From Nitrospiria bacterium (lineage in GTDB: Bacteria; Nitrospirota; Nitrospiria; DASWJH01): a stretch of 64,000 bases of DNA. A program made the position numbers and the translations under genes. The stretch covers positions 4,172 to 68,171 of the forward strand of contig DASWJH010000048.1 in assembly GCA_036397255.1 (NCBI GenBank), written 5' to 3'. Below, piece after piece: positions 1 through 64,000 of this stretch. Under the pieces are notes generated by a model. That model ran no database searches. It was not told where the DNA came from and saw only the letters and a list, made by a program, of their open reading frames with translations. Position 1 is the first letter of the stretch. Each line of letters begins with the position of its first letter.

Positions 1-126
1 GAAAAAGGTATAAAATATTATTTTGCAGTAACAGCTTACGACTTATCCGGGAACGAGAGCGGGTTTTCGGAGGAGAGATCAAAAATAATACAACTAGGAG
101 GAGAATCAAATGAAAAACATAATTAA
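1..126 (+). CDS. 3' end of an upstream gene, truncated by the window edge, whose C-terminus looks like the end of a fibronectin-III-type domain
   Basis: Frame 1 reads ...YYFAVTAYDLSGNESGFSEE... and stops at 124-126. The Y-x-F-x-V-x-A-x-D-x-x-GNES pattern is the typical last beta-strand of an FN3 domain. It overlaps the ATG of the next gene. Confidence 0.4.
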   Translation, partial: EKGIKYYFAVTAYDLSGNESGFSEERSKIIQLGGESNEKHN

Positions 127-1909
127 AGGAAAAAATAAGCGAGGGAAATTTAATTTTACCGCTCTCAAACTTTTCTTCTCTCTAATAGGATTTCTACTTC
201 TGATTCCAAGTTTATCCTTTGCTGCCCCCGTTATTTTTTATACCGATATCACCAGTGGCCCTAATACGGGAGGAGAGAACAATAACGGGATCTATCTGTC
301 CATTTTTGGAAAGGGTTTCGGAACAGTTAAGGGAACATCAACCGTTAAAATTAATGGAACCGAGGTTGCGACATACAAGCAATGGGGAGCACAATCACGC
401 GTCTTTGATTCTCACGGGATCCGAGTTATCACCGTCCAACCGGGTGCTAATGTAAGTGGAGGGCCAATTGTTGTAACGGTCAATGGTGAAGTTTCAAATA
501 ACGATCACACTTTTACTGTTCGATCTGGGGATATTTTCTTCACTGACTGGAATAACGGGAACGACGCAAACGATGGGAGTTTTGGAAATCCGAAAAAATC
601 CGCACAAGCGGTGTTTGATGATAGAGCCAATTTCGGACCTGGAGATACAATTATTTTGATGGGTGGAAATTATGAACAGAAACAAGATGGCCGTGATTAT
701 TTTATGATATTTGAGGATTATCCAATAGGTTCTGAAAACAACCCGACGACGGTCATGGGTTATCCAGGGCAAGACGTATTTATAGATATGCGTACTGCCA
801 ATCCCAGTGGAGGGTATGCGCTGTTTGGAGCTTACACGGTTTCCTCCCAAAACGAAGGACTTGTTCTTTCAAATTTTCGTGGTGATAGTGGAGGAGACAG
901 TGCATTGATTATGAGAGAAACGGCTTATGTAAGATTGGTAAATGCTGAAATAGAAGGTATGTCTAAAACTGGAAGCGGAACAGGAATGATTAGCAGTCAT
1001 GGCGATTACTGGAAAATATTCGGAAATGAGATCCATAACAGCGGAGAGAATAAATTTTACCATGCAATTTATTGGAGCGATCAGGGGCACGACAATGAGA
1101 TTGCTTGGAATTATGTTCACAATATCCGTGGCGGTAGGGGTCTGCAGACTTACGATGCTGGACCTGGTCCGTTTTATAATTATACGATTCATGATAATAT
1201 ATGGCATGACATTGATAGAGATGCAATGGGATTTGGAGGGCCAAGCACAACTGGTTTTAAAATCTACAATAACATTATCTATCGAACTGGACTAGGAACT
1301 GCACCGTATGGTGGAGGGGATGGAGGCAATGGCGGTTCAAGTGGAATCCGTTTTGGAACCTCGGGTACGGTAGCAGAGGTGTATAATAATACCCTGTTTG
1401 ACAATCATTCATTCTCTGGGGCATTTTTTCTGGAATCATTTTCGAGTTTAACAATTAAAAACAATGTAATATTTGCCAACACCTGTAATAGAAATGATAG
1501 TTCGGGAAAAGACCCGGCTGACCCGGCTGGATGCACCGATAGCAACGGGCAATATTTCTATAACGATTTCGGTAAGGATACAAGTAAAATAACGGCAAGC
1601 AACAATGTTTGGTATTCATCTATTCAACCTCCAAGACAAGCTGCTCCGTCATGGGATACTAATCCAATAATACTCAACCCGCAATTTGTTGATCCAACCC
1701 AACCCGCCAGAAACTTCCACCTCCAACCAAGCAGCCCGGTCATCAACGTGGGGGCGCCTACTTCGATTACGAGGGATTTTGATGGAACAATAAGACCCCA
1801 AGGAAATGCTTTCGATATTGGCGCTTATGAATTTTGTGCATCCAACTGCCCTGTGGTTGATACTATTCCCCCAGGAATCCCGACAGGGTTCAATGTTACT
1901 GTAAAATAA
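110..1909 (+). CDS. secreted right-handed parallel beta-helix repeat protein (pectate-lyase-like fold; candidate polysaccharide-active enzyme or surface protein)
   Basis: The N-terminus has a Lys-rich n-region, a hydrophobic core and SFA-AP, which reads as a signal peptide. Periodic Asn-rich repeats (NNIIYRTG, HDNIWHD, YNNTLFDN, KNNVIFAN, SNNVWYSS) are typical of PbH1 beta-helix coils. AGGAGG lies 8 nt upstream of the ATG. The protein ends PPGIPTGFNVTVK, with no PEP-CTERM tail. Confidence 0.6.
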   Translation: MKNIIKGKNKRGKFNFTALKLFFSLIGFLLLIPSLSFAAPVIFYTDITSGPNTGGENNNGIYLSIFGKGFGTVKGTSTVKINGTEVATYKQWGAQSRVFDSHGIRVITVQPGANVSGGPIVVTVNGEVSNNDHTFTVRSGDIFFTDWNNGNDANDGSFGNPKKSAQAVFDDRANFGPGDTIILMGGNYEQKQDGRDYFMIFEDYPIGSENNPTTVMGYPGQDVFIDMRTANPSGGYALFGAYTVSSQNEGLVLSNFRGDSGGDSALIMRETAYVRLVNAEIEGMSKTGSGTGMISSHGDYWKIFGNEIHNSGENKFYHAIYWSDQGHDNEIAWNYVHNIRGGRGLQTYDAGPGPFYNYTIHDNIWHDIDRDAMGFGGPSTTGFKIYNNIIYRTGLGTAPYGGGDGGNGGSSGIRFGTSGTVAEVYNNTLFDNHSFSGAFFLESFSSLTIKNNVIFANTCNRNDSSGKDPADPAGCTDSNGQYFYNDFGKDTSKITASNNVWYSSIQPPRQAAPSWDTNPIILNPQFVDPTQPARNFHLQPSSPVINVGAPTSITRDFDGTIRPQGNAFDIGAYEFCASNCPVVDTIPPGIPTGFNVTVK

Positions 1910-1939
1910 ACTTGTTGTTTTATAAGGGCTGGTCGATAT

Positions 1940-1979
1940 CTAAATAAATAAAAAATCCTTTAATGCTCAAATTGAGCTA
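1940..1979. terminator. candidate weak bidirectional terminator between convergent genes
   Basis: A short hairpin gctca-aat-tgagc sits at 1965-1977 and overlaps the stop codon of the 1977..2780 gene. A T-run (ttttttatttattt) follows about 10 nt later on the minus strand. The stem is only 5 bp, so this is weak. Confidence 0.2.
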
Positions 1980-2780
1980 TAAAAGGCGTTTTCCCATACT
2001 TCGGAATTGTTTAACATCGCTCGATTTAGGAAAGGAAAAATAGGAAGTCTGGGTCTTTTCCGGCTCCTGGAATACAACCCTTCCTTGCTTAATATTTTCC
2101 AATATTTCGATCAGGTAAAGGGCACCTAAAGTTTTAGTCCGTTTGATGAGCATATCAAGCGATTCATGTGGGTTGATCTCAAATTCCCTTTGTAATAAAA
2201 ATTTCCCTCGATCCACCTCCTGATCCATTGTATGGATGGTAATTGCCGAAAATTTTTCGTTATGATACATTGCCCAAAAATTTGGGAGCATTCCTCTATA
2301 TTTTGGAAGTTTCGCATTATGTATATTAATGCACCCCCATTTAGGAACATTCAGTATTGCTTCTTTAAATATTTGGGGGGCAGCAACAGATACAATCACA
2401 TCAACCTTCATATCATTTAATCGTTTTATCATCTCTGAATCGTTAATATTTTTGCAGCGAATAACTTTTATTTTATAATAATTGCAAAGGTGCTCAATAT
2501 TAAAAAACGTTTTAAAGTAGATTTTCCCTAACAATGCTCCCAACATCTTATTTTTTGCGTACCGTAACCCTATCCGAAAAAAGTCAACCGGCCCATAAAA
2601 ACCATACATCTGCTTTATCAATTTGGTGATACTCTTTCCCATTGTTCTACATATAATCAAACCTTGAATTTCATAAAGGTTCTTATAGTTATTGAAAAAA
2701 GTTTCAAAGAATATCCTGATATAAAAAGGATCCTCCTGGGTGACAAAAACGATCTTCATGCTTTCCTCACTGTTTCCCAA
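1977..2780 (-). CDS. formyltransferase-domain protein (Fmt/ArnA-N-like; probably a sugar N-formyltransferase)
   Basis: The block VDVIVSVAAPQIF...INIHNAKLPKYRGMLPNFWAMYHNEKFSAITIHTMDQEVDRG matches the formyltransferase core (the H-x-SLLP-x-x-RG motif, the catalytic His and the downstream Asp). It is the last gene of the EPS locus. Confidence 0.65.
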   Translation of the reverse strand: MGNSEESMKIVFVTQEDPFYIRIFFETFFNNYKNLYEIQGLIICRTMGKSITKLIKQMYGFYGPVDFFRIGLRYAKNKMLGALLGKIYFKTFFNIEHLCNYYKIKVIRCKNINDSEMIKRLNDMKVDVIVSVAAPQIFKEAILNVPKWGCINIHNAKLPKYRGMLPNFWAMYHNEKFSAITIHTMDQEVDRGKFLLQREFEINPHESLDMLIKRTKTLGALYLIEILENIKQGRVVFQEPEKTQTSYFSFPKSSDVKQFRSMGKRLL

Positions 2781-3913
2781 ACACTCTTTTTCTCCCCCTT
2801 TAAAATATTAAAAAGGCCCATTAAACAAGCAATATTCACCACACAAAAATAAAGAGGCATGGAAAGAATCCTAACTTTTCCTCCCTTTTTGTCAATAAAC
2901 CATCCCGCAAGCGCCAATAGATATAAACTGAATTGCATGTAGAAAGTGGTATTGTAAAACCAGGGACCCAATAAAAACCAATTCAAGATAAATAATGCAA
3001 TCATCAAAAGGGGAACCAACCAGCGCAGAACCTTATGTGAGATTAATTGGAACGAAACAAACCCATATTTAAAGGGGTTTAACAAGGCTCGCATATGGAG
3101 AATGCCATTCATCCCCCGAGTAATCACTCTGATTCTCATTTTAAATTCCTCAGAGGACCCCTCCGTTGTCGTCTCAAATGCAATTGCTTCTTTTTCAAAT
3201 GCGATTCGATACCCTTTTTCAAGAATTTTTAAGGGTTCCACCAAATCGCTAATGATATCTCTTTTCAACGGTTCATAAAGATCCCTTCGGACGGAATAAA
3301 TACAACCACAGCAACCCGTTATGGTTTTAATGCGGGTTTGGCAAGATTTAATGAAATTCTCATATTTCCAAAAAAATATAGTTGCTATCCCCATTGCCGA
3401 CCCCTTTTTGGTAATATAATTATACCTCCCGCTGACAGCCCCAATGGTGGGATCCGCATAATTTCGAACAATTTTCCGGATGGCATCTCTTCTATATTCC
3501 GTTGTTGCATCTGAAAAAACAATAATCTCTCCCTTTGCATTTATAACGGCTTGGTTTTGGGTTTCGGTTTTACCAACCCTTCCCTCCACCCGGAGCAATC
3601 TAATATTTTCATACTTCCTACGGTATTCATTTACAATCTGATCGGTTCGGTCCGTTGAACCATCCGAAGCAACTAAAATTTCTATTTTAGAAGGAGGATA
3701 TTCCAAATCTTCTGCGTTTTCGAGTTTTTTGCCAATATCTTTCTCTTCATTATAGGCTGTAATCAAAAGGGTTACCGTGGGTTCATATTTATCATTTTTC
3801 TTAACAGGATTTCGAACAAAAATTGAAAACAGGAAAATTGAGAGTGTATACCCCACATAGACATAAAGGATCAGACCCAAGGTAATCCAAAAAAATAAGG
3901 AAGCCATAATCAT
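2756..3913 (-). CDS. membrane-anchored family-2 glycosyltransferase
   Basis: An N-terminal TM helix is followed by LITAYNEE...VASDGSTDRT...VFSDATT (the DxD region) and C-terminal TM helices. This is a GT2 fold in a synthase-like arrangement. Confidence 0.75.
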   Translation of the reverse strand: MIMASLFFWITLGLILYVYVGYTLSIFLFSIFVRNPVKKNDKYEPTVTLLITAYNEEKDIGKKLENAEDLEYPPSKIEILVASDGSTDRTDQIVNEYRRKYENIRLLRVEGRVGKTETQNQAVINAKGEIIVFSDATTEYRRDAIRKIVRNYADPTIGAVSGRYNYITKKGSAMGIATIFFWKYENFIKSCQTRIKTITGCCGCIYSVRRDLYEPLKRDIISDLVEPLKILEKGYRIAFEKEAIAFETTTEGSSEEFKMRIRVITRGMNGILHMRALLNPFKYGFVSFQLISHKVLRWLVPLLMIALFILNWFLLGPWFYNTTFYMQFSLYLLALAGWFIDKKGGKVRILSMPLYFCVVNIACLMGLFNILKGEKKSVWETVRKA

Positions 3914-3929
3914 ACCCTCTTAAGCTTTT

Positions 3930-4568
3930 TTACAAATCATAAGGGAAAAATTCCGAAAGGTGGGGAAGCATTCTTTGAATAAAATCCCGGTGAAGTGATT
4001 TTTGTTTTTCAAACTCTTCAGGCATGAAATAAAAGGAAGAAATTTTAACTAAAGCAGCATCAGTTCTTTTATTCAATATTGCGTTTAATGCATATTTAAC
4101 TCTCCCTGATCTCTTCCCCACCACACCATAAGAATCAAGGAAAAAAGCATATGAAACCAGTGCAAAGCGATTATTTTTTTTAAAACTTGCCTGGTTAATT
4201 CTTAATGAATGTTTTCCCGAATGGACAATCTTTGTGGAGGTGTGGACCAAACCCCAATTTTTATCCGGTAAAATGTTTTGTCCCCCAAATATATTATTCC
4301 CATGTCTAAATTTACCCCAATAACCAATATATAAAGATAATATATTTTTTTTCTCGTCTTGAAAATTTCTTAAAAAGATTACACCATCAGGAATGATTAC
4401 AATATTTTCAAAGGTTTCTTCTTGACCAGTCTGGGTCCAATTTCCCAATGCTTCAGGAAAAAGTCCAAAACTTGCCCTCAACGGGGTTCCCTCTCCCAAA
4501 GGGAAAAATTCAACATAAAGGGCAGTGATGCCTAATAAAAAAATTACAATAATCCACTTTTGAATCAC
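3930..4568 (-). CDS. EpsI-family exosortase-associated protein (periplasmic, with a single N-terminal TM helix)
   Basis: It lies immediately downstream of the exosortase. It has an N-terminal TM helix (IIVIFLLGITALYV) and is about 200 aa, the size and position expected of EpsI. The similarity is judged by context and size, not by a strong motif. Confidence 0.45.
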   Translation of the reverse strand: MIQKWIIVIFLLGITALYVEFFPLGEGTPLRASFGLFPEALGNWTQTGQEETFENIVIIPDGVIFLRNFQDEKKNILSLYIGYWGKFRHGNNIFGGQNILPDKNWGLVHTSTKIVHSGKHSLRINQASFKKNNRFALVSYAFFLDSYGVVGKRSGRVKYALNAILNKRTDAALVKISSFYFMPEEFEKQKSLHRDFIQRMLPHLSEFFPYDL

Positions 4569-4598
4569 AAAAGTTACCTTTAAAAATTTTTCTATTGT

Positions 4599-5483
4599 TT
4601 ACTGGCCCTTTAAGGAAAATTTAAGCGGGACGTAAAAAAAACATTTTTTTATTACCCGATCAATGGCGAAGAAACCAACAATGCCAATTAAAATAACAAA
4701 AGTCCACGCATAGCCATGAAACCCATCTGCGATATCATTATTAAAATAATAGGAAATAAACCCGATGGCCGAAATTCTTAGAATATTTGCGGCGATCGCA
4801 AGCGGTATTGCCAAAAGAATAAAAAGGGTTCGAATATAATTGGAATGGTACCCTAAATAAGCAAACACCGAACTAATGGCAAGAAAGGATATGATGGTCT
4901 GCATTCCACTACATGCTTCTACGATTTCTAAAGAAAGTGATGATAGATGAATCACATGTCCTTCTAAAAAAACTGGGATCTGGGCCAAACCTAATATGAA
5001 ACTTGAACTTCCCGCAATAAAAAACTTTAGTTGATTTGCGACAAAATAATTAATGAAATATGGAATGGGTAACATAAAAACCAAATAGGAAATGGGGAAT
5101 AAAAGTGCCTTTAACATGGTAAATCCATAAAGTACGTAAATTATTCCTAATAGAATTGTTACCATCCCAATTCCTTCGATAAAAATCTGGTCAAGAAATT
5201 TTCCCCATATAAAAAGCGACAAACCACTAAAAAGATACAAAACGCTAAGGGAACTTGTTTTATTATTTTCATATTCATAAAGAAGGGAAGCAATTTTTTC
5301 CCGATGGATCCAAATTAGGTATACCGATACGATTGGAATCAAAAATCCATGAGAGAACTCCGGATCACTTCTCCACTCAAAAAATAGTGCCCCCCCCAGA
5401 GGATAAAATAACCAAATTAAAAGAATTGTCATTAACAAGTAGAACAAAACCTTAAATTTATTAAGATTAATGGAGTTACTCAT
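4599..5483 (-). CDS. exosortase (Xrt family transpeptidase)
   Basis: It is a polytopic membrane protein containing EIVEACSGMQTII (the conserved exosortase ACSG active-site Cys block) and a downstream Arg (NILRIS). Its start overlaps the upstream GT4 stop (ATGA). Confidence 0.75.
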   Translation of the reverse strand: MSNSINLNKFKVLFYLLMTILLIWLFYPLGGALFFEWRSDPEFSHGFLIPIVSVYLIWIHREKIASLLYEYENNKTSSLSVLYLFSGLSLFIWGKFLDQIFIEGIGMVTILLGIIYVLYGFTMLKALLFPISYLVFMLPIPYFINYFVANQLKFFIAGSSSFILGLAQIPVFLEGHVIHLSSLSLEIVEACSGMQTIISFLAISSVFAYLGYHSNYIRTLFILLAIPLAIAANILRISAIGFISYYFNNDIADGFHGYAWTFVILIGIVGFFAIDRVIKKCFFYVPLKFSLKGQ

Positions 5484-6727
5484 AATTTTTTAGAAAAAAA
5501 CCTATCTAAAGTTTTAATAAGTTTCTCTGAATCAACTTTCCAATTATATTTCATTTCCACAGCTTTTTTCCCGTTTATTCCATAACCAACTCTGGACTCG
5601 TCCCGCAGTAATTGAATTATTTTTTCACCTAAATCATTACTATCACCGTTTTTAAAAATAACGCCGCACTTTTCTTCTTGAACGATCCTTTGAAGGGGGA
5701 GGCAATCGGAAACCACAACGGGCTTGCCCATGGCCATGTAATCAAAAATTTTATTTGGAATCGTAGTATCCGTATGCTCACTCCGTGAATGAGGGATCGT
5801 GCAAACACTGCTTTTTTTAATTATATTTGGAATGAGAGAAAAATTAACCCACCCTTCAAAATGAACAGAATCCTTTATTCCCATTTTTTCCGCACAGTTT
5901 ATTAAATTCCGTTTCTCTGTTCCATCCCCAACAACCCGCAAAATCGCATTTGGAAACTCTTTTAATACTTTAAGCATCGCCTGGATCAAAATCTTTACCC
6001 CTCGATGTTTATCAATTTTCCCAACATACAAAATGCATGGGTTCAATTCGTCTCCATTAAAATTATCTCCTTGAATCTTTTCTTTTTTATCCAGAAACAA
6101 ATTTAAATTAGGTGTGTTCAAAATGCATGAAATCCTATCCTCCGAAAAACCCATTTTAATCAATCGAGTCTTTTGTTCTTCCGCAACAACAAGAATATGT
6201 TTCATGAACTTTAAAGCAAAATGTTCATAGGTTCGGGGTAACCACCCATTCAAAAAGAGAAAAGGCTTATATCTGGGGTTACCATAGGCAATCAGAGCCG
6301 CGGGATAATTCTCAGCCATGTCTAGGACAACAGGCTTTTTTAAAAATTTACCCAGGACCCCCACCATAAGGGCCAAGGGAAGATCTCGAACAACGATCAA
6401 ATCCACCGAATAGTGGGTAAGGACTTTATAGGTTTTGTAAATCCAAAAAGGGTTAAAAAATATAGGATAGGACAACCATCTAAACCTTACATCCAAAAAT
6501 TCTGACAATTTAAAATAGACACGGTGGATTTCCCCATAGGAAAAAGACTCCATTAACGGCAAATTCTTTTTCCCTCGAGAGATCACATGGATCTCATGGC
6601 CCCGCTCACCTAACCGGTTTATCATCTTTTCCAAACGAATATCCCAAGGATATATACAATGCCAAAGGAATGCTATAATTTCAAATTGTCCGTTATTTCT
6701 CTTCTCTTGATTTTTGAGAGGACTCAT
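5480..6727 (-). CDS. glycosyltransferase family 4 (GT-B, retaining)
   Basis: The C-terminal block EHTDTTIPNKIFDYMAMGKPVVVSD is the GT4 E-x7-E donor-binding motif. Confidence 0.8.
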   Translation of the reverse strand: MSPLKNQEKRNNGQFEIIAFLWHCIYPWDIRLEKMINRLGERGHEIHVISRGKKNLPLMESFSYGEIHRVYFKLSEFLDVRFRWLSYPIFFNPFWIYKTYKVLTHYSVDLIVVRDLPLALMVGVLGKFLKKPVVLDMAENYPAALIAYGNPRYKPFLFLNGWLPRTYEHFALKFMKHILVVAEEQKTRLIKMGFSEDRISCILNTPNLNLFLDKKEKIQGDNFNGDELNPCILYVGKIDKHRGVKILIQAMLKVLKEFPNAILRVVGDGTEKRNLINCAEKMGIKDSVHFEGWVNFSLIPNIIKKSSVCTIPHSRSEHTDTTIPNKIFDYMAMGKPVVVSDCLPLQRIVQEEKCGVIFKNGDSNDLGEKIIQLLRDESRVGYGINGKKAVEMKYNWKVDSEKLIKTLDRFFSKKL

Positions 6728-7493
6728 CTTTGGTCAATTTCCATAGTCTATGATAAAGGTCATTTCCAATAAGACTCTTTATGGCATTTTTCATTGTGTA
6801 CTCTACTTCCTTTTTTATAATATACTTTTTTTCCAATTTGACCATTTTCTCAAAAGTAGGAAAATCGGTATTTTCTGAAACGATTAATCTCCCTAAAATA
6901 GGAAATTTGCCGCTTCTCCATTTTACCCTTGGCAAAGATACACATACTGCTTTGTAACCCATCTTTTTGGAAATTTCCAAAACAGATTCAGTGAACCGGC
7001 CACCGGGACAGGAAAAAAAAGATACCTTCTTCCCGGTAATATCTTGTAAAATATCTTTTGATTTTTCCAGTTCTTCGTAGATCTGATCTGGTGCTAAATC
7101 ATTCAGAAATCTGTGGGTATGAGTATGAGATTGAATAGACATTTGATTCTTTGCCATTTCCTTAATATGGTTTTCTTCGAGTAAATCCTTTCCTTTCCCA
7201 ATGAATTGTGTGGCAATAAAAAATTCCCCAGAAAACCCATAGCTTTTTAATAAAGGAAGAGCTAAGGTATAGTTACTCAGTTGTGTATCATCAAAAGTGA
7301 TGACTATTTTTTTTTCAGGACCAAATCCATCCTTTTTTATAATTTGGAATAATTCTTCTAAAAGAATCGTTTGATACCCGCTAGATTTTAAAAAATCAAG
7401 TTGCCTTAAAAATTTATCCTTTGAAACGGCATAAGGGTGTACACTAATTTCTTTTTGCACAATCTCATGATACATTAAAATAGGAATAATCAT
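6693..7493 (-). CDS. polysaccharide deacetylase (NodB homology domain)
   Basis: It contains ILMYHEI...ITFDDTQLSNYTLALPLLKSYGFSGEFFI, which includes the NodB TFDD metal-binding motif. Confidence 0.75.
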   Translation of the reverse strand: MIIPILMYHEIVQKEISVHPYAVSKDKFLRQLDFLKSSGYQTILLEELFQIIKKDGFGPEKKIVITFDDTQLSNYTLALPLLKSYGFSGEFFIATQFIGKGKDLLEENHIKEMAKNQMSIQSHTHTHRFLNDLAPDQIYEELEKSKDILQDITGKKVSFFSCPGGRFTESVLEISKKMGYKAVCVSLPRVKWRSGKFPILGRLIVSENTDFPTFEKMVKLEKKYIIKKEVEYTMKNAIKSLIGNDLYHRLWKLTKDESSQKSREEK

Positions 7494-7525
7494 TTAGTTT
7501 TCAATCATAAATTGATAATCTTAAT

Positions 7526-8653
7526 TTATTTAGCTAATTTTTCTTCTAACATAAGAGCATCAGCGAAAAACTTTGTCGCCCAATTCGGAAATGCAAATCG
7601 CTGGTACCCGCCCCAGATCGGGTGGGATCCTGCAATCGCCCCTCTTATTCTGGGATCTTGAATGGACAATAGCTGTCGCTCCTTTAGAAAATTATTAATT
7701 TTCCTTGCCCCAACAAAAAATTTTTTATCTCCAATTATTTCAAAAAGCCGGAGGAAAATAATGGATATTTGGGCATTCCCTGTTAAACAAGAGAATTTAG
7801 ACCCAGTTTCCCAGTTAGGGCCAAAAGTGGCCGAAAAAGAACCGTCAGAATTCATGGAATGAAGTAATTGGGAAGCCGACGTAATAGCGCGATTTATATA
7901 TTGTTCTTCCTTTAAAATTTCTCCTGTTTCAAGAATCCCTCGTATCGTATAGGCAATGGTATGGGTATAGGGATAGGTATGGGTGGCCAGTTTGAAACCG
8001 GTTTTATCAAACCATCCATTGGTATTTTGATTTTTAAGGACCCATTCAATATTCTTCTGCGAAGCCTCCTTGTAAACTGGTTTTTTTGTTAGGATAAACA
8101 TTTGAGCCAATGCCCAAGCTACGCGGGAATAATATGAGTGGGGAATATTGTTATATGTATAAGTACTCCAGGACCCATCCTTATCCTGGACACTGACTAA
8201 CCAATCACTTGCTTTCTGTGCTGCTTCAAGATATTTTTCATCCTTCCCATGGGTATATAATCGGATTAATCCAAAAACAATCTGCCCGGTATCAAAAACA
8301 AATTTCCCTAACCGGGACCCCCAAGGCCCTCCAAAAAATGAACCATCCTTGTTTTGGATGGAAATCTCCCAATCCCCCATTCTAAAGGCTCGATCCAAAT
8401 ATTCATTGGAACCCGTCAACCGGGCATAATTTAAAAACGTCGGAATGATATACCCTGTTGTTTCCGGGTATGATGGAGACCATCCAAAAATTAAAGAATA
8501 CCTTAGGGAAACGCCATCGTCATCGGTGGCATCTTGAGCAGTGGACAACCAATCGATCGCAGCCTTAATTCGGCCAAAATTAAATAAATTTCTCTCGGTT
8601 TTTCTAATACCTTGTTCAATTAAAAAACATGTTATAAGGCCTTTAAGATTCAT
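7526..8653 (-). CDS. hypothetical protein with repeated aromatic-rich DGS[FW] motifs (possibly an alpha/alpha-toroid or prenyltransferase-like repeat fold)
   Basis: It contains NKDGSFFGGPWG, DKDGSWSTYTY and SDGSFSATFGPNWE repeats reminiscent of toroid repeat enzymes. I cannot place it in a named family from sequence alone. Confidence 0.3.
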   Translation of the reverse strand: MNLKGLITCFLIEQGIRKTERNLFNFGRIKAAIDWLSTAQDATDDDGVSLRYSLIFGWSPSYPETTGYIIPTFLNYARLTGSNEYLDRAFRMGDWEISIQNKDGSFFGGPWGSRLGKFVFDTGQIVFGLIRLYTHGKDEKYLEAAQKASDWLVSVQDKDGSWSTYTYNNIPHSYYSRVAWALAQMFILTKKPVYKEASQKNIEWVLKNQNTNGWFDKTGFKLATHTYPYTHTIAYTIRGILETGEILKEEQYINRAITSASQLLHSMNSDGSFSATFGPNWETGSKFSCLTGNAQISIIFLRLFEIIGDKKFFVGARKINNFLKERQLLSIQDPRIRGAIAGSHPIWGGYQRFAFPNWATKFFADALMLEEKLAK

Positions 8654-8686
8654 TTTTTGTTTTTGGTTTAAATGAGGGAATTTGGG

Positions 8687-9892
8687 TTAATTGGAACCTG
8701 GGTTTGATTTCAGCAATTGTTGGTAACTCTTCTCGTAATTTTCTGCCATTATTCGCGAGGAAAATTCTTTAAATACTTTTCCATAACCCCTTTCTGAAAA
8801 TAATTGGGCTTGTTCTTTATCGGAAATGAGAAATTTTATTGAATCCGCTAATTCAACCACATTTCCAGGGTCCACTAACAGCCCATTAAATTTATCCTCG
8901 ATGAGCTGAGGAATTGCCCCTACTCTTGTAGATACAATCGGTTTTTTAGAGGCCATGGCTTCAAGCAAAACCATTGGTAATCCTTCATATAGGGATGTAA
9001 TAACAAAAACGTCCATAATCTTATAAAGTGTTGCCACATCCTTCCTTAATCCTGCAAAAAATGTATTTTCGGCAATTCCCAATGATAAACTTAAACCATG
9101 CAAATTCTCCTTTTCAGGACCTTCACCTATTATGAGGAAACATGTCTTTGGGTACTCATGAACGACGATCTTTGCAGCACGTATAAAGTTTTCAAACCCT
9201 TTTTCAGGAGATAACCTTCCCACACATCCCACAATTGTACATTCCTTTGGAACCCCAAGTTGATTTCGGAGGAGGTTTTTATCCACCCAGGCCTGAGATT
9301 CATATTCGTTAAGATTAACCCCATTATTTATTATTTGGATTTTATTTTGTTTAATTCCGTATTTCACCAGTTCTTCCTTCACTAACGGCGATACGGCTAT
9401 TATTGAATCAAAAAATCGCAACAAATATTTGTCTATACGAGAATACCACTTAAGCTTTTGGTTGAAGGTGTTCCAATTATGACATGTCGCTAATCGATGC
9501 ACCTTTAACCAATATGATGCCAACAGGGCATAAAAATCCGATTTATAATCATGGGAATGAATAATATCAACCTTTTGCTCTAGGAGAAACTTGCGAATCT
9601 CACGTATACTCCTTATATCCAATCTTCCCTCACAAGGGAAAATCACGTTTTCAATTCCTTTTTCGTGAGCCCTTTCAGCAATTTCTGTATGAGGATTTTT
9701 AGAATTTCTTAGGACGCCAATAATGGGTTTAAATCCAAGAACAGGGCCTTCTTGGGCAAGGGACAACAGGATAGTCTCACCGCCAAATATACCTAAGCTG
9801 CTGCATAAGTGCAAAACCTTGTATGCCATAAAATTAACAAGAGAAATTAATTTAACCCCTTGTTGCTTCGTAGGGTAGGTGGGCTTTCCCAA
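8687..9892 (-). CDS. glycosyltransferase family 4
   Basis: It has a GT-B layout and contains ITSLYEGLPMVLLEAMASKKPIVSTRVGAIPQLIED (the E-x7-E motif). Confidence 0.8.
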   Translation of the reverse strand: MGKPTYPTKQQGVKLISLVNFMAYKVLHLCSSLGIFGGETILLSLAQEGPVLGFKPIIGVLRNSKNPHTEIAERAHEKGIENVIFPCEGRLDIRSIREIRKFLLEQKVDIIHSHDYKSDFYALLASYWLKVHRLATCHNWNTFNQKLKWYSRIDKYLLRFFDSIIAVSPLVKEELVKYGIKQNKIQIINNGVNLNEYESQAWVDKNLLRNQLGVPKECTIVGCVGRLSPEKGFENFIRAAKIVVHEYPKTCFLIIGEGPEKENLHGLSLSLGIAENTFFAGLRKDVATLYKIMDVFVITSLYEGLPMVLLEAMASKKPIVSTRVGAIPQLIEDKFNGLLVDPGNVVELADSIKFLISDKEQAQLFSERGYGKVFKEFSSRIMAENYEKSYQQLLKSNPGSN

Positions 9893-9900
9893 ATAGTAAA

Positions 9901-11130
9901 TTATTTTTGGTAGGTAACTGGCCTGTTTTTTTCAATATGATTCCTAATAAATGCCTCCAGTCTATCCCTTATTTCGACTTTCTCATTTATTAAGTTAATC
10001 TTCTCACCGTAATCCTCTTTCCAATTATACAGCTCAAAAATTGACTCCCCATAATTGGCTATCATTTTCCATTCCCCATTAATTGCGCAGGCATAATTTC
10101 GGCTTTGCTCGCTTATAATAAATTTCGTTTTATAATCACTTTCTCTATTGTACATAAGCGGCATTAGGCTGTTCCCATCAAAATCATAGTTTACCTGTAT
10201 ATCCAAAACATCCAATACCGTAGGAACCAAATCCATAAGGCTGACAGGATAAGAACAAATTTGGCTTTTAATTTCTAAATCCTGAGGAAACTTAATAAAC
10301 AGGGGAACATTAATCATTTCGTTACAAAATATATCCGGATGACCATAGTATCCCCTGGTACCAAATAGATCGCCATGATCTCCTGTAATAATAATCATCG
10401 ATCGACTATCATCGTTTTCGTTCAGCAACTCCCCAATTTGAGAATCCAGGTACTTCATTTTCTCTTTGTAAACCGCAAGCATTTTCTCCTTTTCACTTGG
10501 ATTTATTTTCTCAGGGGAAATAGTAGCCTTTTTCCACACACTTCCTGCCTCCATTCTATTTTTGAATTGCCATCCCGATCTGGAAATATATGGACCGTGT
10601 ATATCCATATAATGCAAGCTAACAAAATACGGTAATTTGTCTTTTTTAAAGTTTTGCCGGATCTGGAAATTTAACTCTTCTCCTGAACTATAAGGATCCC
10701 TCAGGAGGGTTTTCAGTAAAAGGAGGGCCTCTAGCAAAGGCCCATGCATATTCTTGAATAAGATGCCATCATCCCTAAATACATTAAACCCTTTTTCAAA
10801 TTTCCTCCAACTCGACGTGCATGGATTGGCAGTAAAACCATACGTGGAATATCCATTTTTTTGAAGTATTTGCGACAACATCGTCCTTTTTGGAGAAACA
10901 GATTTATACCAATCTCCATATCGACACGGGCAACATCCCGAAAGGATTGCAAGAGCTGACACCGCTGTTCGAACACCAGCCGAATAGGCTGAGGTAAAAG
11001 TAACGCACTCTTTTGAAAAAGCATCCAGGTTGGGGGTCAAATTTTCAATTCGGGCCCCCTCATTGAAACATCCAACAAAATTTCGATTCCAAGAGTCAAC
11101 AATAACCAATACGATATTATACTTCGGCAC
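9901..11130 (-). CDS. sulfatase-like protein (alkaline phosphatase superfamily) with an atypical active-site region
   Basis: It has an N-terminal IVLVIVDSWNRNF metal-ligand block and IIITGDHGD. The canonical C/S-x-P-x-R position reads VRTAV instead, and a CCPCR pentapeptide lies just downstream. Confidence 0.55.
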   Translation of the reverse strand: MPKYNIVLVIVDSWNRNFVGCFNEGARIENLTPNLDAFSKECVTFTSAYSAGVRTAVSALAILSGCCPCRYGDWYKSVSPKRTMLSQILQKNGYSTYGFTANPCTSSWRKFEKGFNVFRDDGILFKNMHGPLLEALLLLKTLLRDPYSSGEELNFQIRQNFKKDKLPYFVSLHYMDIHGPYISRSGWQFKNRMEAGSVWKKATISPEKINPSEKEKMLAVYKEKMKYLDSQIGELLNENDDSRSMIIITGDHGDLFGTRGYYGHPDIFCNEMINVPLFIKFPQDLEIKSQICSYPVSLMDLVPTVLDVLDIQVNYDFDGNSLMPLMYNRESDYKTKFIISEQSRNYACAINGEWKMIANYGESIFELYNWKEDYGEKINLINEKVEIRDRLEAFIRNHIEKNRPVTYQK

Positions 11131-11229
11131 TTCCTTATCCTCTATTCGTACGACTTAAAACAGTTTGAGTAATTCTATAACCCGATTCAATTCCAGAAAT
11201 CGGCTTGATGGCTCCTCAGTCAAGATAGT

Positions 11230-11970
11230 TTAAGAATTAATCGGTTTATTTATTGGCTTCTTTGCAATGACCACCAACCAAGCTCCTAACAGTGCATCTA
11301 ATGTAGATGTCTCCTTCATCATATAAAATTTCTTATAATGCTTTGGAGAAAAAAAAGAAAATATTTTTGGTCCAATAACCAGAGGTGAAAGTAAGAGTGC
11401 TCCTAACGAGAAATGTGTTGACCGAACGCTTTCACATTGAAGCCCAACGCTTTTTATGGCACTCAGTACATTAGCAAGCGTCATCGGATAACGAAAGGAA
11501 GCCGCAGGATCTTCTGCATCGGGTACGCAAACATGGGGGGGGCCAATAACATTCCAGGTGACAGATCCTGTCATCATATACAATAGGCGCCGCCGGATAT
11601 CGGCATTATTTGGAAATGAAATGATTAGATTTCCCCCTGGTTTTACAACACGGGCCAGTTCCCGTACTGCACGTCCCCTTGCCCATACACGTTGAAGTCC
11701 ATTGAGGCATGCCACTGCATCAAAAGTATTATCGCCATAAGGAAGCCGATCGTTCAGATCGGCAAATTCACAAGAGATCTCAGATAATTTAAATTGGCTC
11801 GGAAAGATATCACAGCAAGACACGTTGAAACCTTGCTCAACAAGTAACTGGGCAAAAGGACCTTCTCCCGTTGGGCAATCAAGTAACTTTTTCGCCCCTG
11901 ATTCACCAAGCACTTCCAAAGCGATTTCAAACACCTTAGAAGGAGATCCTATTGCTTTAGGTTTATTCAT
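11230..11970 (-). CDS. class I SAM-dependent methyltransferase
   Basis: LLDCPTGEGPFAQLL matches motif I (G-x-G-like), and VKPGGNLIISFP is the post-motif II/III region. Confidence 0.65.
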   Translation of the reverse strand: MNKPKAIGSPSKVFEIALEVLGESGAKKLLDCPTGEGPFAQLLVEQGFNVSCCDIFPSQFKLSEISCEFADLNDRLPYGDNTFDAVACLNGLQRVWARGRAVRELARVVKPGGNLIISFPNNADIRRRLLYMMTGSVTWNVIGPPHVCVPDAEDPAASFRYPMTLANVLSAIKSVGLQCESVRSTHFSLGALLLSPLVIGPKIFSFFSPKHYKKFYMMKETSTLDALLGAWLVVIAKKPINKPINS

Positions 11971-11990
11971 CCTCTATTTTCCCCCAAATT

Positions 11991-13334
11991 TTATACGGTG
12001 GCTGTGCTGTTCAATTCCACCATTGATTGTTTTTTATTTGCTATGATGTTTCCCCGTACCACAAGGGCCCACACGACCCAATAAAAAGCACCCAACATTG
12101 CATAGGTCCACCGGTCCCCAAAAATATTGACAATGAAACAGGCAACCACTGTAGCAGAAAAACCCAACCCCAATCCTTTTAGGAAATTATCCTCCGCCAT
12201 TAAATAGAGTTTCCATCCTCCTTTAAAGGCCAGATAGAAAAGATAAAGGAAAAGGGCAATTCCAATAATTCCCATTTCCACCAAAAACTCAACGTATCGG
12301 TTATGGGGGTCTCCTTTACTGGATAGGTACCCCCGGTTTCCCCTAAATCCCAAAACGGCCACCGTTTCATATCCATATCCAAGGGGATTTTTAATAAAGA
12401 GATCAACTCCATGCTTCCATCTTCCCAATCTACCAGCCGCGGATGATTCGAGTCCAACCTCCTCATCTTGTGTCATATTGACTCTCTCTATAGCGGATTG
12501 GGGAATTAAATAAGTCAAGATAATAGCCATGAGGGAAACAAAAACGATGGCCTTTATGTTTCGGGTGGCAACAGAGATAAAGAGAAAGGCAATACCAAAC
12601 GCTAGATAGGCCCCTCTTGAAAAGGAATAAACCATGCAATAGATGTTCAATCCTAACACTCCAATCAAGGGCCACTTCCAAGGTCCAACCTTGGAGATTA
12701 ATAAGAGTCCTAGGATTATAAAAGAATACTCGGCCCAGAATGCCCCGATTTCATTTGGACCGAGATAGGTAAAGACTCCGCTCCATCTTCTCTCCTCCCT
12801 GAAATGGCCACCGGTATGTCCAAAATTCCGGTAAAAATGAAAGCTAACAAGAAACATGGAGATAATGATTACAGAGATGAGATTAATCATCTGCCGTTTG
12901 TTATAAATTATCTTGAAGGTAACGATAAAAAGGACAGGAAGGATCATATGATTCTTCCAATTAATAAATCTCACATCCTCACCTGAAATGGGAAGATCTA
13001 GGCCATTGATGAAGGAACCGATCCACAGAAAAACATAGGTCAAAAACATATAAAATAAAATCGGTTTCATAGGGATTAAGAAATTCAAATCCCTCTCTTC
13101 TTGTTTCTCAGGCCTCAATAGACAAAGCAGAAGCAAGGTAACAAGATAGATGTCAACAATATCCTTCCCCAATGGAAAAACTTGTATTTTCTCAATGAGA
13201 ACCTGCATCGGAATAAGAGCAACGATAAAATATAGCCCAATTTCCCGCTTGTAAAATAACATGATGAAATAAGTCACAACGGAAGATATATAAATAACAA
13301 GAGGTAAATAACTTGATAGCCCAAACTTGATCAT
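11991..13334 (-). CDS. wzy: O-antigen ligase/Wzy-like polymerase family membrane protein
   Basis: It has about 10-12 predicted TM helices with a large periplasmic loop near the C-terminal third. This is the typical Wzy/O-antigen-ligase topology. It sits next to Wzx. Confidence 0.55.
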   Translation of the reverse strand: MIKFGLSSYLPLVIYISSVVTYFIMLFYKREIGLYFIVALIPMQVLIEKIQVFPLGKDIVDIYLVTLLLLCLLRPEKQEERDLNFLIPMKPILFYMFLTYVFLWIGSFINGLDLPISGEDVRFINWKNHMILPVLFIVTFKIIYNKRQMINLISVIIISMFLVSFHFYRNFGHTGGHFREERRWSGVFTYLGPNEIGAFWAEYSFIILGLLLISKVGPWKWPLIGVLGLNIYCMVYSFSRGAYLAFGIAFLFISVATRNIKAIVFVSLMAIILTYLIPQSAIERVNMTQDEEVGLESSAAGRLGRWKHGVDLFIKNPLGYGYETVAVLGFRGNRGYLSSKGDPHNRYVEFLVEMGIIGIALFLYLFYLAFKGGWKLYLMAEDNFLKGLGLGFSATVVACFIVNIFGDRWTYAMLGAFYWVVWALVVRGNIIANKKQSMVELNSTATV

Positions 13335-14860
13335 CCCAAACCCATTCTGTCAGCCTTCACAAGATAGTTCAATCTCTGTCTTTCTCTTAAATCCAGGGTA
13401 AACAAATAGGAGGAAACAAAAAAAACCCCTATAATCATCACTGCGAGGAAACCAAACATGGGAATGGAATCTACAATATCCTTTTTCAGGAGGTAGTATA
13501 TCAACAGGACTGGAATAAGGCTAAAAACATTCTTTAAAAGGTATTTCGTATAATACTCCCAGAGGTCTATTCTATATACCCTGCAGGTAAATATTGGAAT
13601 CAAGGTTAGATTTACGATGCATAGTGGAATTGTGTAGGCATATGCCAATCCGACGAGACCATGGGTTTGTATTAAAAAAAAACTGAGAATGAATATAGAT
13701 GCAGACTCTAAAACTGTAAAAAAGGACAACACTTTGTGCTTTCCCGTAGCCTTAAGAAGGCTGTGGGTTGTGGATTGAGAAAGCTGGGAAAGGGCCCCTA
13801 TGGACAAAATCATCAGAATCGTCCCGCTTACCGGAGCGTATTCATCACCGATCCACAATGCTATGAAAGAATCCCCATAAAACATAAAAATGAAGATAAC
13901 TGGAATTGCGATAATTAAGGATATTCGGGTAAAACTCAAATAATATTCCTGAATCTTCTGTTCATTGTCTTTAGCATCCAACTGGCTAAACCGGGGAATT
14001 AAAACCTTAGATATGGCCAGTATGAAATTTTGTAAATAGATAATAAGATTATTCGAAATGGCAAAAAAAGTAATTGCGTTAGGAGACATAAAGATTGCAA
14101 TCACAATCGACCAAATAGAAAGATTTATTTTCTTGCAAATATTAATTATAAAAATATAAAAGGAAAAATTCATAATTTTAACCAGTGCATTTTTCCTAAC
14201 AGAACCTAAATGGATTCTCAAATTGGGAGCTGATCTTAAGGAGTAGACTGATAGGGTCAGCCCTCTTACCACATTGAAAAATGTTTGATTCAATACAATA
14301 GCCATTAGCTGGTATCCGTTTAATAAAAGAATTACCGCTGCAATTGAGCGAGCAATAAATATAATAGTTGTTATGATATTGACTTCAAAAAATTTTTGTT
14401 CTGCACTTAAAATAGCGGAAAAGGCATAAAAAACAAATTCTAGGGCTAGATTTAGACCGGCAATAACAAAAATTACCATGTAAATGCGGTTATCCATGAA
14501 GCTAAACAAGCTCCCTAAAAAAGGTGCGATGGAAAGAATCAATAAAGAGGTGCCTACACACAAGATTAAAAAAATAAACAGTCCAGAATTAAATATTTCA
14601 TTGGCAGATTTGTGGTCACTTAACTCGAAATATTTCGATAAATACCTCACGTTGGCGGTGTTTAACCCAAGATTTAGCAACTCCATATAACCGATTAGGG
14701 ATAAAATAAGTACCCATATTCCATATTGAGAATCCCCCAGTTTGTGGATGAAAAAGGGGGTAAGGAAGAACCGGATAGCCGTTATTGTCGAATACATTCC
14801 CCAGGTTGAAAATATATTTTTAATTACTCGACTTCCCATTGATCCCTTTCCAGTCGCCAT
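13331..14860 (-). CDS. wzx: polysaccharide flippase (MOP superfamily, Wzx-like)
   Basis: It is 509 aa with about 12-14 TM helices and the MATE/MOP-like repeat organisation. It is coupled by an ATGA overlap to the Wzy-like gene. Confidence 0.6.
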   Translation of the reverse strand: MATGKGSMGSRVIKNIFSTWGMYSTITAIRFFLTPFFIHKLGDSQYGIWVLILSLIGYMELLNLGLNTANVRYLSKYFELSDHKSANEIFNSGLFIFLILCVGTSLLILSIAPFLGSLFSFMDNRIYMVIFVIAGLNLALEFVFYAFSAILSAEQKFFEVNIITTIIFIARSIAAVILLLNGYQLMAIVLNQTFFNVVRGLTLSVYSLRSAPNLRIHLGSVRKNALVKIMNFSFYIFIINICKKINLSIWSIVIAIFMSPNAITFFAISNNLIIYLQNFILAISKVLIPRFSQLDAKDNEQKIQEYYLSFTRISLIIAIPVIFIFMFYGDSFIALWIGDEYAPVSGTILMILSIGALSQLSQSTTHSLLKATGKHKVLSFFTVLESASIFILSFFLIQTHGLVGLAYAYTIPLCIVNLTLIPIFTCRVYRIDLWEYYTKYLLKNVFSLIPVLLIYYLLKKDIVDSIPMFGFLAVMIIGVFFVSSYLFTLDLRERQRLNYLVKADRMGLG

Positions 14861-14883
14861 GTCCCTGAACTTTCCCGCCTATT

Positions 14884-16521
14884 CTAAAGGGTATTCCGTT
14901 TATAAACCTTGCTTCTATTTTCTCGATTGTCATTAAATACGAGATCAAACTCTTGTTCGATAAAGGAAATTATTTCAGGACCTACATAAGAATCTGATTT
15001 ATAATCTAAAATGACCCAAACTGGACTTTCTGCGTCATCAATAAGTTGCTGAAGCTTGCCAATTGTGTCGATGAGGGGTTTCCCATAGTAAGGTTCATAG
15101 GGTTTTTCAAAGGAGGTAAATCCTTCTTCCCCCTCACCACCGATCTTTTTCTGGCGAAGATAAAAAAATTGATAGTCAGGACCTAAAAAGAATAGACCAT
15201 ACTCGAGGGTTGTTAAAATTATTGGATCATTCGGTTCCACGTGTGAACTCAGATAGTGGTATGAAGGAGCCAGGTTCTGGTTAACCCGCAAATCGTGGTA
15301 ACCGAAGGCCTGCCCTACATATCCCAAAAACGCTCCCGAGGTGTTAATCTTATTTAAGACCACAATTCCCATTGCCATGACCACAAAGATGCTCAGGGTT
15401 GTTAGCAGCAGATATCGTCTGTTAATGAAAACGCTAGCCAAATCTTTGTGTAAGACCCCGTAGCTTTTAACCAACCGCTGACCTTCGAGTTCTTTCTTGC
15501 ACCATAAGGTAAGTGTCCCAATCATCTGAGAGCACGCCAAGATATAAAGGGGAACCCATCCAACAATGATCCTGTGTTGAACGCGATAGGTTAGGAAAGA
15601 TCCAATGATCAATGCCGGCAAAAGGACCACCAGGGGATAATGAAGGCGAAGATCTCCCTTACCGATTATCCAAACAGCCATTATTAAGAAGAATGGCATA
15701 GAAAAGGGTAATAGCTTGTCCAATGCCCGCCAAGGATAAATCAGGTTTCCGATGATCTCCTTTATAGGCATGCCTGCGTGAATCAGAATAGGTTGCCCAA
15801 CACCTGAATGGGCAGTAAAGGATTCGTAAGTCCCAGGAATCTCATAGATCTTGACAAACCAAAAAAACAGACCCCAAATGACAAGTCCAACGTATAACGG
15901 GGTCTCCTTCCACCAACCCGGAATTCGATAAACGAGAAAAGTAAAGGCGAAGATCGGGCCAACCAAGACTCCTGCCTCCGAACTCAGCATAGTTGCAGCC
16001 ATAAAAAAGATCGCCAACCACTTTGATACCACCCTACCCTTGATAAAACCCATATAAAAAAAGTACATGCTTAATGTATAGAAAGCTGCATAGGTAATAT
16101 ACATTCGCCCCGACAACGAAAATTGACTAAACAGAGAAGAAACAGACAGGATCAAAGCAGCCAAAATTGCAATCTGAGGGTTGGAAATTTCTTTTCCAAG
16201 AAGGTAAATGATAAAAATAGTCAATAGACCAAACAGAATTGAATTCAATCTCATCGAAAAATAGTCAATACCGAAAATGCCGATCGGTATCGATAGAAGG
16301 TAGTGGTGAAAGGGAGCACGCGTATAAAGAGAATTGGAGGGAAGATACGGTAACCCTGTCCTGGAAATCGAATCAGCCACCACGGAACTTAATATCTCAT
16401 CGGTATACGTAACGTAATCCCCCACGTAATTGAACTTCCAGAAAGCTGACAAAAATAGAATTAAAAAAAGAAGGAGCGGATATTTTATTCGAAACAAAAA
16501 AGGCCCAAAAGATGAACTCAT
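14884..16521 (-). CDS. GT-C fold membrane glycosyltransferase (ArnT/PMT-like, GT39/GT83 family)
   Basis: The first TM helix is followed by a loop YVTYTDEILSSVVADSISRTG, which resembles the ArnT DE-x-RYAE loop. It then has more than 10 TM helices and a C-terminal soluble domain. Confidence 0.5.
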   Translation of the reverse strand: MSSSFGPFLFRIKYPLLLFLILFLSAFWKFNYVGDYVTYTDEILSSVVADSISRTGLPYLPSNSLYTRAPFHHYLLSIPIGIFGIDYFSMRLNSILFGLLTIFIIYLLGKEISNPQIAILAALILSVSSLFSQFSLSGRMYITYAAFYTLSMYFFYMGFIKGRVVSKWLAIFFMAATMLSSEAGVLVGPIFAFTFLVYRIPGWWKETPLYVGLVIWGLFFWFVKIYEIPGTYESFTAHSGVGQPILIHAGMPIKEIIGNLIYPWRALDKLLPFSMPFFLIMAVWIIGKGDLRLHYPLVVLLPALIIGSFLTYRVQHRIIVGWVPLYILACSQMIGTLTLWCKKELEGQRLVKSYGVLHKDLASVFINRRYLLLTTLSIFVVMAMGIVVLNKINTSGAFLGYVGQAFGYHDLRVNQNLAPSYHYLSSHVEPNDPIILTTLEYGLFFLGPDYQFFYLRQKKIGGEGEEGFTSFEKPYEPYYGKPLIDTIGKLQQLIDDAESPVWVILDYKSDSYVGPEIISFIEQEFDLVFNDNRENRSKVYKRNTL

Positions 16522-16524
16522 AAA

Positions 16525-17922
16525 CTACAGATACCCCAAACTTTCTAGATTTTTCTTAGTTAATTCATCCACTGAAGATTGTTTTTCGTGTTCTATTTTT
16601 TGATTCATCGCTTGCCATTTTAAAAGTTTTTTCTTTAGCTCTGCCGCAATAATCTTTTCCTCACCAATCTTATTGAAACGTTCATCTTTGTCGCGCCCAA
16701 TATCGTACAGCTCTTCTTTTCCACTCTCACTTTTAATAAATTTATGATCGCCTTGCCTAATCATTACCATAGGGTCTTTAAATCGCCGAACCACCTCACT
16801 TGAGTCCGGATTTCCAACCCGCTTCATGATGAAGCTTGGAATTCTCCCTTCCCATTCCGCAATAATAAACTCATGAAAAATTTCCTTGGTTCCTCCCAAG
16901 CTCACCCCTTGGACTTTCTCTGATAACTGTTGATCTAAACCCAATACGTCAATTACCGTAGGGAAAACATCCACTAACTGCACAAGGCTTGACATCCACT
17001 TTCCATTATCTGAGCGTCCAGGATATTTAATTATTAAAGGGATATGGATTATTGGCTCGTATAGGCTAGAAACATGGGAATAAAGATTGTGTTCCCCGAA
17101 GTGTTCGCCATGATCCGCGGTTAGGATAATCATGGTCTCATCATAGATTCCTTCCCGCTTCAAGAAATCTGTGAGTTCGCCTATTTTTTGGTCCAAATAG
17201 TTTATCTCTGCATCATATAGCGCTTTCAATGCTTCAATTTCATTGGAATTCAGTGTCATTTCATCTACAAAATAAATAAGGGGATTATTAGCAACCAGGC
17301 CCACCTTCTTCAGATCGATATTTTGGAGAGAAATGTCTTTCCAATATCGCGCTTTAAAGGCAGATGGGGGATCAAGGGGGTTGTGAGGTTCTATGTAATG
17401 GAGAAACATATAGAAAGGATTATCCCGACTATCCAGGAACGATCGAAAAGCCAGTTGATTGGTTCGATGTGCACCATGGTCGCTAACACCCATGATACCG
17501 GCACCCTTTCTCAATAAAAAATTGATTCCCCTTTGAACCAGTGACGTTGAGGGTTGCCCCTTCCAAATTTCTTGATAAACCTGGTGCCCCTTTTCGAGTC
17601 CGACGAGTTCTCCCACCTGGGAGTTATTAATAAAACCAAAAGTCTTATAACCACACCCCAACAGAACCTGAGCAAGGGTCGGAATGTCACGCCTCAAACG
17701 ATTTTCACCAACAGCCCCATGACTCGAGGGGTATAAACCTGTTAGCAGAGAGGCATGGGCCGGAGGAGTCCACACGGCAGTCGAATATGCTTTCTCATAA
17801 ACGACCCCTTCCCTCCCTAGCTGATCGATGTTAGGGGATGTGGGCCGCTTGTAACCGTAGCAAGTAAGATGGTCGGCTCGTAACGTATCGATAGATATCA
17901 ACAAAACATTTGGACCTTTCAC
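16525..17922 (-). CDS. sulfatase-like protein (alkaline phosphatase superfamily) with a non-canonical nucleophile motif
   Basis: It has NVLLISIDTLRADHLTCYGY (a choline-sulfatase-like start). AYSTAVWTPPAHASLLTGLYPSSHG occupies the place of the canonical AAPVCSPSRAALLTG, so there is no Cys/Ser-x-P-x-R. Later it has ILTADHGEHFGEH. Confidence 0.55.
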   Translation of the reverse strand: MKGPNVLLISIDTLRADHLTCYGYKRPTSPNIDQLGREGVVYEKAYSTAVWTPPAHASLLTGLYPSSHGAVGENRLRRDIPTLAQVLLGCGYKTFGFINNSQVGELVGLEKGHQVYQEIWKGQPSTSLVQRGINFLLRKGAGIMGVSDHGAHRTNQLAFRSFLDSRDNPFYMFLHYIEPHNPLDPPSAFKARYWKDISLQNIDLKKVGLVANNPLIYFVDEMTLNSNEIEALKALYDAEINYLDQKIGELTDFLKREGIYDETMIILTADHGEHFGEHNLYSHVSSLYEPIIHIPLIIKYPGRSDNGKWMSSLVQLVDVFPTVIDVLGLDQQLSEKVQGVSLGGTKEIFHEFIIAEWEGRIPSFIMKRVGNPDSSEVVRRFKDPMVMIRQGDHKFIKSESGKEELYDIGRDKDERFNKIGEEKIIAAELKKKLLKWQAMNQKIEHEKQSSVDELTKKNLESLGYL

Positions 17923-19079
17923 CGTAATTTTCCCTCCAAAATTTGTATGTAGAAATCCTCCATCTTTTTTACCATTTGTTCCAATGAAAAATTATCCTGG
18001 ACCCTTTTTTTACCTTTTTCTCCCATTGCCATTCGAAGGCTAGGATTCTGATAGAGCTGTAATATGGCATTGGCCAACTGGACCGGGTCATTGGGTGGAA
18101 TTAAGATTCCTGTATCCCCCATCACAACCGCTTCCGCGTTCCCACCCACATCAGTGGCAATTATTGGCTTTCCCATAACCATTCCCTCCAAAATAGCATT
18201 TGAAAATCCTTCGTTACTTCTAGGCACAAGACAGACAAGATCCATTAATGCAATGTATCGTTCAACATTTAGAACCGATCCCATAAATTTTACTCGACCT
18301 TCCAAGCCTTTAGTCTTGCATAACGCTTTAAAATTTGCCTCAAGCGGGCCATTTCCAAGGATCAAGACGGCCCATTCTGGAATCTGATTCCGAATTTTAT
18401 CAATAGCAGCAAAAAAAACATCGTAAGCCTTTTCAAATCGGAAATAGGAAATGATTCCGATCACAAATGCTTTTGGAGATATCCCAAGGTTGTTTCGCAA
18501 ATTGAGGATGTCATTCATCTTCACCACTGGGAATTGGTCTAAATCAACACCATTATATATCGTTGTCATTTTTCTCATTGGAATACCCTCGGTTTTGTGC
18601 ATTGCTTTTCCAACTGAATCACATACCATGTTGAAATGATCAACAAATCGGTTCATAAATTTGCATAAAAGAACCTGGTGAGCTTTCTTGAGATCTCCCA
18701 TATCTCTACGGCTTGAAACGATTCTCTTTACTCCCCCAATCTTTGATATGAAGACTCCGTAGGTATCAGATTTAAAATGATAACTCTGAACAATATCAAT
18801 ATGGTAGTGTTTAATAAGACGAAGAAGTTTTAATGCCTGATAAATCGCATGAGGTCCATAAATTCTGCCAACCCGGATGTATTCAACCGGAACACCTACG
18901 CTCCTAATCCTTTCCACAAAGGGACATTCCTCCATATCAAAAGAGCAGATAATGCTATTGAACCGATTCCGATTGAGATGTTTGACCAGATTAGCAATAT
19001 GCGTTTCCGTTCCACCACCGTTCTTGTATGTATCTACGAGAAAGAGAATATTAATTTTTCCACTCTTCTTTGAAACCAT
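17919..19079 (-). CDS. glycosyltransferase family 4
   Basis: It has a GT-B fold and contains PRSNEGFSNAILEGMVMGKPIIATDVGG (E-x7-E). Confidence 0.8.
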   Translation of the reverse strand: MVSKKSGKINILFLVDTYKNGGGTETHIANLVKHLNRNRFNSIICSFDMEECPFVERIRSVGVPVEYIRVGRIYGPHAIYQALKLLRLIKHYHIDIVQSYHFKSDTYGVFISKIGGVKRIVSSRRDMGDLKKAHQVLLCKFMNRFVDHFNMVCDSVGKAMHKTEGIPMRKMTTIYNGVDLDQFPVVKMNDILNLRNNLGISPKAFVIGIISYFRFEKAYDVFFAAIDKIRNQIPEWAVLILGNGPLEANFKALCKTKGLEGRVKFMGSVLNVERYIALMDLVCLVPRSNEGFSNAILEGMVMGKPIIATDVGGNAEAVVMGDTGILIPPNDPVQLANAILQLYQNPSLRMAMGEKGKKRVQDNFSLEQMVKKMEDFYIQILEGKLR

Positions 19080-19087
19080 AATCAGAT

Positions 19088-20851
19088 CTAAATCGTTCCC
19101 AAATTCCCGTTGAGGCGTAAAGCCAAAACTTTCACAGAATTCATGATCTGGGTAAAGCAGGTCTCAAAGATAACATCTTTTTCCAAATCAGGATCAGGAA
19201 CTTCCATTAAGTTATCTTCCGAGAAACACCCTAGAAGAAACGTTTTTTCCATCGAATCTGGATAACGCTGATTCATCATAACCAGGTGCTTAATTTCCAT
19301 CACCAGAATGATATCGGCTTTTCGGACCATTGCATCACTGATCAAAACAGCACGATGAGATTTCACATTCAAACCAATCTCTTTTGCTTTCTTAATCATA
19401 TTTGGATGTGCATTTCGGCCAGAAACAGTATCGAGTCCGGCAGAATCAATGAAAATTGACTCTCTGTTTCTGTCTAGGGCTTGTTCAAGATACCTTGCAG
19501 CAAACGGACTTCGGATCACATTACCTGTACAGACAAAAAGGATTTTTTTAATTTGATCTACTTTTTCAAAGAGGGTCTTGGGGTCCTTTTTTATCTTTTT
19601 CATGCGTCGAAGCTCTCTCATATAAATGATCCTCTTTTTTGCAAAAGCAACCAGGCTCCCCCAAATATTATAAATATCCTGAAAACCGGGCATAGGATCG
19701 GTAAAACTGAACGTATCAGAGCACTCCGTTGGATTCAGAAACCTAAAGGTATCTATTAAAATACGGCTATAGGTTGGGTATTTTATAATTGGATTCTCTG
19801 TTTTTTTTCTAAACAAGACGGTTTTTAACCATTCCAACTCTTTTTCGATGTTTCGACAACGTTTTTCTGTTTTATAGGTCCTGGGAAAATTCCTCCGTTG
19901 ACTAACCATAAATTCATATAAATAATAGGGAAAGTCTGCTCCGGCTGCCACGGCAAGCGGTAGTGAACCCCAAAACCTTCCGTTAATTTCTAACAAATAC
20001 AGGGCTCGGGTCTTGCAATCCCTTTTGAATTCAATCATGGCAATTCCACTCCAGGAAAGGCTTCTCATCAGCCTGGAAACGTATTCTTCTACCTCAGGGA
20101 CAATGGGTTCACTGATGCGGTAAGAACTTGGCCCCCCGCTCAAAGGTACTTCATGGAGCCTTCGGTATTGAAAGGCTGTTTTTATCTTTCCTTCTTCTGC
20201 GAGAACAGCCATCCCAACACCTTCTCCGGTTACGTATTGCTGAATAACCACAGGATTCCATTCGAGCAAAGAAGTGGCTTTTTTTTCTAATTCTCCGAAA
20301 TCAAAGGCGTAGCTAACTGAAAGATCTTTGCCAAAATCTTCGGATATCCAGGACTTTGAGCTGTCCGGTTTAATGACAACAGGAAAAGATAATTCCTCTT
20401 CAATTTTTCTCAAATCCTGAACATTTTTCAGCGTCCATGTGTACGGAACTGGAATCCCGATTGCTTTAGCGAGCTCTCCCGTTCGACTTTTGGAAAGAAC
20501 GATGGCCAGTTTATCATTAGGTGCCATCGCAACGGGAACAATGGCTTCCACTTGATTCCGTATCTTCATGATAGGGCATATCGTAAGATCCGTCACAGGG
20601 ATAATGAGTTCATAAGCATCTTTATGAACATGATCCAATAGTGTTTTTGTAAAACCGGATACGTCAAACAAAGGATCTGGATAAATAAAATGATCGGAGC
20701 AGTATTTGGATTTCGCTGCCAGCGATTTAGGTCTACTTGATCCAACAGACACCGGTATCCCTCTTTTGCCTAGTGAACGGACAATGGCAAGTGCGGATGG
20801 CCATTCTCCATCGAGAACCAAAACTTTTTTCTCTAAAAATGTTTTCGGCAT
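19088..20851 (-). CDS. fusion protein: N-terminal ATP-grasp domain plus C-terminal low-molecular-weight protein-tyrosine phosphatase (Wzb-like)
   Basis: The N-terminal ~420 aa contain FPVVIKP...WSGIAMIEFK, an ATP-grasp B/C-domain signature. The C-terminal ~150 aa contain KILFVCTGNVIRSPFAARY (the C-x5-R P-loop of LMW-PTPs) and MEVPDPDLE (the DP general-acid motif). Confidence 0.65.
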   Translation of the reverse strand: MPKTFLEKKVLVLDGEWPSALAIVRSLGKRGIPVSVGSSRPKSLAAKSKYCSDHFIYPDPLFDVSGFTKTLLDHVHKDAYELIIPVTDLTICPIMKIRNQVEAIVPVAMAPNDKLAIVLSKSRTGELAKAIGIPVPYTWTLKNVQDLRKIEEELSFPVVIKPDSSKSWISEDFGKDLSVSYAFDFGELEKKATSLLEWNPVVIQQYVTGEGVGMAVLAEEGKIKTAFQYRRLHEVPLSGGPSSYRISEPIVPEVEEYVSRLMRSLSWSGIAMIEFKRDCKTRALYLLEINGRFWGSLPLAVAAGADFPYYLYEFMVSQRRNFPRTYKTEKRCRNIEKELEWLKTVLFRKKTENPIIKYPTYSRILIDTFRFLNPTECSDTFSFTDPMPGFQDIYNIWGSLVAFAKKRIIYMRELRRMKKIKKDPKTLFEKVDQIKKILFVCTGNVIRSPFAARYLEQALDRNRESIFIDSAGLDTVSGRNAHPNMIKKAKEIGLNVKSHRAVLISDAMVRKADIILVMEIKHLVMMNQRYPDSMEKTFLLGCFSEDNLMEVPDPDLEKDVIFETCFTQIMNSVKVLALRLNGNLGTI

Positions 20852-20855
20852 AGGA

Positions 20856-21929
20856 TCAGGTTGCTAAGCGAACCACTTTTCTAAAAAGGCTTCCCATCCT
20901 CTCCAATTCATAATCCAGATAATTGCTATAAATATAAAAAGATTGAACTCTTCCGGTTTCATTTGAAAACCGCTTTTTATATTCTTCACTCCCAATGGTA
21001 AAATCAAATGCATCCATTCGCTCTTGAATAGCATAATCCAACAACTCTTTTAAAAGTACCTGCCCGGGGGAATATTTTAAAAAAACCTGATTAAAAGAGG
21101 GGGTATACCAGGTTAATATTCCATTAAAATTAAATCCAAAGTGGTAAGCTAAAGGAATTCCCCCCGAACGTATCACCGAAAAAAGCAACCAGTTGTTGCT
21201 GCCAAGATTTTCCACAAGCCTTAAAAAGAAACGTCTTGATTTTTCATTTAGGAATTGACTAGGAGTACGAGAAGACTTCCAGCGTGAGATATGCTGCTCG
21301 AAAAAAGAATTCAAATGTGTCTCAATTTTAGCTGGGTCAAATAAATGGTCAACCTCATAACTCCCTTGTTTTCTGAAATGATTTTGTCTCCTCCTAAGGC
21401 TCTTCTTTCTAAGCACCCGTTTTACCTCATTGTCATAGTTATTGATCACCAGTTTGTGGGAATTAGAATACTTCACAAAAAACTTACCGCGCATGTGTCT
21501 GGAACAGGCTCCTATGAGTATCTTGCTTAAAACGGAGTTTTCAGTAATCCCTGTAAGCTTAAGACAATCCCAACGATTTCTATTTTCAAAAAGGAATTCA
21601 ATCATCAAGGGAATTATATTCTCACAACTTTCGTTTGTGATAAAGTTACAATAATCCGAAGTGCCAGAACCTATGAATTCAACAATTCTTTTTCGAGCAA
21701 GGATAGTATCCTGGCAAGTAATCATCAAAGGGGCAATTCCCACAACTTCCCCATCTTCCTTTGCAACAATTACAAAAAGTTCACGGTCATCCCCAAATAC
21801 CTCCCACCAGGCTTGATGCCACTCGTAGGTTTGGAAGATTGTGTTTAATCCGCTCTTTTGTGCCAATCTATTCCAAATCAATTTTTCAGGATTGATCTGA
21901 TCAAACCGATTGATTAAACAAATTTCCAT
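20856..21929 (-). CDS. FemAB-like/GNAT-fold acyltransferase (the PEP-CTERM-locus-associated FemAB-related family)
   Basis: It is about 350 aa, has no signal peptide, and has a C-terminal GNAT-like block (LLKELLDYAIQERMDAFDF). Its position next to a deacetylase and the exosortase-locus core matches the known FemAB-related family of these loci. Confidence 0.45.
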   Translation of the reverse strand: MEICLINRFDQINPEKLIWNRLAQKSGLNTIFQTYEWHQAWWEVFGDDRELFVIVAKEDGEVVGIAPLMITCQDTILARKRIVEFIGSGTSDYCNFITNESCENIIPLMIEFLFENRNRWDCLKLTGITENSVLSKILIGACSRHMRGKFFVKYSNSHKLVINNYDNEVKRVLRKKSLRRRQNHFRKQGSYEVDHLFDPAKIETHLNSFFEQHISRWKSSRTPSQFLNEKSRRFFLRLVENLGSNNWLLFSVIRSGGIPLAYHFGFNFNGILTWYTPSFNQVFLKYSPGQVLLKELLDYAIQERMDAFDFTIGSEEYKKRFSNETGRVQSFYIYSNYLDYELERMGSLFRKVVRLAT

Positions 21930-22955
21930 TTAGGGGATCAAGCTTGAATTTTTAAAGTGGTAGGATAATCCTGAAACGAGGCATTTAAATCGCGCAGGAC
22001 TGATATCGGCACCGATAGAAACTCTTTTTAGTTCGAACAAATCTTCAGATCGATCATTTAGACCCGGAATGGTCGTCAATGCACAATCTACTTGGGATTT
22101 TTTCAATTGTTCTTTTACATAGTCCGTAAAGTCGATCTTCCTTCCATTGGGGTAAGCAAAAAATTGGCAACTTTTTCCGCAATGATGCTCAATCGTTTCA
22201 CAAGACTCCTTGATTTCCTTCACGGCATCTGAGGGGTCCATTTGACTTAAGATATTATGGGTAGCCGTATGGGAGCCGAATTCAATCAAACCATAATTAC
22301 TTAAAAATTTTATATCATCCCAAGACATCAGATCAAAATCTGAATCTCTTGAAATCGAATGAATTTTCAAATGATCGATTATTTCTTCTAAAATGAGGTC
22401 CTTTTCATGGCGTGGTAACATTTTTAAGTATTCAGCAATTTCTTGATTTGCCATTTCCTTTTCAATGGGTAAACGAAGAGAATAATATGGCAGGCCCCAT
22501 TTGGTTAGATCAATCCCCTGCTTAGAAGTGTGTTTAATAGCAAGGTATAAACGATCGGGCCAACAATGGACTTGGTCTGACACACACCTTGTCGCCAAAA
22601 AAATTACCGCTGGGATATGGTACTGGCTTAATATGGGATAAGCAATCGTATAGTTATTGCGATATCCATCATCAAAAGTGACCACGGCTGTGTAATCCGG
22701 AAGGGGTTTCCCATTTCGCATTTTTTCGATTAGCTCTGAAAGTTTTAAGACCGAATAATTCTTTTTAAGATATGAAATTTGAAACCTAAATTTTTTCTCA
22801 GGAAGCTGAGTCCAACAAAAAGGCTCAAGGGACTGTCTCACAACCCCGTGATACATCAAAATTAAAATTTTTTTCCTGTTTAGCCATCTGAAGTATCGCG
22901 TCAACCCAAAAATGTCACAAAAATAAAAAAATACTTCTTTAAGGATCTTCCTCAT
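21930..22955 (-). CDS. polysaccharide deacetylase family protein
   Basis: AVVTFDDGYRNNYTIAYPIL is the NodB TFDDG motif. It has a C-terminal extension. Confidence 0.7.
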   Translation of the reverse strand: MRKILKEVFFYFCDIFGLTRYFRWLNRKKILILMYHGVVRQSLEPFCWTQLPEKKFRFQISYLKKNYSVLKLSELIEKMRNGKPLPDYTAVVTFDDGYRNNYTIAYPILSQYHIPAVIFLATRCVSDQVHCWPDRLYLAIKHTSKQGIDLTKWGLPYYSLRLPIEKEMANQEIAEYLKMLPRHEKDLILEEIIDHLKIHSISRDSDFDLMSWDDIKFLSNYGLIEFGSHTATHNILSQMDPSDAVKEIKESCETIEHHCGKSCQFFAYPNGRKIDFTDYVKEQLKKSQVDCALTTIPGLNDRSEDLFELKRVSIGADISPARFKCLVSGLSYHFKNSSLIP

Positions 22956-22990
22956 AAAAAAATCTCATCTAAACGCAGAGCTAGTCCCAC

Positions 22991-24133
22991 TTACTTGCTT
23001 CCATGGTCATCCACACCCCATTCAACACCACAAATCGTGTAAGACTCTCCTTCTCTCCTCCAATTTTTAATTATCTGAGACAAACGTTTGGTTAATCGAT
23101 GTAGGGCCAGACGGTAGGCCGGAGATAATAGCCATTGATTTCGCATACTGTGAGAAAGACTTAGTATTTCCCCTAATGCTTGTCGAATTTCAAGAAGGCT
23201 GACAAGCGGTATATCTTGTTTTCGAATCTTCGTTCCATAGCTTGACAAAAACAGACTTTGTAAACTCCTGATGGTTCCAACCCTAACTAAGGGATTCCAA
23301 CAGTAGTTATCCAAGGCATGTAACATGGTGATGACATCTCGATAAATCGGTCCTTTCCTAAAATCTGCAAAATCCAGCACCGTCACGTTACGGTCTCCAA
23401 CCAGAATATTCGACGGAATAAAGTCCGAATGCATTCCAGATATGGGTATGTCATAACACACCTCTGAAGCCACCCGTTCCACGTGCTCTCTTACCTGATC
23501 GGATATCTGCCCACTAAGGAAACCCCTTTCTCGTGCATTTGTCACTTGTGCATGGATATCGATTACCGTTTCAGAATGACTGTAAGGACGCCCATTAATC
23601 CGATTGGACTCTTTCTGGAAATGGCTTAACCATCTGCCAGAAAATTGACAATACTGCTCGATTTGTGTAATTGACCTAAATCCAAAATGAAAACGGGTGC
23701 CATGTTTAAGGATATGGCTGAAGGCCTGGCCGGAGAATTCCTCAGTAACAATGGCTTGCAGATCCTCAAAACAAGCGATGGGAAAGATAACATCGAACTC
23801 CACTAATCGATGATTTTGTTCATTTAGAGCCTTGAGAACCCTATATTCTCTAGCCATTTTTTCATAACCCAGTTTCTGATCTGGGAATTGAAAGATCTTG
23901 ACGAAGTAATTACGGCCAGTGCTTCCATTGCATAGGTTAACCTTCAGTACAAGGGATCGGGGCCTGCAGATGGTATTCAATCTTTCAATAGTGGGAATCG
24001 AGTCTAAACCGAATATCTCTTTGTAATTCTTCCTAATACGTTCGAATACGGCGTCAACGATTTTTTGAAAATCTTTTTTAGTCTTCCTGGTGGCTTGCTT
24101 TTCCACCTTACTCAAGGATACGCTCGATGGCAT
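22991..24133 (-). CDS. protein-kinase-like-fold phosphotransferase (APH/choline-kinase family)
   Basis: GMHSDFIPSNILVGDRNVTVLDFADF contains the catalytic HxD...N loop and a DF(A) metal-binding motif characteristic of aminoglycoside/choline kinase-like enzymes. Confidence 0.55.
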   Translation of the reverse strand: MPSSVSLSKVEKQATRKTKKDFQKIVDAVFERIRKNYKEIFGLDSIPTIERLNTICRPRSLVLKVNLCNGSTGRNYFVKIFQFPDQKLGYEKMAREYRVLKALNEQNHRLVEFDVIFPIACFEDLQAIVTEEFSGQAFSHILKHGTRFHFGFRSITQIEQYCQFSGRWLSHFQKESNRINGRPYSHSETVIDIHAQVTNARERGFLSGQISDQVREHVERVASEVCYDIPISGMHSDFIPSNILVGDRNVTVLDFADFRKGPIYRDVITMLHALDNYCWNPLVRVGTIRSLQSLFLSSYGTKIRKQDIPLVSLLEIRQALGEILSLSHSMRNQWLLSPAYRLALHRLTKRLSQIIKNWRREGESYTICGVEWGVDDHGSK

Positions 24134-25109
24134 AGTCCTTTACTTTCCTTGCATGAGTAAAAATGATTATTTCACCCAGAAGACCAATAGAAAATAACTG
24201 AACTCCCAAAACGATAAGCAATACACCGAGGACTAGAATAGGTCGGTCAGCGATGGCGCCGTGTCCTAGGATCCGGTCTGCTCCCAAGTAAACAATGATC
24301 ATTCCTCCAATTCCCACCAGACCCGATCCCAGCAACCCAAAGAACCGCAAGGGTTTTTTCGTGAATTTGAATAGAAAGAATAGTGTTAGGATATCCAGTA
24401 GCCTTCTGATATAGATTCCGGGTTTAAAAATCCTCCGCTTTTTATCATAGGCGCTTTGCTTTACGCAAACCTCTGCCACCCGAAATCCTCTCTCGTAACT
24501 CAATAAGGGTAGAAATCGATGGAGGTCTCCGTAAAGAGGGACTTCTTCGACAACTTTTCTCTTTATCGCTCGAAGTCCGCAACTCAGGTCATGATAGGTT
24601 CTCCCCGTCAGTAACTGGGTTAGCCGATGAAAGATCCAAGATTGTATCCGGTTGAAAAAGGAATCAATACGAGGAAATCTCCTGGAAATGGCAAGATCAT
24701 AATTTTCTTGAAAAACCTTATTCAAAATTCGATCGATTTCTTCGGGTTCAACTTGAAAATAGGAGGATATTGTCATTATAACGGGTGCCCTTGAAACCTC
24801 AAAACCCACCGATAACGCTGTTGCTTCTCCAAAAGATCGACTTAAGGAAACGATTTTGATATTTTGATACGTTTTTTTCAAATCATTCAATACACCGATA
24901 ACATTCAAATAGGATCCATCCACAACAAAAATAAATTCAAAGGCTTTTCCATATGCTGAAAGCTTTCGTGCGTATTGGACGTAAATTTCTCGAAGATCGT
25001 CAATCCGTTCAGTAACAGGGACCACGACCGAAATATCGATTGCAACATCCGATGTTTTTTCACTATCCAATTCTTTTATTTCCTTGTTTATCATTCTTTG
25101 TTGTTCCAT
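24108..25109 (-). CDS. family-2 glycosyltransferase (polyprenyl-phosphate glycosyltransferase-like, DPM1/GtrB type) with C-terminal TM helices
   Basis: ISVVVPVTERIDDL...FVVDGS, then two C-terminal TM helices. Confidence 0.65.
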   Translation of the reverse strand: MEQQRMINKEIKELDSEKTSDVAIDISVVVPVTERIDDLREIYVQYARKLSAYGKAFEFIFVVDGSYLNVIGVLNDLKKTYQNIKIVSLSRSFGEATALSVGFEVSRAPVIMTISSYFQVEPEEIDRILNKVFQENYDLAISRRFPRIDSFFNRIQSWIFHRLTQLLTGRTYHDLSCGLRAIKRKVVEEVPLYGDLHRFLPLLSYERGFRVAEVCVKQSAYDKKRRIFKPGIYIRRLLDILTLFFLFKFTKKPLRFFGLLGSGLVGIGGMIIVYLGADRILGHGAIADRPILVLGVLLIVLGVQLFSIGLLGEIIIFTHARKVKDYAIERILE

Positions 25110-25115
25110 ATTTAT

Positions 25116-26159
25116 CTATTGAACCACCATGGTTGGCTTAATACCCCTTTCAGGCCAATTATCCCCCATTTTCACCGAAAGTTCTCCTATAATTCCCATC
25201 GCAAAGAGATGGGCACTTAAGGATAACAGAAGAAAACTGACCGTTGATAAAATCAACCAACCGTCGATTTGTTCACCCAGAAACATGCCCATTCCTAAAA
25301 AGACTGCGATGAAGGCTAAAAGGGTGAAGGGTACGCTTAAGAAACCAAACCAAAGCGCCGGACGAGAAGAAAAACTTATAATCATTTTTACGGTAATAAT
25401 ATCGAGAACCACCCTCCAGGTTCTCCCAATCCCATATTTGCTCTTTCCAAAATGTCGTGGATGGTGATTGACCACAATCTCTGAAATTCTCGCTCCGGTT
25501 AGTGTCGACATGGCAGGGATAAATCGGTGCATCTCATTATAAAGCGTTACATTTTTAATCACAGAACCGCGGAAAGCTTTTAAGGAACAGCCATTATCAT
25601 GGATTTTTACTCCCGTTACGCTACTAATAATCCAATTGGCAATCATTGAGGGTAATAAGCGGCTCCAAAATTTATCCTGCCGCCTTTTCCGCCAACCGCA
25701 GACGACGTCATATCCTTCTTCAATCTTATCCAGGAGCCGGGGAATATCAGAGGGGTCGTTCTGGAGATCTCCATCCATACTCACAATGATCTTTCCCCGC
25801 GCCAATTCGAACCCTGCTGCCATGGCAGAGGTTTGCCCGTAATTCTTTCTGAACTTGATGATCCGAATCCTTTGATCTTTAAGCTGCATTTCGGTTAGCA
25901 ATCTAAATGTCTTATCCTGGCTTCCATCATCGATAAATACGATTTCATATTGGAGGGCTAACCCATCACAAATATTTTTTATGGAAGAATACAACTCTAA
26001 AATCGATTCCTCTTCATTCATTACTGGAATCACAATTGAAAGGTCTATTTTCCAATCAAGGTCCGATGCCGTTTTTTCAAGTTTTTGAAACCGCATATTT
26101 TCTAAGATCTTATTTGGTTTAGGTAGATACAGTCCGGAATCTTTGGATAATAATACCAA
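25116..26159 (-). CDS. family-2 glycosyltransferase (ArnC/GtrB-like undecaprenyl-phosphate sugar transferase)
   Basis: LSIVIPVMNEEESI...FIDDGSQDKT...VSMDGDLQNDP (the DxD motif), then C-terminal TM helices. The true start may be the internal Met at about 26096, which would remove the 41-nt overlap with the upstream gene. Confidence 0.7.
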   Translation of the reverse strand: MVLLSKDSGLYLPKPNKILENMRFQKLEKTASDLDWKIDLSIVIPVMNEEESILELYSSIKNICDGLALQYEIVFIDDGSQDKTFRLLTEMQLKDQRIRIIKFRKNYGQTSAMAAGFELARGKIIVSMDGDLQNDPSDIPRLLDKIEEGYDVVCGWRKRRQDKFWSRLLPSMIANWIISSVTGVKIHDNGCSLKAFRGSVIKNVTLYNEMHRFIPAMSTLTGARISEIVVNHHPRHFGKSKYGIGRTWRVVLDIITVKMIISFSSRPALWFGFLSVPFTLLAFIAVFLGMGMFLGEQIDGWLILSTVSFLLLSLSAHLFAMGIIGELSVKMGDNWPERGIKPTMVVQ

Positions 26160-27252
26160 GAAACGTACCGATTCCGTTATTGATCACGTCCATCAGCGAT
26201 GAAATTCTAACCAACGAGTAATACTGGAGGTACTCCATGCAAAGGGAAAAAAAAACCCCTAAAATTAAAACCGACACCATTTTAATCCCTGAATCATTAT
26301 TTGCAAATACCGTTGCAGCATAAGCCAAATAACCCAATGGAATAAAGAGAACAATATTGATAAGTATATCCGTTAACTGCTTCCATGAGAGGTTAAAGTT
26401 TTGGAAAGGATGCATAAGGAATACCTGATTGGTAATCTCTGGTCCGGTAAGAATTTGAGTTTGAATGAACGGTTTCACCCCACTCTTATCCATGATGACC
26501 TCTCCCTTTCTTTGATCAAACAAATATAACGTAGTAATTCCATCCATGACTCGACCTGAAGGACCATTTCCGGGAATTCCTTTTAAAGATTCTGCACGAT
26601 AATTTTGAACCACCTCTTGTTCTGATAAGGCTCGATTGTATAGAGCGACTAAAAATATCTTTCCGACCCATGGGCGATTGCCTGTCCCTTCATTCCCAAT
26701 CAATAAAGGGAAAGTCGGATTCCAATTGGAGAAATCACCACTCAGGGCAGTCGATGAATCACGAAGCTGCCCATCCACATAAATTTTTTCTTTAAAAAAG
26801 TCATATGTAACGGCAATATGCTGAGGATGATTGGAATCCAATACATCTTCCACTCTCCATTCGGGATTTTTCCCATTGAGATTCGTCTTTGTTGTTCTTA
26901 ATCTAACAATAAGATCTCTTCCTTCCTGGCCTATGGTAAAATTTCTTCTAACCTTATTAGCGGAATAGCTTATAATTCGAGCGGGTCCTTTTTGATTTAA
27001 ATGCTTGGTCGTTATCCAAAACTCTAAGGTTATCCCCGAACCTGTCTTCATTGCGTTATATAACTTCTCCGCGGATGAGGAGGATCTAATCCCTGCCGTC
27101 CCTCTAATTTCCATCCCTCTTGACTGCTCAAGCCATTGAATCTCACTTTTCAAGATGGGAAGGTGGAGATCAAAAGGGGATAATAATAAAACAAAAAGTA
27201 CAACAAGGTATAAAGTTGAGAGTGTGAAATACTTGACTCGTTGTTCTCTCAT
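26119..27252 (-). CDS. membrane protein with a LamG/ConA-like jelly-roll domain and a C-terminal VanZ-like domain
   Basis: It has an N-terminal TM helix. The middle region has KIFLVALYNRALSEQEVVQNY, typical of LamG domains. The C-terminal 4-TM block IVLFIPLGYLAYAATVF...VLILGVFFSLCMEYLQ resembles VanZ. Confidence 0.4.
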   Translation of the reverse strand: MREQRVKYFTLSTLYLVVLFVLLLSPFDLHLPILKSEIQWLEQSRGMEIRGTAGIRSSSSAEKLYNAMKTGSGITLEFWITTKHLNQKGPARIISYSANKVRRNFTIGQEGRDLIVRLRTTKTNLNGKNPEWRVEDVLDSNHPQHIAVTYDFFKEKIYVDGQLRDSSTALSGDFSNWNPTFPLLIGNEGTGNRPWVGKIFLVALYNRALSEQEVVQNYRAESLKGIPGNGPSGRVMDGITTLYLFDQRKGEVIMDKSGVKPFIQTQILTGPEITNQVFLMHPFQNFNLSWKQLTDILINIVLFIPLGYLAYAATVFANNDSGIKMVSVLILGVFFSLCMEYLQYYSLVRISSLMDVINNGIGTFLGIIIQRFRTVST

Positions 27253-27315
27253 CTCGTTTGGTTAGTTTTTTTCATGCTGAGTCAACACAATTAATCCCCT
27301 CTTTCCAGGTCTCCT

Positions 27316-28479
27316 TTATTTCATAACGCGAACTGTTTTTTTGAGTTCCTGAAGTGTAATATTTGCACTCCGCTCCCAATTAAAAAAGGTCGACCGATCC
27401 AAACTTTTTTTCCTTAACCCTATCCTGAAATCTTCGTTGGTTAACACGTTAACCATTTTTTGCGAAAAATCCTCTGGTTTTTTTGGATCTGCAAGGACTG
27501 CGGCACCTCCACCAATCTCCGGACAAGCCCCGGTCTTTGATGCAATAACAGGACAACCACAGCTCATGGCTTCGACCATTGCCATTGCATAACTTTCATA
27601 AAAAGATGGAATAACAAATAGACTGGCAAGATTATAAAGTTTAGGAATTTCTTTGTGAGGGACAAACCCAATAAAATGAACCCCTTCTAGCTCATCCCGG
27701 GTCCAACCCGTATGGAGAAGATATTCTTTCACATTTCGACCTGCGATTACGAGCTTGTGGGGATATTCATGACGCGATAGAAGGTATGCTCGGATAATTG
27801 TCTCAACATTCTTTCCTCCATAATAGGTTGGATTTTCATTTCCCACATGATCCACTCGAGTAACCCCAAGGATAAATCTTTCCGGAAGCTGATATTTTTC
27901 TCGAAAAGATTCAAGCAAGCCTGGTTCATGGATCGGCCGAAAATATTCCCGCGGAGCAGGATATGTAACAACTGCTTTATTGAACGATAATCCTATATAT
28001 TTTCGATTCTCCTCAATTATAAAATTGGAGATTGCAAACAAGACAGATGCTTTTCGACAATACAAGGGGAGCATTGTTTTAATATAGGCAATGTCCCACC
28101 ATTCATAATGCTCAGGCCACGCCCACCAGGCGGGCTCATGAATTCCCATTGCCACAGGACAATGACTGATTAGGGGGACACTAAATTTTTCGTTATATAT
28201 AATATCGGCTCCTTCCCTCCACGCCCGATAGGGAACGGCAATCTGATCCCAGAGGAACTTTTGGGGAGCATGAACAAGAATTTCCTTAGTATTTCGATAG
28301 GAAGAAAAGCGCCCAAACCACTTTGAGGACCTATATAAAAGCAGGTAAGTGTTCTCCTGGTCTATTTCCAACATATTCTCGATTAGGCCTTCTATAATTG
28401 CCCGGTGTCCACTATCTTGATCCATTGCACGCATCATTATCGCTATTTTCATTGAATAACCATTTTCAACTAAATCCAC
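27316..28479 (-). CDS. glycosyltransferase family 4
   Basis: PSFYESYAMAMVEAMSCGCPVIASKTGACPEIGG (E-x7-E). Confidence 0.75.
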   Translation of the reverse strand: MDLVENGYSMKIAIMMRAMDQDSGHRAIIEGLIENMLEIDQENTYLLLYRSSKWFGRFSSYRNTKEILVHAPQKFLWDQIAVPYRAWREGADIIYNEKFSVPLISHCPVAMGIHEPAWWAWPEHYEWWDIAYIKTMLPLYCRKASVLFAISNFIIEENRKYIGLSFNKAVVTYPAPREYFRPIHEPGLLESFREKYQLPERFILGVTRVDHVGNENPTYYGGKNVETIIRAYLLSRHEYPHKLVIAGRNVKEYLLHTGWTRDELEGVHFIGFVPHKEIPKLYNLASLFVIPSFYESYAMAMVEAMSCGCPVIASKTGACPEIGGGAAVLADPKKPEDFSQKMVNVLTNEDFRIGLRKKSLDRSTFFNWERSANITLQELKKTVRVMK

Positions 28480-29631
28480 CTACTGTGTTTCAGGATAGTA
28501 TGCGGAATGACGAGCCTTAACGTTAGGCCTCTTTAAGAGAAGACTAAAAAAAGTTTTTGGCAAGGCTTGATTTTGCCCTGATACGATTAGATTTTTGTTG
28601 GGTTTTCTTCTCAGGTTCATCTTTTTAATTTGATGCATGCTGGACTTTAACAATTCAATTGGGAGGTAGATAAAGGCCAATAGCTTTTTATTAAAGGCAA
28701 TAGATGAAAACTCATACCCATATTCTCTCATGAGAAAACCAGTTAATTTTTGAATGATGAATATCTTTGACCGTGACAATACTTTTTCCCCCTTCCGGAT
28801 AGATTGGGTGTTTACCCTTTTTAAAGTTCCCTTTTTCCAAGGTTCATTTTTAAAATAATTAGTAGATGTCTTATAGAATTCCAACATGGTTTCGGAATAT
28901 TCCTCTCCCACAAACCTGCATAATCTTTCCATCTCCTCTTTAGGGTGTTGAGTTAAATCCTCATACCGAACTTCAATATAGGATTCTTCTCTATTGGAAA
29001 AATGATTACCCAAAACAATATCACTTGCCCAAGAAAGAGCATGTATAATGATATCCTTTGAGGCATCTGGCATTTTCAAACTGGAGGCCACAACATCCCT
29101 GGGGTCCCGGATAATATGAATAACCTTGGCATTAGGAAATATTCTAAAAAGTTGATCAATATGCCTCACATTCCCTGGTGTTTTTTCCCCAAACCTGGTT
29201 GCCCCCTTTATTTTTGCGTACTCCTCGAGAAGAATCCTATAGAATCCCTCATAAGTTCTCGACTTGATCACTAGCATTCTATCTTTAACCCCCGAAAGAA
29301 TTTCCTCAATACCCGGCAAAAACTGGAACGCTCGAATTCTTCTCACAAAAGAAAAAAATTTTTCCAAATCTTCATCCCTACTCATTGAAGGTATGAATCG
29401 CTTGATTTGCAAAATTTGGTCAAAATAATGAATCTCCCCAAAAATAGCAATTTTGGGATGGGCATTGATTATGAGCTGCAACATGGTTGTGCCTGACCTT
29501 GCGGCTCCTACGACAAAAATTGGAAAACAGTCTTGAAAGCCTTCTTGAATATTTTTATTATTATTCATTGATAAGGAAAATCTTTTAATTTCTAAAAAAG
29601 AATCCTGATTTAAAGCATGGTGGTTTCTCAT
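28480..29631 (-). CDS. PAPS-dependent sulfotransferase
   Basis: FPIFVVGAARSGTTMLQ is the 5'-PSB P-loop-like motif, and VIHIIRDPRDVVAS is the 3'-PB motif. Both are sulfotransferase hallmarks. Confidence 0.7.
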   Translation of the reverse strand: MRNHHALNQDSFLEIKRFSLSMNNNKNIQEGFQDCFPIFVVGAARSGTTMLQLIINAHPKIAIFGEIHYFDQILQIKRFIPSMSRDEDLEKFFSFVRRIRAFQFLPGIEEILSGVKDRMLVIKSRTYEGFYRILLEEYAKIKGATRFGEKTPGNVRHIDQLFRIFPNAKVIHIIRDPRDVVASSLKMPDASKDIIIHALSWASDIVLGNHFSNREESYIEVRYEDLTQHPKEEMERLCRFVGEEYSETMLEFYKTSTNYFKNEPWKKGTLKRVNTQSIRKGEKVLSRSKIFIIQKLTGFLMREYGYEFSSIAFNKKLLAFIYLPIELLKSSMHQIKKMNLRRKPNKNLIVSGQNQALPKTFFSLLLKRPNVKARHSAYYPETQ

Positions 29632-29652
29632 TACAAGCAGGGTAAGAAAACG

Positions 29653-30633
29653 CTACACGTTCTCTTCCGTAACCTGTCGAGGAGGACGAAAACTGCCGCT
29701 CCCAAGGACGTAGGCCAACCACCAAGGAATCCAGGATAATATTTGGACCACCCGACCGATAAGCGTAATGGCAAGGGCTTCTGCGGGAGGAACTCCAACC
29801 ATTGACATGAATACCATAAAAGTAGCATCAAAGACCCCTAGCCCATTGATGGCAATCGGAATCCTTGTAATCAAAAGAGTTAAAGGTACAATTCCAGCAA
29901 TATAAACAAGACCGATGTCAACACCAATCGCCTTGGCAATTAGCCACGCATGAAGGATTGGAAGAAACTGCTCGCCAAATGTTAGTGAAGAAAATTTAAA
30001 AAGGGTTGTTTTATCATTTTGATATTCCCGATAGATCATGTGAAACTTGGTAATCTTTTTTAAGAGCCACGATTCCCTGAAGGACCCCAAAATTCTCTCC
30101 CTAATAAAATCAAAAACGGTTTGGCTAAAAGACATCGCAAAACCAAAGGTTGATAATAGAAGAAATAATCCTCCCACCCACCATACCGACTGGAATCGAT
30201 CATCAAGAGCCCCTGATATCGTAAGAATCGAAAACCCTATCAAGCCGACCAAGAGTGCAGAGAGAAAACCGATCATCCGTTCAATAATAATTGAAGCAAT
30301 AACCTCATTGGATTTTAATCCAATTCGTGTCGTGCTATAAGCTCTAATTGCATCTGCACCCACTGTGGCAGGAAGAAAAATACCCCAAACCATCGATGCG
30401 CAATAAATATTCATTCCCTTAACGAAAGGAAGAAAAATACCCCTTCCCTTTAATAACAATTTCCACTTAAAAGTCATAATGGCTCGATCAATCGTATTCA
30501 CCCCGAATACCAATAAAAGGTAGATTGGATTGGGTGTCATAATCATCCGCCCGAGTTCGCTTACTCCCCCTAATTTCCATAGGATTAACACGAACAAAGT
30601 AATTGTTACCGCAGCTTTTAAAAATAATTTCAT
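29653..30633 (-). CDS. flippase-like membrane protein (LPG-synthase-TM/UPF0104 family)
   Basis: It is 326 aa with about 8 TM helices, is Gly/Ala-rich, and begins with a short basic N-terminus. This architecture is commonly found beside GT2 genes. Confidence 0.45.
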   Translation of the reverse strand: MKLFLKAAVTITLFVLILWKLGGVSELGRMIMTPNPIYLLLVFGVNTIDRAIMTFKWKLLLKGRGIFLPFVKGMNIYCASMVWGIFLPATVGADAIRAYSTTRIGLKSNEVIASIIIERMIGFLSALLVGLIGFSILTISGALDDRFQSVWWVGGLFLLLSTFGFAMSFSQTVFDFIRERILGSFRESWLLKKITKFHMIYREYQNDKTTLFKFSSLTFGEQFLPILHAWLIAKAIGVDIGLVYIAGIVPLTLLITRIPIAINGLGVFDATFMVFMSMVGVPPAEALAITLIGRVVQILSWIPWWLAYVLGSGSFRPPRQVTEENV

Positions 30634-30675
30634 CCTTTAATTACTAAAACCCTCCAATAAAACCAATATAAATGT

Positions 30676-32280
30676 CTAGGCTGGTCCACGAAATTTTAGG
30701 AGATGCTCTCCGAGTCTTAATGCCAGTGCTGCAATGGTTAAAGTTGGATTTGCCGCCCCGACGGTTACAAATACACTACTCCCCACAATAAACAGATTTT
30801 TAACATCATGGGCTCTAAGGTTTTTATCAACAACGCTGGTCCTCGGGTCATTTCCCATCCTACAGGTCCCACTGTGGTGCCCCCCGTATCCAAGCCGGTG
30901 TACTTCCTGTTTTTCAGCCCCTAATGCCTCAAACATACTCTTTGTAATTTTATCAACCTTTTTAAAGGTTTCCCGCTCATAGTCGGAAATTGAATAAAAA
31001 ATCTTCGGACAGGGGTTCCCAAAAAAATCCTTCTTTTCATAATCCAGCTCCACACGGTTCTTCTCTGAAGGCAACGGTTCAACCATTGACCCAAATCCAA
31101 AGTACTTTCCAAATTCTTGCTTCAACTCATTTTTTATTTCTCTTTCAAGGTCCAATCCCCAATGCCCCCCGTATCGAATAATATCTTTTGCAATATTCCT
31201 CGGTCTTGGTCCACTATCGATTCCAGCAATCGTAAAAGCCGCCTCATGATCCCTGGTAGGTTTCTCATAAAACTGCTGTGTGCCAACGGTGTAAAAGCCC
31301 TTCCGAAAGGGATAGAATTGCGCTTTGACCCGCCCCTGTTGATAGCGACCGGTATGATCCATGAAGTACCTTCCCACTTTTCCGCTGGAATTCGAAAAAC
31401 CATCCGGAAAATCAAGAGATTTAGAAAGCAAGAGCAACCGCGGCGATTCAACTCCGTGAGCAGCCAAAATATAAATCCCGGCAATACACTGATGTTCCTT
31501 TTTATCCGGGGTTGCGAAGACAACCCTTTTTACCCCGCCCGATCCATTACTTTCAAAACGAACCACATTGGCATTGGGAACCACGTTAACCTTTCCGGTT
31601 TGTTCAGCCAACTCAATATGAATATCTCCGCTATACCGCGCTCGAATAGGGCATGCACTGCAAACGGAATACGTCATACAAGCAGGTCGCCCGCGATAAT
31701 TAACTGAGGTTCTCGCCTGAGGAATGGTCCGGAATTGAATCCCCAAAGCCTTACAAGCTTTGGTCCACTCTTTCTCCGCATATCCAGCAGGAAAACCCGG
31801 AAGAGGATACGGTTTTGAGCGAGGAGGCCCAAATGGATTATCATCATCTCCGGAAACTCCTAATTCTTCCTCGGCCTGACAATAATAAGGTTCAAGATCT
31901 TCGTACGTAATGGGCCAGTCCTCTGCGATGCCGTACCTCGATCTCATTTCAAAATCACTCTCATGAAGTCGAGTCGCATACCCTTGCCAATGCAGCGTAC
32001 TCCCCCCTACGGCCTTAACCCTGTATTTATTTAGAGGATACTCTACTTCACCACCATTGGTATAAATATCCCTTTCCGGAATATCTGATCGCCATGGGTT
32101 ATCCCCGTTGAGGAAACGGTCCATATAATGATGACGGTCGGCAACATCATGCCGCGGCCCTGCCTCCAATACGATTACTTTTATACCAGCTAAGCCCAAT
32201 TTATAAGCTACAAGGGCACCGGCGATCCCACCACCAATAATACACACATCGTAGGAATTGTAATTCAAGTTCTTAATCAT
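30676..32280 (-). CDS. GMC-family FAD-dependent oxidoreductase
   Basis: The N-terminus YDVCIIGGGIAGALVAYKLGLAGIKVIVLEAGPR is an FAD Rossmann fold. At 534 aa it has GMC-like length. Confidence 0.7.
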   Translation of the reverse strand: MIKNLNYNSYDVCIIGGGIAGALVAYKLGLAGIKVIVLEAGPRHDVADRHHYMDRFLNGDNPWRSDIPERDIYTNGGEVEYPLNKYRVKAVGGSTLHWQGYATRLHESDFEMRSRYGIAEDWPITYEDLEPYYCQAEEELGVSGDDDNPFGPPRSKPYPLPGFPAGYAEKEWTKACKALGIQFRTIPQARTSVNYRGRPACMTYSVCSACPIRARYSGDIHIELAEQTGKVNVVPNANVVRFESNGSGGVKRVVFATPDKKEHQCIAGIYILAAHGVESPRLLLLSKSLDFPDGFSNSSGKVGRYFMDHTGRYQQGRVKAQFYPFRKGFYTVGTQQFYEKPTRDHEAAFTIAGIDSGPRPRNIAKDIIRYGGHWGLDLEREIKNELKQEFGKYFGFGSMVEPLPSEKNRVELDYEKKDFFGNPCPKIFYSISDYERETFKKVDKITKSMFEALGAEKQEVHRLGYGGHHSGTCRMGNDPRTSVVDKNLRAHDVKNLFIVGSSVFVTVGAANPTLTIAALALRLGEHLLKFRGPA

Positions 32281-32295
32281 CTTTTTTCAAAAACT

Positions 32296-32961
32296 CTATT
32301 TCCAGCTTAGGCTCCCAGGTCCCACATATTCCCGGGGATTCCCTGGAACACCCGGGTAATTGGTGTATCCAGCCAATTTCCACCCCGCTTCTCCGGAATA
32401 AAAACGAACCAGAAGATCCCGCACTACAAAATCACGAAAATGGCGTTCAGGTTTGGATAGAAACAAACGTTCAACATTCGATTTAATCTTCCCGAAAAGA
32501 TTGGAAAGATCTTTTTGCCTTCCTCCTTCATATTTCCACAAAATGGATTCCAAAACCACACTTCTTTCCCTTAGCGAAATATTCGCAAAGCCTAATTTTC
32601 CCCTCCGCAACTTTGTCAATTGATCCAACATATTAAGCCCAGATTGATACTCCTTTAACAAACCTTTCTTTTGTTCGGTCGCATCATTGACCAGTTTGAC
32701 CATATTTTCCTGGCTAATCCACAACCTTTGGGGAACCAGTACTTCAAGTAAGGCCAACATGGTCCTCATATCCTGATCAGACAATCGGCCGGGAGGGTGG
32801 TTTCGATTCAAGTTGGGGTTAATGGCCTTCTTCACATATCGCAATGCAGGATAAGAAAAAATACCTATAAGGGTCAGCACACCCGCCGTAACCATGAAAA
32901 TCCGTCTGCTCATTATTTTTTCTTTGATTGAAGGGCGAGAATTCATCTTGCTCTCTCTCAT
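32296..32961 (-). CDS. Tat-signal small subunit partnering the GMC oxidoreductase (gluconate 2-dehydrogenase subunit 3-like)
   Basis: The N-terminus SRRIFMVTAGVLTLIG is a twin-arginine signal. It lies immediately upstream of the GMC flavoprotein, the arrangement seen in membrane-associated GMC dehydrogenases. Confidence 0.5.
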   Translation of the reverse strand: MRESKMNSRPSIKEKIMSRRIFMVTAGVLTLIGIFSYPALRYVKKAINPNLNRNHPPGRLSDQDMRTMLALLEVLVPQRLWISQENMVKLVNDATEQKKGLLKEYQSGLNMLDQLTKLRRGKLGFANISLRERSVVLESILWKYEGGRQKDLSNLFGKIKSNVERLFLSKPERHFRDFVVRDLLVRFYSGEAGWKLAGYTNYPGVPGNPREYVGPGSLSWK

Positions 32962-33033
32962 CTGAAAAAATTTAATTTCCGTTCATCATGGAATTTACTG
33001 ACCTCATTATAAAGGAGCATATTTTCTGATTTC

Positions 33034-34995
33034 TTAAATTTCAGCCTCAATCTTTTCATGGTTTCGAGCTGATTGAATCAGCTCTTCCGAGAGGTCCTGG
33101 ACGGAGGTATGTTCGATAAAAATCCGGTACCATACCTCACTATTCAGGAGAAGCCAAAGTCGATTTCCATGGTCTTTATTTCCAATCAGATGTTCCCCCA
33201 AAAAGCTATTAATCGAAGGTTGGTGGAATATACCGTTCTTGGCCATATGTGAATTTTCAAGGAATTTTTTGAACAAGAATGGATATTCATTTTTTAACAT
33301 GTAGGGAAGCGCTGAGGAAAAACCTTGCTTAGGGCGATTCAGAAGGGGCTCTGGCAAATACCGTTTAGCGAGCTGCATCTGGATATATCTAAGAGAGCGT
33401 CCCCTCACCTTAAGTCTTATGGGAAGCCTTGCAGCGAATTCTGCAATTTCGTGATCCATAAAAGGACTTCTTGCCTCCAGTCCATGCGCCATTGTCATTC
33501 GATCCAAAATCATCACCGAGTGGTCTGGAAGCCGAATTTGGCTATCTGCAGAAAGCATCCGATCTAGAATATCAGAGTCTGGGGCCCGATCAAAAGCCTC
33601 TCTGATGGCAAAACCGGGGTCAAATGGAAAGTTATTGATCTCTTTTACCGAACCATAAAGGTCATTGAGCTGCACGCGATCAAAATAAAAATAACCAAGG
33701 CTTTTCGCATAGCGTGTCCCACCTTCCAAAAAGGATAGTTTGTGCAACCATTTAAGCTGGTGCCCAAGGCTTTTATACCAATTTCCATCGGAAATGTATG
33801 GGAGGAGTTTTCCAATTATATTTTTTCGAATCATACTGGGAATTTGAGCATAATAACCGGCAAATCGATTTCCATAATAACGGTCATAACCTCCAAAAAG
33901 TTCATCCCCCCCATCGCCCCCAAGAACCACCTTCACATGCTCTCGCGCCATTTTAGCGATTAGGTCCGTACACACAGATAAAGAATCAGATGGCTCATCT
34001 AATTGCCATACCAGGCGTGGAAGACTTTTCACCAGGGAAGGAATCATAACTTTTTCATGATGTCGAGTGCCATACTGATTGGCAACCAATTTGGCAAGAG
34101 GGGCCTCGTCAAACGAACCAAAAGGAAGACTGACCGAAAATGTTTCAATAGGTTCGGAGGTCACATGTTTCATCACCATCGCAACAATTAGGGTTGAGTC
34201 TAATCCCCCGCTTAAAAAAGCCCCTACAGGTACATCGCTCACCATGTGATATTTTAAACACTTGATCATTCTTTCCTCAAGATCGTCCACTAAATCGTCA
34301 TCAGAACCCGATAATTTAGGTTCATACTCTAAATCCCAGTAGCGTTCGATCTTTAATCCAGTTTCCTCTTCAAAGGTTAGGAAGTGAGCTGGGGGAAGTT
34401 TTCGAATGGAACGAAACATAGAACGGGGGGGAGCTATAATACGTAAACTAAGATACTGGTCAAGGGAGCCAAGATCCATTTCGGCCAAAGAACGATCGAC
34501 CGCGAGAAGAGCCTTTATTTCTGAGGCAAAGAGAAATTCCTCTTCCCGTTGGACATAAAAAAAGGGTTTTTGGCCCAATCTATCACGGGCAGCAAATAAT
34601 CTCTTTGATTGATTATCCCAAATTACAAATGCAAACATCCCTCGAAGATATTTAACACATCGCTCCCCATACTCTTCATATAAATGCAAAATAGTTTCGG
34701 TATCAGTATCCGTATGAAATCGATGGCCCCTTCCAATCAGATCCGATCGAAGATCACGATAGTTATAGATTTCGCCATTAAAGACAATCCATTTTGTTCG
34801 GTCTTCATTCGAAATAGGTTGTTTTCCGGTATGGAGGTCAATAATGCTTAATCGACGGTGTCCGAGACCTACTTCGTTATTCATATAAAAACCTATATCA
34901 TCTGGTCCCCGGTGGGAGAGGGATTGGGCCATTATTTTAATTTCGCTCTGATTGACCTCACCTTGAAAGCTCACCTTTCCACAAATCCCGCACAT
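33034..34995 (-). CDS. asparagine synthase (glutamine-hydrolysing) family amidotransferase, EPS-locus type
   Basis: The N-terminus MCGICGKVSF is the Ntn Cys glutaminase start. SGGLDS is the PP-loop. It is 653 aa. Confidence 0.85.
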   Translation of the reverse strand: MCGICGKVSFQGEVNQSEIKIMAQSLSHRGPDDIGFYMNNEVGLGHRRLSIIDLHTGKQPISNEDRTKWIVFNGEIYNYRDLRSDLIGRGHRFHTDTDTETILHLYEEYGERCVKYLRGMFAFVIWDNQSKRLFAARDRLGQKPFFYVQREEEFLFASEIKALLAVDRSLAEMDLGSLDQYLSLRIIAPPRSMFRSIRKLPPAHFLTFEEETGLKIERYWDLEYEPKLSGSDDDLVDDLEERMIKCLKYHMVSDVPVGAFLSGGLDSTLIVAMVMKHVTSEPIETFSVSLPFGSFDEAPLAKLVANQYGTRHHEKVMIPSLVKSLPRLVWQLDEPSDSLSVCTDLIAKMAREHVKVVLGGDGGDELFGGYDRYYGNRFAGYYAQIPSMIRKNIIGKLLPYISDGNWYKSLGHQLKWLHKLSFLEGGTRYAKSLGYFYFDRVQLNDLYGSVKEINNFPFDPGFAIREAFDRAPDSDILDRMLSADSQIRLPDHSVMILDRMTMAHGLEARSPFMDHEIAEFAARLPIRLKVRGRSLRYIQMQLAKRYLPEPLLNRPKQGFSSALPYMLKNEYPFLFKKFLENSHMAKNGIFHQPSINSFLGEHLIGNKDHGNRLWLLLNSEVWYRIFIEHTSVQDLSEELIQSARNHEKIEAEI

Positions 34996-35591
34996 CAGTT
35001 ACCACCTCCTTTTACAGCAACTCTTTTCTCAAATTTTGTATAGCAGGATTTCAAAAAATGAGACAAAAAGATTAAGGAGAAAATCACAACGAGTTCAATC
35101 CCAATGGCAAGTAGGTTGTAGGGTTGAAGGATCGTTGCAATCCATTCATGGGTTCCCACAGAAGTAGAATGGGCATGACTGACGCCTAATAAAATTTGGA
35201 ATGGAGCCTGATAAGTCTCTCCACTGATAGGCCAAAATAGGGGAATTCCGTAAGGCGGCCGTTTATCCGGACCAAACATGTCTAAAAGGAGATGCGAAGC
35301 GTATGCAAATGATAGTATCCATCCGGATGGGATGATCAACTTTGTCTTTTTAAGATTGATAACCATTGATATCAAGAATCCAGAGGTTAAAGCGAAGATC
35401 AGGCTATGCGAAATCCCCTGATGGTAAAGCGCTGGTTTCCCTTGAATAATCCCAGGAATGAAATCCAAATCGGGAGCAACTGCAAGGAAAAGGCATAGGG
35501 ATAAAAATAAGGGTCTGTTAAAAAACTGGTTTCCAGATGCTATCTTATAAATGAGGTAACCTGCCAAGGCATGTCCAATAGGCGTTGCCAT
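34995..35591 (-). CDS. membrane-bound metal-dependent hydrolase-like protein (YdjM/DUF457 type)
   Basis: It is a small 198-aa polytopic protein with an N-terminal MATPIGHALAGY and several His residues in helices (HQGISHS, SHLLLD). Confidence 0.4.
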   Translation of the reverse strand: MATPIGHALAGYLIYKIASGNQFFNRPLFLSLCLFLAVAPDLDFIPGIIQGKPALYHQGISHSLIFALTSGFLISMVINLKKTKLIIPSGWILSFAYASHLLLDMFGPDKRPPYGIPLFWPISGETYQAPFQILLGVSHAHSTSVGTHEWIATILQPYNLLAIGIELVVIFSLIFLSHFLKSCYTKFEKRVAVKGGGN

Positions 35592-35650
35592 TTTTCACCC
35601 ATTATAAAACATCGAAAAAGTTCAAACCTTTGGATAAGGTTCTTCCAAAT

Positions 35651-37432
35651 TCAATTTGCTAAGGTTTTTCGTTCAGCCTCACGCAGTTGGACCCTTTTTT
35701 CAGCTGAGGGATTCATTACAGTAAATGATCCGATTGCCAAAACATCCAGATGCCCAATTTTGAAGGCACGAATCGCATCTTCCGGTGTACACACAATGGG
35801 CTCTTCGTGGATATTAAAACTCGTATTTACCACGCTGGATTTTCCGGTAAGCTCCTTGAAATTTTGGATAATACGATAGTAACTTGGATTATCGGTTTGG
35901 CTAACAAGTTGGGGCCTCGCCGTACCGTCTACATGTACCACACCTGGGCATTGGTTTTTCATTTCCTCGGTACATTGAAAGGTAATCGTCATAAAACGGG
36001 CGGTTTCTCGGGCCCCATCCAGGTTGTGGTAAAATTTATCTGCATCCTCTGCAAGGGTTGACGGCGCAAAGGGCATAAACTCGGTTCGTTTTAGGTTTTT
36101 ATTAAGCCAATCATTAACTGAATGATCATCAGGTTTATATAAAATCGATCGATTCCCGAGCGCTCGAGGGCCGTATTCCATCCTACCGTTTACTCTCGCG
36201 ACTACAAATCCCTTACTTATCAGCCTTGCAATTTCGGGTTCCACTTCCTGGTGAAATGAATATGATACCCCTGCTTTTTCCAATGCCTCTTTTATCCGAT
36301 CTTGGGAAAACTCAGGTCCAAGATATACATGATCCATACACCTTGTATTTATTTTTGAAGGGTCGGAGGAATTGATATAATTTAGAGCCAAAGCGGCACC
36401 CACGGCAAGGCCTTCGTCTGACATTCCAGGGTGAATAAATACGGAACGAACACCTGGCAATTCATGGATCCTTTGATTAATTTTTACATTGGCAAACAAA
36501 CCTCCAGCAAGTGCCACATCATGTTTTCCCGTTTTTTCCCTCCAATACTGGATATATTGGGTGGCCACCTCTTCTGCAACATTCTGGATCGTTGCCGACA
36601 AATCCTCCCTTTTAAAATCCTTGGGTAAAGCGCCTAACAATTTCTGAACGGCTGCAGTAAAAAAGGCATTTCCGATATTGGTAATGGTGCCATTATTGTA
36701 CTGAATAAATTGATACAATATATCCTTATAGGAATCCTTTCCGTAAGCGGCAAGACCGGTGATTTTTCCTTCGTGTTTGCCCGCTTTAAATCCACATATA
36801 TGGGTTACATATCCATAATAACTACCCAATGAATCAAAACCGGCCACCTTGTGCAAAATTTGCCATTTCCCATTGGTAACAGAATACACATGAGAAGAAT
36901 TACCATCCCCAGATCCATCCATGGTAACCACCAAGCCATCATTAAATCCACTGGAGTAATAGGCAGAACACGCATGGGAAAAGTGATGCGAAATGAATTT
37001 CACAGGACATTCAATTCCAAATTCTTCCTTTAAAACCCGGCGGATACTTATGCGGCGTTGAGCATAAACCGGTTTCCTAAGATTATAATAAAGACTCTCT
37101 AAAATAGGGACCTTTAACCTGTAATGGCTGAGCCTGGAACCAACAGAGAAAAATACGTTTTTGATGAGCCCACGGTCTACCTCAAATAAACCCCCATCAA
37201 AATCCACATATTTATTCAGAAACGTTCCCCATTGTGAGGCCACAGCGACTTGGTCCATTTCATCGGGTCGAACATTTGCAAGTCGGAAAACTTCGGCAAT
37301 TGATTTTCGGGGAAATCCCATAACCATTTTTTTTCGAACCAGTCTTTCTTCATTCACGGCTGCCAATACCTTGCCATCCTCCAAAATGGCAGCACCGCTA
37401 ATAATATGATCTGTGATTCCTAATATTTTCAC
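35651..37432 (-). CDS. carbamoyltransferase (NodU/CmcH family)
   Basis: The N-terminus MKILGITDHIISGAAILEDGKVLAAVNEERLVRKK is the hallmark start of the NodU family, and its 593-aa length is typical. Confidence 0.8.
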   Translation of the reverse strand: MKILGITDHIISGAAILEDGKVLAAVNEERLVRKKMVMGFPRKSIAEVFRLANVRPDEMDQVAVASQWGTFLNKYVDFDGGLFEVDRGLIKNVFFSVGSRLSHYRLKVPILESLYYNLRKPVYAQRRISIRRVLKEEFGIECPVKFISHHFSHACSAYYSSGFNDGLVVTMDGSGDGNSSHVYSVTNGKWQILHKVAGFDSLGSYYGYVTHICGFKAGKHEGKITGLAAYGKDSYKDILYQFIQYNNGTITNIGNAFFTAAVQKLLGALPKDFKREDLSATIQNVAEEVATQYIQYWREKTGKHDVALAGGLFANVKINQRIHELPGVRSVFIHPGMSDEGLAVGAALALNYINSSDPSKINTRCMDHVYLGPEFSQDRIKEALEKAGVSYSFHQEVEPEIARLISKGFVVARVNGRMEYGPRALGNRSILYKPDDHSVNDWLNKNLKRTEFMPFAPSTLAEDADKFYHNLDGARETARFMTITFQCTEEMKNQCPGVVHVDGTARPQLVSQTDNPSYYRIIQNFKELTGKSSVVNTSFNIHEEPIVCTPEDAIRAFKIGHLDVLAIGSFTVMNPSAEKRVQLREAERKTLAN

Positions 37433-37435
37433 TTC

Positions 37436-38605
37436 TCACCTCCGGCCATCAATGACTTCATAAAAAATGCTTTCATATTGCTCTGCACAGCGGTCGATGA
37501 ATAGTTCCTCAACCCGCCGTGAATTATCCTGCCCCATTTTCTTCCGTAGAGACTGATTCTGAACCAGAAAAAGGCATCGGGCTTCAAATTCCTTTAAATT
37601 ATTGAGCGGAATCAGATAACCATTTTTTTGATCTTTCAGGAAATCCGTCTGGCCACCGTAATCATAACAAATAACAGGAATACCACAAGCCATGGCCTCC
37701 AAGAAAACCATCCCAAATCCCTCATGCTGGCTTGTCGATACGTAAATATCCGACATTTGAAGAATTCGAAACTTTTCGGATTCACTAACTTGACCTAAAA
37801 ATTGGACTTTATTGTTGATACCAATCTGTTGGGAATCTCTGCGAAGTTGTTCTTCTTGAGGGCCGGTACCAATGACCAATAAACGGATTTTTAAATCCCT
37901 AAACGATTTCATTAAAATTAGTAGTTGGTGAATGGCTTTTCGGGCAATCAATCTTCCGACTGTAACGAGCAACACTTCATCCTCTGGAATACCGTAAGAC
38001 TTCCGATCCCCGGCCTCAATTTTAGGCCGCTTAATTCCCAACGGTATACGTATAGCATCTAACTGAGGAAGATAATACTGTTTTAAATTATTAAGGGTAT
38101 TTGTTGATTGGCCTATTACCCGGTCGGCTCTCCTAATAAGCCGTCGGATCCAAATGCGAAGAACGGGATGCCTGTGGGGTGAAGTGAATTTACTTGGGTC
38201 ATAAAGATCCCCCCCGTGCAAAGAGAGCACATTGGGAATCCCCGCCCTGCGTGAAAGCCACTGACCGACGGGGCCGCTTGGAAGAGCAAAGTGTGTATTT
38301 ATGACATCAAAAGATTCGTGTTTAAGCAAATGCCCTCCTTCACGTATTGCCATAAGCAAATACATCAACATCGAAATCAAATTAGCGGTTGCCTGGTTTC
38401 TCCTAAAATAAACCGGAACCCGAACAACACGAACATTATTCTCCACCCCCATAGGGGAAAGGCCGGGCCCACTAGAAGTCAGAACGGTAACCCGGTGACG
38501 CTTAGCTAATTCCTCCGCCAAAAGAGCATTGATCACTCCACCACCCCCCCCTAACGGGGGATACTCATAGTTACAAAAAAGGATTTTCAGAGATTCAGGG
38601 GCCAT
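37436..38605 (-). CDS. glycosyltransferase family 4
   Basis: TSQHEGFGMVFLEAMACGIPVICYDYGG (E-x7-E). Confidence 0.8.
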   Translation of the reverse strand: MAPESLKILFCNYEYPPLGGGGGVINALLAEELAKRHRVTVLTSSGPGLSPMGVENNVRVVRVPVYFRRNQATANLISMLMYLLMAIREGGHLLKHESFDVINTHFALPSGPVGQWLSRRAGIPNVLSLHGGDLYDPSKFTSPHRHPVLRIWIRRLIRRADRVIGQSTNTLNNLKQYYLPQLDAIRIPLGIKRPKIEAGDRKSYGIPEDEVLLVTVGRLIARKAIHQLLILMKSFRDLKIRLLVIGTGPQEEQLRRDSQQIGINNKVQFLGQVSESEKFRILQMSDIYVSTSQHEGFGMVFLEAMACGIPVICYDYGGQTDFLKDQKNGYLIPLNNLKEFEARCLFLVQNQSLRKKMGQDNSRRVEELFIDRCAEQYESIFYEVIDGRR

Positions 38606-38611
38606 TTAGAT

Positions 38612-39346
38612 TTAACCATCACCTTTTTTTGCCACAGCCCCAATTTTTTTGGTCCAAATTCGATTGGCTTTTCCATACAGCATAAAACTAAAGGTAAAAA
38701 ACAAATCATACATTTTACTTAAAACTAAGAGGACATAATTCAGTGGATTCGAATAAAAAACATAAAGATTAAGAGGTATCACCCGAATATCTTTAAAATC
38801 GGCATAGGATATTACCTGCCTCATCGTATATTCGGTGAAAGTATTATAGTGATCGAAATTTTGAGCAAGTGCTTCAGCACCCGTAACAGGGTTGGCACCA
38901 TTTAAGGAATGAACGATTAGGGTCCCATTTTCGCGGAGGGCATTCCGGCAGAGGGGAAGGAAATTCAATATTTCCTCCTTGGTGAGATGATTTAGTTCCT
39001 GTTCACAAAATATTACGTCAAAACTACCTTTATTTTTCTGAAGGAATTCAAAGGCACGTTCCACTCGGCAATTTAAACCCTTTTGAACAGCATGTTTAAT
39101 TTTTTCCGGTGCAGAATCGATTCCCATCACATTTTCATATCCATGAATAGTCAACATATTCACGAAATAACCCGGACCACAGCTAATGACGAGAATATTG
39201 GCCTTTCGATCATGGGGGAAAATTTTTAGATAATTATTCTTATAAAATTTATAAAACGAGGAATACCCTTTTTCGATATTTTCCGGTCCTTCCCAAAAAG
39301 AATCAAATGGCTCTATTTTTGCAGAAAGTGATTGTGATGATAACAT
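38612..39346 (-). CDS. class I SAM-dependent methyltransferase
   Basis: ILVISCGPGYFVNML is motif I, and FDVIFCEQELNHL is the motif II region. Confidence 0.6.
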   Translation of the reverse strand: MLSSQSLSAKIEPFDSFWEGPENIEKGYSSFYKFYKNNYLKIFPHDRKANILVISCGPGYFVNMLTIHGYENVMGIDSAPEKIKHAVQKGLNCRVERAFEFLQKNKGSFDVIFCEQELNHLTKEEILNFLPLCRNALRENGTLIVHSLNGANPVTGAEALAQNFDHYNTFTEYTMRQVISYADFKDIRVIPLNLYVFYSNPLNYVLLVLSKMYDLFFTFSFMLYGKANRIWTKKIGAVAKKGDG

Positions 39347-39383
39347 TTAGTTTTTTCTCCTGTTTGAGTATTTCAAATAACTC

Positions 39384-40373
39384 TTAAAGATCCCCCCGTT
39401 CGCGATACCAATTCGAGGTTTGCCGGGCACCATTCTCGAACGTTACCGTCGGGGAATACCCTAACTCAGAACGCATAAGGTCTTGCTTAAAGAAAAAACT
39501 TTTCCGGAAAAAATCCATTCTTCGGCGATGGAGTGGTGGTTGAATTCCCAAAGGTTTAAGGACCGTTTCCATTACTGCAGCAACCATTAAAAAAGGCATT
39601 AAAGGAACCCGCCATTTAGGTAACGAACACTCTAAAACCTGCGCAATCGTATTGACCATCTGCTGGGTTGTGACCGCCTCATTCCCAGAGAGGACATAGG
39701 TTTTCCCCAATACCTTTTCGGATCTGGCGGCAACCAGAAATGCCCCTATTAAGTCATCAATGTAAATTGGATGGTGAAGATTCTCGCCATTTCCAATCAC
39801 AAAAAAAACCCGTTTTTTAATTGCACGAAAAAGCTTTAACAGTCTCCGATCTCCCGGGCCATAGGTTTCAGAAATTCGTAATATCACGACCGGTAATTTT
39901 TCCTTAAAACGCAAAACAACCTTTTCTGCTTCGGCCTTCGTTATTCCATAAATATTGTCTGGACTTAGTTTCGACCCCTCATGAATGGCACCCTCCAATG
40001 CCGATCCATAAACACCGATTGTGCTCCCGTGGATAAATCGTTTGACCCCAGAGGAAACAGAAGCCTCTAACATGTTCTGGGTTCCCGAGACATTAATATC
40101 CCAAAAACGTTGATTTTGAATATTCGCTTCATGTTGAGCTGCAGCAAGGTGAAAAACCAAATCGGTGCCTTTTAGATGCTTCTCAAGATTACCTCTATCG
40201 GTAACAGAGACATCCACCACCCTAACGCCTTTGGATTGAAGCCAACGGGCGTTTTCTAACTCGGTTGGATTATTGGTCTGGCCCAACACCACAACCGAAT
40301 TCCCCTTTTCATGACAATGGAAGGCAAGCCTCGACCCGATAAAACCGGTTCCTCCCGTAATTAAAAGCTGCAT
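39384..40373 (-). CDS. NAD-dependent epimerase/dehydratase (extended SDR)
   Basis: MQLLITGGTGFIGSRL is the Rossmann GxxGxxG, and the protein has a YxxxK region. The ORF track extends to 40487, but the internal Met (MQLLITGG) at 40371-40373 is the likely start, because it removes the overlap with the upstream gene. Confidence 0.7.
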   Translation of the reverse strand: MQLLITGGTGFIGSRLAFHCHEKGNSVVVLGQTNNPTELENARWLQSKGVRVVDVSVTDRGNLEKHLKGTDLVFHLAAAQHEANIQNQRFWDINVSGTQNMLEASVSSGVKRFIHGSTIGVYGSALEGAIHEGSKLSPDNIYGITKAEAEKVVLRFKEKLPVVILRISETYGPGDRRLLKLFRAIKKRVFFVIGNGENLHHPIYIDDLIGAFLVAARSEKVLGKTYVLSGNEAVTTQQMVNTIAQVLECSLPKWRVPLMPFLMVAAVMETVLKPLGIQPPLHRRRMDFFRKSFFFKQDLMRSELGYSPTVTFENGARQTSNWYRERGDL

Positions 40374-40395
40374 TAGGTCACTCGCCCTCCTTGAC

Positions 40396-42099
40396 TCAAA
40401 TGTTCTTTTGATCTTTTGATCTTTTGATGACAGGTTTCCGAAAGTATGCGTTGACCCCTTCAATCTCCTGATGGCGCCGAGTTTCATCCCATCCCAAGGC
40501 CGACGCCATAACCTTCGAGCATTCGGTCAAAACTTCTTCGCCGGGATGTGTTGCGGTTCCCAAACCCGTTCGACGGAAAATAACATCTTCTAATTTCATG
40601 GCCATCTCTTCTTGGATACAATAAACAACCTCTGCTTTGATCACATCAGACTGACCCAGGGTAACGGCTAAATCTTTTAATTCTTCCACATAATGGAGAA
40701 CATCTTTGTAACGGGTTCCATGGCGATGAAGTAAGGCGATTAATATATTTTCTGGTAAATCCAACGAGAGTTCTTGTTTTGCCCTTGATAAGAGATTTTC
40801 AAAACTCTCAAAATCACCTCCATCAATAGGAGTTTCCGAAGTATAAGATCTTCCGACCTTCTTATTGAGTTTTTTTGAGGCTAAATCAATGGCCCGCTCT
40901 GCAACCCCTCTTGCCGTTGTATAACGAACGCCGACAAGGGTAATCAAACCGTCCAAACCGTTTTGTTTTTTATGGTCAACAAGCATCGAGCGCTTTCCAT
41001 AACTTAAATTGATAGACTGCGGCGTGTTTGCCCCGAATAAAACAAGGCCCGTGTAAAATTGGCTAATATCCTCTTCCGTTAGCTCTGCAGTGGGATAGGC
41101 CTCGTTTATTTCATCCAGAAAACACCGCAATTCCTCATAACCAATCGTTAATTGGTCAGGATGGCCTTCATAGACCACATGCCATACTCCAACCAGGGTT
41201 ACATTGCGCCAAGGTACTAGGAAAAGATGCCGGGCTCCCCGGCTCAGGAGGGCGTCAGGGTCTTGGGTTCGGCACGAAACCGCCAAACCACAGTCATTGA
41301 TCAACCTTCGATTGACGACAAAACTGGTATCTCTTGAAAACGATGGGCTTGGGTTTAATTCTAATTTAACGGAATGAAAAAGAAATCGATTTGCCCAAGG
41401 ACCCGCGGCATTAATAACCAGCCGGCCCCGAACATCAAATGTTTCACCACCAAGACGATCCTGTACTTTGACTCCGTAAAATCGACGGTCTTTCTGTAAA
41501 AAGTCAATCGCCTCGACATAATTTGCGGCCCGGACACCCGCTTCACAAGCGGATTTCAGGAACGACAGCGCTAGTCGAGCGGGGTCTCGCATTTGGCCAT
41601 CATAAAATATGGCCGCCCCGGTCAGCCCTTTTTGTTTAACCCCCGGAAACCTTTCAATGCATTCTTCCCGGGAAATAAAATAAGCAGCTGGAATATGTTG
41701 TTTGGGATCTGATATTCCTCTATTTCTATCAGCGGTTATCCCTTCATAAAGCCAAAAAGCAGCCTGAAGAAGGGCTTTCCCCTTCAACCCTTTCCCATAG
41801 GTCGGAATGGCGATCGGAAGCGGATGAACCAAATGCGGTGCAATTCTCAGGAGGGCTCTTCTTTCATTGCTCGATTCACGAATGCGATATAAATCGCCAT
41901 GTTGAAGATACCGAATCCCACCATGAACCATCTTAAAACAATTTGCAGAGGTCGCATGTGCAAAATCACCCCGCTCTACCAAAGCAACCGAGAATCCCCG
42001 AAGAACGGCATCCCAGGCAGCACATATTCCAAAAATTCCTCCCCCGATGATAACGAGGTCAAACTCCTTTTCTGTAAGACTCTTTACATTTCTGATCAT
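40396..42099 (-). CDS. FAD-dependent oxidoreductase of the glycerol-3-phosphate dehydrogenase (GlpA/GlpD) family
   Basis: FDLVIIGGGIFGICAAWDA is the FAD-binding GxGxxG. ATSANCFKMVHGGIRYLQHGD matches the GlpD signature (the S-x-KLIHGGLRYL type). Confidence 0.65.
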   Translation of the reverse strand: MIRNVKSLTEKEFDLVIIGGGIFGICAAWDAVLRGFSVALVERGDFAHATSANCFKMVHGGIRYLQHGDLYRIRESSNERRALLRIAPHLVHPLPIAIPTYGKGLKGKALLQAAFWLYEGITADRNRGISDPKQHIPAAYFISREECIERFPGVKQKGLTGAAIFYDGQMRDPARLALSFLKSACEAGVRAANYVEAIDFLQKDRRFYGVKVQDRLGGETFDVRGRLVINAAGPWANRFLFHSVKLELNPSPSFSRDTSFVVNRRLINDCGLAVSCRTQDPDALLSRGARHLFLVPWRNVTLVGVWHVVYEGHPDQLTIGYEELRCFLDEINEAYPTAELTEEDISQFYTGLVLFGANTPQSINLSYGKRSMLVDHKKQNGLDGLITLVGVRYTTARGVAERAIDLASKKLNKKVGRSYTSETPIDGGDFESFENLLSRAKQELSLDLPENILIALLHRHGTRYKDVLHYVEELKDLAVTLGQSDVIKAEVVYCIQEEMAMKLEDVIFRRTGLGTATHPGEEVLTECSKVMASALGWDETRRHQEIEGVNAYFRKPVIKRSKDQKNI

Positions 42100-42117
42100 T
42101 ATCTTTTGTACATTAAA

Positions 42118-43011
42118 TTAATCATTTTTTTTGATATTTGCCTTTTCTTGATATTCTTTTAATAGGTCTCTCATTGGCCCGAATTTAAATTCCTTCAATA
42201 ATTTTTTTAACCGGGGCTCCGTTTTCTCTAAAAAAATATAATGTCGAAACCGTGACAACATACTCCCCTCTAATCTTGGCTGGTTTGTATCAATTTCCCA
42301 CGGATGTAAATAAACAATGATGGGTTGATTTTCTTTTTCAACAATACTATTTAACCCCCAACGAAGGAACCAATAAGGAAATAATCTCAAATAACCTCCC
42401 CCAGCAATGGGAATATTGTTATTTAGAATTTTAATGGTCGACAGAGGGATCTCTAAAATATCGGACCCATTCTTTCCATTAATTCTATATGGAAACCTTT
42501 TCGCATTGGGAATTCCATAACGGTCCCTTCGTATGGGAAAAATACTCGAATCGTATAAAAAACCCTCCTCCATCATGATATCCAATGCCCACAAGGAATT
42601 TTCAGTAATCGAGTAACTGGGTGCGCGATACCCAATGACAGGTTCTCCAATTATTTCTTCAAGAATTCCCTTAGACTTATTCAAGTCATCCCTAAATTCC
42701 TGTGGGTTTTGCTTGTATACCAACCGATGGGCATAACTATGGGAAGCAATTTCATGACCTTCTTTATGAATCCGTTTTACCAGCTCAGGAAATTTCTCAG
42801 CGATCCACCCCAAAATAAAGAAAGTTGCCTTCACATTATATTCATTCAAGATAGATAAAAGTTTATCGGTGTTGGCTTCAGCACGGCATTCAAAGTTACC
42901 CCAATCCTCAAATCTTATTTGAGATTCAAAGCCCGAAACATTAAAATAATCTTCTACATCAATGGTTAAAGCATTGATCATTGACTTTTTTAACCTCGTA
43001 GCTAGCGGCAA
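42118..43011 (-). CDS. polysaccharide deacetylase family protein (the exosortase-locus-associated subfamily)
   Basis: LTIDVEDYFNV...HSYAH. The IDVEDYF start is characteristic of the deacetylase subfamily found in PEP-CTERM loci. Confidence 0.6.
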   Translation of the reverse strand: MPLATRLKKSMINALTIDVEDYFNVSGFESQIRFEDWGNFECRAEANTDKLLSILNEYNVKATFFILGWIAEKFPELVKRIHKEGHEIASHSYAHRLVYKQNPQEFRDDLNKSKGILEEIIGEPVIGYRAPSYSITENSLWALDIMMEEGFLYDSSIFPIRRDRYGIPNAKRFPYRINGKNGSDILEIPLSTIKILNNNIPIAGGGYLRLFPYWFLRWGLNSIVEKENQPIIVYLHPWEIDTNQPRLEGSMLSRFRHYIFLEKTEPRLKKLLKEFKFGPMRDLLKEYQEKANIKKND

Positions 43012-44180
43012 TCCCTTGCCCTTCCCATCTCATCCAGTTTAACTCGATCAATAATATTTAAAATCCTTTCAGATGCCCTACCATCTCCATATGGAGAAAC
43101 CGATTTTGCCATTTTTTCATAGGCTGACGGATCATCTAACAAATTTTTGGTCTCTTTGTAAATTATTTCGGGGGAGGTTCCTACCAATTTTGCAGTACCT
43201 GCGTCAATTCCCTCTGGCCGCTCAGTCGTTTCACGGAGAACCAACACCGGCTTACCCAAGCTGGGAGCCTCCTCTTGGACACCACCCGAATCAGTTATAA
43301 TTAAATAAGATTTCTCCATTAATTTAATAAAGGTTTGATAGTCCAGGGGATCCAGGAGGTGAATATTATTTGCAGGGGATTTATTTAAGACCTGTTGCAC
43401 TGTTTTCCGAACTTTTGGATTAAAATGAACAGGGAAAACCACCTCCACTTCTTGAGCATATTCATTCGCAAGACTGCATACTGCAGACATTATTTTTTCC
43501 ATAGGTACACCGAAGCTTTCTCTTCGATGCATCGTTAAAAGAATGACTTTTTTAGAATCAAAATTAATTTTTTGCAGGATTTTTTCTTTAAAGGTATATT
43601 CTTTTTTAATACCCAATAAAAGGGCATCAATTACTGTATTTCCTGTTACGAAAATTTTTTCTTTATCTATTCCTTCTTTTTGTAATTGGTTGCTGGAATA
43701 AACCGTGGGGGCAAAATGAAGATCGGTTAATACTGACACCAATTGACGGTTAATTTCCTCCGGAAAGGGATTATATTTGTTATAGGTTCGCAGTCCTGCC
43801 TCTACGTGCCCAACAGGTATTTGTTTATAATAGGCCGCCAATGCGGCAACAAAAGCTGTGGTGGTGTCCCCTTGAACCAGCACCAATTCTGGAGATACCT
43901 CATTTAGGACATGTTCCATGCCTGTTAATGCTCTCGTTGTGATATCAAAAAGAGTCTGTCCTGAAGTCATTATTTCCAGGTTTTTATCAGGCCTAATCTC
44001 AAATAAATTCAGAACCTGGGAAAGCATTTCATCATGCTGACCGGTAGCCAGGATAAAAGAATCATACCGCTTAGGGTCACTCTTCATCCCCAGTATAACG
44101 GGGGCCAACTTTATGGCCTCTGGGCGGGTTCCAAAAATGATCATTACTTTTTTACGGTTCATATGAGACCAATCAACCAA
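43002..44180 (-). CDS. wecB: UDP-N-acetylglucosamine 2-epimerase (non-hydrolysing)
   Basis: MIIFGTRPEAIKLAPV...TDSGGVQEEAPSLGKPVLVLRETTERPEG is the canonical WecB/MnaA pattern. Confidence 0.85.
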   Translation of the reverse strand: MVDWSHMNRKKVMIIFGTRPEAIKLAPVILGMKSDPKRYDSFILATGQHDEMLSQVLNLFEIRPDKNLEIMTSGQTLFDITTRALTGMEHVLNEVSPELVLVQGDTTTAFVAALAAYYKQIPVGHVEAGLRTYNKYNPFPEEINRQLVSVLTDLHFAPTVYSSNQLQKEGIDKEKIFVTGNTVIDALLLGIKKEYTFKEKILQKINFDSKKVILLTMHRRESFGVPMEKIMSAVCSLANEYAQEVEVVFPVHFNPKVRKTVQQVLNKSPANNIHLLDPLDYQTFIKLMEKSYLIITDSGGVQEEAPSLGKPVLVLRETTERPEGIDAGTAKLVGTSPEIIYKETKNLLDDPSAYEKMAKSVSPYGDGRASERILNIIDRVKLDEMGRARDCR

Positions 44181-44213
44181 CTGAGGTGGGGTTCACAACT
44201 GGATGAAGAAGCT

Positions 44214-45569
44214 TTAAATTAGGGAAGGGGTATCAAAATCCTGATTCGACTCAATCCCCAATGCCTTCACAACGGTAGGAGCGATATTCACAATATTGAC
44301 CCGGTTAGAAAAAGCATTTTTTACACTGATATAAAAAGTGGAATCATTCTGGGTGTGCATTCCGGTCAAAAGGCTATTTCCTGTAAGCGATTGTTTACTA
44401 ATGGTACCCTTCAGGTCATATCCCCAATTTGGAAGGAGAAGAATATCGGGGGCGTCGTTTATAAAGGAACCATTAAAAAGCTCCTCCTTAAAGTAAACTG
44501 TTTTAACCACGGGAAAACCATCGACCTTTAATTCCATTAATCGGGATTTTAACTCCTCTCGAAGGGAGTCATATTCCTTACCCGGTGAAATGCAGCCGGA
44601 GGGATATTTGCCCCTTAGATGAATATAAATTCTTGCAGGATCCATGTTGAATGCTTTTGTACCTTTATCAATATCCAAATAGGATTGAGGGTTTTCTCTA
44701 GAAAATCTCAGGTAGTCGTTCGAAACCAACCAATGATTAAGGTAAACCTCCTTCTGAATTTTACAGAAGCCGTGATCAGACATGATCATAAAGACACCTT
44801 TTCCTTGGAACCACTCATAGACTTTTCCTATGAATCGATCAACCTTAGAATAAAAAGACTTAAAAAAACCGTGAAACTTATGTTGAGGATCTTCAATGGC
44901 CACCCAAAGGTAGTGATGCATCCGATCTGTTTCAGTAATAACCCCAATAAAAAGATCCCATTGCTCGTTGATGAGAAGGTCCCATAGGATTTTTTCCCGG
45001 GCAGCAAAAACCTTATCAAGATCCTCCACAAAAACCTCTAATGATTCCCGTGCTTTTGTTGCATCCACGTCAAGTTGATAATTCACTTTTTCAAGCTTTG
45101 GCAGTAAGGAAGAGGGATATGTTGCTTTTGCTAAGTCTATGGCGACAAAACCAGATATAAGGGCCCCATTCAGAGGTTTCGCGGGATAGGTAGAAGGGAC
45201 ATTAACAACAATAGAGCGTTTACCATGCTCTCCTATTATTTCCCAAATGGGTTTTGATTTTATGTTGTGGGAATTTGGGAAATACATATCATAACTATTT
45301 GCCTTTAAATCCATAAAGCCAAAAATTCCATGCTTTGCCGGGTTCACTCCCGTGAAAAAAGTGGTCCAAGCCACAGAGGAGACCTCTGGGATACTCGTAT
45401 CCATTTGAGAAAGTGTCCCCTCCTTCACAATTTGAGCCAAATGAGGCATTGTCCCATCCTGTATGAATTTTTGCATCAAAGTATATGGGGCTCCATCCAA
45501 TCCAAGGATAACAACTTTTTTCATCTTAGAAGTGGTAAGGCTTGATTTTAAATTTTGTAATAATGCCAT
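44214..45569 (-). CDS. alkaline-phosphatase-superfamily nucleotide pyrophosphatase/phosphodiesterase (NPP) family protein
   Basis: ILGLDGAPYTLM...TSIPEVSSVAWTTFFTGVNPAKHGIFGF resembles the NPP metal-site/Thr-nucleophile block. Confidence 0.5.
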   Translation of the reverse strand: MALLQNLKSSLTTSKMKKVVILGLDGAPYTLMQKFIQDGTMPHLAQIVKEGTLSQMDTSIPEVSSVAWTTFFTGVNPAKHGIFGFMDLKANSYDMYFPNSHNIKSKPIWEIIGEHGKRSIVVNVPSTYPAKPLNGALISGFVAIDLAKATYPSSLLPKLEKVNYQLDVDATKARESLEVFVEDLDKVFAAREKILWDLLINEQWDLFIGVITETDRMHHYLWVAIEDPQHKFHGFFKSFYSKVDRFIGKVYEWFQGKGVFMIMSDHGFCKIQKEVYLNHWLVSNDYLRFSRENPQSYLDIDKGTKAFNMDPARIYIHLRGKYPSGCISPGKEYDSLREELKSRLMELKVDGFPVVKTVYFKEELFNGSFINDAPDILLLPNWGYDLKGTISKQSLTGNSLLTGMHTQNDSTFYISVKNAFSNRVNIVNIAPTVVKALGIESNQDFDTPSLI

Positions 45570-45590
45570 TAGAACATTCCCTTCCTGTGG

Positions 45591-46754
45591 TTAATTTACT
45601 ACGGCAACCCCAATAATCTTTCCCTTGCTTTTTAAGGCCATTCGCCCTAAAGAGGTTTTGCCTCTTTCCACAATCAAGGGATCTTTAAATTTGAGCTTTA
45701 CTATGCAAACCTCACCAATTTCAGCCTGAGCCAAAGTCTCAAACTCACATTCGGTCCTTGAGGGGCCGCATTCCAAAACAAGGTTATTTGGAACTTCTTC
45801 AAGCAAGATCGCATGGGCAGTTGCCTCGCGCGTGACCTGTGCAACACTCTCAGGAAGGCAACAAACCTCCCCCCGGTGAACGGAGGGTAGATTCCGGTCT
45901 AACACTAAACCAATATTTTCCCCGGGCATGGCAGTTTTTTGATTTTTATCCACTCCCATGATGGAACGAATGGTCGCCTTTCCATTGGAAGGGACAAAAA
46001 CAACCTCTTGCCCCACATGAATCTCCCCACTTTCTACCTTCCCTGCAAGGATCCGTTCGCCTGCCTTATTCTCGTACACATCTTGAACCGGTAACCGCAA
46101 GGGGAGATTCAAGAATGAATTCTGAACCTCTAATCCTTCCATATGCTCAAAAAGGGTCCTCCCCGTGTACCAAGGCATCTGTGACGAACGGGCCACCACA
46201 TTATCTCCCTTATAAGCGGAAATGGGAATAAAATCCACTTTTGGGCCAAGGATTGGTGTCTTCTCCAATGCCTTGATCTTTGAAACCATCTCCTCAAAAA
46301 CCTCTTGCTGATACTCCACATGGTCCATTTTATTAACCACGACGATTAGGGAAGCAAGCCCAAGCCAATTTGCTAATCGTAAATGGTGGCCGGTCTGTTC
46401 CTCTAAACCCTCCTTAGCTGAAACAATCAAAATTCCCGCATCAGCATGAGAGGCACCACTGAGCATGTTCTTGAGGAGTTCTCTGTGCCCAGGAACGTCG
46501 ATACAGTCATAAATATTTTTTTTACCTTTGACCTGAGCGTGAATTACATCAATCGTCATCCCATCTCTTCGCTCTTCCTCAAAGCTATCCAATAAAAAAG
46601 CGTACTCAAATGGTTTCCCAACTGTCTTGCAATACTCCCTCACCTCTTCAGTGCGGTCTTCCATTACGCTTTTAGTGTCATATAGAAGACGGCCAATCAA
46701 GGTGGACTTGCCATGGTCCTTATGGCCCAACAGTGTAATGGTAAATCGTTTCAT
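45591..46754 (-). CDS. cysN: sulfate adenylyltransferase subunit 1-like GTPase (CysN/NodQ-type, EF-Tu fold, no fused APS kinase)
   Basis: G1 is GHKDHGKST, G3 is DVPGH, and G4 is NKMD. It is translationally abutted to the upstream CysD-like gene (stop and start adjacent). Confidence 0.7.
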   Translation of the reverse strand: MKRFTITLLGHKDHGKSTLIGRLLYDTKSVMEDRTEEVREYCKTVGKPFEYAFLLDSFEEERRDGMTIDVIHAQVKGKKNIYDCIDVPGHRELLKNMLSGASHADAGILIVSAKEGLEEQTGHHLRLANWLGLASLIVVVNKMDHVEYQQEVFEEMVSKIKALEKTPILGPKVDFIPISAYKGDNVVARSSQMPWYTGRTLFEHMEGLEVQNSFLNLPLRLPVQDVYENKAGERILAGKVESGEIHVGQEVVFVPSNGKATIRSIMGVDKNQKTAMPGENIGLVLDRNLPSVHRGEVCCLPESVAQVTREATAHAILLEEVPNNLVLECGPSRTECEFETLAQAEIGEVCIVKLKFKDPLIVERGKTSLGRMALKSKGKIIGVAVVN

Positions 46755-47546
46755 TTACATATACCCCAAAGCTCGAAGGCGCTGCATGACATTCTCCTGC
46801 TCCTTGTCCTGCATTCGACCCGCTCTCTCAGAAGTGGTTGTTGTTTTAAGCTCTTCAATAATTTCATCAATAGTGGAGGCATGGGAATCAATCCCCACGG
46901 TGCATTGTGTACAGCCCAGACTACGGTAGCGGTTACCATTTCGGGAAAAGTAGAGAGGATTTACAGGTATCTTCTCCTGTTTAATATAAACCCACATATC
47001 CAATTCGGTCCAATGCAGTAAAGGATGAATCCTGATATGTGAAGCGTCCTCCGTCTGAGAAATAAAATCCCAAATTTCCGGAGCCTGGTTTTTGTAATCC
47101 CACCTAAACTCCTTATCTCTTGGAGAAAAATACCTCTCTTTCCCCCGAATTCCATGTTCATCTCGCCGGATTGAAACGAAAAGACCATCAAAGTTCCGCT
47201 CCCCCATCAAACCCTTAAGCGCATCGGTTTTATTTGAGCCACAGCACCTGACGCCTGACAAGTCATCCTTGATCACACTTTTGGGTACCAGCAGATCTAG
47301 GCCCCATTCCTTTGCTAGCCTCTCCCTGAATTCATAGGTTTCTGGAAAATCGATTCCATTATCAATATGAATCAAAGGAAAAGGAACACGACCGAAAAAC
47401 GCCTTTCTCGCCAAAGCAACCAAAACGGTTGAATCCTTTCCTGTTGACCAAAGGGCTGCTAGATTCTCAAACCGCGCATGGGCTTCTCGAATCGTAAAGA
47501 TACTCTTTGCTTCCAACTCCTTTAATTCATTTACCTCACTCATCAT
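46755..47546 (-). CDS. cysD: sulfate adenylyltransferase subunit 2 (PAPS-reductase-fold ATP pyrophosphatase, CysD)
   Basis: ALWSTGKDSTVLVALA is the PP-loop. Its size and its pairing with the CysN-like GTPase support the call. SD GGAGAC lies upstream of the MM start. Confidence 0.7.
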   Translation of the reverse strand: MMSEVNELKELEAKSIFTIREAHARFENLAALWSTGKDSTVLVALARKAFFGRVPFPLIHIDNGIDFPETYEFRERLAKEWGLDLLVPKSVIKDDLSGVRCCGSNKTDALKGLMGERNFDGLFVSIRRDEHGIRGKERYFSPRDKEFRWDYKNQAPEIWDFISQTEDASHIRIHPLLHWTELDMWVYIKQEKIPVNPLYFSRNGNRYRSLGCTQCTVGIDSHASTIDEIIEELKTTTTSERAGRMQDKEQENVMQRLRALGYM

Positions 47547-47589
47547 GGTCTCCTTTTAACTTAACTTATAATATTTTAAACAGGCTTCC

Positions 47590-47660
47590 GCTATACCGGT
47601 GCAAAACCGGTCCTACTTAAAAACAACTTTCAGGAATAAGGGTTTCAAAATAAAACCCCT
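47590..47660 (-). promoter_or_regulatory. structured intergenic leader between the NusG-like gene and cysD, containing two short hairpins
   Basis: On the minus strand there are gggttt-tattttg-aaaccc and accggt-tttgc-accggt (6-bp stems). The first is followed by a T-rich stretch. This may be a partial terminator/attenuator or an RNA element. Confidence 0.25.
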
Positions 47661-47678
47661 CACGATCCTCTGAAGACT

Positions 47679-48203
47679 TTAACTACCCACCACGTGCCCA
47701 AGATCTACTGTAACACGGGCGTGGAACGAGATCGTACGCAATAAGAGCATTGCCCTTTGGTGGTCAGGTAATTCTTGTTGAAAAACAGCTTCAAACCCTT
47801 GTAAGGGCCCTTGTTGAATACGAACTACTTGCCCTTCCACAAAAGAGGAATTTTTAATAATGACGTACCCGTCTTTACATCGGATCTTGATTGATCCAAT
47901 AATTTCTTCCTCAACTTTCACTGGAAAAGATCCAAAAGCAACAAGGCTTTTCACCCCATGGGCAAAAGCCACCATTCTGTAGTGTTGGCTCAGATTAAAC
48001 CTTGCAAAAAAATAACCCGGAAAAAGAGGACGCGTAACCGTTTTCCTGTTTCTCCGAATAATCCTTTCCTGTTGAAATCGGGGACAAAATGTCTCTATTC
48101 CAAGCCTTTGTAAATTCAATTCTGCAAAATTTTCTCGGTTGGGTTTAGTATGTACTGCATACCAATAAACTTCACTATCACCCATGCTTTTTTGATTCCC
48201 CAC
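47679..48203 (-). CDS. NusG-paralog transcription antiterminator (UpxY/RfaH-like)
   Basis: YWYAVHTKPNRENFAELNLQRLGIETFCPRF is the NGN domain, and EGQVVRIQQGPLQG is the C-terminal KOW. At 174 aa it lacks features of the full housekeeping NusG. Confidence 0.7.
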   Translation of the reverse strand: MGNQKSMGDSEVYWYAVHTKPNRENFAELNLQRLGIETFCPRFQQERIIRRNRKTVTRPLFPGYFFARFNLSQHYRMVAFAHGVKSLVAFGSFPVKVEEEIIGSIKIRCKDGYVIIKNSSFVEGQVVRIQQGPLQGFEAVFQQELPDHQRAMLLLRTISFHARVTVDLGHVVGS

Positions 48204-48252
48204 TTTCTTTAATTAGGAAAAAAATCCTCCCCTTTAAATAATAAGGGTTTCC

Positions 48253-49584
48253 CTATAATCGAACAATATGAGGTTGCCGGAACCCTTTTAGAGCGTTTCT
48301 TGTGTCGATAATTAATTGACTCTCCTTAACCACCATTTCATAATCAAAAGATGAATGATTAGTAACGATGATGACACAATCATAATTCTTAATGGGATTT
48401 TTTGAAATGTTTACGGATGAAAGGATTTGATTTACCACGTTTAAACTGGGAACGTAAGGGTCATGGTAACTAAGATTTGCCCCTAGCTTAAATAACAAGG
48501 CTAAAATATCGAGAGCAGGAGATTCTCTAATATCATCTATATCCTTTTTATAAGCTACACCTAGGACCAATAACTTTGAATTCCTGACGCTCTTCGAACG
48601 ATCATTTAAACTTTCGGTTATTTTATTCACCACATGTTCCGGCATCGAGCCATTAATTTTTCCGGCGAGTTCAATAAACCTTGCCTCAAACCCATTTTGC
48701 TTTGCTTTCCAGGAAAGATAGAAGGGATCAACCGGAATGCAATGGCCCCCAATGCCCGGCCCCGGGTGAAAGGGCATGAACCCAAATGGTTTGGTAGCTG
48801 CGGCATCAATTACCTCCCAAACATCAATCCCCAGCTTATTGCTCAATAAGGCTACCTCATTTACCAAAGCAATATTGACGCTTCTAAATGTGTTTTCTAA
48901 TAACTTTACCATTTCCGCAACCATTGTAGAGGATACGGGGATTACTTTTTTAACGATACTTTGATAAAGTTGTGTTGCTAATTTTGTGCAAAAGGGAGTT
49001 ACTCCTCCCACAATCTTGGGTGTATTCTGTATTTGGAATTCTTGGTTTCCCGGGTCAACTCGCTCAGGGGAGAAGGCCAGAAAAAAATCTCTTCCAACTT
49101 TTTTTCCTTTTTCGCTTAAAATCGGAAGCACAATTTCCTCCGTGGTTCCAGGATAGGTGGTACTCTCTAAAATGATCAACTGTCCCTTCCCCAACCATTT
49201 CTTTATTTCTTTTGCCGCAGAAACCACATGTGAAAGGTCAGGATCTTTGGTTTTAACCAAAGGGGTTGGAACACAAATAATGACAGCATCCAACCTCTCA
49301 ATAACCTCAAAGGATGAGGTTGGGTTTATCCTTTTCATTTCAATAAAGGGGTTCAATTCTTTATCCGATACGTCCTGAATGTAAGATTTTCCTTTTTCCA
49401 GCAATTTCACTTTTTGGGTATCAATATCAATTCCGGTAACCGTAAAACCCGATTTCGCGAATTCAAGGAGCAAAGGGAGACCAACATAACCCAAACCGAC
49501 AATTCCGATCTTTGCTTCTTTATTTTGGATTAATCCCTCAAATTCCAAATCCTCAATTTTGGCAGCTTTTAATCTCTTGCTCAT
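48253..49584 (-). CDS. nucleotide-sugar dehydrogenase (UDP-glucose/GDP-mannose dehydrogenase family; likely UDP-GlcNAc or UDP-ManNAc dehydrogenase)
   Basis: KIGIVGLGYVGLPLL is the NAD-binding motif. The catalytic GGHCIPVDP is present (Cys). Confidence 0.8.
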   Translation of the reverse strand: MSKRLKAAKIEDLEFEGLIQNKEAKIGIVGLGYVGLPLLLEFAKSGFTVTGIDIDTQKVKLLEKGKSYIQDVSDKELNPFIEMKRINPTSSFEVIERLDAVIICVPTPLVKTKDPDLSHVVSAAKEIKKWLGKGQLIILESTTYPGTTEEIVLPILSEKGKKVGRDFFLAFSPERVDPGNQEFQIQNTPKIVGGVTPFCTKLATQLYQSIVKKVIPVSSTMVAEMVKLLENTFRSVNIALVNEVALLSNKLGIDVWEVIDAAATKPFGFMPFHPGPGIGGHCIPVDPFYLSWKAKQNGFEARFIELAGKINGSMPEHVVNKITESLNDRSKSVRNSKLLVLGVAYKKDIDDIRESPALDILALLFKLGANLSYHDPYVPSLNVVNQILSSVNISKNPIKNYDCVIIVTNHSSFDYEMVVKESQLIIDTRNALKGFRQPHIVRL

Positions 49585-49645
49585 TTAAATTCCTTTTCTT
49601 GAATTGGATCTACTCACTTTCCTTTTGAGGAACCTCAAAATCAAG

Positions 49646-51040
49646 CTATCGGGCCCCTGCTCCAATGAGAACAATTTTAATTGTTTGGAAAACCACAGTT
49701 AAATCAAAAAACAGAGACATATTTTTTACGTAGAAAAGATCGTATTGTAATTTTTCCAAAGCATCATCGACACTTGAACCATAACGAAATTTAATTTGAG
49801 CCCATCCAGTAATTCCAGGTTTCACAGTATGCCGAATTGAATAATAAGGTATCTTTTCTATTAGTTCCTCAATAAAATGGGCCCGCTCTGGCCTGGGGCC
49901 AACAAAACTCATTTCCCCTTTCAGCACATTGACCATTTGTGGTAATTCATCGATTCTGGTTTTTCTAAGAATCTTTCCCACCCGGGTTACTCGGGGATCA
50001 TCTTTTTTGGCCCAAACCGGCCCCGAAACAGATTCAGCATTTAATGTCATCGATCGGAATTTGAGTAATGTAAATATTCGCCCATTTTCCCCAACGCGCT
50101 CTTGTCTATAGAAAACCGGCCCCGGAGAACCTAATCGAATCAACAGTGGAACCAACAAGAAAATAGGAAAGGCCAAAAAAAGCCCTATGATAGAAAAAGT
50201 TATATCAAATAGGCGTTTTAAAATCTGCAAACTTCGTGGCTTTTTAAACCCTCCTGAAAAAATCAGCCAACTGGGTTTAAGTTCCTCCACGCTGATCTTT
50301 CCGCTGATCTGTTCATAAAAAGAAACCCCATCAATTATTTTAATCCCTTTTACTTTACACTGTAACAGCTCATTCAATGGCAAATTTCCACGACGGTCCG
50401 GCAATGCAACAATTACCTTTTTAATATTCCACTGCTCTATAATTTGGGTTAATTTTTTGTAATCCCCAATCACACCTGGATTAACTATCTTTTTCCCCAG
50501 TTTCTCTGGGTCGTTATCAATAAAGCCAACAATCTTATAACCTAGATCCCTTTTAGTGTGTAGAATTTCACCAACATTTTTAGCAAGACGGCCTGATCCC
50601 ACAATCAATACCGACTCTTTAAACTTCCCTATATCCATAAATTTAAAATAGAGTACACGAAGGGTAAAAAAAATCAGAAAAAGGAAATTAGCTGAAACGA
50701 ATAGGCTCACCCTCCCAATTTCAGCAGAAGGAAAAATATAATAAATAACGACTAAAATAACACACCCTACGCCCAAGGATTGCATCAATCGCAATATCAA
50801 TTTTCTTCCTTTTATTTCTTCATCCAATACATATAAATCGTTGTAATAAAGGCAGAGCTGAAATATTACGGAAATTAAAAGTGCCTTCCAAAAGAAATGG
50901 TCAAAAGAAACCACCGAATCCGATAAAAAGAATTTCCTAAAAGAAATTCCTAGTAATACCACCCCTAGAATAAAAAGGTTTTCAATTATAAAAAAAATCA
51001 AATTTTTTAAGATAACAAGTCGCCCAAATATGTTCAGCAT
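49646..51040 (-). CDS. polyprenyl-phosphate sugar phosphotransferase (WbaP/EpsB-type initiating sugar transferase)
   Basis: It has N-terminal TM helices, a central Rossmann-like domain, and a C-terminal KRLFDITFSIIGL...DELPQMVNVLKGEMSFVGPRPE, the bacterial sugar-transferase signature. Confidence 0.85.
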   Translation of the reverse strand: MLNIFGRLVILKNLIFFIIENLFILGVVLLGISFRKFFLSDSVVSFDHFFWKALLISVIFQLCLYYNDLYVLDEEIKGRKLILRLMQSLGVGCVILVVIYYIFPSAEIGRVSLFVSANFLFLIFFTLRVLYFKFMDIGKFKESVLIVGSGRLAKNVGEILHTKRDLGYKIVGFIDNDPEKLGKKIVNPGVIGDYKKLTQIIEQWNIKKVIVALPDRRGNLPLNELLQCKVKGIKIIDGVSFYEQISGKISVEELKPSWLIFSGGFKKPRSLQILKRLFDITFSIIGLFLAFPIFLLVPLLIRLGSPGPVFYRQERVGENGRIFTLLKFRSMTLNAESVSGPVWAKKDDPRVTRVGKILRKTRIDELPQMVNVLKGEMSFVGPRPERAHFIEELIEKIPYYSIRHTVKPGITGWAQIKFRYGSSVDDALEKLQYDLFYVKNMSLFFDLTVVFQTIKIVLIGAGAR

Positions 51041-51222
51041 TCTAACCCCGAATTCTATTTCAATAAGAATAAAACGTTCACTAGTATCTCTTAAGATTTA
51101 AAATTTAAAAAAAAATTTTATGTAAATCCATTTTAAACCATATACATCAATCATTCCCGCCTGGTTTATGGCCGGATGAAAGGTATACAAAACCAGATAA
51201 AATCTCGACCTTCAAGATTTGC
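51041..51222 (-). promoter_or_regulatory. AT-rich 182-nt intergenic spacer inside the cluster (candidate internal promoter/processing region)
   Basis: It is the largest non-coding gap within the co-directional gene run. It has A/T tracts (aaaatttaaaaaaaaatttta). No defined -35/-10 or -24/-12 element is confidently readable. Confidence 0.2.
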
Positions 51223-52224
51223 TCAATAGGGATACCCATAATATCTTGTGAACCCGGATTCCATTCCGTTCAAAACAATTGCCCACACTTTCTCGGCAGG
51301 AAGACCAGCGAAAGCTTTTAGGACTAAGTCTCTTGGTGTCATTCCTGCCCTAACAACAAATAGGATTCCATTCACCAGTTCCGAAAAAATATTCATGTCG
51401 GCTAATGGTAAAACCGGAGGTGAATCGATAATGATGTATTCAAATTCCATTTCGGCCTGGGAAAGAGCCTCAGCCATTTTTGGTAAACTTAAAAGTCTGG
51501 TTGAATTTTTCTCATTGCTTCCAGCCGGTAACATAAAAAGTTTTTCGGTCAAAAAGGGATAGATACATTCCTCCAATGAATTATTTCTCGCAAGTATATC
51601 CACCAAACCTTTACCACATGGGGATTTTAAATATCGATGAAGATCCGGTTTTTTTAAATCTCCTTCAATAATAAGTGTCTTTTTATTAAAATCCTTGGCC
51701 ATGGTAACTCCCAGGTTTACAGACGTAGTGGTCTTTCCTTCCCCCTTTACAGAACTCGATATTGCAATGCGCTTTTGTTTTCCTTCCCCATTCATATGTT
51801 TGAATCGGGAATATAAAACCCGATACTGTTCACTGGCCATGGACTGGGGTTCCAAAAGTGCGATCGGATGCTCATCCATTTTCCTTTTCCTCTCCCCTTT
51901 TACAATTTCCCTTCTAACATTTAGGTCTTTCCTGCTATTTGAAAGCGTTAAAGCCCGGTGATCTATTTTTAAATATTTAAAATCCTCATCTTTGACCCCG
52001 GCAAAACGGTATGGGCTAAAATGAGCTCCATTGTTTTTCTTATTCATTACCAACTTATAAGCAGTAAGAATTTTTTCAAGGTTCATTTTTTCTTCTGTTC
52101 CGAGAAAACGACCATTTTTAAGACCAATAAATTCCTTAACAGCCAAATCAAAGGCTTTTTGTATTTCTTCCCTATTTGACTCAGGGTTAATTTTCAAAAT
52201 TTTAAAACTTTCTTCTTTTTTCAT
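51223..52224 (-). CDS. BY-kinase (bacterial tyrosine autokinase) cytoplasmic ATPase subunit
   Basis: Walker A is ISSSVKGEGKTTTSVNLG. The C-terminal tyrosine cluster is RYYGYPY. It is coupled by ATGA to the upstream chain-length determinant. Confidence 0.75.
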   Translation of the reverse strand: MKKEESFKILKINPESNREEIQKAFDLAVKEFIGLKNGRFLGTEEKMNLEKILTAYKLVMNKKNNGAHFSPYRFAGVKDEDFKYLKIDHRALTLSNSRKDLNVRREIVKGERKRKMDEHPIALLEPQSMASEQYRVLYSRFKHMNGEGKQKRIAISSSVKGEGKTTTSVNLGVTMAKDFNKKTLIIEGDLKKPDLHRYLKSPCGKGLVDILARNNSLEECIYPFLTEKLFMLPAGSNEKNSTRLLSLPKMAEALSQAEMEFEYIIIDSPPVLPLADMNIFSELVNGILFVVRAGMTPRDLVLKAFAGLPAEKVWAIVLNGMESGFTRYYGYPY

Positions 52225-53735
52225 TCTTTAAATAATTTTGGGTTCAAAAATTTTTTCTGACCTTCTTTTTTTTCCTTGATAGGACGGAATTTTATTTTTT
52301 TATATTTAGAAAATTTTGGAATGGATACAACCAAAGGACCCTTCATGACACCCTCTAAATCCTCAGGTTGTCTGAAACAGGGATTCAACATCTCAATCAA
52401 TAAAGCAAGCCCGAAACCTGAGGCTGCTCCAGCAAAACTTCCAGCAAGCAGGAGCTTTCGAAGATTTGGTTTATATGGTTTTTCTGGTAAATTGGCGGGG
52501 TCAATGATGCGAAAACGCTCCCCTTGTTGCCGTTTTTCGAGATTTTCCGAAAGCCTCGCATTTATACTTTTCCCCAATAGGTTCTGATAATTCCCTTGGG
52601 ACATATCGTAATCTCTTTGGAGTTTTTTAAGTTCAACTTCTAACATTGGCGTACGAGCGACTCTTGTTTCATAGCCTCTAATCTTCTCTACCAAAAGTTT
52701 CCCGGTCACTTCCAAGTCTTTAATCTCCCTTAAGATTTTCTGGTGTTGATCAAGGAGACGTTTGTAATTTTCATTTTCCCGGAGAAAAGGGATATCACCT
52801 GTAGGGTTTGATTTTGTGGTGGATTGGGAAAGCTGAGCCTCCATTTCCCGTATTTGTTTTTTTAAAAGGATGACATCGGGATAATTTTCTTTATATACAA
52901 TCCGAAGATTTTTGAGTTTTTCCCTTAATTGTTGAAGCGGCATATTTGGTTCCTCAATAGAAGACGCTGAATTTGTAGTGAAATTGAGGGCTTCTTGTTT
53001 CAATTTCAAAATTTGATTCTCTAGATCCTGGGCTCGATCTTCCTTTGAATTTATTAAATCTCTGTTGGCTTGAAAATTAATTTGAAGCCGGTCTAAGGTT
53101 CTTAGGTTTGAGTCTATTTCACTCGGCAATCCCCCTCTATTTTTCTCTTTAAACCTTCTGATATTCTCATCAAGGCTGTCCATTTGTTTTTTGGCTTCCG
53201 CCAATTCTTTCTGAAGGAAATTGGTTGTAACCTGGGCCTGTTGTTCCCGGACTTTAAGGTTTTCTTCAATGAAGCGTGAAGCGATTCGATTGGTTACGTT
53301 CATGACTTTTTCAGGGTCTTTTCCAACAAAACTGATCGAAAATGCCTGTTTTCCTACAACATCCAATTGAATATTTTTTTGCAGCTTTTCAACAACCGAT
53401 TCCTTTCCTAACTCAGCAAACTCTTTAGGAAAAAGGTCCAATTCGTCCCGCAGTTTAATTAAATTGGTCCGGCTCATTACCTGCTGGCTAATTGTTTTCA
53501 ACCGTTCCGAAATTGGAGTAGTTACAGTTGATTTAACGTAATCCTGGGGTATTATTTGGGGTTCGACTAAAATCATTGTGGTGGACCGATACGCTTTAGG
53601 GAGCCAATAACTTAGCCCTAGGCTAACCCCCAGGGCTACAATGATTGGAAAAAAGATCCAATATCTACGTCTAAAAAAAACATCAATATATTGGAAGATC
53701 ATCTTTTGAATTTCAGGTGAAAATTGGTTATTCAT
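52221..53735 (-). CDS. polysaccharide chain-length determinant (PCP/Wzz-like, transmembrane activator of the BY-kinase)
   Basis: There is an N-terminal TM helix (YWIFFPIIVALGVSLGLSYWL), a long periplasmic coiled-coil region (KQMDSLDENIRRFKEKN...), and a C-terminal TM helix (LLAGSFAGAASGFGLALLIE). Confidence 0.7.
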   Translation of the reverse strand: MNNQFSPEIQKMIFQYIDVFFRRRYWIFFPIIVALGVSLGLSYWLPKAYRSTTMILVEPQIIPQDYVKSTVTTPISERLKTISQQVMSRTNLIKLRDELDLFPKEFAELGKESVVEKLQKNIQLDVVGKQAFSISFVGKDPEKVMNVTNRIASRFIEENLKVREQQAQVTTNFLQKELAEAKKQMDSLDENIRRFKEKNRGGLPSEIDSNLRTLDRLQINFQANRDLINSKEDRAQDLENQILKLKQEALNFTTNSASSIEEPNMPLQQLREKLKNLRIVYKENYPDVILLKKQIREMEAQLSQSTTKSNPTGDIPFLRENENYKRLLDQHQKILREIKDLEVTGKLLVEKIRGYETRVARTPMLEVELKKLQRDYDMSQGNYQNLLGKSINARLSENLEKRQQGERFRIIDPANLPEKPYKPNLRKLLLAGSFAGAASGFGLALLIEMLNPCFRQPEDLEGVMKGPLVVSIPKFSKYKKIKFRPIKEKKEGQKKFLNPKLFKE

Positions 53736-53752
53736 TCATAAGGTCCTTTATG

Positions 53753-54949
53753 TTAGAAAGACGGAAAAATCGCTAAAAGTTGCATTTGAACCCGGTTTCT
53801 ATAAAGATCTTCACCCAGATTTCCACCAGATACCTGCCGGTTATGGGTATAAGAAACATTTCCAGATAACCATTTGTTAAATAAATAGTTCAATGTTGCA
53901 TTCAATCTAAAAAATTGAATGTCAACCTCCCCCCCCTTTATGGTTTTATTCGTACCATAACTTCCCCCCATTTGACCGGTAAGGAACTGTGTAAAACTCT
54001 TTGAAAGTGATACCCTTACATTTTGATGTTGAACCAAGCGATTGACCAAACCGGTTGACCTAATATCCTGGTTATATGAAAAATTAATTTTAGTATTTCT
54101 TTCCAACAAAAAACCTTTATCGATATTGCCTGAAAAAAAAGGCCTATATTCCTCGGTCCCAGCTTCGGCCAAATGAAGAACTCCCCCCTCAACCTGAAAA
54201 CTAAAAGTGGAGGAAAAAATATGCCTCCATCCCAGAGTGGCCAAATAAGTATCGGAGCTGTCCTCCCCATCAAACGAAACATTTTGATAGCGGGCAGCAA
54301 GGGTCATTGTATCATTTCGAAATAATTGGTAGGCATAGGTAGACTTAAGCGATTGCCCAAAACGATCCACAAGAGTTGGATCGGAATATTCTGTAAGGGT
54401 ATTTGTATATTCTAAAGACGCCTGAGCGCGCCGAGAAAGTTGATATCGGTATTCTGCTCCAAAATGATTCCGAAAGGCCGTGTTTCTCCCTACCTGGGTT
54501 CCATCATCTTCACCTGTAACCACACCGGGGTCTAACTCATAATCAGGTAAATCAGGCGTTATGACAAATCTTTCGGTAAAGGTTAGTTCTCCCCTCTTGT
54601 TAAAACGGTTAAGGAGCCGATCAAGGTTTAAGTCCAACCCCCCATTCTGGTTATAACGATTCAGTTGGGAGTGGTCTGCGTAAACATCCAAACTTCCTCT
54701 ATAGGTTAAAGCCGTGCTCACAAGAGGCCACTGGTAACTGACCCTTAAAGTTGGCGATATAGATGTAATATAATCAGATTCACGGTCAGAACCGCTGGAA
54801 AATATATTGTCATCAAAGGTTTCTGTGAACGACATAGCAGGTTCCACTATCAATTCACCTTTTACAATCTCGCAAGTTCCCATAATTAAAAAACCCCAGA
54901 TAAAAAGAAATAACCCAATAAAAAAAATAAAGTTTCTCATAAAGGCCAA
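53753..54949 (-). CDS. outer-membrane beta-barrel protein (exosortase/EPS-locus-associated OMP)
   Basis: It has a signal peptide and alternating amphipathic beta-strand pattern throughout, and ends ...QLLAIFPSF, a C-terminal Phe OMP signature. Confidence 0.55.
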   Translation of the reverse strand: MAFMRNFIFFIGLFLFIWGFLIMGTCEIVKGELIVEPAMSFTETFDDNIFSSGSDRESDYITSISPTLRVSYQWPLVSTALTYRGSLDVYADHSQLNRYNQNGGLDLNLDRLLNRFNKRGELTFTERFVITPDLPDYELDPGVVTGEDDGTQVGRNTAFRNHFGAEYRYQLSRRAQASLEYTNTLTEYSDPTLVDRFGQSLKSTYAYQLFRNDTMTLAARYQNVSFDGEDSSDTYLATLGWRHIFSSTFSFQVEGGVLHLAEAGTEEYRPFFSGNIDKGFLLERNTKINFSYNQDIRSTGLVNRLVQHQNVRVSLSKSFTQFLTGQMGGSYGTNKTIKGGEVDIQFFRLNATLNYLFNKWLSGNVSYTHNRQVSGGNLGEDLYRNRVQMQLLAIFPSF

Positions 54950-54980
54950 GGCATGGATTATTGGGAAATTTCTAACAAAC

Positions 54981-56039
54981 TCATGGCACCAGAATTGTGT
55001 CTCCCGGTTTTAGAAAAATGTTTTCCATTTCACCACCTGACACAATATCATCGTATTTTACTTTGATCTTGGTTTCTGGGTACTCTTTATAACCCTTTCG
55101 TAAAATAATTATTTTATTTCGGGACGCAAATTGGGTAAAACCTCCTGCTAGAGCTAAGGCTTGTATTACTGTTACATTGCTTTTCAACTGATACTTTCCA
55201 GGATTAACTACCTCCCCCATCAAATAAACCACATAACTATTGATTTCTTGGACAATTACAGTAACCACGGGATTTTCCATATATTCTTTTAAAAGGCCGG
55301 CAATTCTTTCCCGAAGTTGATTGGGTTTTAAACCCGCTGCCGAAACATCCCCAATTAAGGGAAAAGAGATTATCCCATCGGGCCTAACCTTTACTGTTCT
55401 GGAGAGAACGTCATTTTTCCAAACCATTATTTCGAGAACATCTTCAGACCCGATTAAATAATCTTTACCGGATTCGGCTAATGCGTGTTCCCTTTGAAAA
55501 TCATTTTCAGTGGAAAGGGCAAGGGAAACTAATTTATTGCCATCATTCCCGGAAGGGAAACCCTCATCAGTAGCAGAAAACCTGGAATCAAAAATTTCTA
55601 CAATGATTTTTCCTTCTTCACCTCTCACCCGAGTCGTTGCAGAAGGGTTTAGGTTGATTTCAAACTGAACGCCCTCCTTTGGTTTTCGGGTTTCCCGTGG
55701 ATAAATATCCAACACGGCCCCACGGTTAACTACCATCGGTTTGATGTGTTTACCCAGCGTAACCCCTGGAATTTCCAGTATCAGTTGGTGAGATTCTGGA
55801 ACTTTGATGGCTCTATAAAAAAGAGGCCCCTCGCCTTGAATCACCACCTCGGTCACTTCTGGCAAATCATTGATCATAAGATTTTTTATTTGAAAAAATT
55901 CTTGGTGTTGACTGTTTTTTGGACTTGAAGTCCCCATTACACAACCGGAGAATAGGAGATTGAATAAAACACAAGCAATGATCATCTCGTAACGGTTGAA
56001 ACAGGACCACATCTCTTTCCAAAAATTTTCCTTTTTCAC
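54981..56039 (-). CDS. polysaccharide export lipoprotein (Wza-like, Poly_export plus SLBB domains)
   Basis: It has a lipoprotein signal with lipobox LLFSGC. GSEDVLEIMVWKNDVLS...VRPDGIISFPLIGDVSAAGL is the polysaccharide-export motif, and it has a C-terminal SLBB. Confidence 0.7.
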   Translation of the reverse strand: MKKENFWKEMWSCFNRYEMIIACVLFNLLFSGCVMGTSSPKNSQHQEFFQIKNLMINDLPEVTEVVIQGEGPLFYRAIKVPESHQLILEIPGVTLGKHIKPMVVNRGAVLDIYPRETRKPKEGVQFEINLNPSATTRVRGEEGKIIVEIFDSRFSATDEGFPSGNDGNKLVSLALSTENDFQREHALAESGKDYLIGSEDVLEIMVWKNDVLSRTVKVRPDGIISFPLIGDVSAAGLKPNQLRERIAGLLKEYMENPVVTVIVQEINSYVVYLMGEVVNPGKYQLKSNVTVIQALALAGGFTQFASRNKIIILRKGYKEYPETKIKVKYDDIVSGGEMENIFLKPGDTILVP

Positions 56040-56105
56040 CTAAAACTCCTTCTTTATCCGATATTCCCCCTAAAACCGACTGAATTTTATTGCCAAAATT
56101 TTCTT

Positions 56106-56624
56106 TTATTCTTGGGGAAGACAAATCAAATTTCCACCCTCTGCCCGGGCTTTTTCTAACATTTCCTCTGCTTTTGAAATCAGGCTTTCAATGTCATTGG
56201 AATGGGTTGGAAAAGAGGCCCCTCCGATACTAATCGTTTGCTTCCGCTCCATTACCTTCACAATAAAAGTATAATCCTGTATCCGATCTTTAATTCTGTT
56301 TCCAATCTGACAGGTGCTTTGATAGTCTGCATGATGCAGAATTAAGAAAAACTTATTGTTTGCAATCCGGCCTATAATATCCGTTCCCCTAATCTCATCC
56401 CGAATAAGGTTTGCAAATGTTTTGAGCAAAGAATCATCCGAGAACGGAAAAGGCTCTTCCTCCTTCTTCATTTGGTCGGGCTGAATAATCAAGAGGGAAA
56501 AAAAGTAAAGGTATCGAACTGCTTTTCGAACTTCTAAATCAAGAAGGTATTCAAAAAACTCACGATCTAGCGTTTGTGTGACCCGATCCAACACGACATG
56601 CCCTCCTCTCTTTGGAATGGGCAA
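56106..56624 (-). CDS. stand-alone degenerate GGDEF-domain protein (catalytically inactive; candidate c-di-GMP/GTP sensor)
   Basis: YLYFFSLLIIQPDQMKK aligns with the l-DiDhFK region, and GRIANNKFFLIL sits where R-x-GGDEF should be. ISIGGASFPTHS...EEMLEKARAEGGN aligns with the SiGva...AD-aLY-AK--GrN C-terminus. Confidence 0.5.
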   Translation of the reverse strand: MPIPKRGGHVVLDRVTQTLDREFFEYLLDLEVRKAVRYLYFFSLLIIQPDQMKKEEEPFPFSDDSLLKTFANLIRDEIRGTDIIGRIANNKFFLILHHADYQSTCQIGNRIKDRIQDYTFIVKVMERKQTISIGGASFPTHSNDIESLISKAEEMLEKARAEGGNLICLPQE

Positions 56625-56770
56625 AGCCCTTCCATCAGCTCAAGTAAAAACAATCCCAATTTTCAGAAAAACTTCAACTAGTACCTAATACAATTTTTCG
56701 TTTTTTCATTACGGGAAGAATATCGAAAAAATTTTTACCGGGTTTCCCCATTCGAAATCTTAATTTATCC

Positions 56771-58204
56771 TTAATTTTTTTCTTCCCAATCGCACTCTTT
56801 AATTTTATATAAAAGGGCTTTATAGCTAATTCCCAAAATTTTGGCCGTTTCCTTTCGATTCCAATGGGTATCTTGTAGAACTTTTTTAATCAATTCGGAT
56901 TCGGCTTTACGGGCAGCGGTTTTTCCCGTTTTTTTCAGGGAAAAACTAGACGAATCCAGCGAAACAACGGAAGAAACAACCGGTTCGGGGAGGTTTTCCT
57001 CCATCTTTGAAGAAGAAACATTTAAATTATTCTCTTTTTCCTTGAAGTAATTTCTCACAGCAGCATCTTCATTTCCTAAAATAACAATTCGTTTAACCAT
57101 ATTTTCTAATTCCCTAACATTTCCCGGCCAATCGTAATCCAAAAAACGTTTCATATTGTGGTCAGAGATTCCTCTCATTTCACGGTTAAACTGTTGACCG
57201 TACTTTCTAACAAAGATTTCAGTTAAAGTCGGAATATCCTCTTTCCGATCTCTCAGGGGGGGAAGGTGAATACTGACCACATTTAAACGGTAATATAAAT
57301 CCTCCCTAAAGGTTCCTTGGCGAACGGCCACCTCTAAATGTTTATTCGTTGCCGCAATCACCCGCACATCCACTTTAATTTCATTACCTCCCAACCGGGA
57401 AAACTCTCCATCTTGTAAAACCTGAAGAAGTTTTGCTTGAAGAGAAAAAGGAATATCACCTATTTCATCCAAAAATATAGTACCGTGATTTGCAAATTCA
57501 AACTTTCCAGGGTTACTGCGATGAGCCCCCGTGAAAGACCCTTTCTCATGCCCAAATAGTTCGCTCTCCAATAAACCGTCTGGAATAGCTGCACACAATA
57601 CCTTCACAAAAGGGCGATCGACCCGTGTGGAACAGGTATAAAGGGTTCGGGCAACCAACTCCTTCCCAGTTCCACTTTCTCCCCCAATTAAAACCGTAAT
57701 ATCAGTTTTGGCCACCTGGTCAATTACGGTCCTAACCTCCTCCATTTTCCTGCTTGATCCAGTTAAAAGGTGGGGGTGATTATTTTTTGGTTTTACCCGT
57801 TTTTCAGTTTCCTCCTTCTTCATTCCTTCTTGGGGAAGGGAGCTACAAACTTTGCCAATCTTTAAAATAAGATCTTGATAATCCAAAGGTTTTTTTACAA
57901 CTTCAATTCCATCTCGATCGTATAAGTTCCGATTGATTGGAGGGATTTGCTGTAGGTCAGCCAAGAGAATGACAGGAATTCTTTTTCCATGGTTACTCAA
58001 TTGCTTTACCGTTTCTAAGGAATTCGAACCAAAAGGAAGATTAAATAAAATGAGATTGGGGTCAATGGAAACGGCTTCGGAAAGGGTATCTGGGCCATTT
58101 CGGGTCGAAAAAATTTTATACCCAAAGGACGTTAAAAAACTTTTAAGATAACTCTTCATTAATGGGTCATTATCAACAATTAACACCTTAAATTCGTTTC
58201 CCAT
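56771..58204 (-). CDS. sigma-54-dependent response regulator (NtrC family; PrsR-like EPS regulator) with an atypical receiver
   Basis: The receiver VLIVDNDPLM has Asn where the phospho-acceptor should be (LILFNLPF). AAA+ has VLIGGESGTGKELVAR, and GSFTGA is a GAFTGA variant. The C-terminal Fis-type HTH is ETAKILGISYKALLYKI. Confidence 0.8.
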   Translation of the reverse strand: MGNEFKVLIVDNDPLMKSYLKSFLTSFGYKIFSTRNGPDTLSEAVSIDPNLILFNLPFGSNSLETVKQLSNHGKRIPVILLADLQQIPPINRNLYDRDGIEVVKKPLDYQDLILKIGKVCSSLPQEGMKKEETEKRVKPKNNHPHLLTGSSRKMEEVRTVIDQVAKTDITVLIGGESGTGKELVARTLYTCSTRVDRPFVKVLCAAIPDGLLESELFGHEKGSFTGAHRSNPGKFEFANHGTIFLDEIGDIPFSLQAKLLQVLQDGEFSRLGGNEIKVDVRVIAATNKHLEVAVRQGTFREDLYYRLNVVSIHLPPLRDRKEDIPTLTEIFVRKYGQQFNREMRGISDHNMKRFLDYDWPGNVRELENMVKRIVILGNEDAAVRNYFKEKENNLNVSSSKMEENLPEPVVSSVVSLDSSSFSLKKTGKTAARKAESELIKKVLQDTHWNRKETAKILGISYKALLYKIKECDWEEKN

Positions 58205-58617
58205 ATGATTCCTCTTTCATTAAATGGTCTAGGAGAATAGATTAAATAATTTTTCCTCCTATATTTAATAGTTAGCTTTTAGGTGCAAGGATTGTACCAA
58301 TTAATTAAACTTCCCAATACTAATTAAATTGCAATAAAACTAATAAGTTATAACTTTTTTTCTGTTAATTTATTTTCTTGGGATGTGAAATGAAAAAAGT
58401 AAAGGAAAAAAAATTACATAAAGTGTAAATTTTATACTATTTATGTCTAAATTTTACCTATTTTAAGAAATTAATTAACCATGAACAAAAAATAAAGGAA
58501 TTAAATAACCTAAAAATCAAACCTTGTTTCCCTTTTATGAAAAACACACCCTTCTAGGCAAAATATAATAATTGGGTTATACTTTAAACCAACTTAACCC
58601 AAAAACCTTCGTAAATC
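58205..58617. promoter_or_regulatory. 413-nt AT-rich divergent intergenic region carrying promoters for the sigma-54 regulator/EPS cluster (minus) and the REC-GGDEF gene (plus)
   Basis: It is the longest non-coding region in the window and is about 25% GC. It is flanked by divergently transcribed regulatory genes. No individual motif is confidently assigned. Confidence 0.4.
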
Positions 58618-59550
58618 ATGGAAAAAACCTTATTAGTCGTTGAAGATTCCTCATCGATTAGGGAATCTATCGTAAACTCATTAAAATCATGCTCCTTTTT
58701 CTCCCTGATTCTAGAAGCCGAAAATGGGATCAACGCACTTGAAATCCTATTACGAGACGAAATTCATTTTGTCATTTCTGATGTGGTTATGCCCCAAATG
58801 GATGGCTATAAACTTCTATCCTTAATTAGGAATCATGAAAAGTACCTAGACCTACCGTTTATTCTTTTAACTAGCGAAAAGGATTCAAGATCAAAAATCA
58901 AAGGAATTTCAATGGGAGCCAGCGATTATTTGACCAAACCTTTTGATCAAAGTGAACTTTTGGCAAGGGTTAAAAATTTATTGAAAACGAAGGGGATGCA
59001 GGAAGAATTAAAGGAAAAAAACCAAGAGCTTGAAAAGTTGAATCAAAAATTAAAAGAACTATCGGTAACAGATCATCTGACCAAACTTTATAATCGACGT
59101 TATTTCAATGAAAGACTATCCATAGAACTGCAACGGGCTCAAAGGTTCCAGCTTCCCCTAGCATGTCTATTATTGGATATTGACCACTTTAAAACCATTA
59201 ATGACACCTTTGGCCACCAAAACGGGGACCAGGTTTTACAAGAAGTTGCTCACATGTTAAAATCCTTATGCCGTTCCCATGATGTTGCAGCCCGGTTTGG
59301 GGGAGAGGAATTTATTTTATTTTTGTGTCAAACCCACAAGGAAGAAGCTCTTAAATTTGCAGAAGGTTTACGATGTGACATTGAATCTTTTCCTTTTTTA
59401 GAAAGAATGGAAAACACTATTTCCATAACCGTCAGCATTGGGGTTTCCGGGTTTCCTCATCCGAAAATTCAAAACTTTCAGGATATGATTCGATGCGCTG
59501 ATGAAGCCCTCTATGCGGCAAAACGGGCGGGACGTAATAAGGTCATATGA
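58618..59550 (+). CDS. response-regulator diguanylate cyclase (REC plus GGDEF; PleD/WspR-like)
   Basis: The receiver is LLVVEDSS...FVISDVVMPQMDGY...KP. The GGDEF domain has DHLTKLYNRRYF, an RSHD I-site and RFGGEEF (intact GGEEF). Confidence 0.85.
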   Translation: MEKTLLVVEDSSSIRESIVNSLKSCSFFSLILEAENGINALEILLRDEIHFVISDVVMPQMDGYKLLSLIRNHEKYLDLPFILLTSEKDSRSKIKGISMGASDYLTKPFDQSELLARVKNLLKTKGMQEELKEKNQELEKLNQKLKELSVTDHLTKLYNRRYFNERLSIELQRAQRFQLPLACLLLDIDHFKTINDTFGHQNGDQVLQEVAHMLKSLCRSHDVAARFGGEEFILFLCQTHKEEALKFAEGLRCDIESFPFLERMENTISITVSIGVSGFPHPKIQNFQDMIRCADEALYAAKRAGRNKVI

Positions 59551-59561
59551 AGAAAGGCCAA

Positions 59562-60971
59562 CTAAAATAAATCCAGTTGGTTATTTTCCCGAGTGATTGG
59601 GATGGGATAGTTTTCTGTAAAACAGGCTGTACAAAATCCAATTTTGGAACCACCAGCTGCTTTGAGCAAACCCTCTACACTTAAATATTCAAGGGTATCT
59701 GCGGTGATAAAATCACGTATTTTTTCTACCGCTTGAGAGGAAGCGATCAATTCTCCTTTTCGCGGGGTATCAATTCCGTAAAAACAAGGGGAAACAATAG
59801 GGGGCGAACTGATCCTGACGTGAACTTCTTTCGCTCCCGCATTCCGAATCATTTTAATAATTTTCCTGGCGGTGGTACCCCGGACAATGGAATCGTCCAC
59901 AACCACCACCCGCTGCCCTTCAATAACACTTCTCACTGCATTTAATTTCAATTTTACCCCAAAATGGCGGATAGATTGTTGGGGCTCAATAAAGGTCCTT
60001 CCTACATAATGACTTCGAATTAACCCCATTTCATAAGGAAGATTGGCTCCTTCCGCAAAACCAAGAGCGGCCTGAACACCCGAATCCGGTACCGCAATAA
60101 CCAAATCGGCATTCACGTTTTTTTCCATGGCTAATTGTTTTCCCAGCTGTTTTCGAATGTTGTGGACACTTTGCCCGTAAACAATACTGTCCGGTCTGGA
60201 AAAATAAACATATTCAAATACACATGACGCCTGTTTTGAAGGGGAAAAAGGATTCAAAGAAGAAATTCCGTCACGATTAATTAAGACGAGTTCCCCAGGT
60301 TCGATATCCCGGACAAAATCTGCTTCAATTAAATCAAAAGAACAGGTCTCGGATGAAACCACATATGCGTCCTTTAGGCGTCCTAAAGAAAGAGGTCGAA
60401 AACCATGGGGATCACGAACCGCAATCAAACCCTCATCGGATAGGAAAAGAAGTGAAAACGCTCCACGAACCTGCCTTAAGGCATCAATCACTCTCCCTAA
60501 TAGAGCCTTTTCCTTTGAGTGCGCCACCAAATGCATAATGACTTCTGTGTCAACTGTGGTATGAAAAATCGAACCATACGCCTCAAGTTCATCCCGAAGG
60601 ACTCCCCCATTAATCAAATTCCCATTGTGGGCAATGGCCAGGGTTCCTAAGGCATAATTCATGACCAGGGGCTGTGCATTTTTTAAAAAACTTTCTCCTG
60701 TGGTAGAATACCGGTTGTGGCCAACAGCCATATACCCCATGAGCTTTCGCAATTTGGACTCAGAAAAAACTTCTGAAACCAAACCCATTCCCTTCTCTTG
60801 GTAAAATTCTTTGCCATCAAAAGAAACAATCCCGGCGCTTTCTTGTCCACGGTGTTGGAGGGCATGAATTCCTAAATAGGTAAGATGTGCGGCTTCAGGA
60901 TGTCCGTAGATCCCAAAAACACCACATTCCTCTTTGAATTTATCAAACATATGAGGCCCCTCCCTGATCAA
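59562..60971 (-). CDS. purF: amidophosphoribosyltransferase
   Basis: [10 protein letters not shown] is the Ntn Cys after a short propeptide. The PRTase motif is [14 protein letters not shown] 4Fe-4S Cys pattern ([13 protein letters not shown]) is present. Confidence 0.9.
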
Positions 60972-63198
60972 GCAATAGAGGGATGGCCCCTTCCCATATT
61001 TCCCTCAAACTATTAACCCTTTGGGAAATAACAGGGGAAGGGATTTTTTTTCTACTTTTCTCATACACGGTTAAACGGTCTCCACCTACACGACCCAAAA
61101 TCTGCCATGGCACCCCTTCTGAGTTTGCGAGGTTTTTTAAGGGTTCAAGGTTTTTCTCAGAAAGACTAACGATAATTCGGGACTGCGTTTCACCAAATAA
61201 CAAAGCATCTAGCCGTATTCCACTGGCTTCTAAATTAATTTCCGCCCCTAATAAATGTCCCGGTGAAAGGAAACAACTCTCCGCCAGTGCAACCATTAAT
61301 CCCCCCTCTGAGCAATCTTGAGCCGATGAAAGCAAACGATTTTGAATGGCCTTGAAACAAACCCGCTGCACCCTTTCCTCTAAGGAAAGATTCAAGGAAG
61401 GGGGAAGGCCTTTCTCCTGATGCATAACAAGGTGCAGATATTCGGTCCCGCCCAACTCCTCCAATGTTTTCCCTAAAAGAAGTATTAGGTCTCCCTCATT
61501 CTTAAACCAGGGGGTGGTAAAAAGTGAAACATCCTCCATCAGCCCGACTAATCCAATCACCGGAGTGGGATATATTCCTACTCCTTGGGTTTCATTATAG
61601 AAGCTTACGTTGCCGCTCACAACCGGAATTTTGAATTGCCGTGCGGTTTCCGAAATCCCTTCAACCGCCAAAGCAAACTGCCACATTACTTCTAACCGCT
61701 CTGGATTTCCAAAATTCAAACAATTTGTTAAAGCAAGGGGACGGGCTCCGACACACACCACATTTCGGGCCGCTTCTGCAACAATAATTTGCCCACCTAA
61801 ATAGGGATTTAATAAACAATAACGGCTATTTCCATCAACGGTTAAGGCCAATCCCTTTTGGGTTCCCTTTACCCGTATGACTGAGGCCCCTCCTCCTGGT
61901 AAAACCACGGTATTGGTTCTCACCATGTGGTCATACTGTTCATATACCCACCGCTTGCTGGCTAAAGAAGGGGAACCAATCAGTTTTAAAAGGATTTCGT
62001 TGAAATCATCTGGTTCTTTCAAAACTTCTAGATTCAAAGCCTGAAGTTGATCCAAAAAAGGAGGGGGAGCCAAAGGGCGTTCAAGGACGGGGGCATCATC
62101 AATTAAACCGTGAATCGGAATATCCGCTACCTTTCGATCGCCCTCCATCACATATATCCGTTTTTCAGCTATGACCTCCCCAATCACCACCGCCTCCAGG
62201 TCCCATTTTCCGAGAATATTCTCGACTTCTTTTGTTTTCCCACTTTTTACAACCAAAAGCATTCTTTCCTGTGATTCTGATAGCATAACTTCATAAGGGG
62301 TCATTCCTTCTTCACGTTTCGGGACAAGGGAAACATCCAATCGAACTCCGTTATCCGATCGCCCCGCCATTTCAATGCTTGAGCTGGTTAACCCAGCAGC
62401 ACCCATGTCCTGTATCCCAACCAATAATTTTTTTTCTATAAGGTCCAAACAGGCCTCTAAAAGGAGTTTCTCAGTAAAGGGATCCCCAATTTGGACCATG
62501 GGTTTTTTTTGATTGGACTGGGACCCAAATGACTCTGAAGCCATGGTGGCCCCATGTATTCCATCTCTTCCCGTTTTTGACCCTACATACATTATAGGGT
62601 TACCAATCCCATCCGCTCTTCCCCGAATAATATTGCCTTTCCTTGCAATTCCCAAACAAAAGACATTTACCAAATTATTTTTTGAATAGATCTCGTTGAA
62701 ATAAATTTCTCCTCCCACCGTGGGAACTCCAATGCAATTTCCATAACTGGCAATTCCACTAACAACACCATTAAAAAGATATCGGTTTTTAGGTAATTCC
62801 AAGGGACCAAAACGAAGGGAATTCAATAAGGCAATTGGCCTGGCCCCCATGGTAAAAATATCGCGAAGAATTCCCCCAACCCCGGTTGCCGCCCCTTGAA
62901 ACGGTTCAATAAAAGAGGGATGATTATGACTTTCAATTTTAAAGACAGCCACCCAATCATCCCCAATATCCACCACTCCGGCATTTTCCCCTGGACCCTG
63001 AATTACACAATCACCTTGAGTTGGAAATTTTTTTAAAAAACGCTTAGAACTTTTATAACTACAATGTTCACTCCACATCACTGAAAAAATGCCCAGCTCT
63101 ACGGGATTAGGCTCTCTGCTTAAAATTTCACAAATTTTCAAATATTCCTCTTCGGTCAGCCCCATTTGTTTAATTAAATCTTCACGAACCTTGTTCAT
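60943..63198 (-). CDS. purL: phosphoribosylformylglycinamidine synthase subunit PurL
   Basis: It is 751 aa, with N-terminal MNKVREDL...HCSYKSS and duplicated AIR-synthase-related domains (ESHNHPS, GGAAT). Confidence 0.9.
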
Positions 63199-63202
63199 CG
63201 AA

Positions 63203-63895
63203 TTAGGAAATCCTCGAATGAATTAATGAATCAAAAATGACTCGGCCATCCACTTGTTGAAACAGAGGATCACACGCCCTTTCAGGGTGGGGCATTAAAC
63301 CCAAGACATTTCCCTCCTTATTACAAATTCCGGCAATATGGTGAAGGGAACCGTTAGGGTTACTGGGTTCAGACAATTTTCCTTCGGCATTACAATATCG
63401 AAAAACAATTTGGTGGTTCTTTTCCATTTCTTTCAAGGTTTTGGAATCGACAAAATAGTTCCCATCCGCATGGGCAATGGGAAGTTTTAAGATATCATTT
63501 TCCTGGTTAGACCGGGTAAAAGGAATTCGGTTATTTTCAACCTTTAAAAAAACATCCTTACACACAAATTTCAAGGATTGATTCCTGAGCATAACCCCGG
63601 GCAAAATTCCTGATTCAAGAAGGATTTGAAAACCATTACAAATCCCCAAAACCAGCCCCCCTTGTTTAACATATTTTTCAAGAGCCTTCATTACCGGGGA
63701 AAACCTCGCAATTGCACCACAACGCAAATAATCCCCATAAGAAAATCCACCGGGGATAATCATCACATCAAAAGAAGAAAGCGAGGTTTCCTTATGCCAA
63801 ACAAACTCCACATTTTGGGAAAAAAGGTTTTTTACCACCCAATAACAATCATGATCACAGTTTGAACCGGGAAAATTAAGAATTCCAAAGCGCAA
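63203..63895 (-). CDS. purQ: phosphoribosylformylglycinamidine synthase subunit PurQ (glutamine amidotransferase)
   Basis: [17 protein letters not shown]...GICNGFQIL is the class I GATase Cys. HPE is in the C-terminal half. Confidence 0.9.
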
Positions 63896-64000
63896 AATAC
63901 ATCTCCTTCAAAAAATCCATTTTATACTATATTGGGCTTTAAATGGGAATGGATTCGCCTAAAACAGGTTATTAAACGGGAAAATTTCTCTGACTAGAGT

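Follow-up and report, generated by a model that had tools for sequence, protein, structure and literature searches.

A cis-encoded RfaH-like factor and its candidate ops-type pause-and-load site within a Nitrospirota exopolysaccharide cluster

Introduction

In E. coli the two-domain NusG paralog RfaH serves operons for the lipopolysaccharide core, O-antigen, capsule, hemolysin and F tra functions, and its 12-nt DNA signal, ops, lies inside the JUMPstart sequence. RfaH is a stand-alone factor that works in trans on several unlinked operons, its signal sits in the promoter-proximal leader, on the non-template (coding) strand, and the T at position 6 is the base that is flipped out. Recruitment is reduced by the substitution C3G, abolished by G4C, G5A, A7T or G8C and cut about 3-fold by T6A (PMC5995543), and Proteobacteria account for about 95% of RfaH genes (PMC7593976). 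A cis-encoded relative, PrfaH of enterobacterial IncX plasmids, has an ops-like site by its own gene, in the leader upstream of it, and is co-transcribed with its long target operon virB, a plasmid type IV secretion operon (PMC11880322). UpxY, the first gene of the Bacteroides capsular loci that it probably serves, has a long 5′ UTR and a paired inhibitor, UpxZ, and its action is tied to sequence near the gene. To our knowledge no ops-like DNA signal has been described for UpxY. LoaP, which is associated with polyketide and polysaccharide clusters of Firmicutes and Actinobacteria, is reported to bind an RNA hairpin in the 5′ leader. Long, tightly packed arrays are the kind of target that specialised NusG paralogs serve (PMC7593976), and reviews of the NusG family describe the recruitment modes of paralogs encoded inside their own target operons as unknown. 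Here we analyse an RfaH-like gene, referred to as NusG-SP, and the sequence next to it in a 64-kb stretch of DNA from a Nitrospiria bacterium (the window), in comparison with related loci.

Results

NusG-SP is embedded in an XrtA/PEP-CTERM exopolysaccharide cluster of 56 kb with 48 co-directional genes (Table 1), where it ranks tenth among the ORFs of at least 150 aa in the array and stands between an NDP-sugar dehydrogenase gene (upstream) and cysD (downstream). The upstream part of the cluster encodes a sigma54-type response regulator, a GGDEF-like ORF, Poly_export, an EpsL-like porin, Wzz/GNVR, an AAA_31 protein (ParA/MinD-type ATPase domain), the EpsB_2 priming glycosyltransferase and the dehydrogenase. 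According to Pfam the putative target array downstream contains glycosyltransferases, a sulfotransferase, sulfatases, Wzx, a Wzy_C-domain protein, an asparagine synthase-like amidotransferase, EpsH and EpsI, and it is tightly packed, with only four later gaps of more than 59 nt. Its first gene past the conserved element described below is cysD (Shine-Dalgarno sequence GGAG, 47553..47550), which is followed by a cysN-like subunit without an APS-kinase domain. A preliminary description of this DNA had placed the gene internally, right upstream of cysD, in a polysaccharide cluster beside sulfate-activation genes, and the annotated flanks bear this out; its view that the internal position is unusual does not hold, as this is the common arrangement among the closest relatives. 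In many relatives the element sits at the boundary between a conserved export/priming module and a variable biosynthesis module, and in three loci (L007-L009) the NusG-SP gene opens the operon and the element separates it from the biosynthesis genes; gene and element can therefore share one transcription unit.

Table 1. Features of the NusG-SP locus, in coordinates of the window
Feature	Position	Strand	Basis
Upstream part of cluster	48253..58204	-	Pfam and NCBIfam
EpsB_2 priming glycosyltransferase	49646..51040	-	TIGR03013, 506.7 bits (cut-off 393)
NDP-sugar dehydrogenase	48253..49584	-	Pfam and NCBIfam
Weak terminator-like hairpin in the dehydrogenase/NusG-SP gap, CCCTTATTATTTAAAGGG + GAGGATTTTT	48230..48247	-	Terminator scan
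NusG-SP gene (RfaH-like specialised NusG paralog)	47679..48203	-	ORF list, Pfam NGN, NCBIfam, PDB, AF2
Spacer, NusG-SP stop codon to cysD start codon	47547..47678	-	Sequence, 132 nt
Hairpin 1, (G)AGGGGUUU-loop-AAACCCUU	47638..47660	-	-10.3 kcal/mol, z -3.19
Whole hairpin-plus-ops element, as matched by relatives-only models	47575..47613	-	Covariance model R1 and nhmmer
Hairpin 2, ACCGGT-TTTGC-ACCGGT, 6-bp stem immediately 5′ of the 12-mer	47595..47611	-	Relatives and fold
Ops-like 12-mer, AGCGGAAGCCTG	47581..47592	-	Comparison with consensus of relatives
Putative target array downstream of element	1977..47546	-	39 co-directional ORFs of at least 150 aa, about 45.6 kb (ORF map, gaps, Pfam)
cysD, sulfate adenylyltransferase small subunit	46755..47546	-	NCBIfam NF003587, 302.6 bits (cut-off 195); Pfam PAPS_reduct
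cysN-like GTPase subunit	45591..46754	-	Pfam GTP_EFTU and GTP_EFTU_D2; CysN model 266.8 bits, below cut-off 336
Sulfotransferase	28480..29631	-	Pfam annotation
Wzx	13331..14860	-	Pfam annotation
Wzy_C-domain protein	11991..13334	-	Pfam annotation
Exosortase EpsH	4599..5483	-	Annotation of target array
EpsI	3930..4568	-	Annotation of target array

The ORF comprises 174 aa from a GTG at 48203 to the stop codon TAA at 47681..47679. The true start is probably the ATG at 48185, giving a protein of 168 aa, because the homologs are 163 aa long and begin M-x-W-Y and because this ATG is preceded by a Shine-Dalgarno-like stretch (GGGG/GGAG), which is found in the window and in L090, a relative that is 80% identical. 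Pfam recognises an NGN domain in residues 13-104 (58.9 bits, cut-off 22.2) and calls no KOW domain; the NCBIfam RfaH model, however, aligns to residues 14-168 (model positions 1-155 of 159) with the KOW region included, and a KOW-type motif, GQVVRIQQGPLQGFEAVF, is conserved among the homologs. The protein therefore has the architecture of RfaH, an NGN plus a single KOW-type C-terminal domain in about 160-175 aa, and what had been described as NGN plus KOW in 174 aa stands as to the ORF, the NGN domain and a KOW region covered by the RfaH model, with the corrections that Pfam itself calls no KOW domain and that the length is probably 168 aa.

All NCBIfam models score below their curated cut-offs and rank in the order RfaH (TIGR01955, 112 bits against 144.5; NF006534, 92.3 against 124, so equivalog level is not reached), UpxY (NF033644, 76.4 against 100), LoaP (NF033641, 52.6 against 125) and housekeeping NusG (TIGR00922, 46.6 against 135.7). 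The best sequence match in the PDB is E. coli RfaH (7e-16), with E. coli NusG at about 3e-3, and a secE-nusG-rplK-rplA neighbourhood is absent around the gene, whose neighbours are polysaccharide and sulfate-activation genes. That this is not the housekeeping NusG is supported by the sub-cut-off NusG score, the lack of secE and rplK neighbours and RfaH as the best solved relative. On sequence grounds the protein is thus a specialised NusG paralog, as had been proposed, and it is closest to RfaH.

The AF2 model (23-sequence alignment) agrees with this assignment, as its best fold match by Foldseek is autoinhibited RfaH bound to ops (5OND/8PFG); PrfaH matches the model less closely (9ik0, rank 14). 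The NGN domain is predicted with a pLDDT above 90. The C-terminal domain, which in RfaH is autoinhibited and alpha-helical and refolds to a beta-barrel, is mixed in the model, with three short strands and a helix at 147-164, and its pLDDT is ~80, dropping to 54 at the C-terminal end of that helix; the model points to neither a monomorphic nor a fold-switching domain. Counterparts of RfaH I93, F130 and R138 are kept (I102, F141 and R150) and E48 is replaced by R58. The ops-contact residues K10 and R23 are likewise kept as K20 and R33, whereas those of the T6 pocket, H20, Q24 and R73, are changed to N30, L34 and H82, the last of these positions being Q, R or H across the homologs. These altered pocket residues fit a family in which ops position 6 appears to be free.

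Such an ops signal is suggested by a conserved element that adjoins the homologs of the gene in Nitrospirota, Verrucomicrobiota and Acidobacteriota. By consensus it consists of a hairpin with a covarying stem, a gap of 2-5 nt and the 12-mer GGCGG(T/C)AGC(C/T)TG, which equals the E. coli RfaH ops consensus GGCGGTAGnnTG; three loci (L001, L013 and L020) read GGCGGTAGCCTG, which fits this consensus and is identical to E. coli ops, GGCGGTAGCGTG, at 11 of 12 positions. When both strands of 84 related loci (887 kb) were searched, every one of the 44 matches with E ≤1 fell on the strand of the gene and within a few hundred nt of it. An exact 22-nt pattern was matched in 120 metagenome contigs, and on the 66 of them that carry a homolog the element is on the same strand as the gene in every case, upstream of it in 31 and downstream in 35; it is often found upstream of the gene or on both sides (L010 and L195). 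The contig Ga0326597_10085710 is 99% identical.

Both parts of the element are conserved, each in its own manner. A stem of at least 5 bp ending 1-6 nt before the 12-mer is found in 31 of 49 relatives, compared with 0.24 at random positions (p 5e-9), and the stem sequences differ between clades in a compensated way: 12 cells of the pair count have changes on both sides where 3.0 are expected, and none of 500 shuffles reached as many. Within the 12-mer, position 6 is free across the family (T/C/G/A), while the invariance of positions 2-5 and 7-9 in the instance set is partly caused by the search pattern GCGGNAGC. The positions that the pattern fixed, C3, G4, G5, A7 and G8, are those at which substitutions impair recruitment of E. 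coli RfaH; G1, T11 and G12 are conserved although the pattern left them unfixed, and they fit a consensus pause. The essential recruitment bases G4, G5, A7 and G8, the contributing base C3 and the pausing bases T11 and G12 are thus common to E. coli ops and this family.

In the window the element begins 67 nt past the NusG-SP stop codon and ends 98 nt past it, reading ACCGGT-TTTGC-ACCGGT-AT-AGCGGAAGCCTG from 47611 to 47581. The 12-mer matches ops at 10 of 12 positions; it keeps G2, C3, G4, G5, A7, G8, C9, T11 and G12, and departs at position 1 (A, found in 1 of 49 relatives) and position 6 (A, where 48 of 49 have T or C). The predicted pause at T11/G12 falls on 47582/47581. A covariance model (R1) and a profile HMM, both built from relatives only with the window left out, recover the site: R1 scores 30.1 bits (E 1.4e-5), its only match below E 0.68 in 64 kb of both strands, and the single significant nhmmer match (E 7e-4, with 1.6 for the runner-up) likewise falls within the spacer, on its coding strand. 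There is one copy of the signal in the window, and the next best R1 match (E 0.68) gives no second copy at the 5′ end of the cluster. The bare 12-mer with up to 2 mismatches is not significant in the window (3 found, 1.3 expected), and the significance of this copy comes instead from its flanks and conserved position. A search for ops-like motifs, which the preliminary description had suggested, hence gave the key result, in that a cognate ops signal appears to be present on the non-template strand of the target array. What is conserved in the spacer, hairpin 2 together with the ops-like 12-mer, is probably a signal for pausing and loading and not a terminator. Candidate oligonucleotides for the NGN domain are AGCGGAAGCC and GGCGGTAGCC.

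It is also conceivable, and in our judgement unlikely, that the element acts as RNA, either as a LoaP-type leader hairpin bound by NusG-SP or as a processing or stability site that splits the export-module from the biosynthesis-module mRNA. The covariation of hairpin 2 speaks for this, as does its placement, since with the polymerase on the 12-mer it would lie in the upstream duplex DNA or in the exiting RNA, outside the transcription bubble; moreover, the 12-mer with its flanks can itself fold as RNA. However, the bases under the strongest conservation match E. coli ops, a DNA signal, position by position, among them G2, T11 and G12, which determine the pause, and the pair C3:G8, which forms the hairpin; the protein also resembles RfaH more than LoaP. 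Neither of the two pairs inside ops ever varies, so they speak neither for nor against RNA structure. Recognition at the RNA level and at the DNA level are not mutually exclusive.

The preliminary description had interpreted the 132-nt spacer as a conditional terminator/antiterminator checkpoint, in which a hairpin plus a T-rich tract would halt most polymerases and read-through into cysD would be regulated. The two hairpins that it reported are both present, and hairpin 1, which begins 18 nt past the stop codon, is locally stable, but neither is directly followed by a T-run: hairpin 1 is followed by AUUCCUGAAAGUUGUUUUU, with no adjacent U-tract and T at 3 of the next 8 nt, and the conserved hairpin 2 and 12-mer have no T-run behind them, so that neither spacer hairpin combines a GC-rich stem directly with a U-tract. 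Scans of 44000..60000 for terminators and sigma70 promoters gave chance-level totals and no site on the minus strand in the spacer. The full spacer folds no better than its shuffles (z -1.03), and no alternative, mutually exclusive structure was found. In favour of a checkpoint, L090 carries at the position of hairpin 1 a GC-rich 10-bp hairpin that differs in sequence, ACCUCGGAGC/GCUCCGAGGU (z -5.7), has a T-rich tail and is called terminator-like by the scan. Several other relatives also have a hairpin right after the stop codon, yet across the family such post-stop hairpins are a weak trend (mean z -0.43). Furthermore, hairpin 1 lies upstream of the proposed loading site and therefore cannot be overridden by a factor loaded there. 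A checkpoint is for these reasons quite unlikely, and hairpin 1 may be a weak terminator or a stabiliser of an RNA 3′ end. The weak terminator-like hairpin at 48230..48247, in the gap before NusG-SP, is without comparative support, and such sites in the scanned region total what chance predicts.

That the element is an internal promoter or a duplex DNA site for a transcription factor such as the sigma54-type activator encoded in the cluster, with the sulfation and biosynthesis genes as a separate operon, is very improbable: the module boundary in many relatives would suit it and TAGGACCGGTTTTGCA (47615..47600) matches the sigma54 consensus with two mismatches, but this sequence does not have the invariant GG dinucleotide in register and matches of this kind are as frequent as chance predicts (20 found, 21 expected), the spacer has no sigma70-like site, the stems covary where a duplex binding site would be expected to keep its sequence, and the element is strictly strand-specific and often lies upstream of the NusG-SP gene or flanks it on both sides. 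The only minus-strand sigma54 site with 1 mismatch in the scan is at 58284..58299, far upstream.

Rfam assigns no family to the window at gathering score, no relevant family at E ≤10 to 47400..48400 and none at E ≤5 to seven related element-bearing loci; this includes the JUMPstart motif, which we take to be among the Rfam families. We likewise found no prior description of the element in the literature, and Rfam has no matching family.

Discussion

We consider it probable that NusG-SP, an RfaH-like factor encoded in cis, has a pause-and-load site of its own and thereby licenses transcription through the distal 45 kb. What is observed is that the protein family resembles RfaH and that the element is conserved, keeps to one strand and is tightly linked to the gene; pausing, DNA-strand recognition, loading in cis and antitermination at this locus are what we infer. 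Transcription would start further upstream, and read-through from the dehydrogenase gene is assumed. RNA polymerase would thus arrive from the export and priming genes, transcribe the NusG-SP gene and reach the 12-mer, where the flanking bases G2...T11-G12 would form a consensus pause, as at E. coli ops. The non-template strand could then fold into a small C3:G8/G2:C9 hairpin and offer the loop G4-G5-N6-A7 to the NGN domain, while hairpin 2, by then leaving the exit channel as RNA some 13-16 nt back from the RNA 3′ end, would probably lengthen the pause. The factor, translated off the same nascent transcript ~100 nt behind, would bind the polymerase and displace housekeeping NusG, and the loaded polymerase would be expected to resist pausing and Rho-dependent or intrinsic termination across ~45.6 kb (39 ORFs) up to the exosortase genes. 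Counting against this model are the departures of the window copy at positions 1 and 6, a protein score below the RfaH equivalog cut-off, the upstream hairpin, which has no counterpart in E. coli ops so that recognition at the RNA level could apply, and copies of the element away from any NusG-SP gene (L110/L192/L209).

Among the described systems E. coli RfaH/ops is the nearest, being a two-domain NusG paralog that is the best match in both sequence and fold, with an essentially identical 12-nt signal that also lies on the non-template strand before a long polysaccharide array. It differs in that the NusG-SP gene belongs to the cluster it would serve and adjoins the signal instead of standing alone and acting in trans, that the signal is in mid-cluster, about 10 kb from the 5′ end, rather than promoter-proximal, that position 6 is free and its pocket residues H20/Q24/R73 are replaced, that a covarying hairpin 2-5 nt upstream is integral, and that the hosts are Nitrospirota, Verrucomicrobiota and Acidobacteriota rather than mostly Proteobacteria. 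PrfaH shares the encoding in cis and a site by its own gene, which in many NusG-SP relatives is likewise upstream; in the window, unlike PrfaH, the site is downstream and the factor's own gene is therefore outside the factor's control, and the target is a chromosomal exopolysaccharide cluster instead of a plasmid secretion operon. UpxY resembles NusG-SP as a NusG paralog encoded within the locus that it serves, with action tied to sequence near the gene; UpxY is a first gene with a partner inhibitor, whereas NusG-SP is internal and is followed by cysD. LoaP is also cluster-associated and shares a small transcribed hairpin within its recognition element (a candidate here), but at the NusG-SP locus the ops-type 12-mer is dominant.

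The locus and its relatives offer a candidate recruitment signal for one cis-encoded family in environmentally dominant phyla, and one that is near E. coli ops with two informative differences, namely that position 6 is free, the pocket residues being changed, and that an upstream hairpin is obligatory. If the proposed model is correct, the ops mechanism reaches far beyond the Proteobacteria, natural sequence variants become available for studying ops recognition, the full transcription of 45-55-kb exopolysaccharide/exosortase clusters is explained, and covariance model R1 can serve as a simple metagenome marker for the regulated part of such clusters. More tentatively, recognition of an ops-type non-template signal may be no late speciality of stand-alone proteobacterial RfaH but a widespread and possibly ancestral means by which NusG paralogs encoded in cis are recruited in Nitrospirota, Verrucomicrobiota and Acidobacteriota. 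At this locus it would be joined by an RNA pause hairpin and lie next to the gene of the factor, so that newly made protein would load in cis onto the polymerase that had transcribed its gene. We regard this reading as possible and somewhat doubtful.

The pattern-bearing contigs that have no NusG-SP gene are mostly GC-rich, with the match inside an ORF, or short, and look like chance matches. The orphan copies in L110, L192 and L209 are apparently genuine; no polysaccharide genes were recognised in their neighbourhoods, and they lie beside PIN and DNA methylase genes.

An RfaH-like NusG paralog inside an exopolysaccharide cluster

The specialised NusG paralog (NusG-SP) carries the NGN domain of NusG at residues 13-104 (Pfam, 58.9 bits), and among the NCBIfam models RfaH ranks first (112 bits), ahead of UpxY (76.4), LoaP (52.6) and housekeeping NusG (46.6), although every score lies under the curated cut-off (144.5 for the RfaH equivalog, 100, 125 and 135.7, respectively), making the protein a member of none of these families by score. 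Because the alignment to the RfaH model covers positions 1-155 of 159, the KOW region is present, uncalled as a domain by Pfam. The closest solved structure is E. coli RfaH (E 7e-16), with E. coli NusG reaching ~3e-3, and the motif GQVVRIQQGPLQGFEAVF is kept across the family. An AF2 model is confident for the NGN domain and mixed for the C-terminal domain; its top fold match is autoinhibited RfaH, and NusG-SP itself may or may not be autoinhibited. Homologs are 163 aa long with the N-terminus M-x-W-Y, and a GGGG/GGAG stretch lies 5′ of ATG 48185 both in the window and in the related locus L090 (80% identical), so this ATG is probably the true start, giving 168 aa.

The gene lies ~10 kb from the 5′ end of an exopolysaccharide cluster of 56 kb, leaving ~45.6 kb to be transcribed: 48 ORFs run from 58204 down to 1977, every one on the minus strand and with few gaps >60 nt. 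Its direct neighbours are an NDP-sugar dehydrogenase gene on the 5′ side and, 132 nt away on the 3′ side, cysD followed by a cysN-like GTPase gene. An APS kinase (cysC) domain was not seen in any scanned ORF (1977..47546), the cysN-like gene included; therefore, PAPS synthesis must finish elsewhere.

Features of the cluster and of its counterpart in locus L090
Feature	Position	Strand	Remark
Cluster 5′ part, upstream of NusG-SP		-	sigma54-type response regulator, GGDEF-like ORF, Poly_export, EpsL-like porin, Wzz/GNVR
Upstream of NusG-SP, continued		-	AAA_31 (ParA/MinD-type) ATPase-domain protein, TIGR03013 XrtA/PEP-CTERM priming glycosyltransferase, NDP-sugar dehydrogenase
NusG-SP ORF	47679..48203	-	174 aa from GTG start
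Hairpin 1	47660..47638		
Hairpin 2	47611..47595		
Profile HMM match	47611..47577	-	
R1 match	47613..47575	-	
Downstream of NusG-SP		-	cysD, cysN-like gene, phosphodiesterase, epimerases, many glycosyltransferases, sulfotransferase
Downstream, continued		-	two sulfatases, carbamoyltransferase, asparagine synthase-like amidotransferase
Further downstream		-	Wzx and Wzy_C-domain protein; exosortase EpsH and EpsI at far end
Sulfotransferase	28480..29631		
Sulfatases	16525..17922 and 9901..11130		
Exosortase EpsH	4599..5483	-	
EpsI/DUF3485	3930..4568	-	
L090 post-stop hairpin	1321..1344	+	10-bp GC-rich stem; between NusG-SP gene and canonical ops-like 12-mer

A protein search returned 25 homologs and a genome scan >580, the best 80 of which fall in Nitrospirota, Verrucomicrobiota, Acidobacteriota and a few other phyla, with Nitrospirota closest (45-55% identity). 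In the closest relatives the gene comes after Poly_export, EpsL, Wzz/GNVR and a priming transferase, in some cases also a deacetylase or dehydrogenase, and precedes variable biosynthesis genes; in L090 the priming transferase is followed directly by the NusG paralog, without an intervening dehydrogenase, and then by the spacer and cysD. In three loci (L007-L009) the gene heads the operon, divergent from PrsK/PrsR-type sensor and regulator genes, and in more distant Nitrospira it stands ahead of Poly_export. From these contexts, an internal position is normal for the family. A sizeable non-coding gap adjoins the gene in every context compared, and where the protein is 99% identical (L091) the spacer is identical to that of the window.

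A hairpin-plus-ops element in the spacer

The preliminary description had read the spacer as a conditional terminator checkpoint built from two hairpins, one with a T-rich tract. Both hairpins exist, but the terminator does not hold up, as a scan of the spacer found no terminator-like or sigma70-like site. The predicted fold of the whole spacer is no better than shuffles (z -1.03), and no Rfam family matches it. Hairpin 1 is locally stable (z -3.19) and is followed by AUUCCUGA, which is not a U-tract. Its L090 counterpart differs completely in sequence, carries a T-rich tail and passes the terminator scan, which is why the post-stop hairpin may have a role, for example as a partial terminator or as a 3′-end stabiliser for the export-module transcript; the family-wide signal is weak (mean z -0.43).

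Side-by-side comparison of the relatives' gaps revealed a common element, consisting of a short hairpin, 2-5 nt and GGCGG(T/C)AGC(C/T)TG. GGCGGTAGCCTG, the sequence in three loci (L001, L013 and L020), fits the consensus GGCGGTAGnnTG of ops, the E. coli RfaH loading signal, itself given as GGCGGTAGCGTG (PMC11880322). The window copy is ACCGGTTTTGCACCGGT-AT-AGCGGAAGCCTG, with hairpin 2 reading ACCGGT-TTTGC-ACCGGT, while L090 combines a canonical 12-mer (GGCGGTAGCCCG) with a weaker hairpin 2. The window 12-mer alone, with two mismatches allowed, is not above chance (3 found, 1.3 expected). A profile HMM of the elements from 40 relatives, window excluded, gives one significant match on both strands of the 64 kb (E 7e-4; next best 1.6), and R1, a covariance model built from 25 relatives, again without the window, gives 30.1 bits (E 1.4e-5; next best 0.68). 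The window holds exactly one copy, in the spacer and on the coding strand.

The element accompanies the gene

When R1 was run over 887 kb from 84 related loci, its 44 matches with E ≤ 1 all shared the strand of the gene and fell no more than a few hundred nt away from it; ~33 are downstream and 8 upstream, with one on either side in L010. For the reverse test, metagenomes were scanned with an exact 22-nt pattern, yielding 120 contigs. A homolog is found on 66 of these, on the same strand in 66/66; the element precedes the gene in 31 and follows it in 35. The remaining 54, which lack a homolog, look like chance matches, being GC-richer (0.62 vs 0.54) and mostly holding the pattern within ORFs or being short.

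A few of these 54 appear to be genuine orphan copies. Such copies (GCACCGGAACGGCGGTAGCCTGTGTTTTGA) are intergenic in L110 (2820..2841, minus strand), L192 and L209, next to PIN-domain and C5 DNA methylase genes and with the NusG-SP gene not nearby; they may represent trans targets or else remnants. Two copies flank the gene in L010 (5918..5956 and 6560..6598) and L195 (8422..8460 and 9064..9102), and L075 has two tandem copies downstream of it (6629..6712).

Anatomy of the element and matching residues

Some bases of the 12-mer are fixed by the search pattern; outside those, position 1 is G in 40, position 11 T in 37 and position 12 G in 31 of 49 instances, and position 6 is T in 27 and C in 21. 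In E. coli ops, RfaH recruitment is abolished by G4C, G5A, A7T and G8C and lowered ~3-fold by C3G and T6A, the pause is set by T11/G12, and C3:G8 makes a non-template hairpin presenting G5 and T6 (PMC5995543). The family element retains all of these recruitment and pause bases but T6, in step with the changed T6 pocket of the window protein, where H20, Q24 and R73 of RfaH become N30, L34 and H82; K10 and R23 are retained as K20 and R33.

A stem of ≥5 bp ends 1-6 nt 5′ of the 12-mer in 31/49 instances, against a rate of 0.24 at random positions (p 5e-9), and its sequence varies by clade (CCGG, GAGG/CCTC, AAGGTGC, ATGCGC, CCCGC, GAAGCAT and others). On a model-fitted alignment of 77 matches, 12 cells changed on both sides of the stem vs 3.0 expected, with 0/500 shuffles as high; this covariation is modest because CCGG is common to most rows.

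Proposed mechanism and relation to known systems

By analogy, we infer that NusG-SP and the element operate like RfaH/ops. In a mechanism drawn from the element's anatomy and the E. coli paradigm, the RNA hairpin would help RNA polymerase to pause at the ops-like site, where the RfaH-like factor, freshly translated from the same transcript, would load and displace NusG; the modified polymerase would then finish the distal ~45.6 kb. The gene-beside-site layout fits the idea that cis-recruitment is ancestral (Belogurov 2009, cited in PMC7819879 and PMC13015549). Unlike E. coli RfaH the factor is cis-encoded and mid-cluster, and unlike E. coli ops the element is hairpin-associated with position 6 free; one precedent has been described in which an RfaH-like factor is encoded in cis beside an ops-like site, PrfaH of IncX plasmids. 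The searchable literature gives ~95% of RfaH genes as proteobacterial, states the recruitment mode of operon-encoded NusG paralogs as unknown and yielded no account of a hairpin-plus-ops element, for which Rfam has no family.

Further features of the cluster

EpsH and EpsI are encoded at the very 3′ end of this run of co-directional genes, ~43 kb past the ops-like site, and the secretion/sorting enzyme therefore relies on very long-range transcription. At the other end, TGGTACAATCCTTGCA (58284..58299, minus strand) has 1 mismatch to the sigma54 promoter consensus TGGCAC-N5-TTGCW and sits in a 413-nt divergent gap, 5′ of the sigma54-dependent response-regulator gene (56771..58204) heading the cluster, making it a candidate promoter of the whole array. 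A GGDEF-only ORF of 172 aa (56106..56624, minus strand) lies just ahead of Poly_export, in relatives the corresponding position holds a small PilZ-domain ORF (L001 2263..2655; L004 1855..2181), and a divergent response-regulator/GGDEF gene occupies 58618..59550 in the window; these genes are a hint that c-di-GMP may control the cluster. A weak terminator-like hairpin, CCCTTATTATTTAAAGGG then GAGGATTTTT (48230..48247, minus strand), lies in the short stretch that separates the NusG-SP gene from the NDP-sugar dehydrogenase gene. Finally, the minus-strand ORFs 39384..40487 and 40396..42099 overlap by 92 nt as listed, and the downstream epimerase ORF of the pair probably starts at a later codon.

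Follow-up and report, generated by a model that had tools for sequence, protein, structure and literature searches.

A ~54-kb exopolysaccharide (EPS, slime) operon in the window, by which we mean the whole 64-kb stretch of DNA analysed, is headed by the genes of a sigma-54 activator (bEBP) and of a small soluble stand-alone GGDEF protein, here called protein B or simply B, which appears to be catalytically dead. Because the same gene pair recurs in about 60 loci of two phyla, slime production is probably coupled to c-di-GMP through it, as far as comparison of sequences can tell. The main reading, to which we assign a probability of roughly 0.45, is that a sigma-54 promoter, the bEBP and B would together form a conserved switch of three parts, placed at the start of the EPS operon, in which B, as the c-di-GMP sensor, exerts control over the activator in trans.

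Organization of the locus

The features of the locus are collected in Table 1. The three regulatory genes and the divergent intergenic region were found at the positions given in the original prediction. The promoter-like element in this region is the top minus-strand match of the window, with 10/11 specified positions matched and the GG and GC in register, and an equivalent -24/-12 element is located at -85 in the related locus L001. An activator-binding motif was also sought for the window clade and none could be established.

Table 1. Positions of the features of the locus in the window
Feature	Position	Strand	Basis or remark
REC-GGEEF diguanylate cyclase (gene C), divergent	58618-59550	+	Domain matches, motif check
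Candidate activator sites, direct repeats TAAAATTTA[G/C]AC	58423-58434 and 58445-58456		22 bp apart; candidates only
Sigma-54 -24/-12 promoter-like element TGGTACAATCCTTGCA	58284-58299	-	Intergenic, ~80 nt upstream of activator ATG
Divergent intergenic region, activator/REC-GGEEF gene	58205-58617		413 nt, AT-rich
NtrC-family sigma-54 activator (bEBP), 477 aa	56771-58204	-	Pseudo-receiver, flexible linker, AAA+, HTH_8; Pfam and NCBIfam matches
Pseudo-receiver domain, residues 2-120	57845-58201	-	Alignments, codons
AAA+ sigma-54 interaction domain, residues 146-385	57050-57769	-	PF00158, 229.5 bits; motifs
Stand-alone degenerate GGDEF protein B	56106-56594	-	162 aa from GTG; ORF reaches 56624
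B, QPD (replaces DxD)	56475-56483	-	Family alignments
B, I-site RGTD	56379-56390	-	Family alignments
B, ANNKF (replaces GG[DE]EF)	56349-56363	-	Family alignments
First EPS structural genes	51223-56039	-	Profile matches; same genes follow B gene in 39/46 related loci
Wza-like exporter	54981-56039	-	EPS operon, first structural genes
TIGR03016-like outer-membrane barrel	53753-54949	-	EPS operon
XrtA-type chain-length determinant	52221-53735	-	EPS operon
Tyrosine autokinase	51223-52224	-	EPS operon
Exosortase and EpsI-family protein	3930-5483	-	Far end of same minus-strand cluster; TIGR02602, TIGR02914
Exosortase	4599-5483	-	TIGR02602, 179.9 vs cut-off 105.6
EpsI-family protein	3930-4568	-	TIGR02914, 62.5 vs cut-off 42.8

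While the exosortase passed the generic TIGR02602 model, its score of 159 against the XrtA-specific TIGR03109 was below the cut-off of 208. Two XrtA-system families were above cut-off in the window, TIGR03013 (506.7 vs 393) and TIGR03006 (396.8 vs 276), and TIGR03007 was just under it (265 vs 279); no PEP-CTERM tails were found in the window by a crude regular expression.

The divergent gene C, which had been described as an intact REC-GGEEF cyclase with an RxxD I-site, agrees with that description, as a canonical receiver (E-D, D55, T, K), DIDHFK, an RSHD I-site and GGEEF are all present. The divergent arrangement is the same in L001, and the Thermodesulfobacteriota loci carry a further GGDEF-type gene, for a REC*-GGDEF* protein with a REED I-site.

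The sigma-54 activator and its receiver

The activator matched the Pfam models Response_reg (weakly, 38 bits), Sigma54_activat, AAA_lid_14 (PF25601) and HTH_8 (PF02954), and its output motifs were found to be intact, namely Walker A GESGTGKE, GSFTGA, ESELFGH and Walker B IFLDEI. With an AAA+ domain, both Walker motifs, a GAFTGA-type loop and a C-terminal Fis-type HTH, it is by its domains and motifs an NtrC-family bEBP. The receiver is different. In the phmmer alignment its 'nlilfNl' pairs with 'nvvllDl' of Aquifex NtrC1 (4l4u), and since the N stands opposite the acceptor D, the acceptor position is Asn55 (codon AAT, 58040-58042), where 113/121 aligned sequences (120 homologues and the query) have Asp. 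The activator is nucleotide-identical in an independent assembly (L095), and Asn is likewise found at the acceptor site of the relatives L001, L002 and L003, with both AAC and AAT codons in use, so the predicted D-to-N substitution is confirmed. The companion statement that the acidic pocket is kept is only partly right: the pocket reads D11-N12-D13 in place of (E/D)-D-D, which means that one acid of the acidic pair is lost. Ala82 replaces the conserved Thr/Ser, and only Lys105 is retained. As aligned, therefore, the domain lacks the acceptor Asp, the full acidic pair and the Thr/Ser of a canonical phospho-acceptor receiver. Its dN/dS against L001 is 0.05, indicating that it is kept by selection and is not decaying.

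The prediction that no PrsK is adjacent was borne out. No histidine kinase was found among the window ORFs scanned; beyond the window end, past purQLF, there is a CheA-containing Che-like cluster, which is not a PrsK/NtrB-type kinase. The activator scored 323.3 bits against the PrsR model TIGR02915 (cut-off 502.6), with the match limited to the AAA+ part at residues 100-386, and as no PrsK (TIGR02916) was seen in the scanned window ORFs, the activator was rejected as a PrsR equivalog. The PrsK/PrsR system of PEP-CTERM/exosortase A loci resembles the window in that a sigma-54 NtrC-family activator is tied to an exosortase-type EPS locus (Haft 2006, PMC1569441), the differences being that the window activator has neither the acceptor Asp nor a PrsK in the scanned window ORFs, and that it has a GGDEF gene beside it where the PrsK/PrsR system has no GGDEF partner.

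Another possible reading is that the activator itself senses c-di-GMP, like FleQ, VpsR, BerB and EpsI/Nla24, while B assists, perhaps by buffering c-di-GMP, or does something unrelated. The EPS promoters controlled by FleQ are not classical sigma-54 promoters. Several bEBP-type EPS regulators do bind c-di-GMP directly (PMC10723142; see also PMC6158489 and PMC5552954), the FleQ AAA+ domain is among the top PDB sequence matches of the activator, and FleQ of Pseudomonas aeruginosa is, like the window protein, a bEBP with a phosphorylation-incompetent receiver (PMC10723142). However, of the residues R144, R185, E330 and R334 of the AAA+ domain and linker through which FleQ itself binds c-di-GMP (PMC10723142), the equivalents in the phmmer alignment are His, Arg, Ile and Lys, so that only R185, which is general to bEBPs, is kept, and the activator was rejected as a FleQ-type c-di-GMP-binding bEBP. 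Direct sensing would also leave the near-obligate I-site-bearing partner gene unexplained, and we consider it very unlikely.

The small GGDEF protein

Protein B matched PF00990 with E = 1.4e-20 over profile positions 2-160 of 161, and its AlphaFold model (pLDDT 86.5) is a bare GGDEF domain with no extra segment, which Foldseek aligned to the DosC GGDEF domain with a TM of 0.85 and which also matches 3ign; by profile and predicted structure, B is a complete GGDEF fold. It had been put forward as a 172-aa stand-alone GGDEF protein. It is stand-alone and degenerate as stated, but its length is more likely 162 aa, from a GTG start at 56594 that has a ribosome-binding site, GAGGAGGG, upstream; a 100% identical protein (P0121) is 162 aa long, and the gene caller gave the same length on L095.

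The GG[DE]EF motif, the first metal-binding Asp and the guanine-binding N/D, for which the segment is missing, are all absent from B, and by these motif states it is not an active diguanylate cyclase. The proposal of a non-catalytic module is upheld by ANNKF, QPD and the loss of the guanine-binding residues, while the proposal that the module binds a nucleotide needs to be reworded, because the GTP-binding residues are lost but a predicted c-di-GMP I-site is kept. In the order RGTD, IIGRI, ANNKF, the RxxD is exactly 5 residues before the former GGDEF motif, which is the canonical I-site spacing, and by this feature B would fit the class of degenerate-GGDEF I-site receptors. In PelD, PopA, SgmT and CdgA a catalytically dead GGDEF domain with RxxD at canonical spacing is used as a c-di-GMP receptor, and to judge from its motifs B shares both features with them. 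PelD (TM and GAF), PopA (REC-REC) and SgmT (kinase) are multi-domain proteins, whereas B is a bare ~160-aa domain, and we know of no description of any of the four as partner of a sigma-54 activator.

Conservation of B and of the gene pair

By its alignments B belongs to a conserved family of ~150-175 aa in Nitrospirota and Thermodesulfobacteriota, and it is not a pseudogene fragment of a larger GGDEF gene. Members of the family are mostly annotated as 'hypothetical protein' or as generic GGDEF/diguanylate cyclase, with no family-specific model. RxxD is kept in 89/89 members and GG[DE]EF in 0/89; the Arg of RxxD is invariant, although the positions around it and the entire active site have drifted freely. 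This pattern bears on a further reading, that B does not bind c-di-GMP and is a ligand-independent adaptor or anti-activator, or a binder of another nucleotide, with a structural RxxD and with control residing in a sigma-54 autoregulatory loop and the pseudo-receiver. Some degenerate GGDEF domains do have other roles, such as GTP sensing in PdeA and a protein-protein role in CsrD, and both the Asp of RxxD and the Gly/Arg after it are often seen in this fold. That the Asp is common in GGDEF domains generally, with only the invariant Arg specific to the I-site, also counts against the main reading. The retention of this Arg in every member in spite of a drifting active site, the loss of the GTP-binding residues in B, and the additional GGDEF-type genes of both clades (the intact cyclase of the window and L001, and the REC*-GGDEF* protein with REED) make this reading unlikely.

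Among loci with enough sequence, a bEBP gene is immediately upstream of B on the same strand in 59/63, and in the Thermodesulfobacteriota clade the two genes often overlap or are ~40 nt apart or less. Exosortase-type EPS export genes (Poly_export or Wzz) directly follow B in 39/46 loci. In 34/39 related loci a -24/-12 element was found in the expected zone, either ahead of the bEBP gene or in the gap that separates it from B, compared with 2.8 expected (P about 3e-25). The position between the two genes was seen in 11 loci and is that of most Nitrospirota loci, where the sigma-54 operon then starts with B, while the window promoter is upstream of the activator. No B-bEBP fusion (Rosetta-stone) proteins were seen, the longer matches to the B profile (L088, L092) being ordinary GGDEF-EAL enzymes, and this counts against the main reading. 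We found no description of a bEBP paired with a dead stand-alone GGDEF protein in the literature. The organisms carrying the module are all uncultured.

The receivers of the partner bEBPs are canonical (L025, L031), pocket-degenerate, Asn-substituted or missing, the last in about 30 loci, where the partner consists of AAA+ and HTH only (330-350 aa) with no sensory domain of its own. Such receiver-less partners are found even in Nitrospirota loci in which B matches the B-family profile as well as the closest relatives of the window do (224-243 bits). As the receiver state varies, the constant unit is the activator with the dead GGDEF protein and not the pseudo-receiver. The suggestion that EPS expression is controlled by c-di-GMP and a pseudo-receiver is thus strengthened in its c-di-GMP/sigma-54 part by the gene pair, the invariant I-site and the -24/-12 promoters, but the pseudo-receiver is not a defining element.

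The synteny couples B to the EPS export genes (39/46) nearly as well as to the bEBP (59/63), and this counts against the main reading. It is possible, though doubtful, that B is a c-di-GMP receptor acting post-translationally on the EPS polymerisation/export machine, like PelD, Alg44 or BcsA/BcsE, and is merely co-transcribed, with the activator regulated otherwise. Besides the export genes directly after B, this reading can draw on the promoter between bEBP and B in most Nitrospirota loci, by which B would be expressed together with the export genes and not with the activator, on L009, the only locus where B stands with EPS export genes and no adjacent bEBP, and on the precedent of PelD, which activates polysaccharide synthesis as an I-site receptor with a degenerate GGDEF domain. 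Yet the bEBP linkage is the tighter one, with genes that often overlap, and it also holds in loci that lack adjacent EPS genes (L003/L004, L012, L045); B is small and in its AlphaFold model a bare GGDEF domain, unlike the membrane-anchored PelD; and the receiver-less bEBPs would be left without an identifiable input.

Proposed mechanism and comparison with known systems

Under the main reading, control of the activator by B in trans, c-di-GMP from a source such as the neighbouring REC-GGEEF cyclase would bind B at the I-site, and B would then change its interaction with the AAA+ core of the activator and, in the window clade, may also contact the non-phosphorylatable receiver. The ATPase, the oligomerisation or the sigma-54 engagement of the activator would thereby be switched on or off, and the activator-B-EPS operon would be transcribed from the -24/-12 promoter, in a loop that would be autoregulatory because the operon includes the activator and B. 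We infer the binding of c-di-GMP by B, its contact with the activator and the sign of this contact; the usual direction is that high c-di-GMP leads to more EPS. The input from B would replace phosphorylation by a PrsK-type kinase. Against this, some partners (L025, L031) have apparently canonical receivers, by which B is not simply a substitute for phosphorylation.

In the window activator the ATPase and GSFTGA are intact, but the acceptor Asp is missing and the FleQ contacts are not conserved, which favours the main reading, as does the intact cyclase encoded next door. The partner bEBPs without a sensory domain need a trans-acting input, and bEBPs lacking N-terminal domains have been taken as a sign that a partner protein or a cascade of regulators is involved (Kazakov et al., PMC4641369).

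B may thus play for its activator the part that PspA, HrpV, NifL or FleN plays for others, with c-di-GMP as the signal. PspF-PspA, HrpRS-HrpV and NifA-NifL are bEBP systems controlled in trans, as is proposed here, and most Nitrospirota loci would have the pspF/pspA wiring, as the candidate regulator B heads the sigma-54 operon there; most modules have a sensor-less activator of about 335 aa (AAA+ and HTH). In contrast to that sensor-less scheme, the window activator keeps a (pseudo-)receiver and has its promoter upstream of the activator. B is not homologous to PspA, HrpV or NifL, and its presumed signal is c-di-GMP and not membrane stress or redox state, so that the likeness is one of function, known here from sequence alone. 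In the FleQ/FleN system EPS genes are under c-di-GMP control with a small trans-acting partner (PMC10723142), and the same wiring is proposed for the window, except that FleN is a MinD/ParA-type ATPase and B a GGDEF domain. Control of a transcription factor by direct contact with a GGDEF protein in a local c-di-GMP module is reported for DgcM-MlrA and other 'trigger' GGDEF/EAL proteins of E. coli (PMC3715855), and may serve as a precedent. DgcM differs in being an active multi-domain cyclase that acts on a MerR-type factor at a sigma-S promoter, whereas B appears to be catalytically dead, stands alone and has a bEBP as its partner gene.

The proposed module would be a variant of known c-di-GMP/sigma-54 control such as that of FleQ and VpsR, with the B family as the new finding. 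A broader and somewhat more tentative proposal is that the ~160-aa dead GGDEF proteins form an undescribed class of stand-alone I-site c-di-GMP effectors, acting as partner-switch regulators (anti- or co-activators) of bEBPs and, across Nitrospirota and Thermodesulfobacteriota, as the main EPS switch in place of PrsK/PrsR. They would then supply the sensory input that the receiver lost or never had.

Significance

All sigma-54 activators known to us to be under c-di-GMP control bind the nucleotide themselves (FleQ, VpsR, BerB, EpsI/Nla24); what is seen here suggests that the task can be divided between two separate proteins, with a bare I-site domain next to the activator. In the window lineage the lack of the acceptor Asp is a maintained state, and it falls within a series of receiver states that begins with the canonical form and ends with no receiver at all. 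Nitrospirota and Thermodesulfobacteriota are abundant in sediments and groundwater. If the main reading is true, c-di-GMP signalling would gain a new effector class, the activator, B and the -24/-12 promoter would make a simple transplantable switch that is testable in E. coli, and the signal input would be explained for many sensor-less sigma-54 activators beside EPS loci.

Organization of the EPS cluster

Almost all genes in the window belong to a single long minus-strand cluster, which runs from ~58.2 kb down to ~2 kb and is headed by an NtrC-family sigma-54 activator, followed by a small stand-alone GGDEF-like protein, here called B. The first genes after B encode a Wza-like exporter, a TIGR03016-like outer-membrane barrel, an XrtA-type chain-length determinant and a tyrosine autokinase. 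Further down, a TIGR03013 priming glycosyltransferase and a TIGR03006 deacetylase, both above curated cut-offs, are accompanied by numerous glycosyltransferases and a flippase, by genes for sulfate activation and sulfatase-like proteins, and by an RfaH-like antiterminator, and an exosortase and an EpsI-family protein lie at the far end. The locus is of the exosortase type, with several XrtA-system families above cut-off and an exosortase that passes the generic model only, being below every subtype-specific cut-off (XrtA, 159 vs 208; XrtW, 179 vs 425). No PEP-CTERM-like C-termini or substrates were found anywhere in the window by a crude regular-expression search. The presence of CysD/CysN-like and two sulfatase-family genes inside the cluster suggests that the polysaccharide is sulfated, and the NusG paralogue may act as antitermination factor for the ~54-kb operon. 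A NusG-like gene is also found in locus L050, a few genes past its small GGDEF gene.

Features at the head of the cluster and within it (window coordinates)
Feature	Position	Strand	Remarks
Divergent REC-GGDEF gene	58618-59550		starts across a 413-nt AT-rich gap; purF, purL and purQ behind
12-nt direct repeats, AT-rich, 22 bp apart	58423-58456		weak candidate activator sites
-24/-12 element TGGTACAATCCTTGCA	58284-58299	-	~80 nt before activator ATG; best minus-strand match of all 64 kb
Inverted repeat, 15-nt arms (TAGGAGGAAAAATTA..TAATCTATTCTCCTA), 5' UTR	58230-58261	-	between sigma-54 promoter and activator start codon; partly conserved in L001
Activator, NtrC-family sigma-54, 477 aa, cluster head	56771-58204	-	Pfam: Response_reg 38 bits, Sigma54_activat 229 bits, AAA_lid_14, HTH_8
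Small GGDEF-like ORF (B), after activator	56106-56624	-	PF00990
RfaH/UpxY-like NusG paralogue inside EPS operon	47679-48203	-	TIGR01955 112 bits, below cut-off 144.5
CysD/CysN-like sulfate adenylyltransferase genes	45591-47546	-	
Two sulfatase-family genes	16525-17922, 9901-11130	-	
Exosortase (294 aa) and separate EpsI gene	3930-5483	-	EpsI not a fused C-terminal domain; generic exosortase model passed

The small GGDEF protein and its family

The B ORF matches PF00990 end to end, and an AlphaFold model computed from an alignment of the family (pLDDT 86.5) superposes on the GGDEF domains of DosC, 3ign, PleD and WspR with TM up to 0.85-0.87. Translation probably starts at the GTG at 56594, because GAGGAGGG precedes this codon and both the homologous database protein P0121 and the gene call of locus L095 agree with it; the length of 172 aa first given is probably to be shortened to 162 aa. 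ANNKF stands in place of GG[DE]EF and QPD in place of DxD, and the Asn/Asp guanine-binding stretch is absent, a combination of residues that makes both cyclase activity and binding of GTP implausible, in keeping with the non-catalytic stand-alone module first proposed. RGTD (R69 and D72 when counted from the GTG) is found exactly five residues ahead of ANNKF, at the position of the I-site, the RxxD c-di-GMP-binding site of GGDEF domains.

Database search with B returned at least 58 clusters at 90% identity, all from Nitrospirota or unnamed metagenomes, with lengths of 147-237 aa (most 155-177 aa) and with a few longer members whose N-terminal extensions look like miscalled starts. A second search seeded with a Thermodesulfobacteriota relative added at least 152 more clusters of ~150 aa, annotated, where annotation was given, as 'hypothetical protein' or generically as 'GGDEF domain-containing protein', 'diguanylate cyclase (GGDEF)-like protein' or 'PleD family response regulator', many of them scoring under Pfam's GGDEF threshold. 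The alternative that B is a pseudogene fragment of a larger GGDEF gene can be rejected, since the clusters of both sets are all about 150-175 aa long and B has a complete GGDEF fold. When genome and metagenome contigs were scanned with profile guidance, 90 loci were obtained, all of them MAGs or metagenomes, with no cultured host among them. Long matches to the B profile in L088 and L092, considered as possible Rosetta-stone fusions, are ordinary PAS/REC-GGDEF-EAL enzymes.

When 89 sequences of the family were compared (88 loci and the window's own protein), RxxD was present in all 89 and GG[DE]EF in none, and the former GGDEF position drifts freely (GHDKF, GEDRF, GENRL, SKNRV and others). This is the pattern expected where only the I-site is under selection.

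The pseudo-receiver and output half of the activator

The results showed that Asn55 occupies the phospho-acceptor position of the receiver, with 'nlilfNl' opposite 'nvvllDl' of Aquifex NtrC1 (4l4u) in the phmmer alignment, so that the predicted replacement of the acceptor Asp was borne out and no Asp lies at that position. When 120 homologues were aligned with the query by MAFFT, 113 sequences had Asp in the acceptor column and four had Asn, namely the window protein and the database homologues P0001 (85% identical), P0002 (74%) and P0007 (51%). The acceptor Asn, encoded by AAT in the window, is conserved rather than a sequencing error: the independent assembly L095 is nucleotide-identical, and relatives carry Asn with both codons (AAC in L001, AAT in L002 and L003). 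The acidic pocket was claimed to be kept, which does not hold, as it reads D11-N12-D13 in comparison to (E/D)-D-D, the conserved Thr/Ser is Ala82, and Lys105 alone is canonical. The receiver dN/dS against L001 is 0.05, similar to that of the AAA+ domain (0.03), indicating that the pseudo-receiver is not decaying. Conservation is low in the linker between REC and AAA+ (16-56% amino-acid identity; dN/dS 0.75 vs L001 and 0.37 vs L002).

The output half is intact (GESGTGKE, ESELFGH, GSFTGA, IFLDEI, HTH_8). As first noted, no PrsK-type kinase adjoins the activator, nor was any histidine kinase found among the window ORFs scanned, and the system differs from the canonical PrsK/PrsR pair also in the activator itself, which scores 323 against the TIGR02915 cut-off of 502.6 and does so over the AAA+ region only, so that it is not a PrsR orthologue. 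Direct sensing of c-di-GMP by the activator in the manner of FleQ is not supported either: among the FleQ contact residues it keeps R185, a generally conserved one, and R144, E330 and R334 are opposite His, Ile and Lys.

Linkage of the two genes and variation of the receiver

Where 600 nt or more of sequence precedes B (63 loci), a sigma-54 activator lies immediately upstream on the same strand in 59, and members of the Thermodesulfobacteriota clade typically have the two genes overlapping or at most 40 nt apart. Among those with at least 900 nt downstream (n=46), a Wza-like exporter or XrtA-type chain-length determinant comes next after B in 39, and export genes were confirmed by Pfam in L066, L010, L031 and L009. 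L003/L004, L012 and L045 have the activator-B pair with no adjoining EPS genes, and the converse, B with EPS genes and no adjoining activator, is seen in L009 only. In L012 (4391-10231) the pair is convergent with purF-purL, and purF, purL and purQ lie beside the window node, so the neighbourhood recurs in distant Nitrospirota. Several Thermodesulfobacteriota loci (L066:506-4093, with equivalents in L014, L017, L043, L055, L073 and L080) have three extra genes before a short activator and B: a second dead GGDEF fused to a pseudo-receiver (acceptor Glu, ENGNF for GGDEF, REED I-site), a single-domain REC and a GAF-containing sigma-54 activator.

The N-terminus of the complete partner activators takes five forms. 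A canonical receiver is present in L025 and L031 (DDE, D, S, K), a pocket-degenerate receiver keeping Asp in L005-L010, L020 and L027, the Asn form in the window, L001, L002 and L003, and a highly degenerate receiver in L012. The fifth form is receiver-less, 330-386 aa with AAA+ and HTH only, and is found in about 27 Thermodesulfobacteriota loci and in five Nitrospirota loci whose B-profile scores (224-243 bits) are as high as those of the window's closest relatives. Since the forms include absence, the conserved functional unit is the activator plus B rather than the pseudo-receiver; the earlier proposal of c-di-GMP control with a phosphorylation-independent pseudo-receiver is supported in part, with a receiver whose form varies around this core. 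Activators without a sensory domain need input from another protein, a point also made for Desulfovibrio activators lacking N-terminal domains by Kazakov et al. (PMC4641369).

These data also bear on a serious alternative, in which B, like PelD, would act post-translationally on the export machine, whose genes usually follow it. Coupling of B to the activator is favoured over a purely post-translational role because its linkage to the activator is tighter, with frequent gene overlap, because partner activators are receiver-less, and because the pair persists without EPS genes.

Promoters and candidate regulatory sites

With the pattern TGGCAC-N5-TTGCW (at least 9 of 11 positions, GG and GC fixed), a -24/-12 element was found in the expected zone of 34 of 39 non-redundant loci, in comparison to 2.8 predicted from background (P about 3e-25). 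In the window clade (window, L001, L025 and L031) and the Thermodesulfobacteriota loci it precedes the activator, and in most Nitrospirota loci it sits between activator and B. Neither a second sigma-54 promoter nor a terminator was found between the window activator and B; a TGG..GC element at about 56640 was rejected for its wrong spacing. In 12 of 21 Thermodesulfobacteriota loci (L066, L043, L014 and others), the -24/-12 element is preceded at a distance of about 120-150 nt by a conserved palindrome, AGTGG-N10-CCACT (extended form GTGGAAA-N4-6-TTTCCAC). This palindrome, which the window lacks, is probably where the activator binds.

The divergent cyclase and its neighbours

The receiver of the divergent protein carries the canonical residues (E-D, D55, T, K), and its GGDEF domain keeps DIDHFK, an RSHD I-site and GGEEF, which makes it the intact REC-GGEEF cyclase that had been proposed. 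It is a plausible local source of c-di-GMP. The gene is conserved only in L001, the closest relative with that flank available, and a TPR protein takes its place in other Nitrospirota loci. Past purQLF, beyond the window's right-hand end, L095 (1-9886) carries a chemosensory-type cluster with CheA, a MerR-family gene, two CheW, a 400-aa REC protein, a HEAT-repeat protein, CheR, CheB, a GAF protein and a single REC, of which CheB, GAF and REC are present in L001 too. Together with the REC-GGEEF cyclase it resembles a Wsp-type pathway, in which a Che system feeds a cyclase.

Proposed mode of regulation

The most economical reading is that B would be a c-di-GMP sensor acting through its I-site and would regulate the adjoining activator in trans. 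The -24/-12 promoter would drive B and the EPS genes, and in the window the activator as well, which would make the loop autoregulatory there. Judging by analogy to other systems, high c-di-GMP would be expected to raise EPS expression. In working, FleQ/FleN and PspF/PspA come closest, and the wiring is that of PspF/PspA where the promoter sits between activator and B, the regulator being the first gene of the sigma-54 operon. In look, B comes closest to the I-site receptors PelD and PopA. The module belongs to neither of the former families and B to neither of the latter, and full-text literature searches turned up no report in which a degenerate GGDEF protein that stands alone is paired with such an activator.

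In general, the original observation at the head of the cluster was confirmed with small corrections to the pocket and to the length of B. Judged from sequence, a conserved module precedes exosortase-type EPS operons in two phyla and consists of sigma-54 promoter, activator and a dead GGDEF with an I-site; this activator-B-promoter module is small enough for testing in E. coli.
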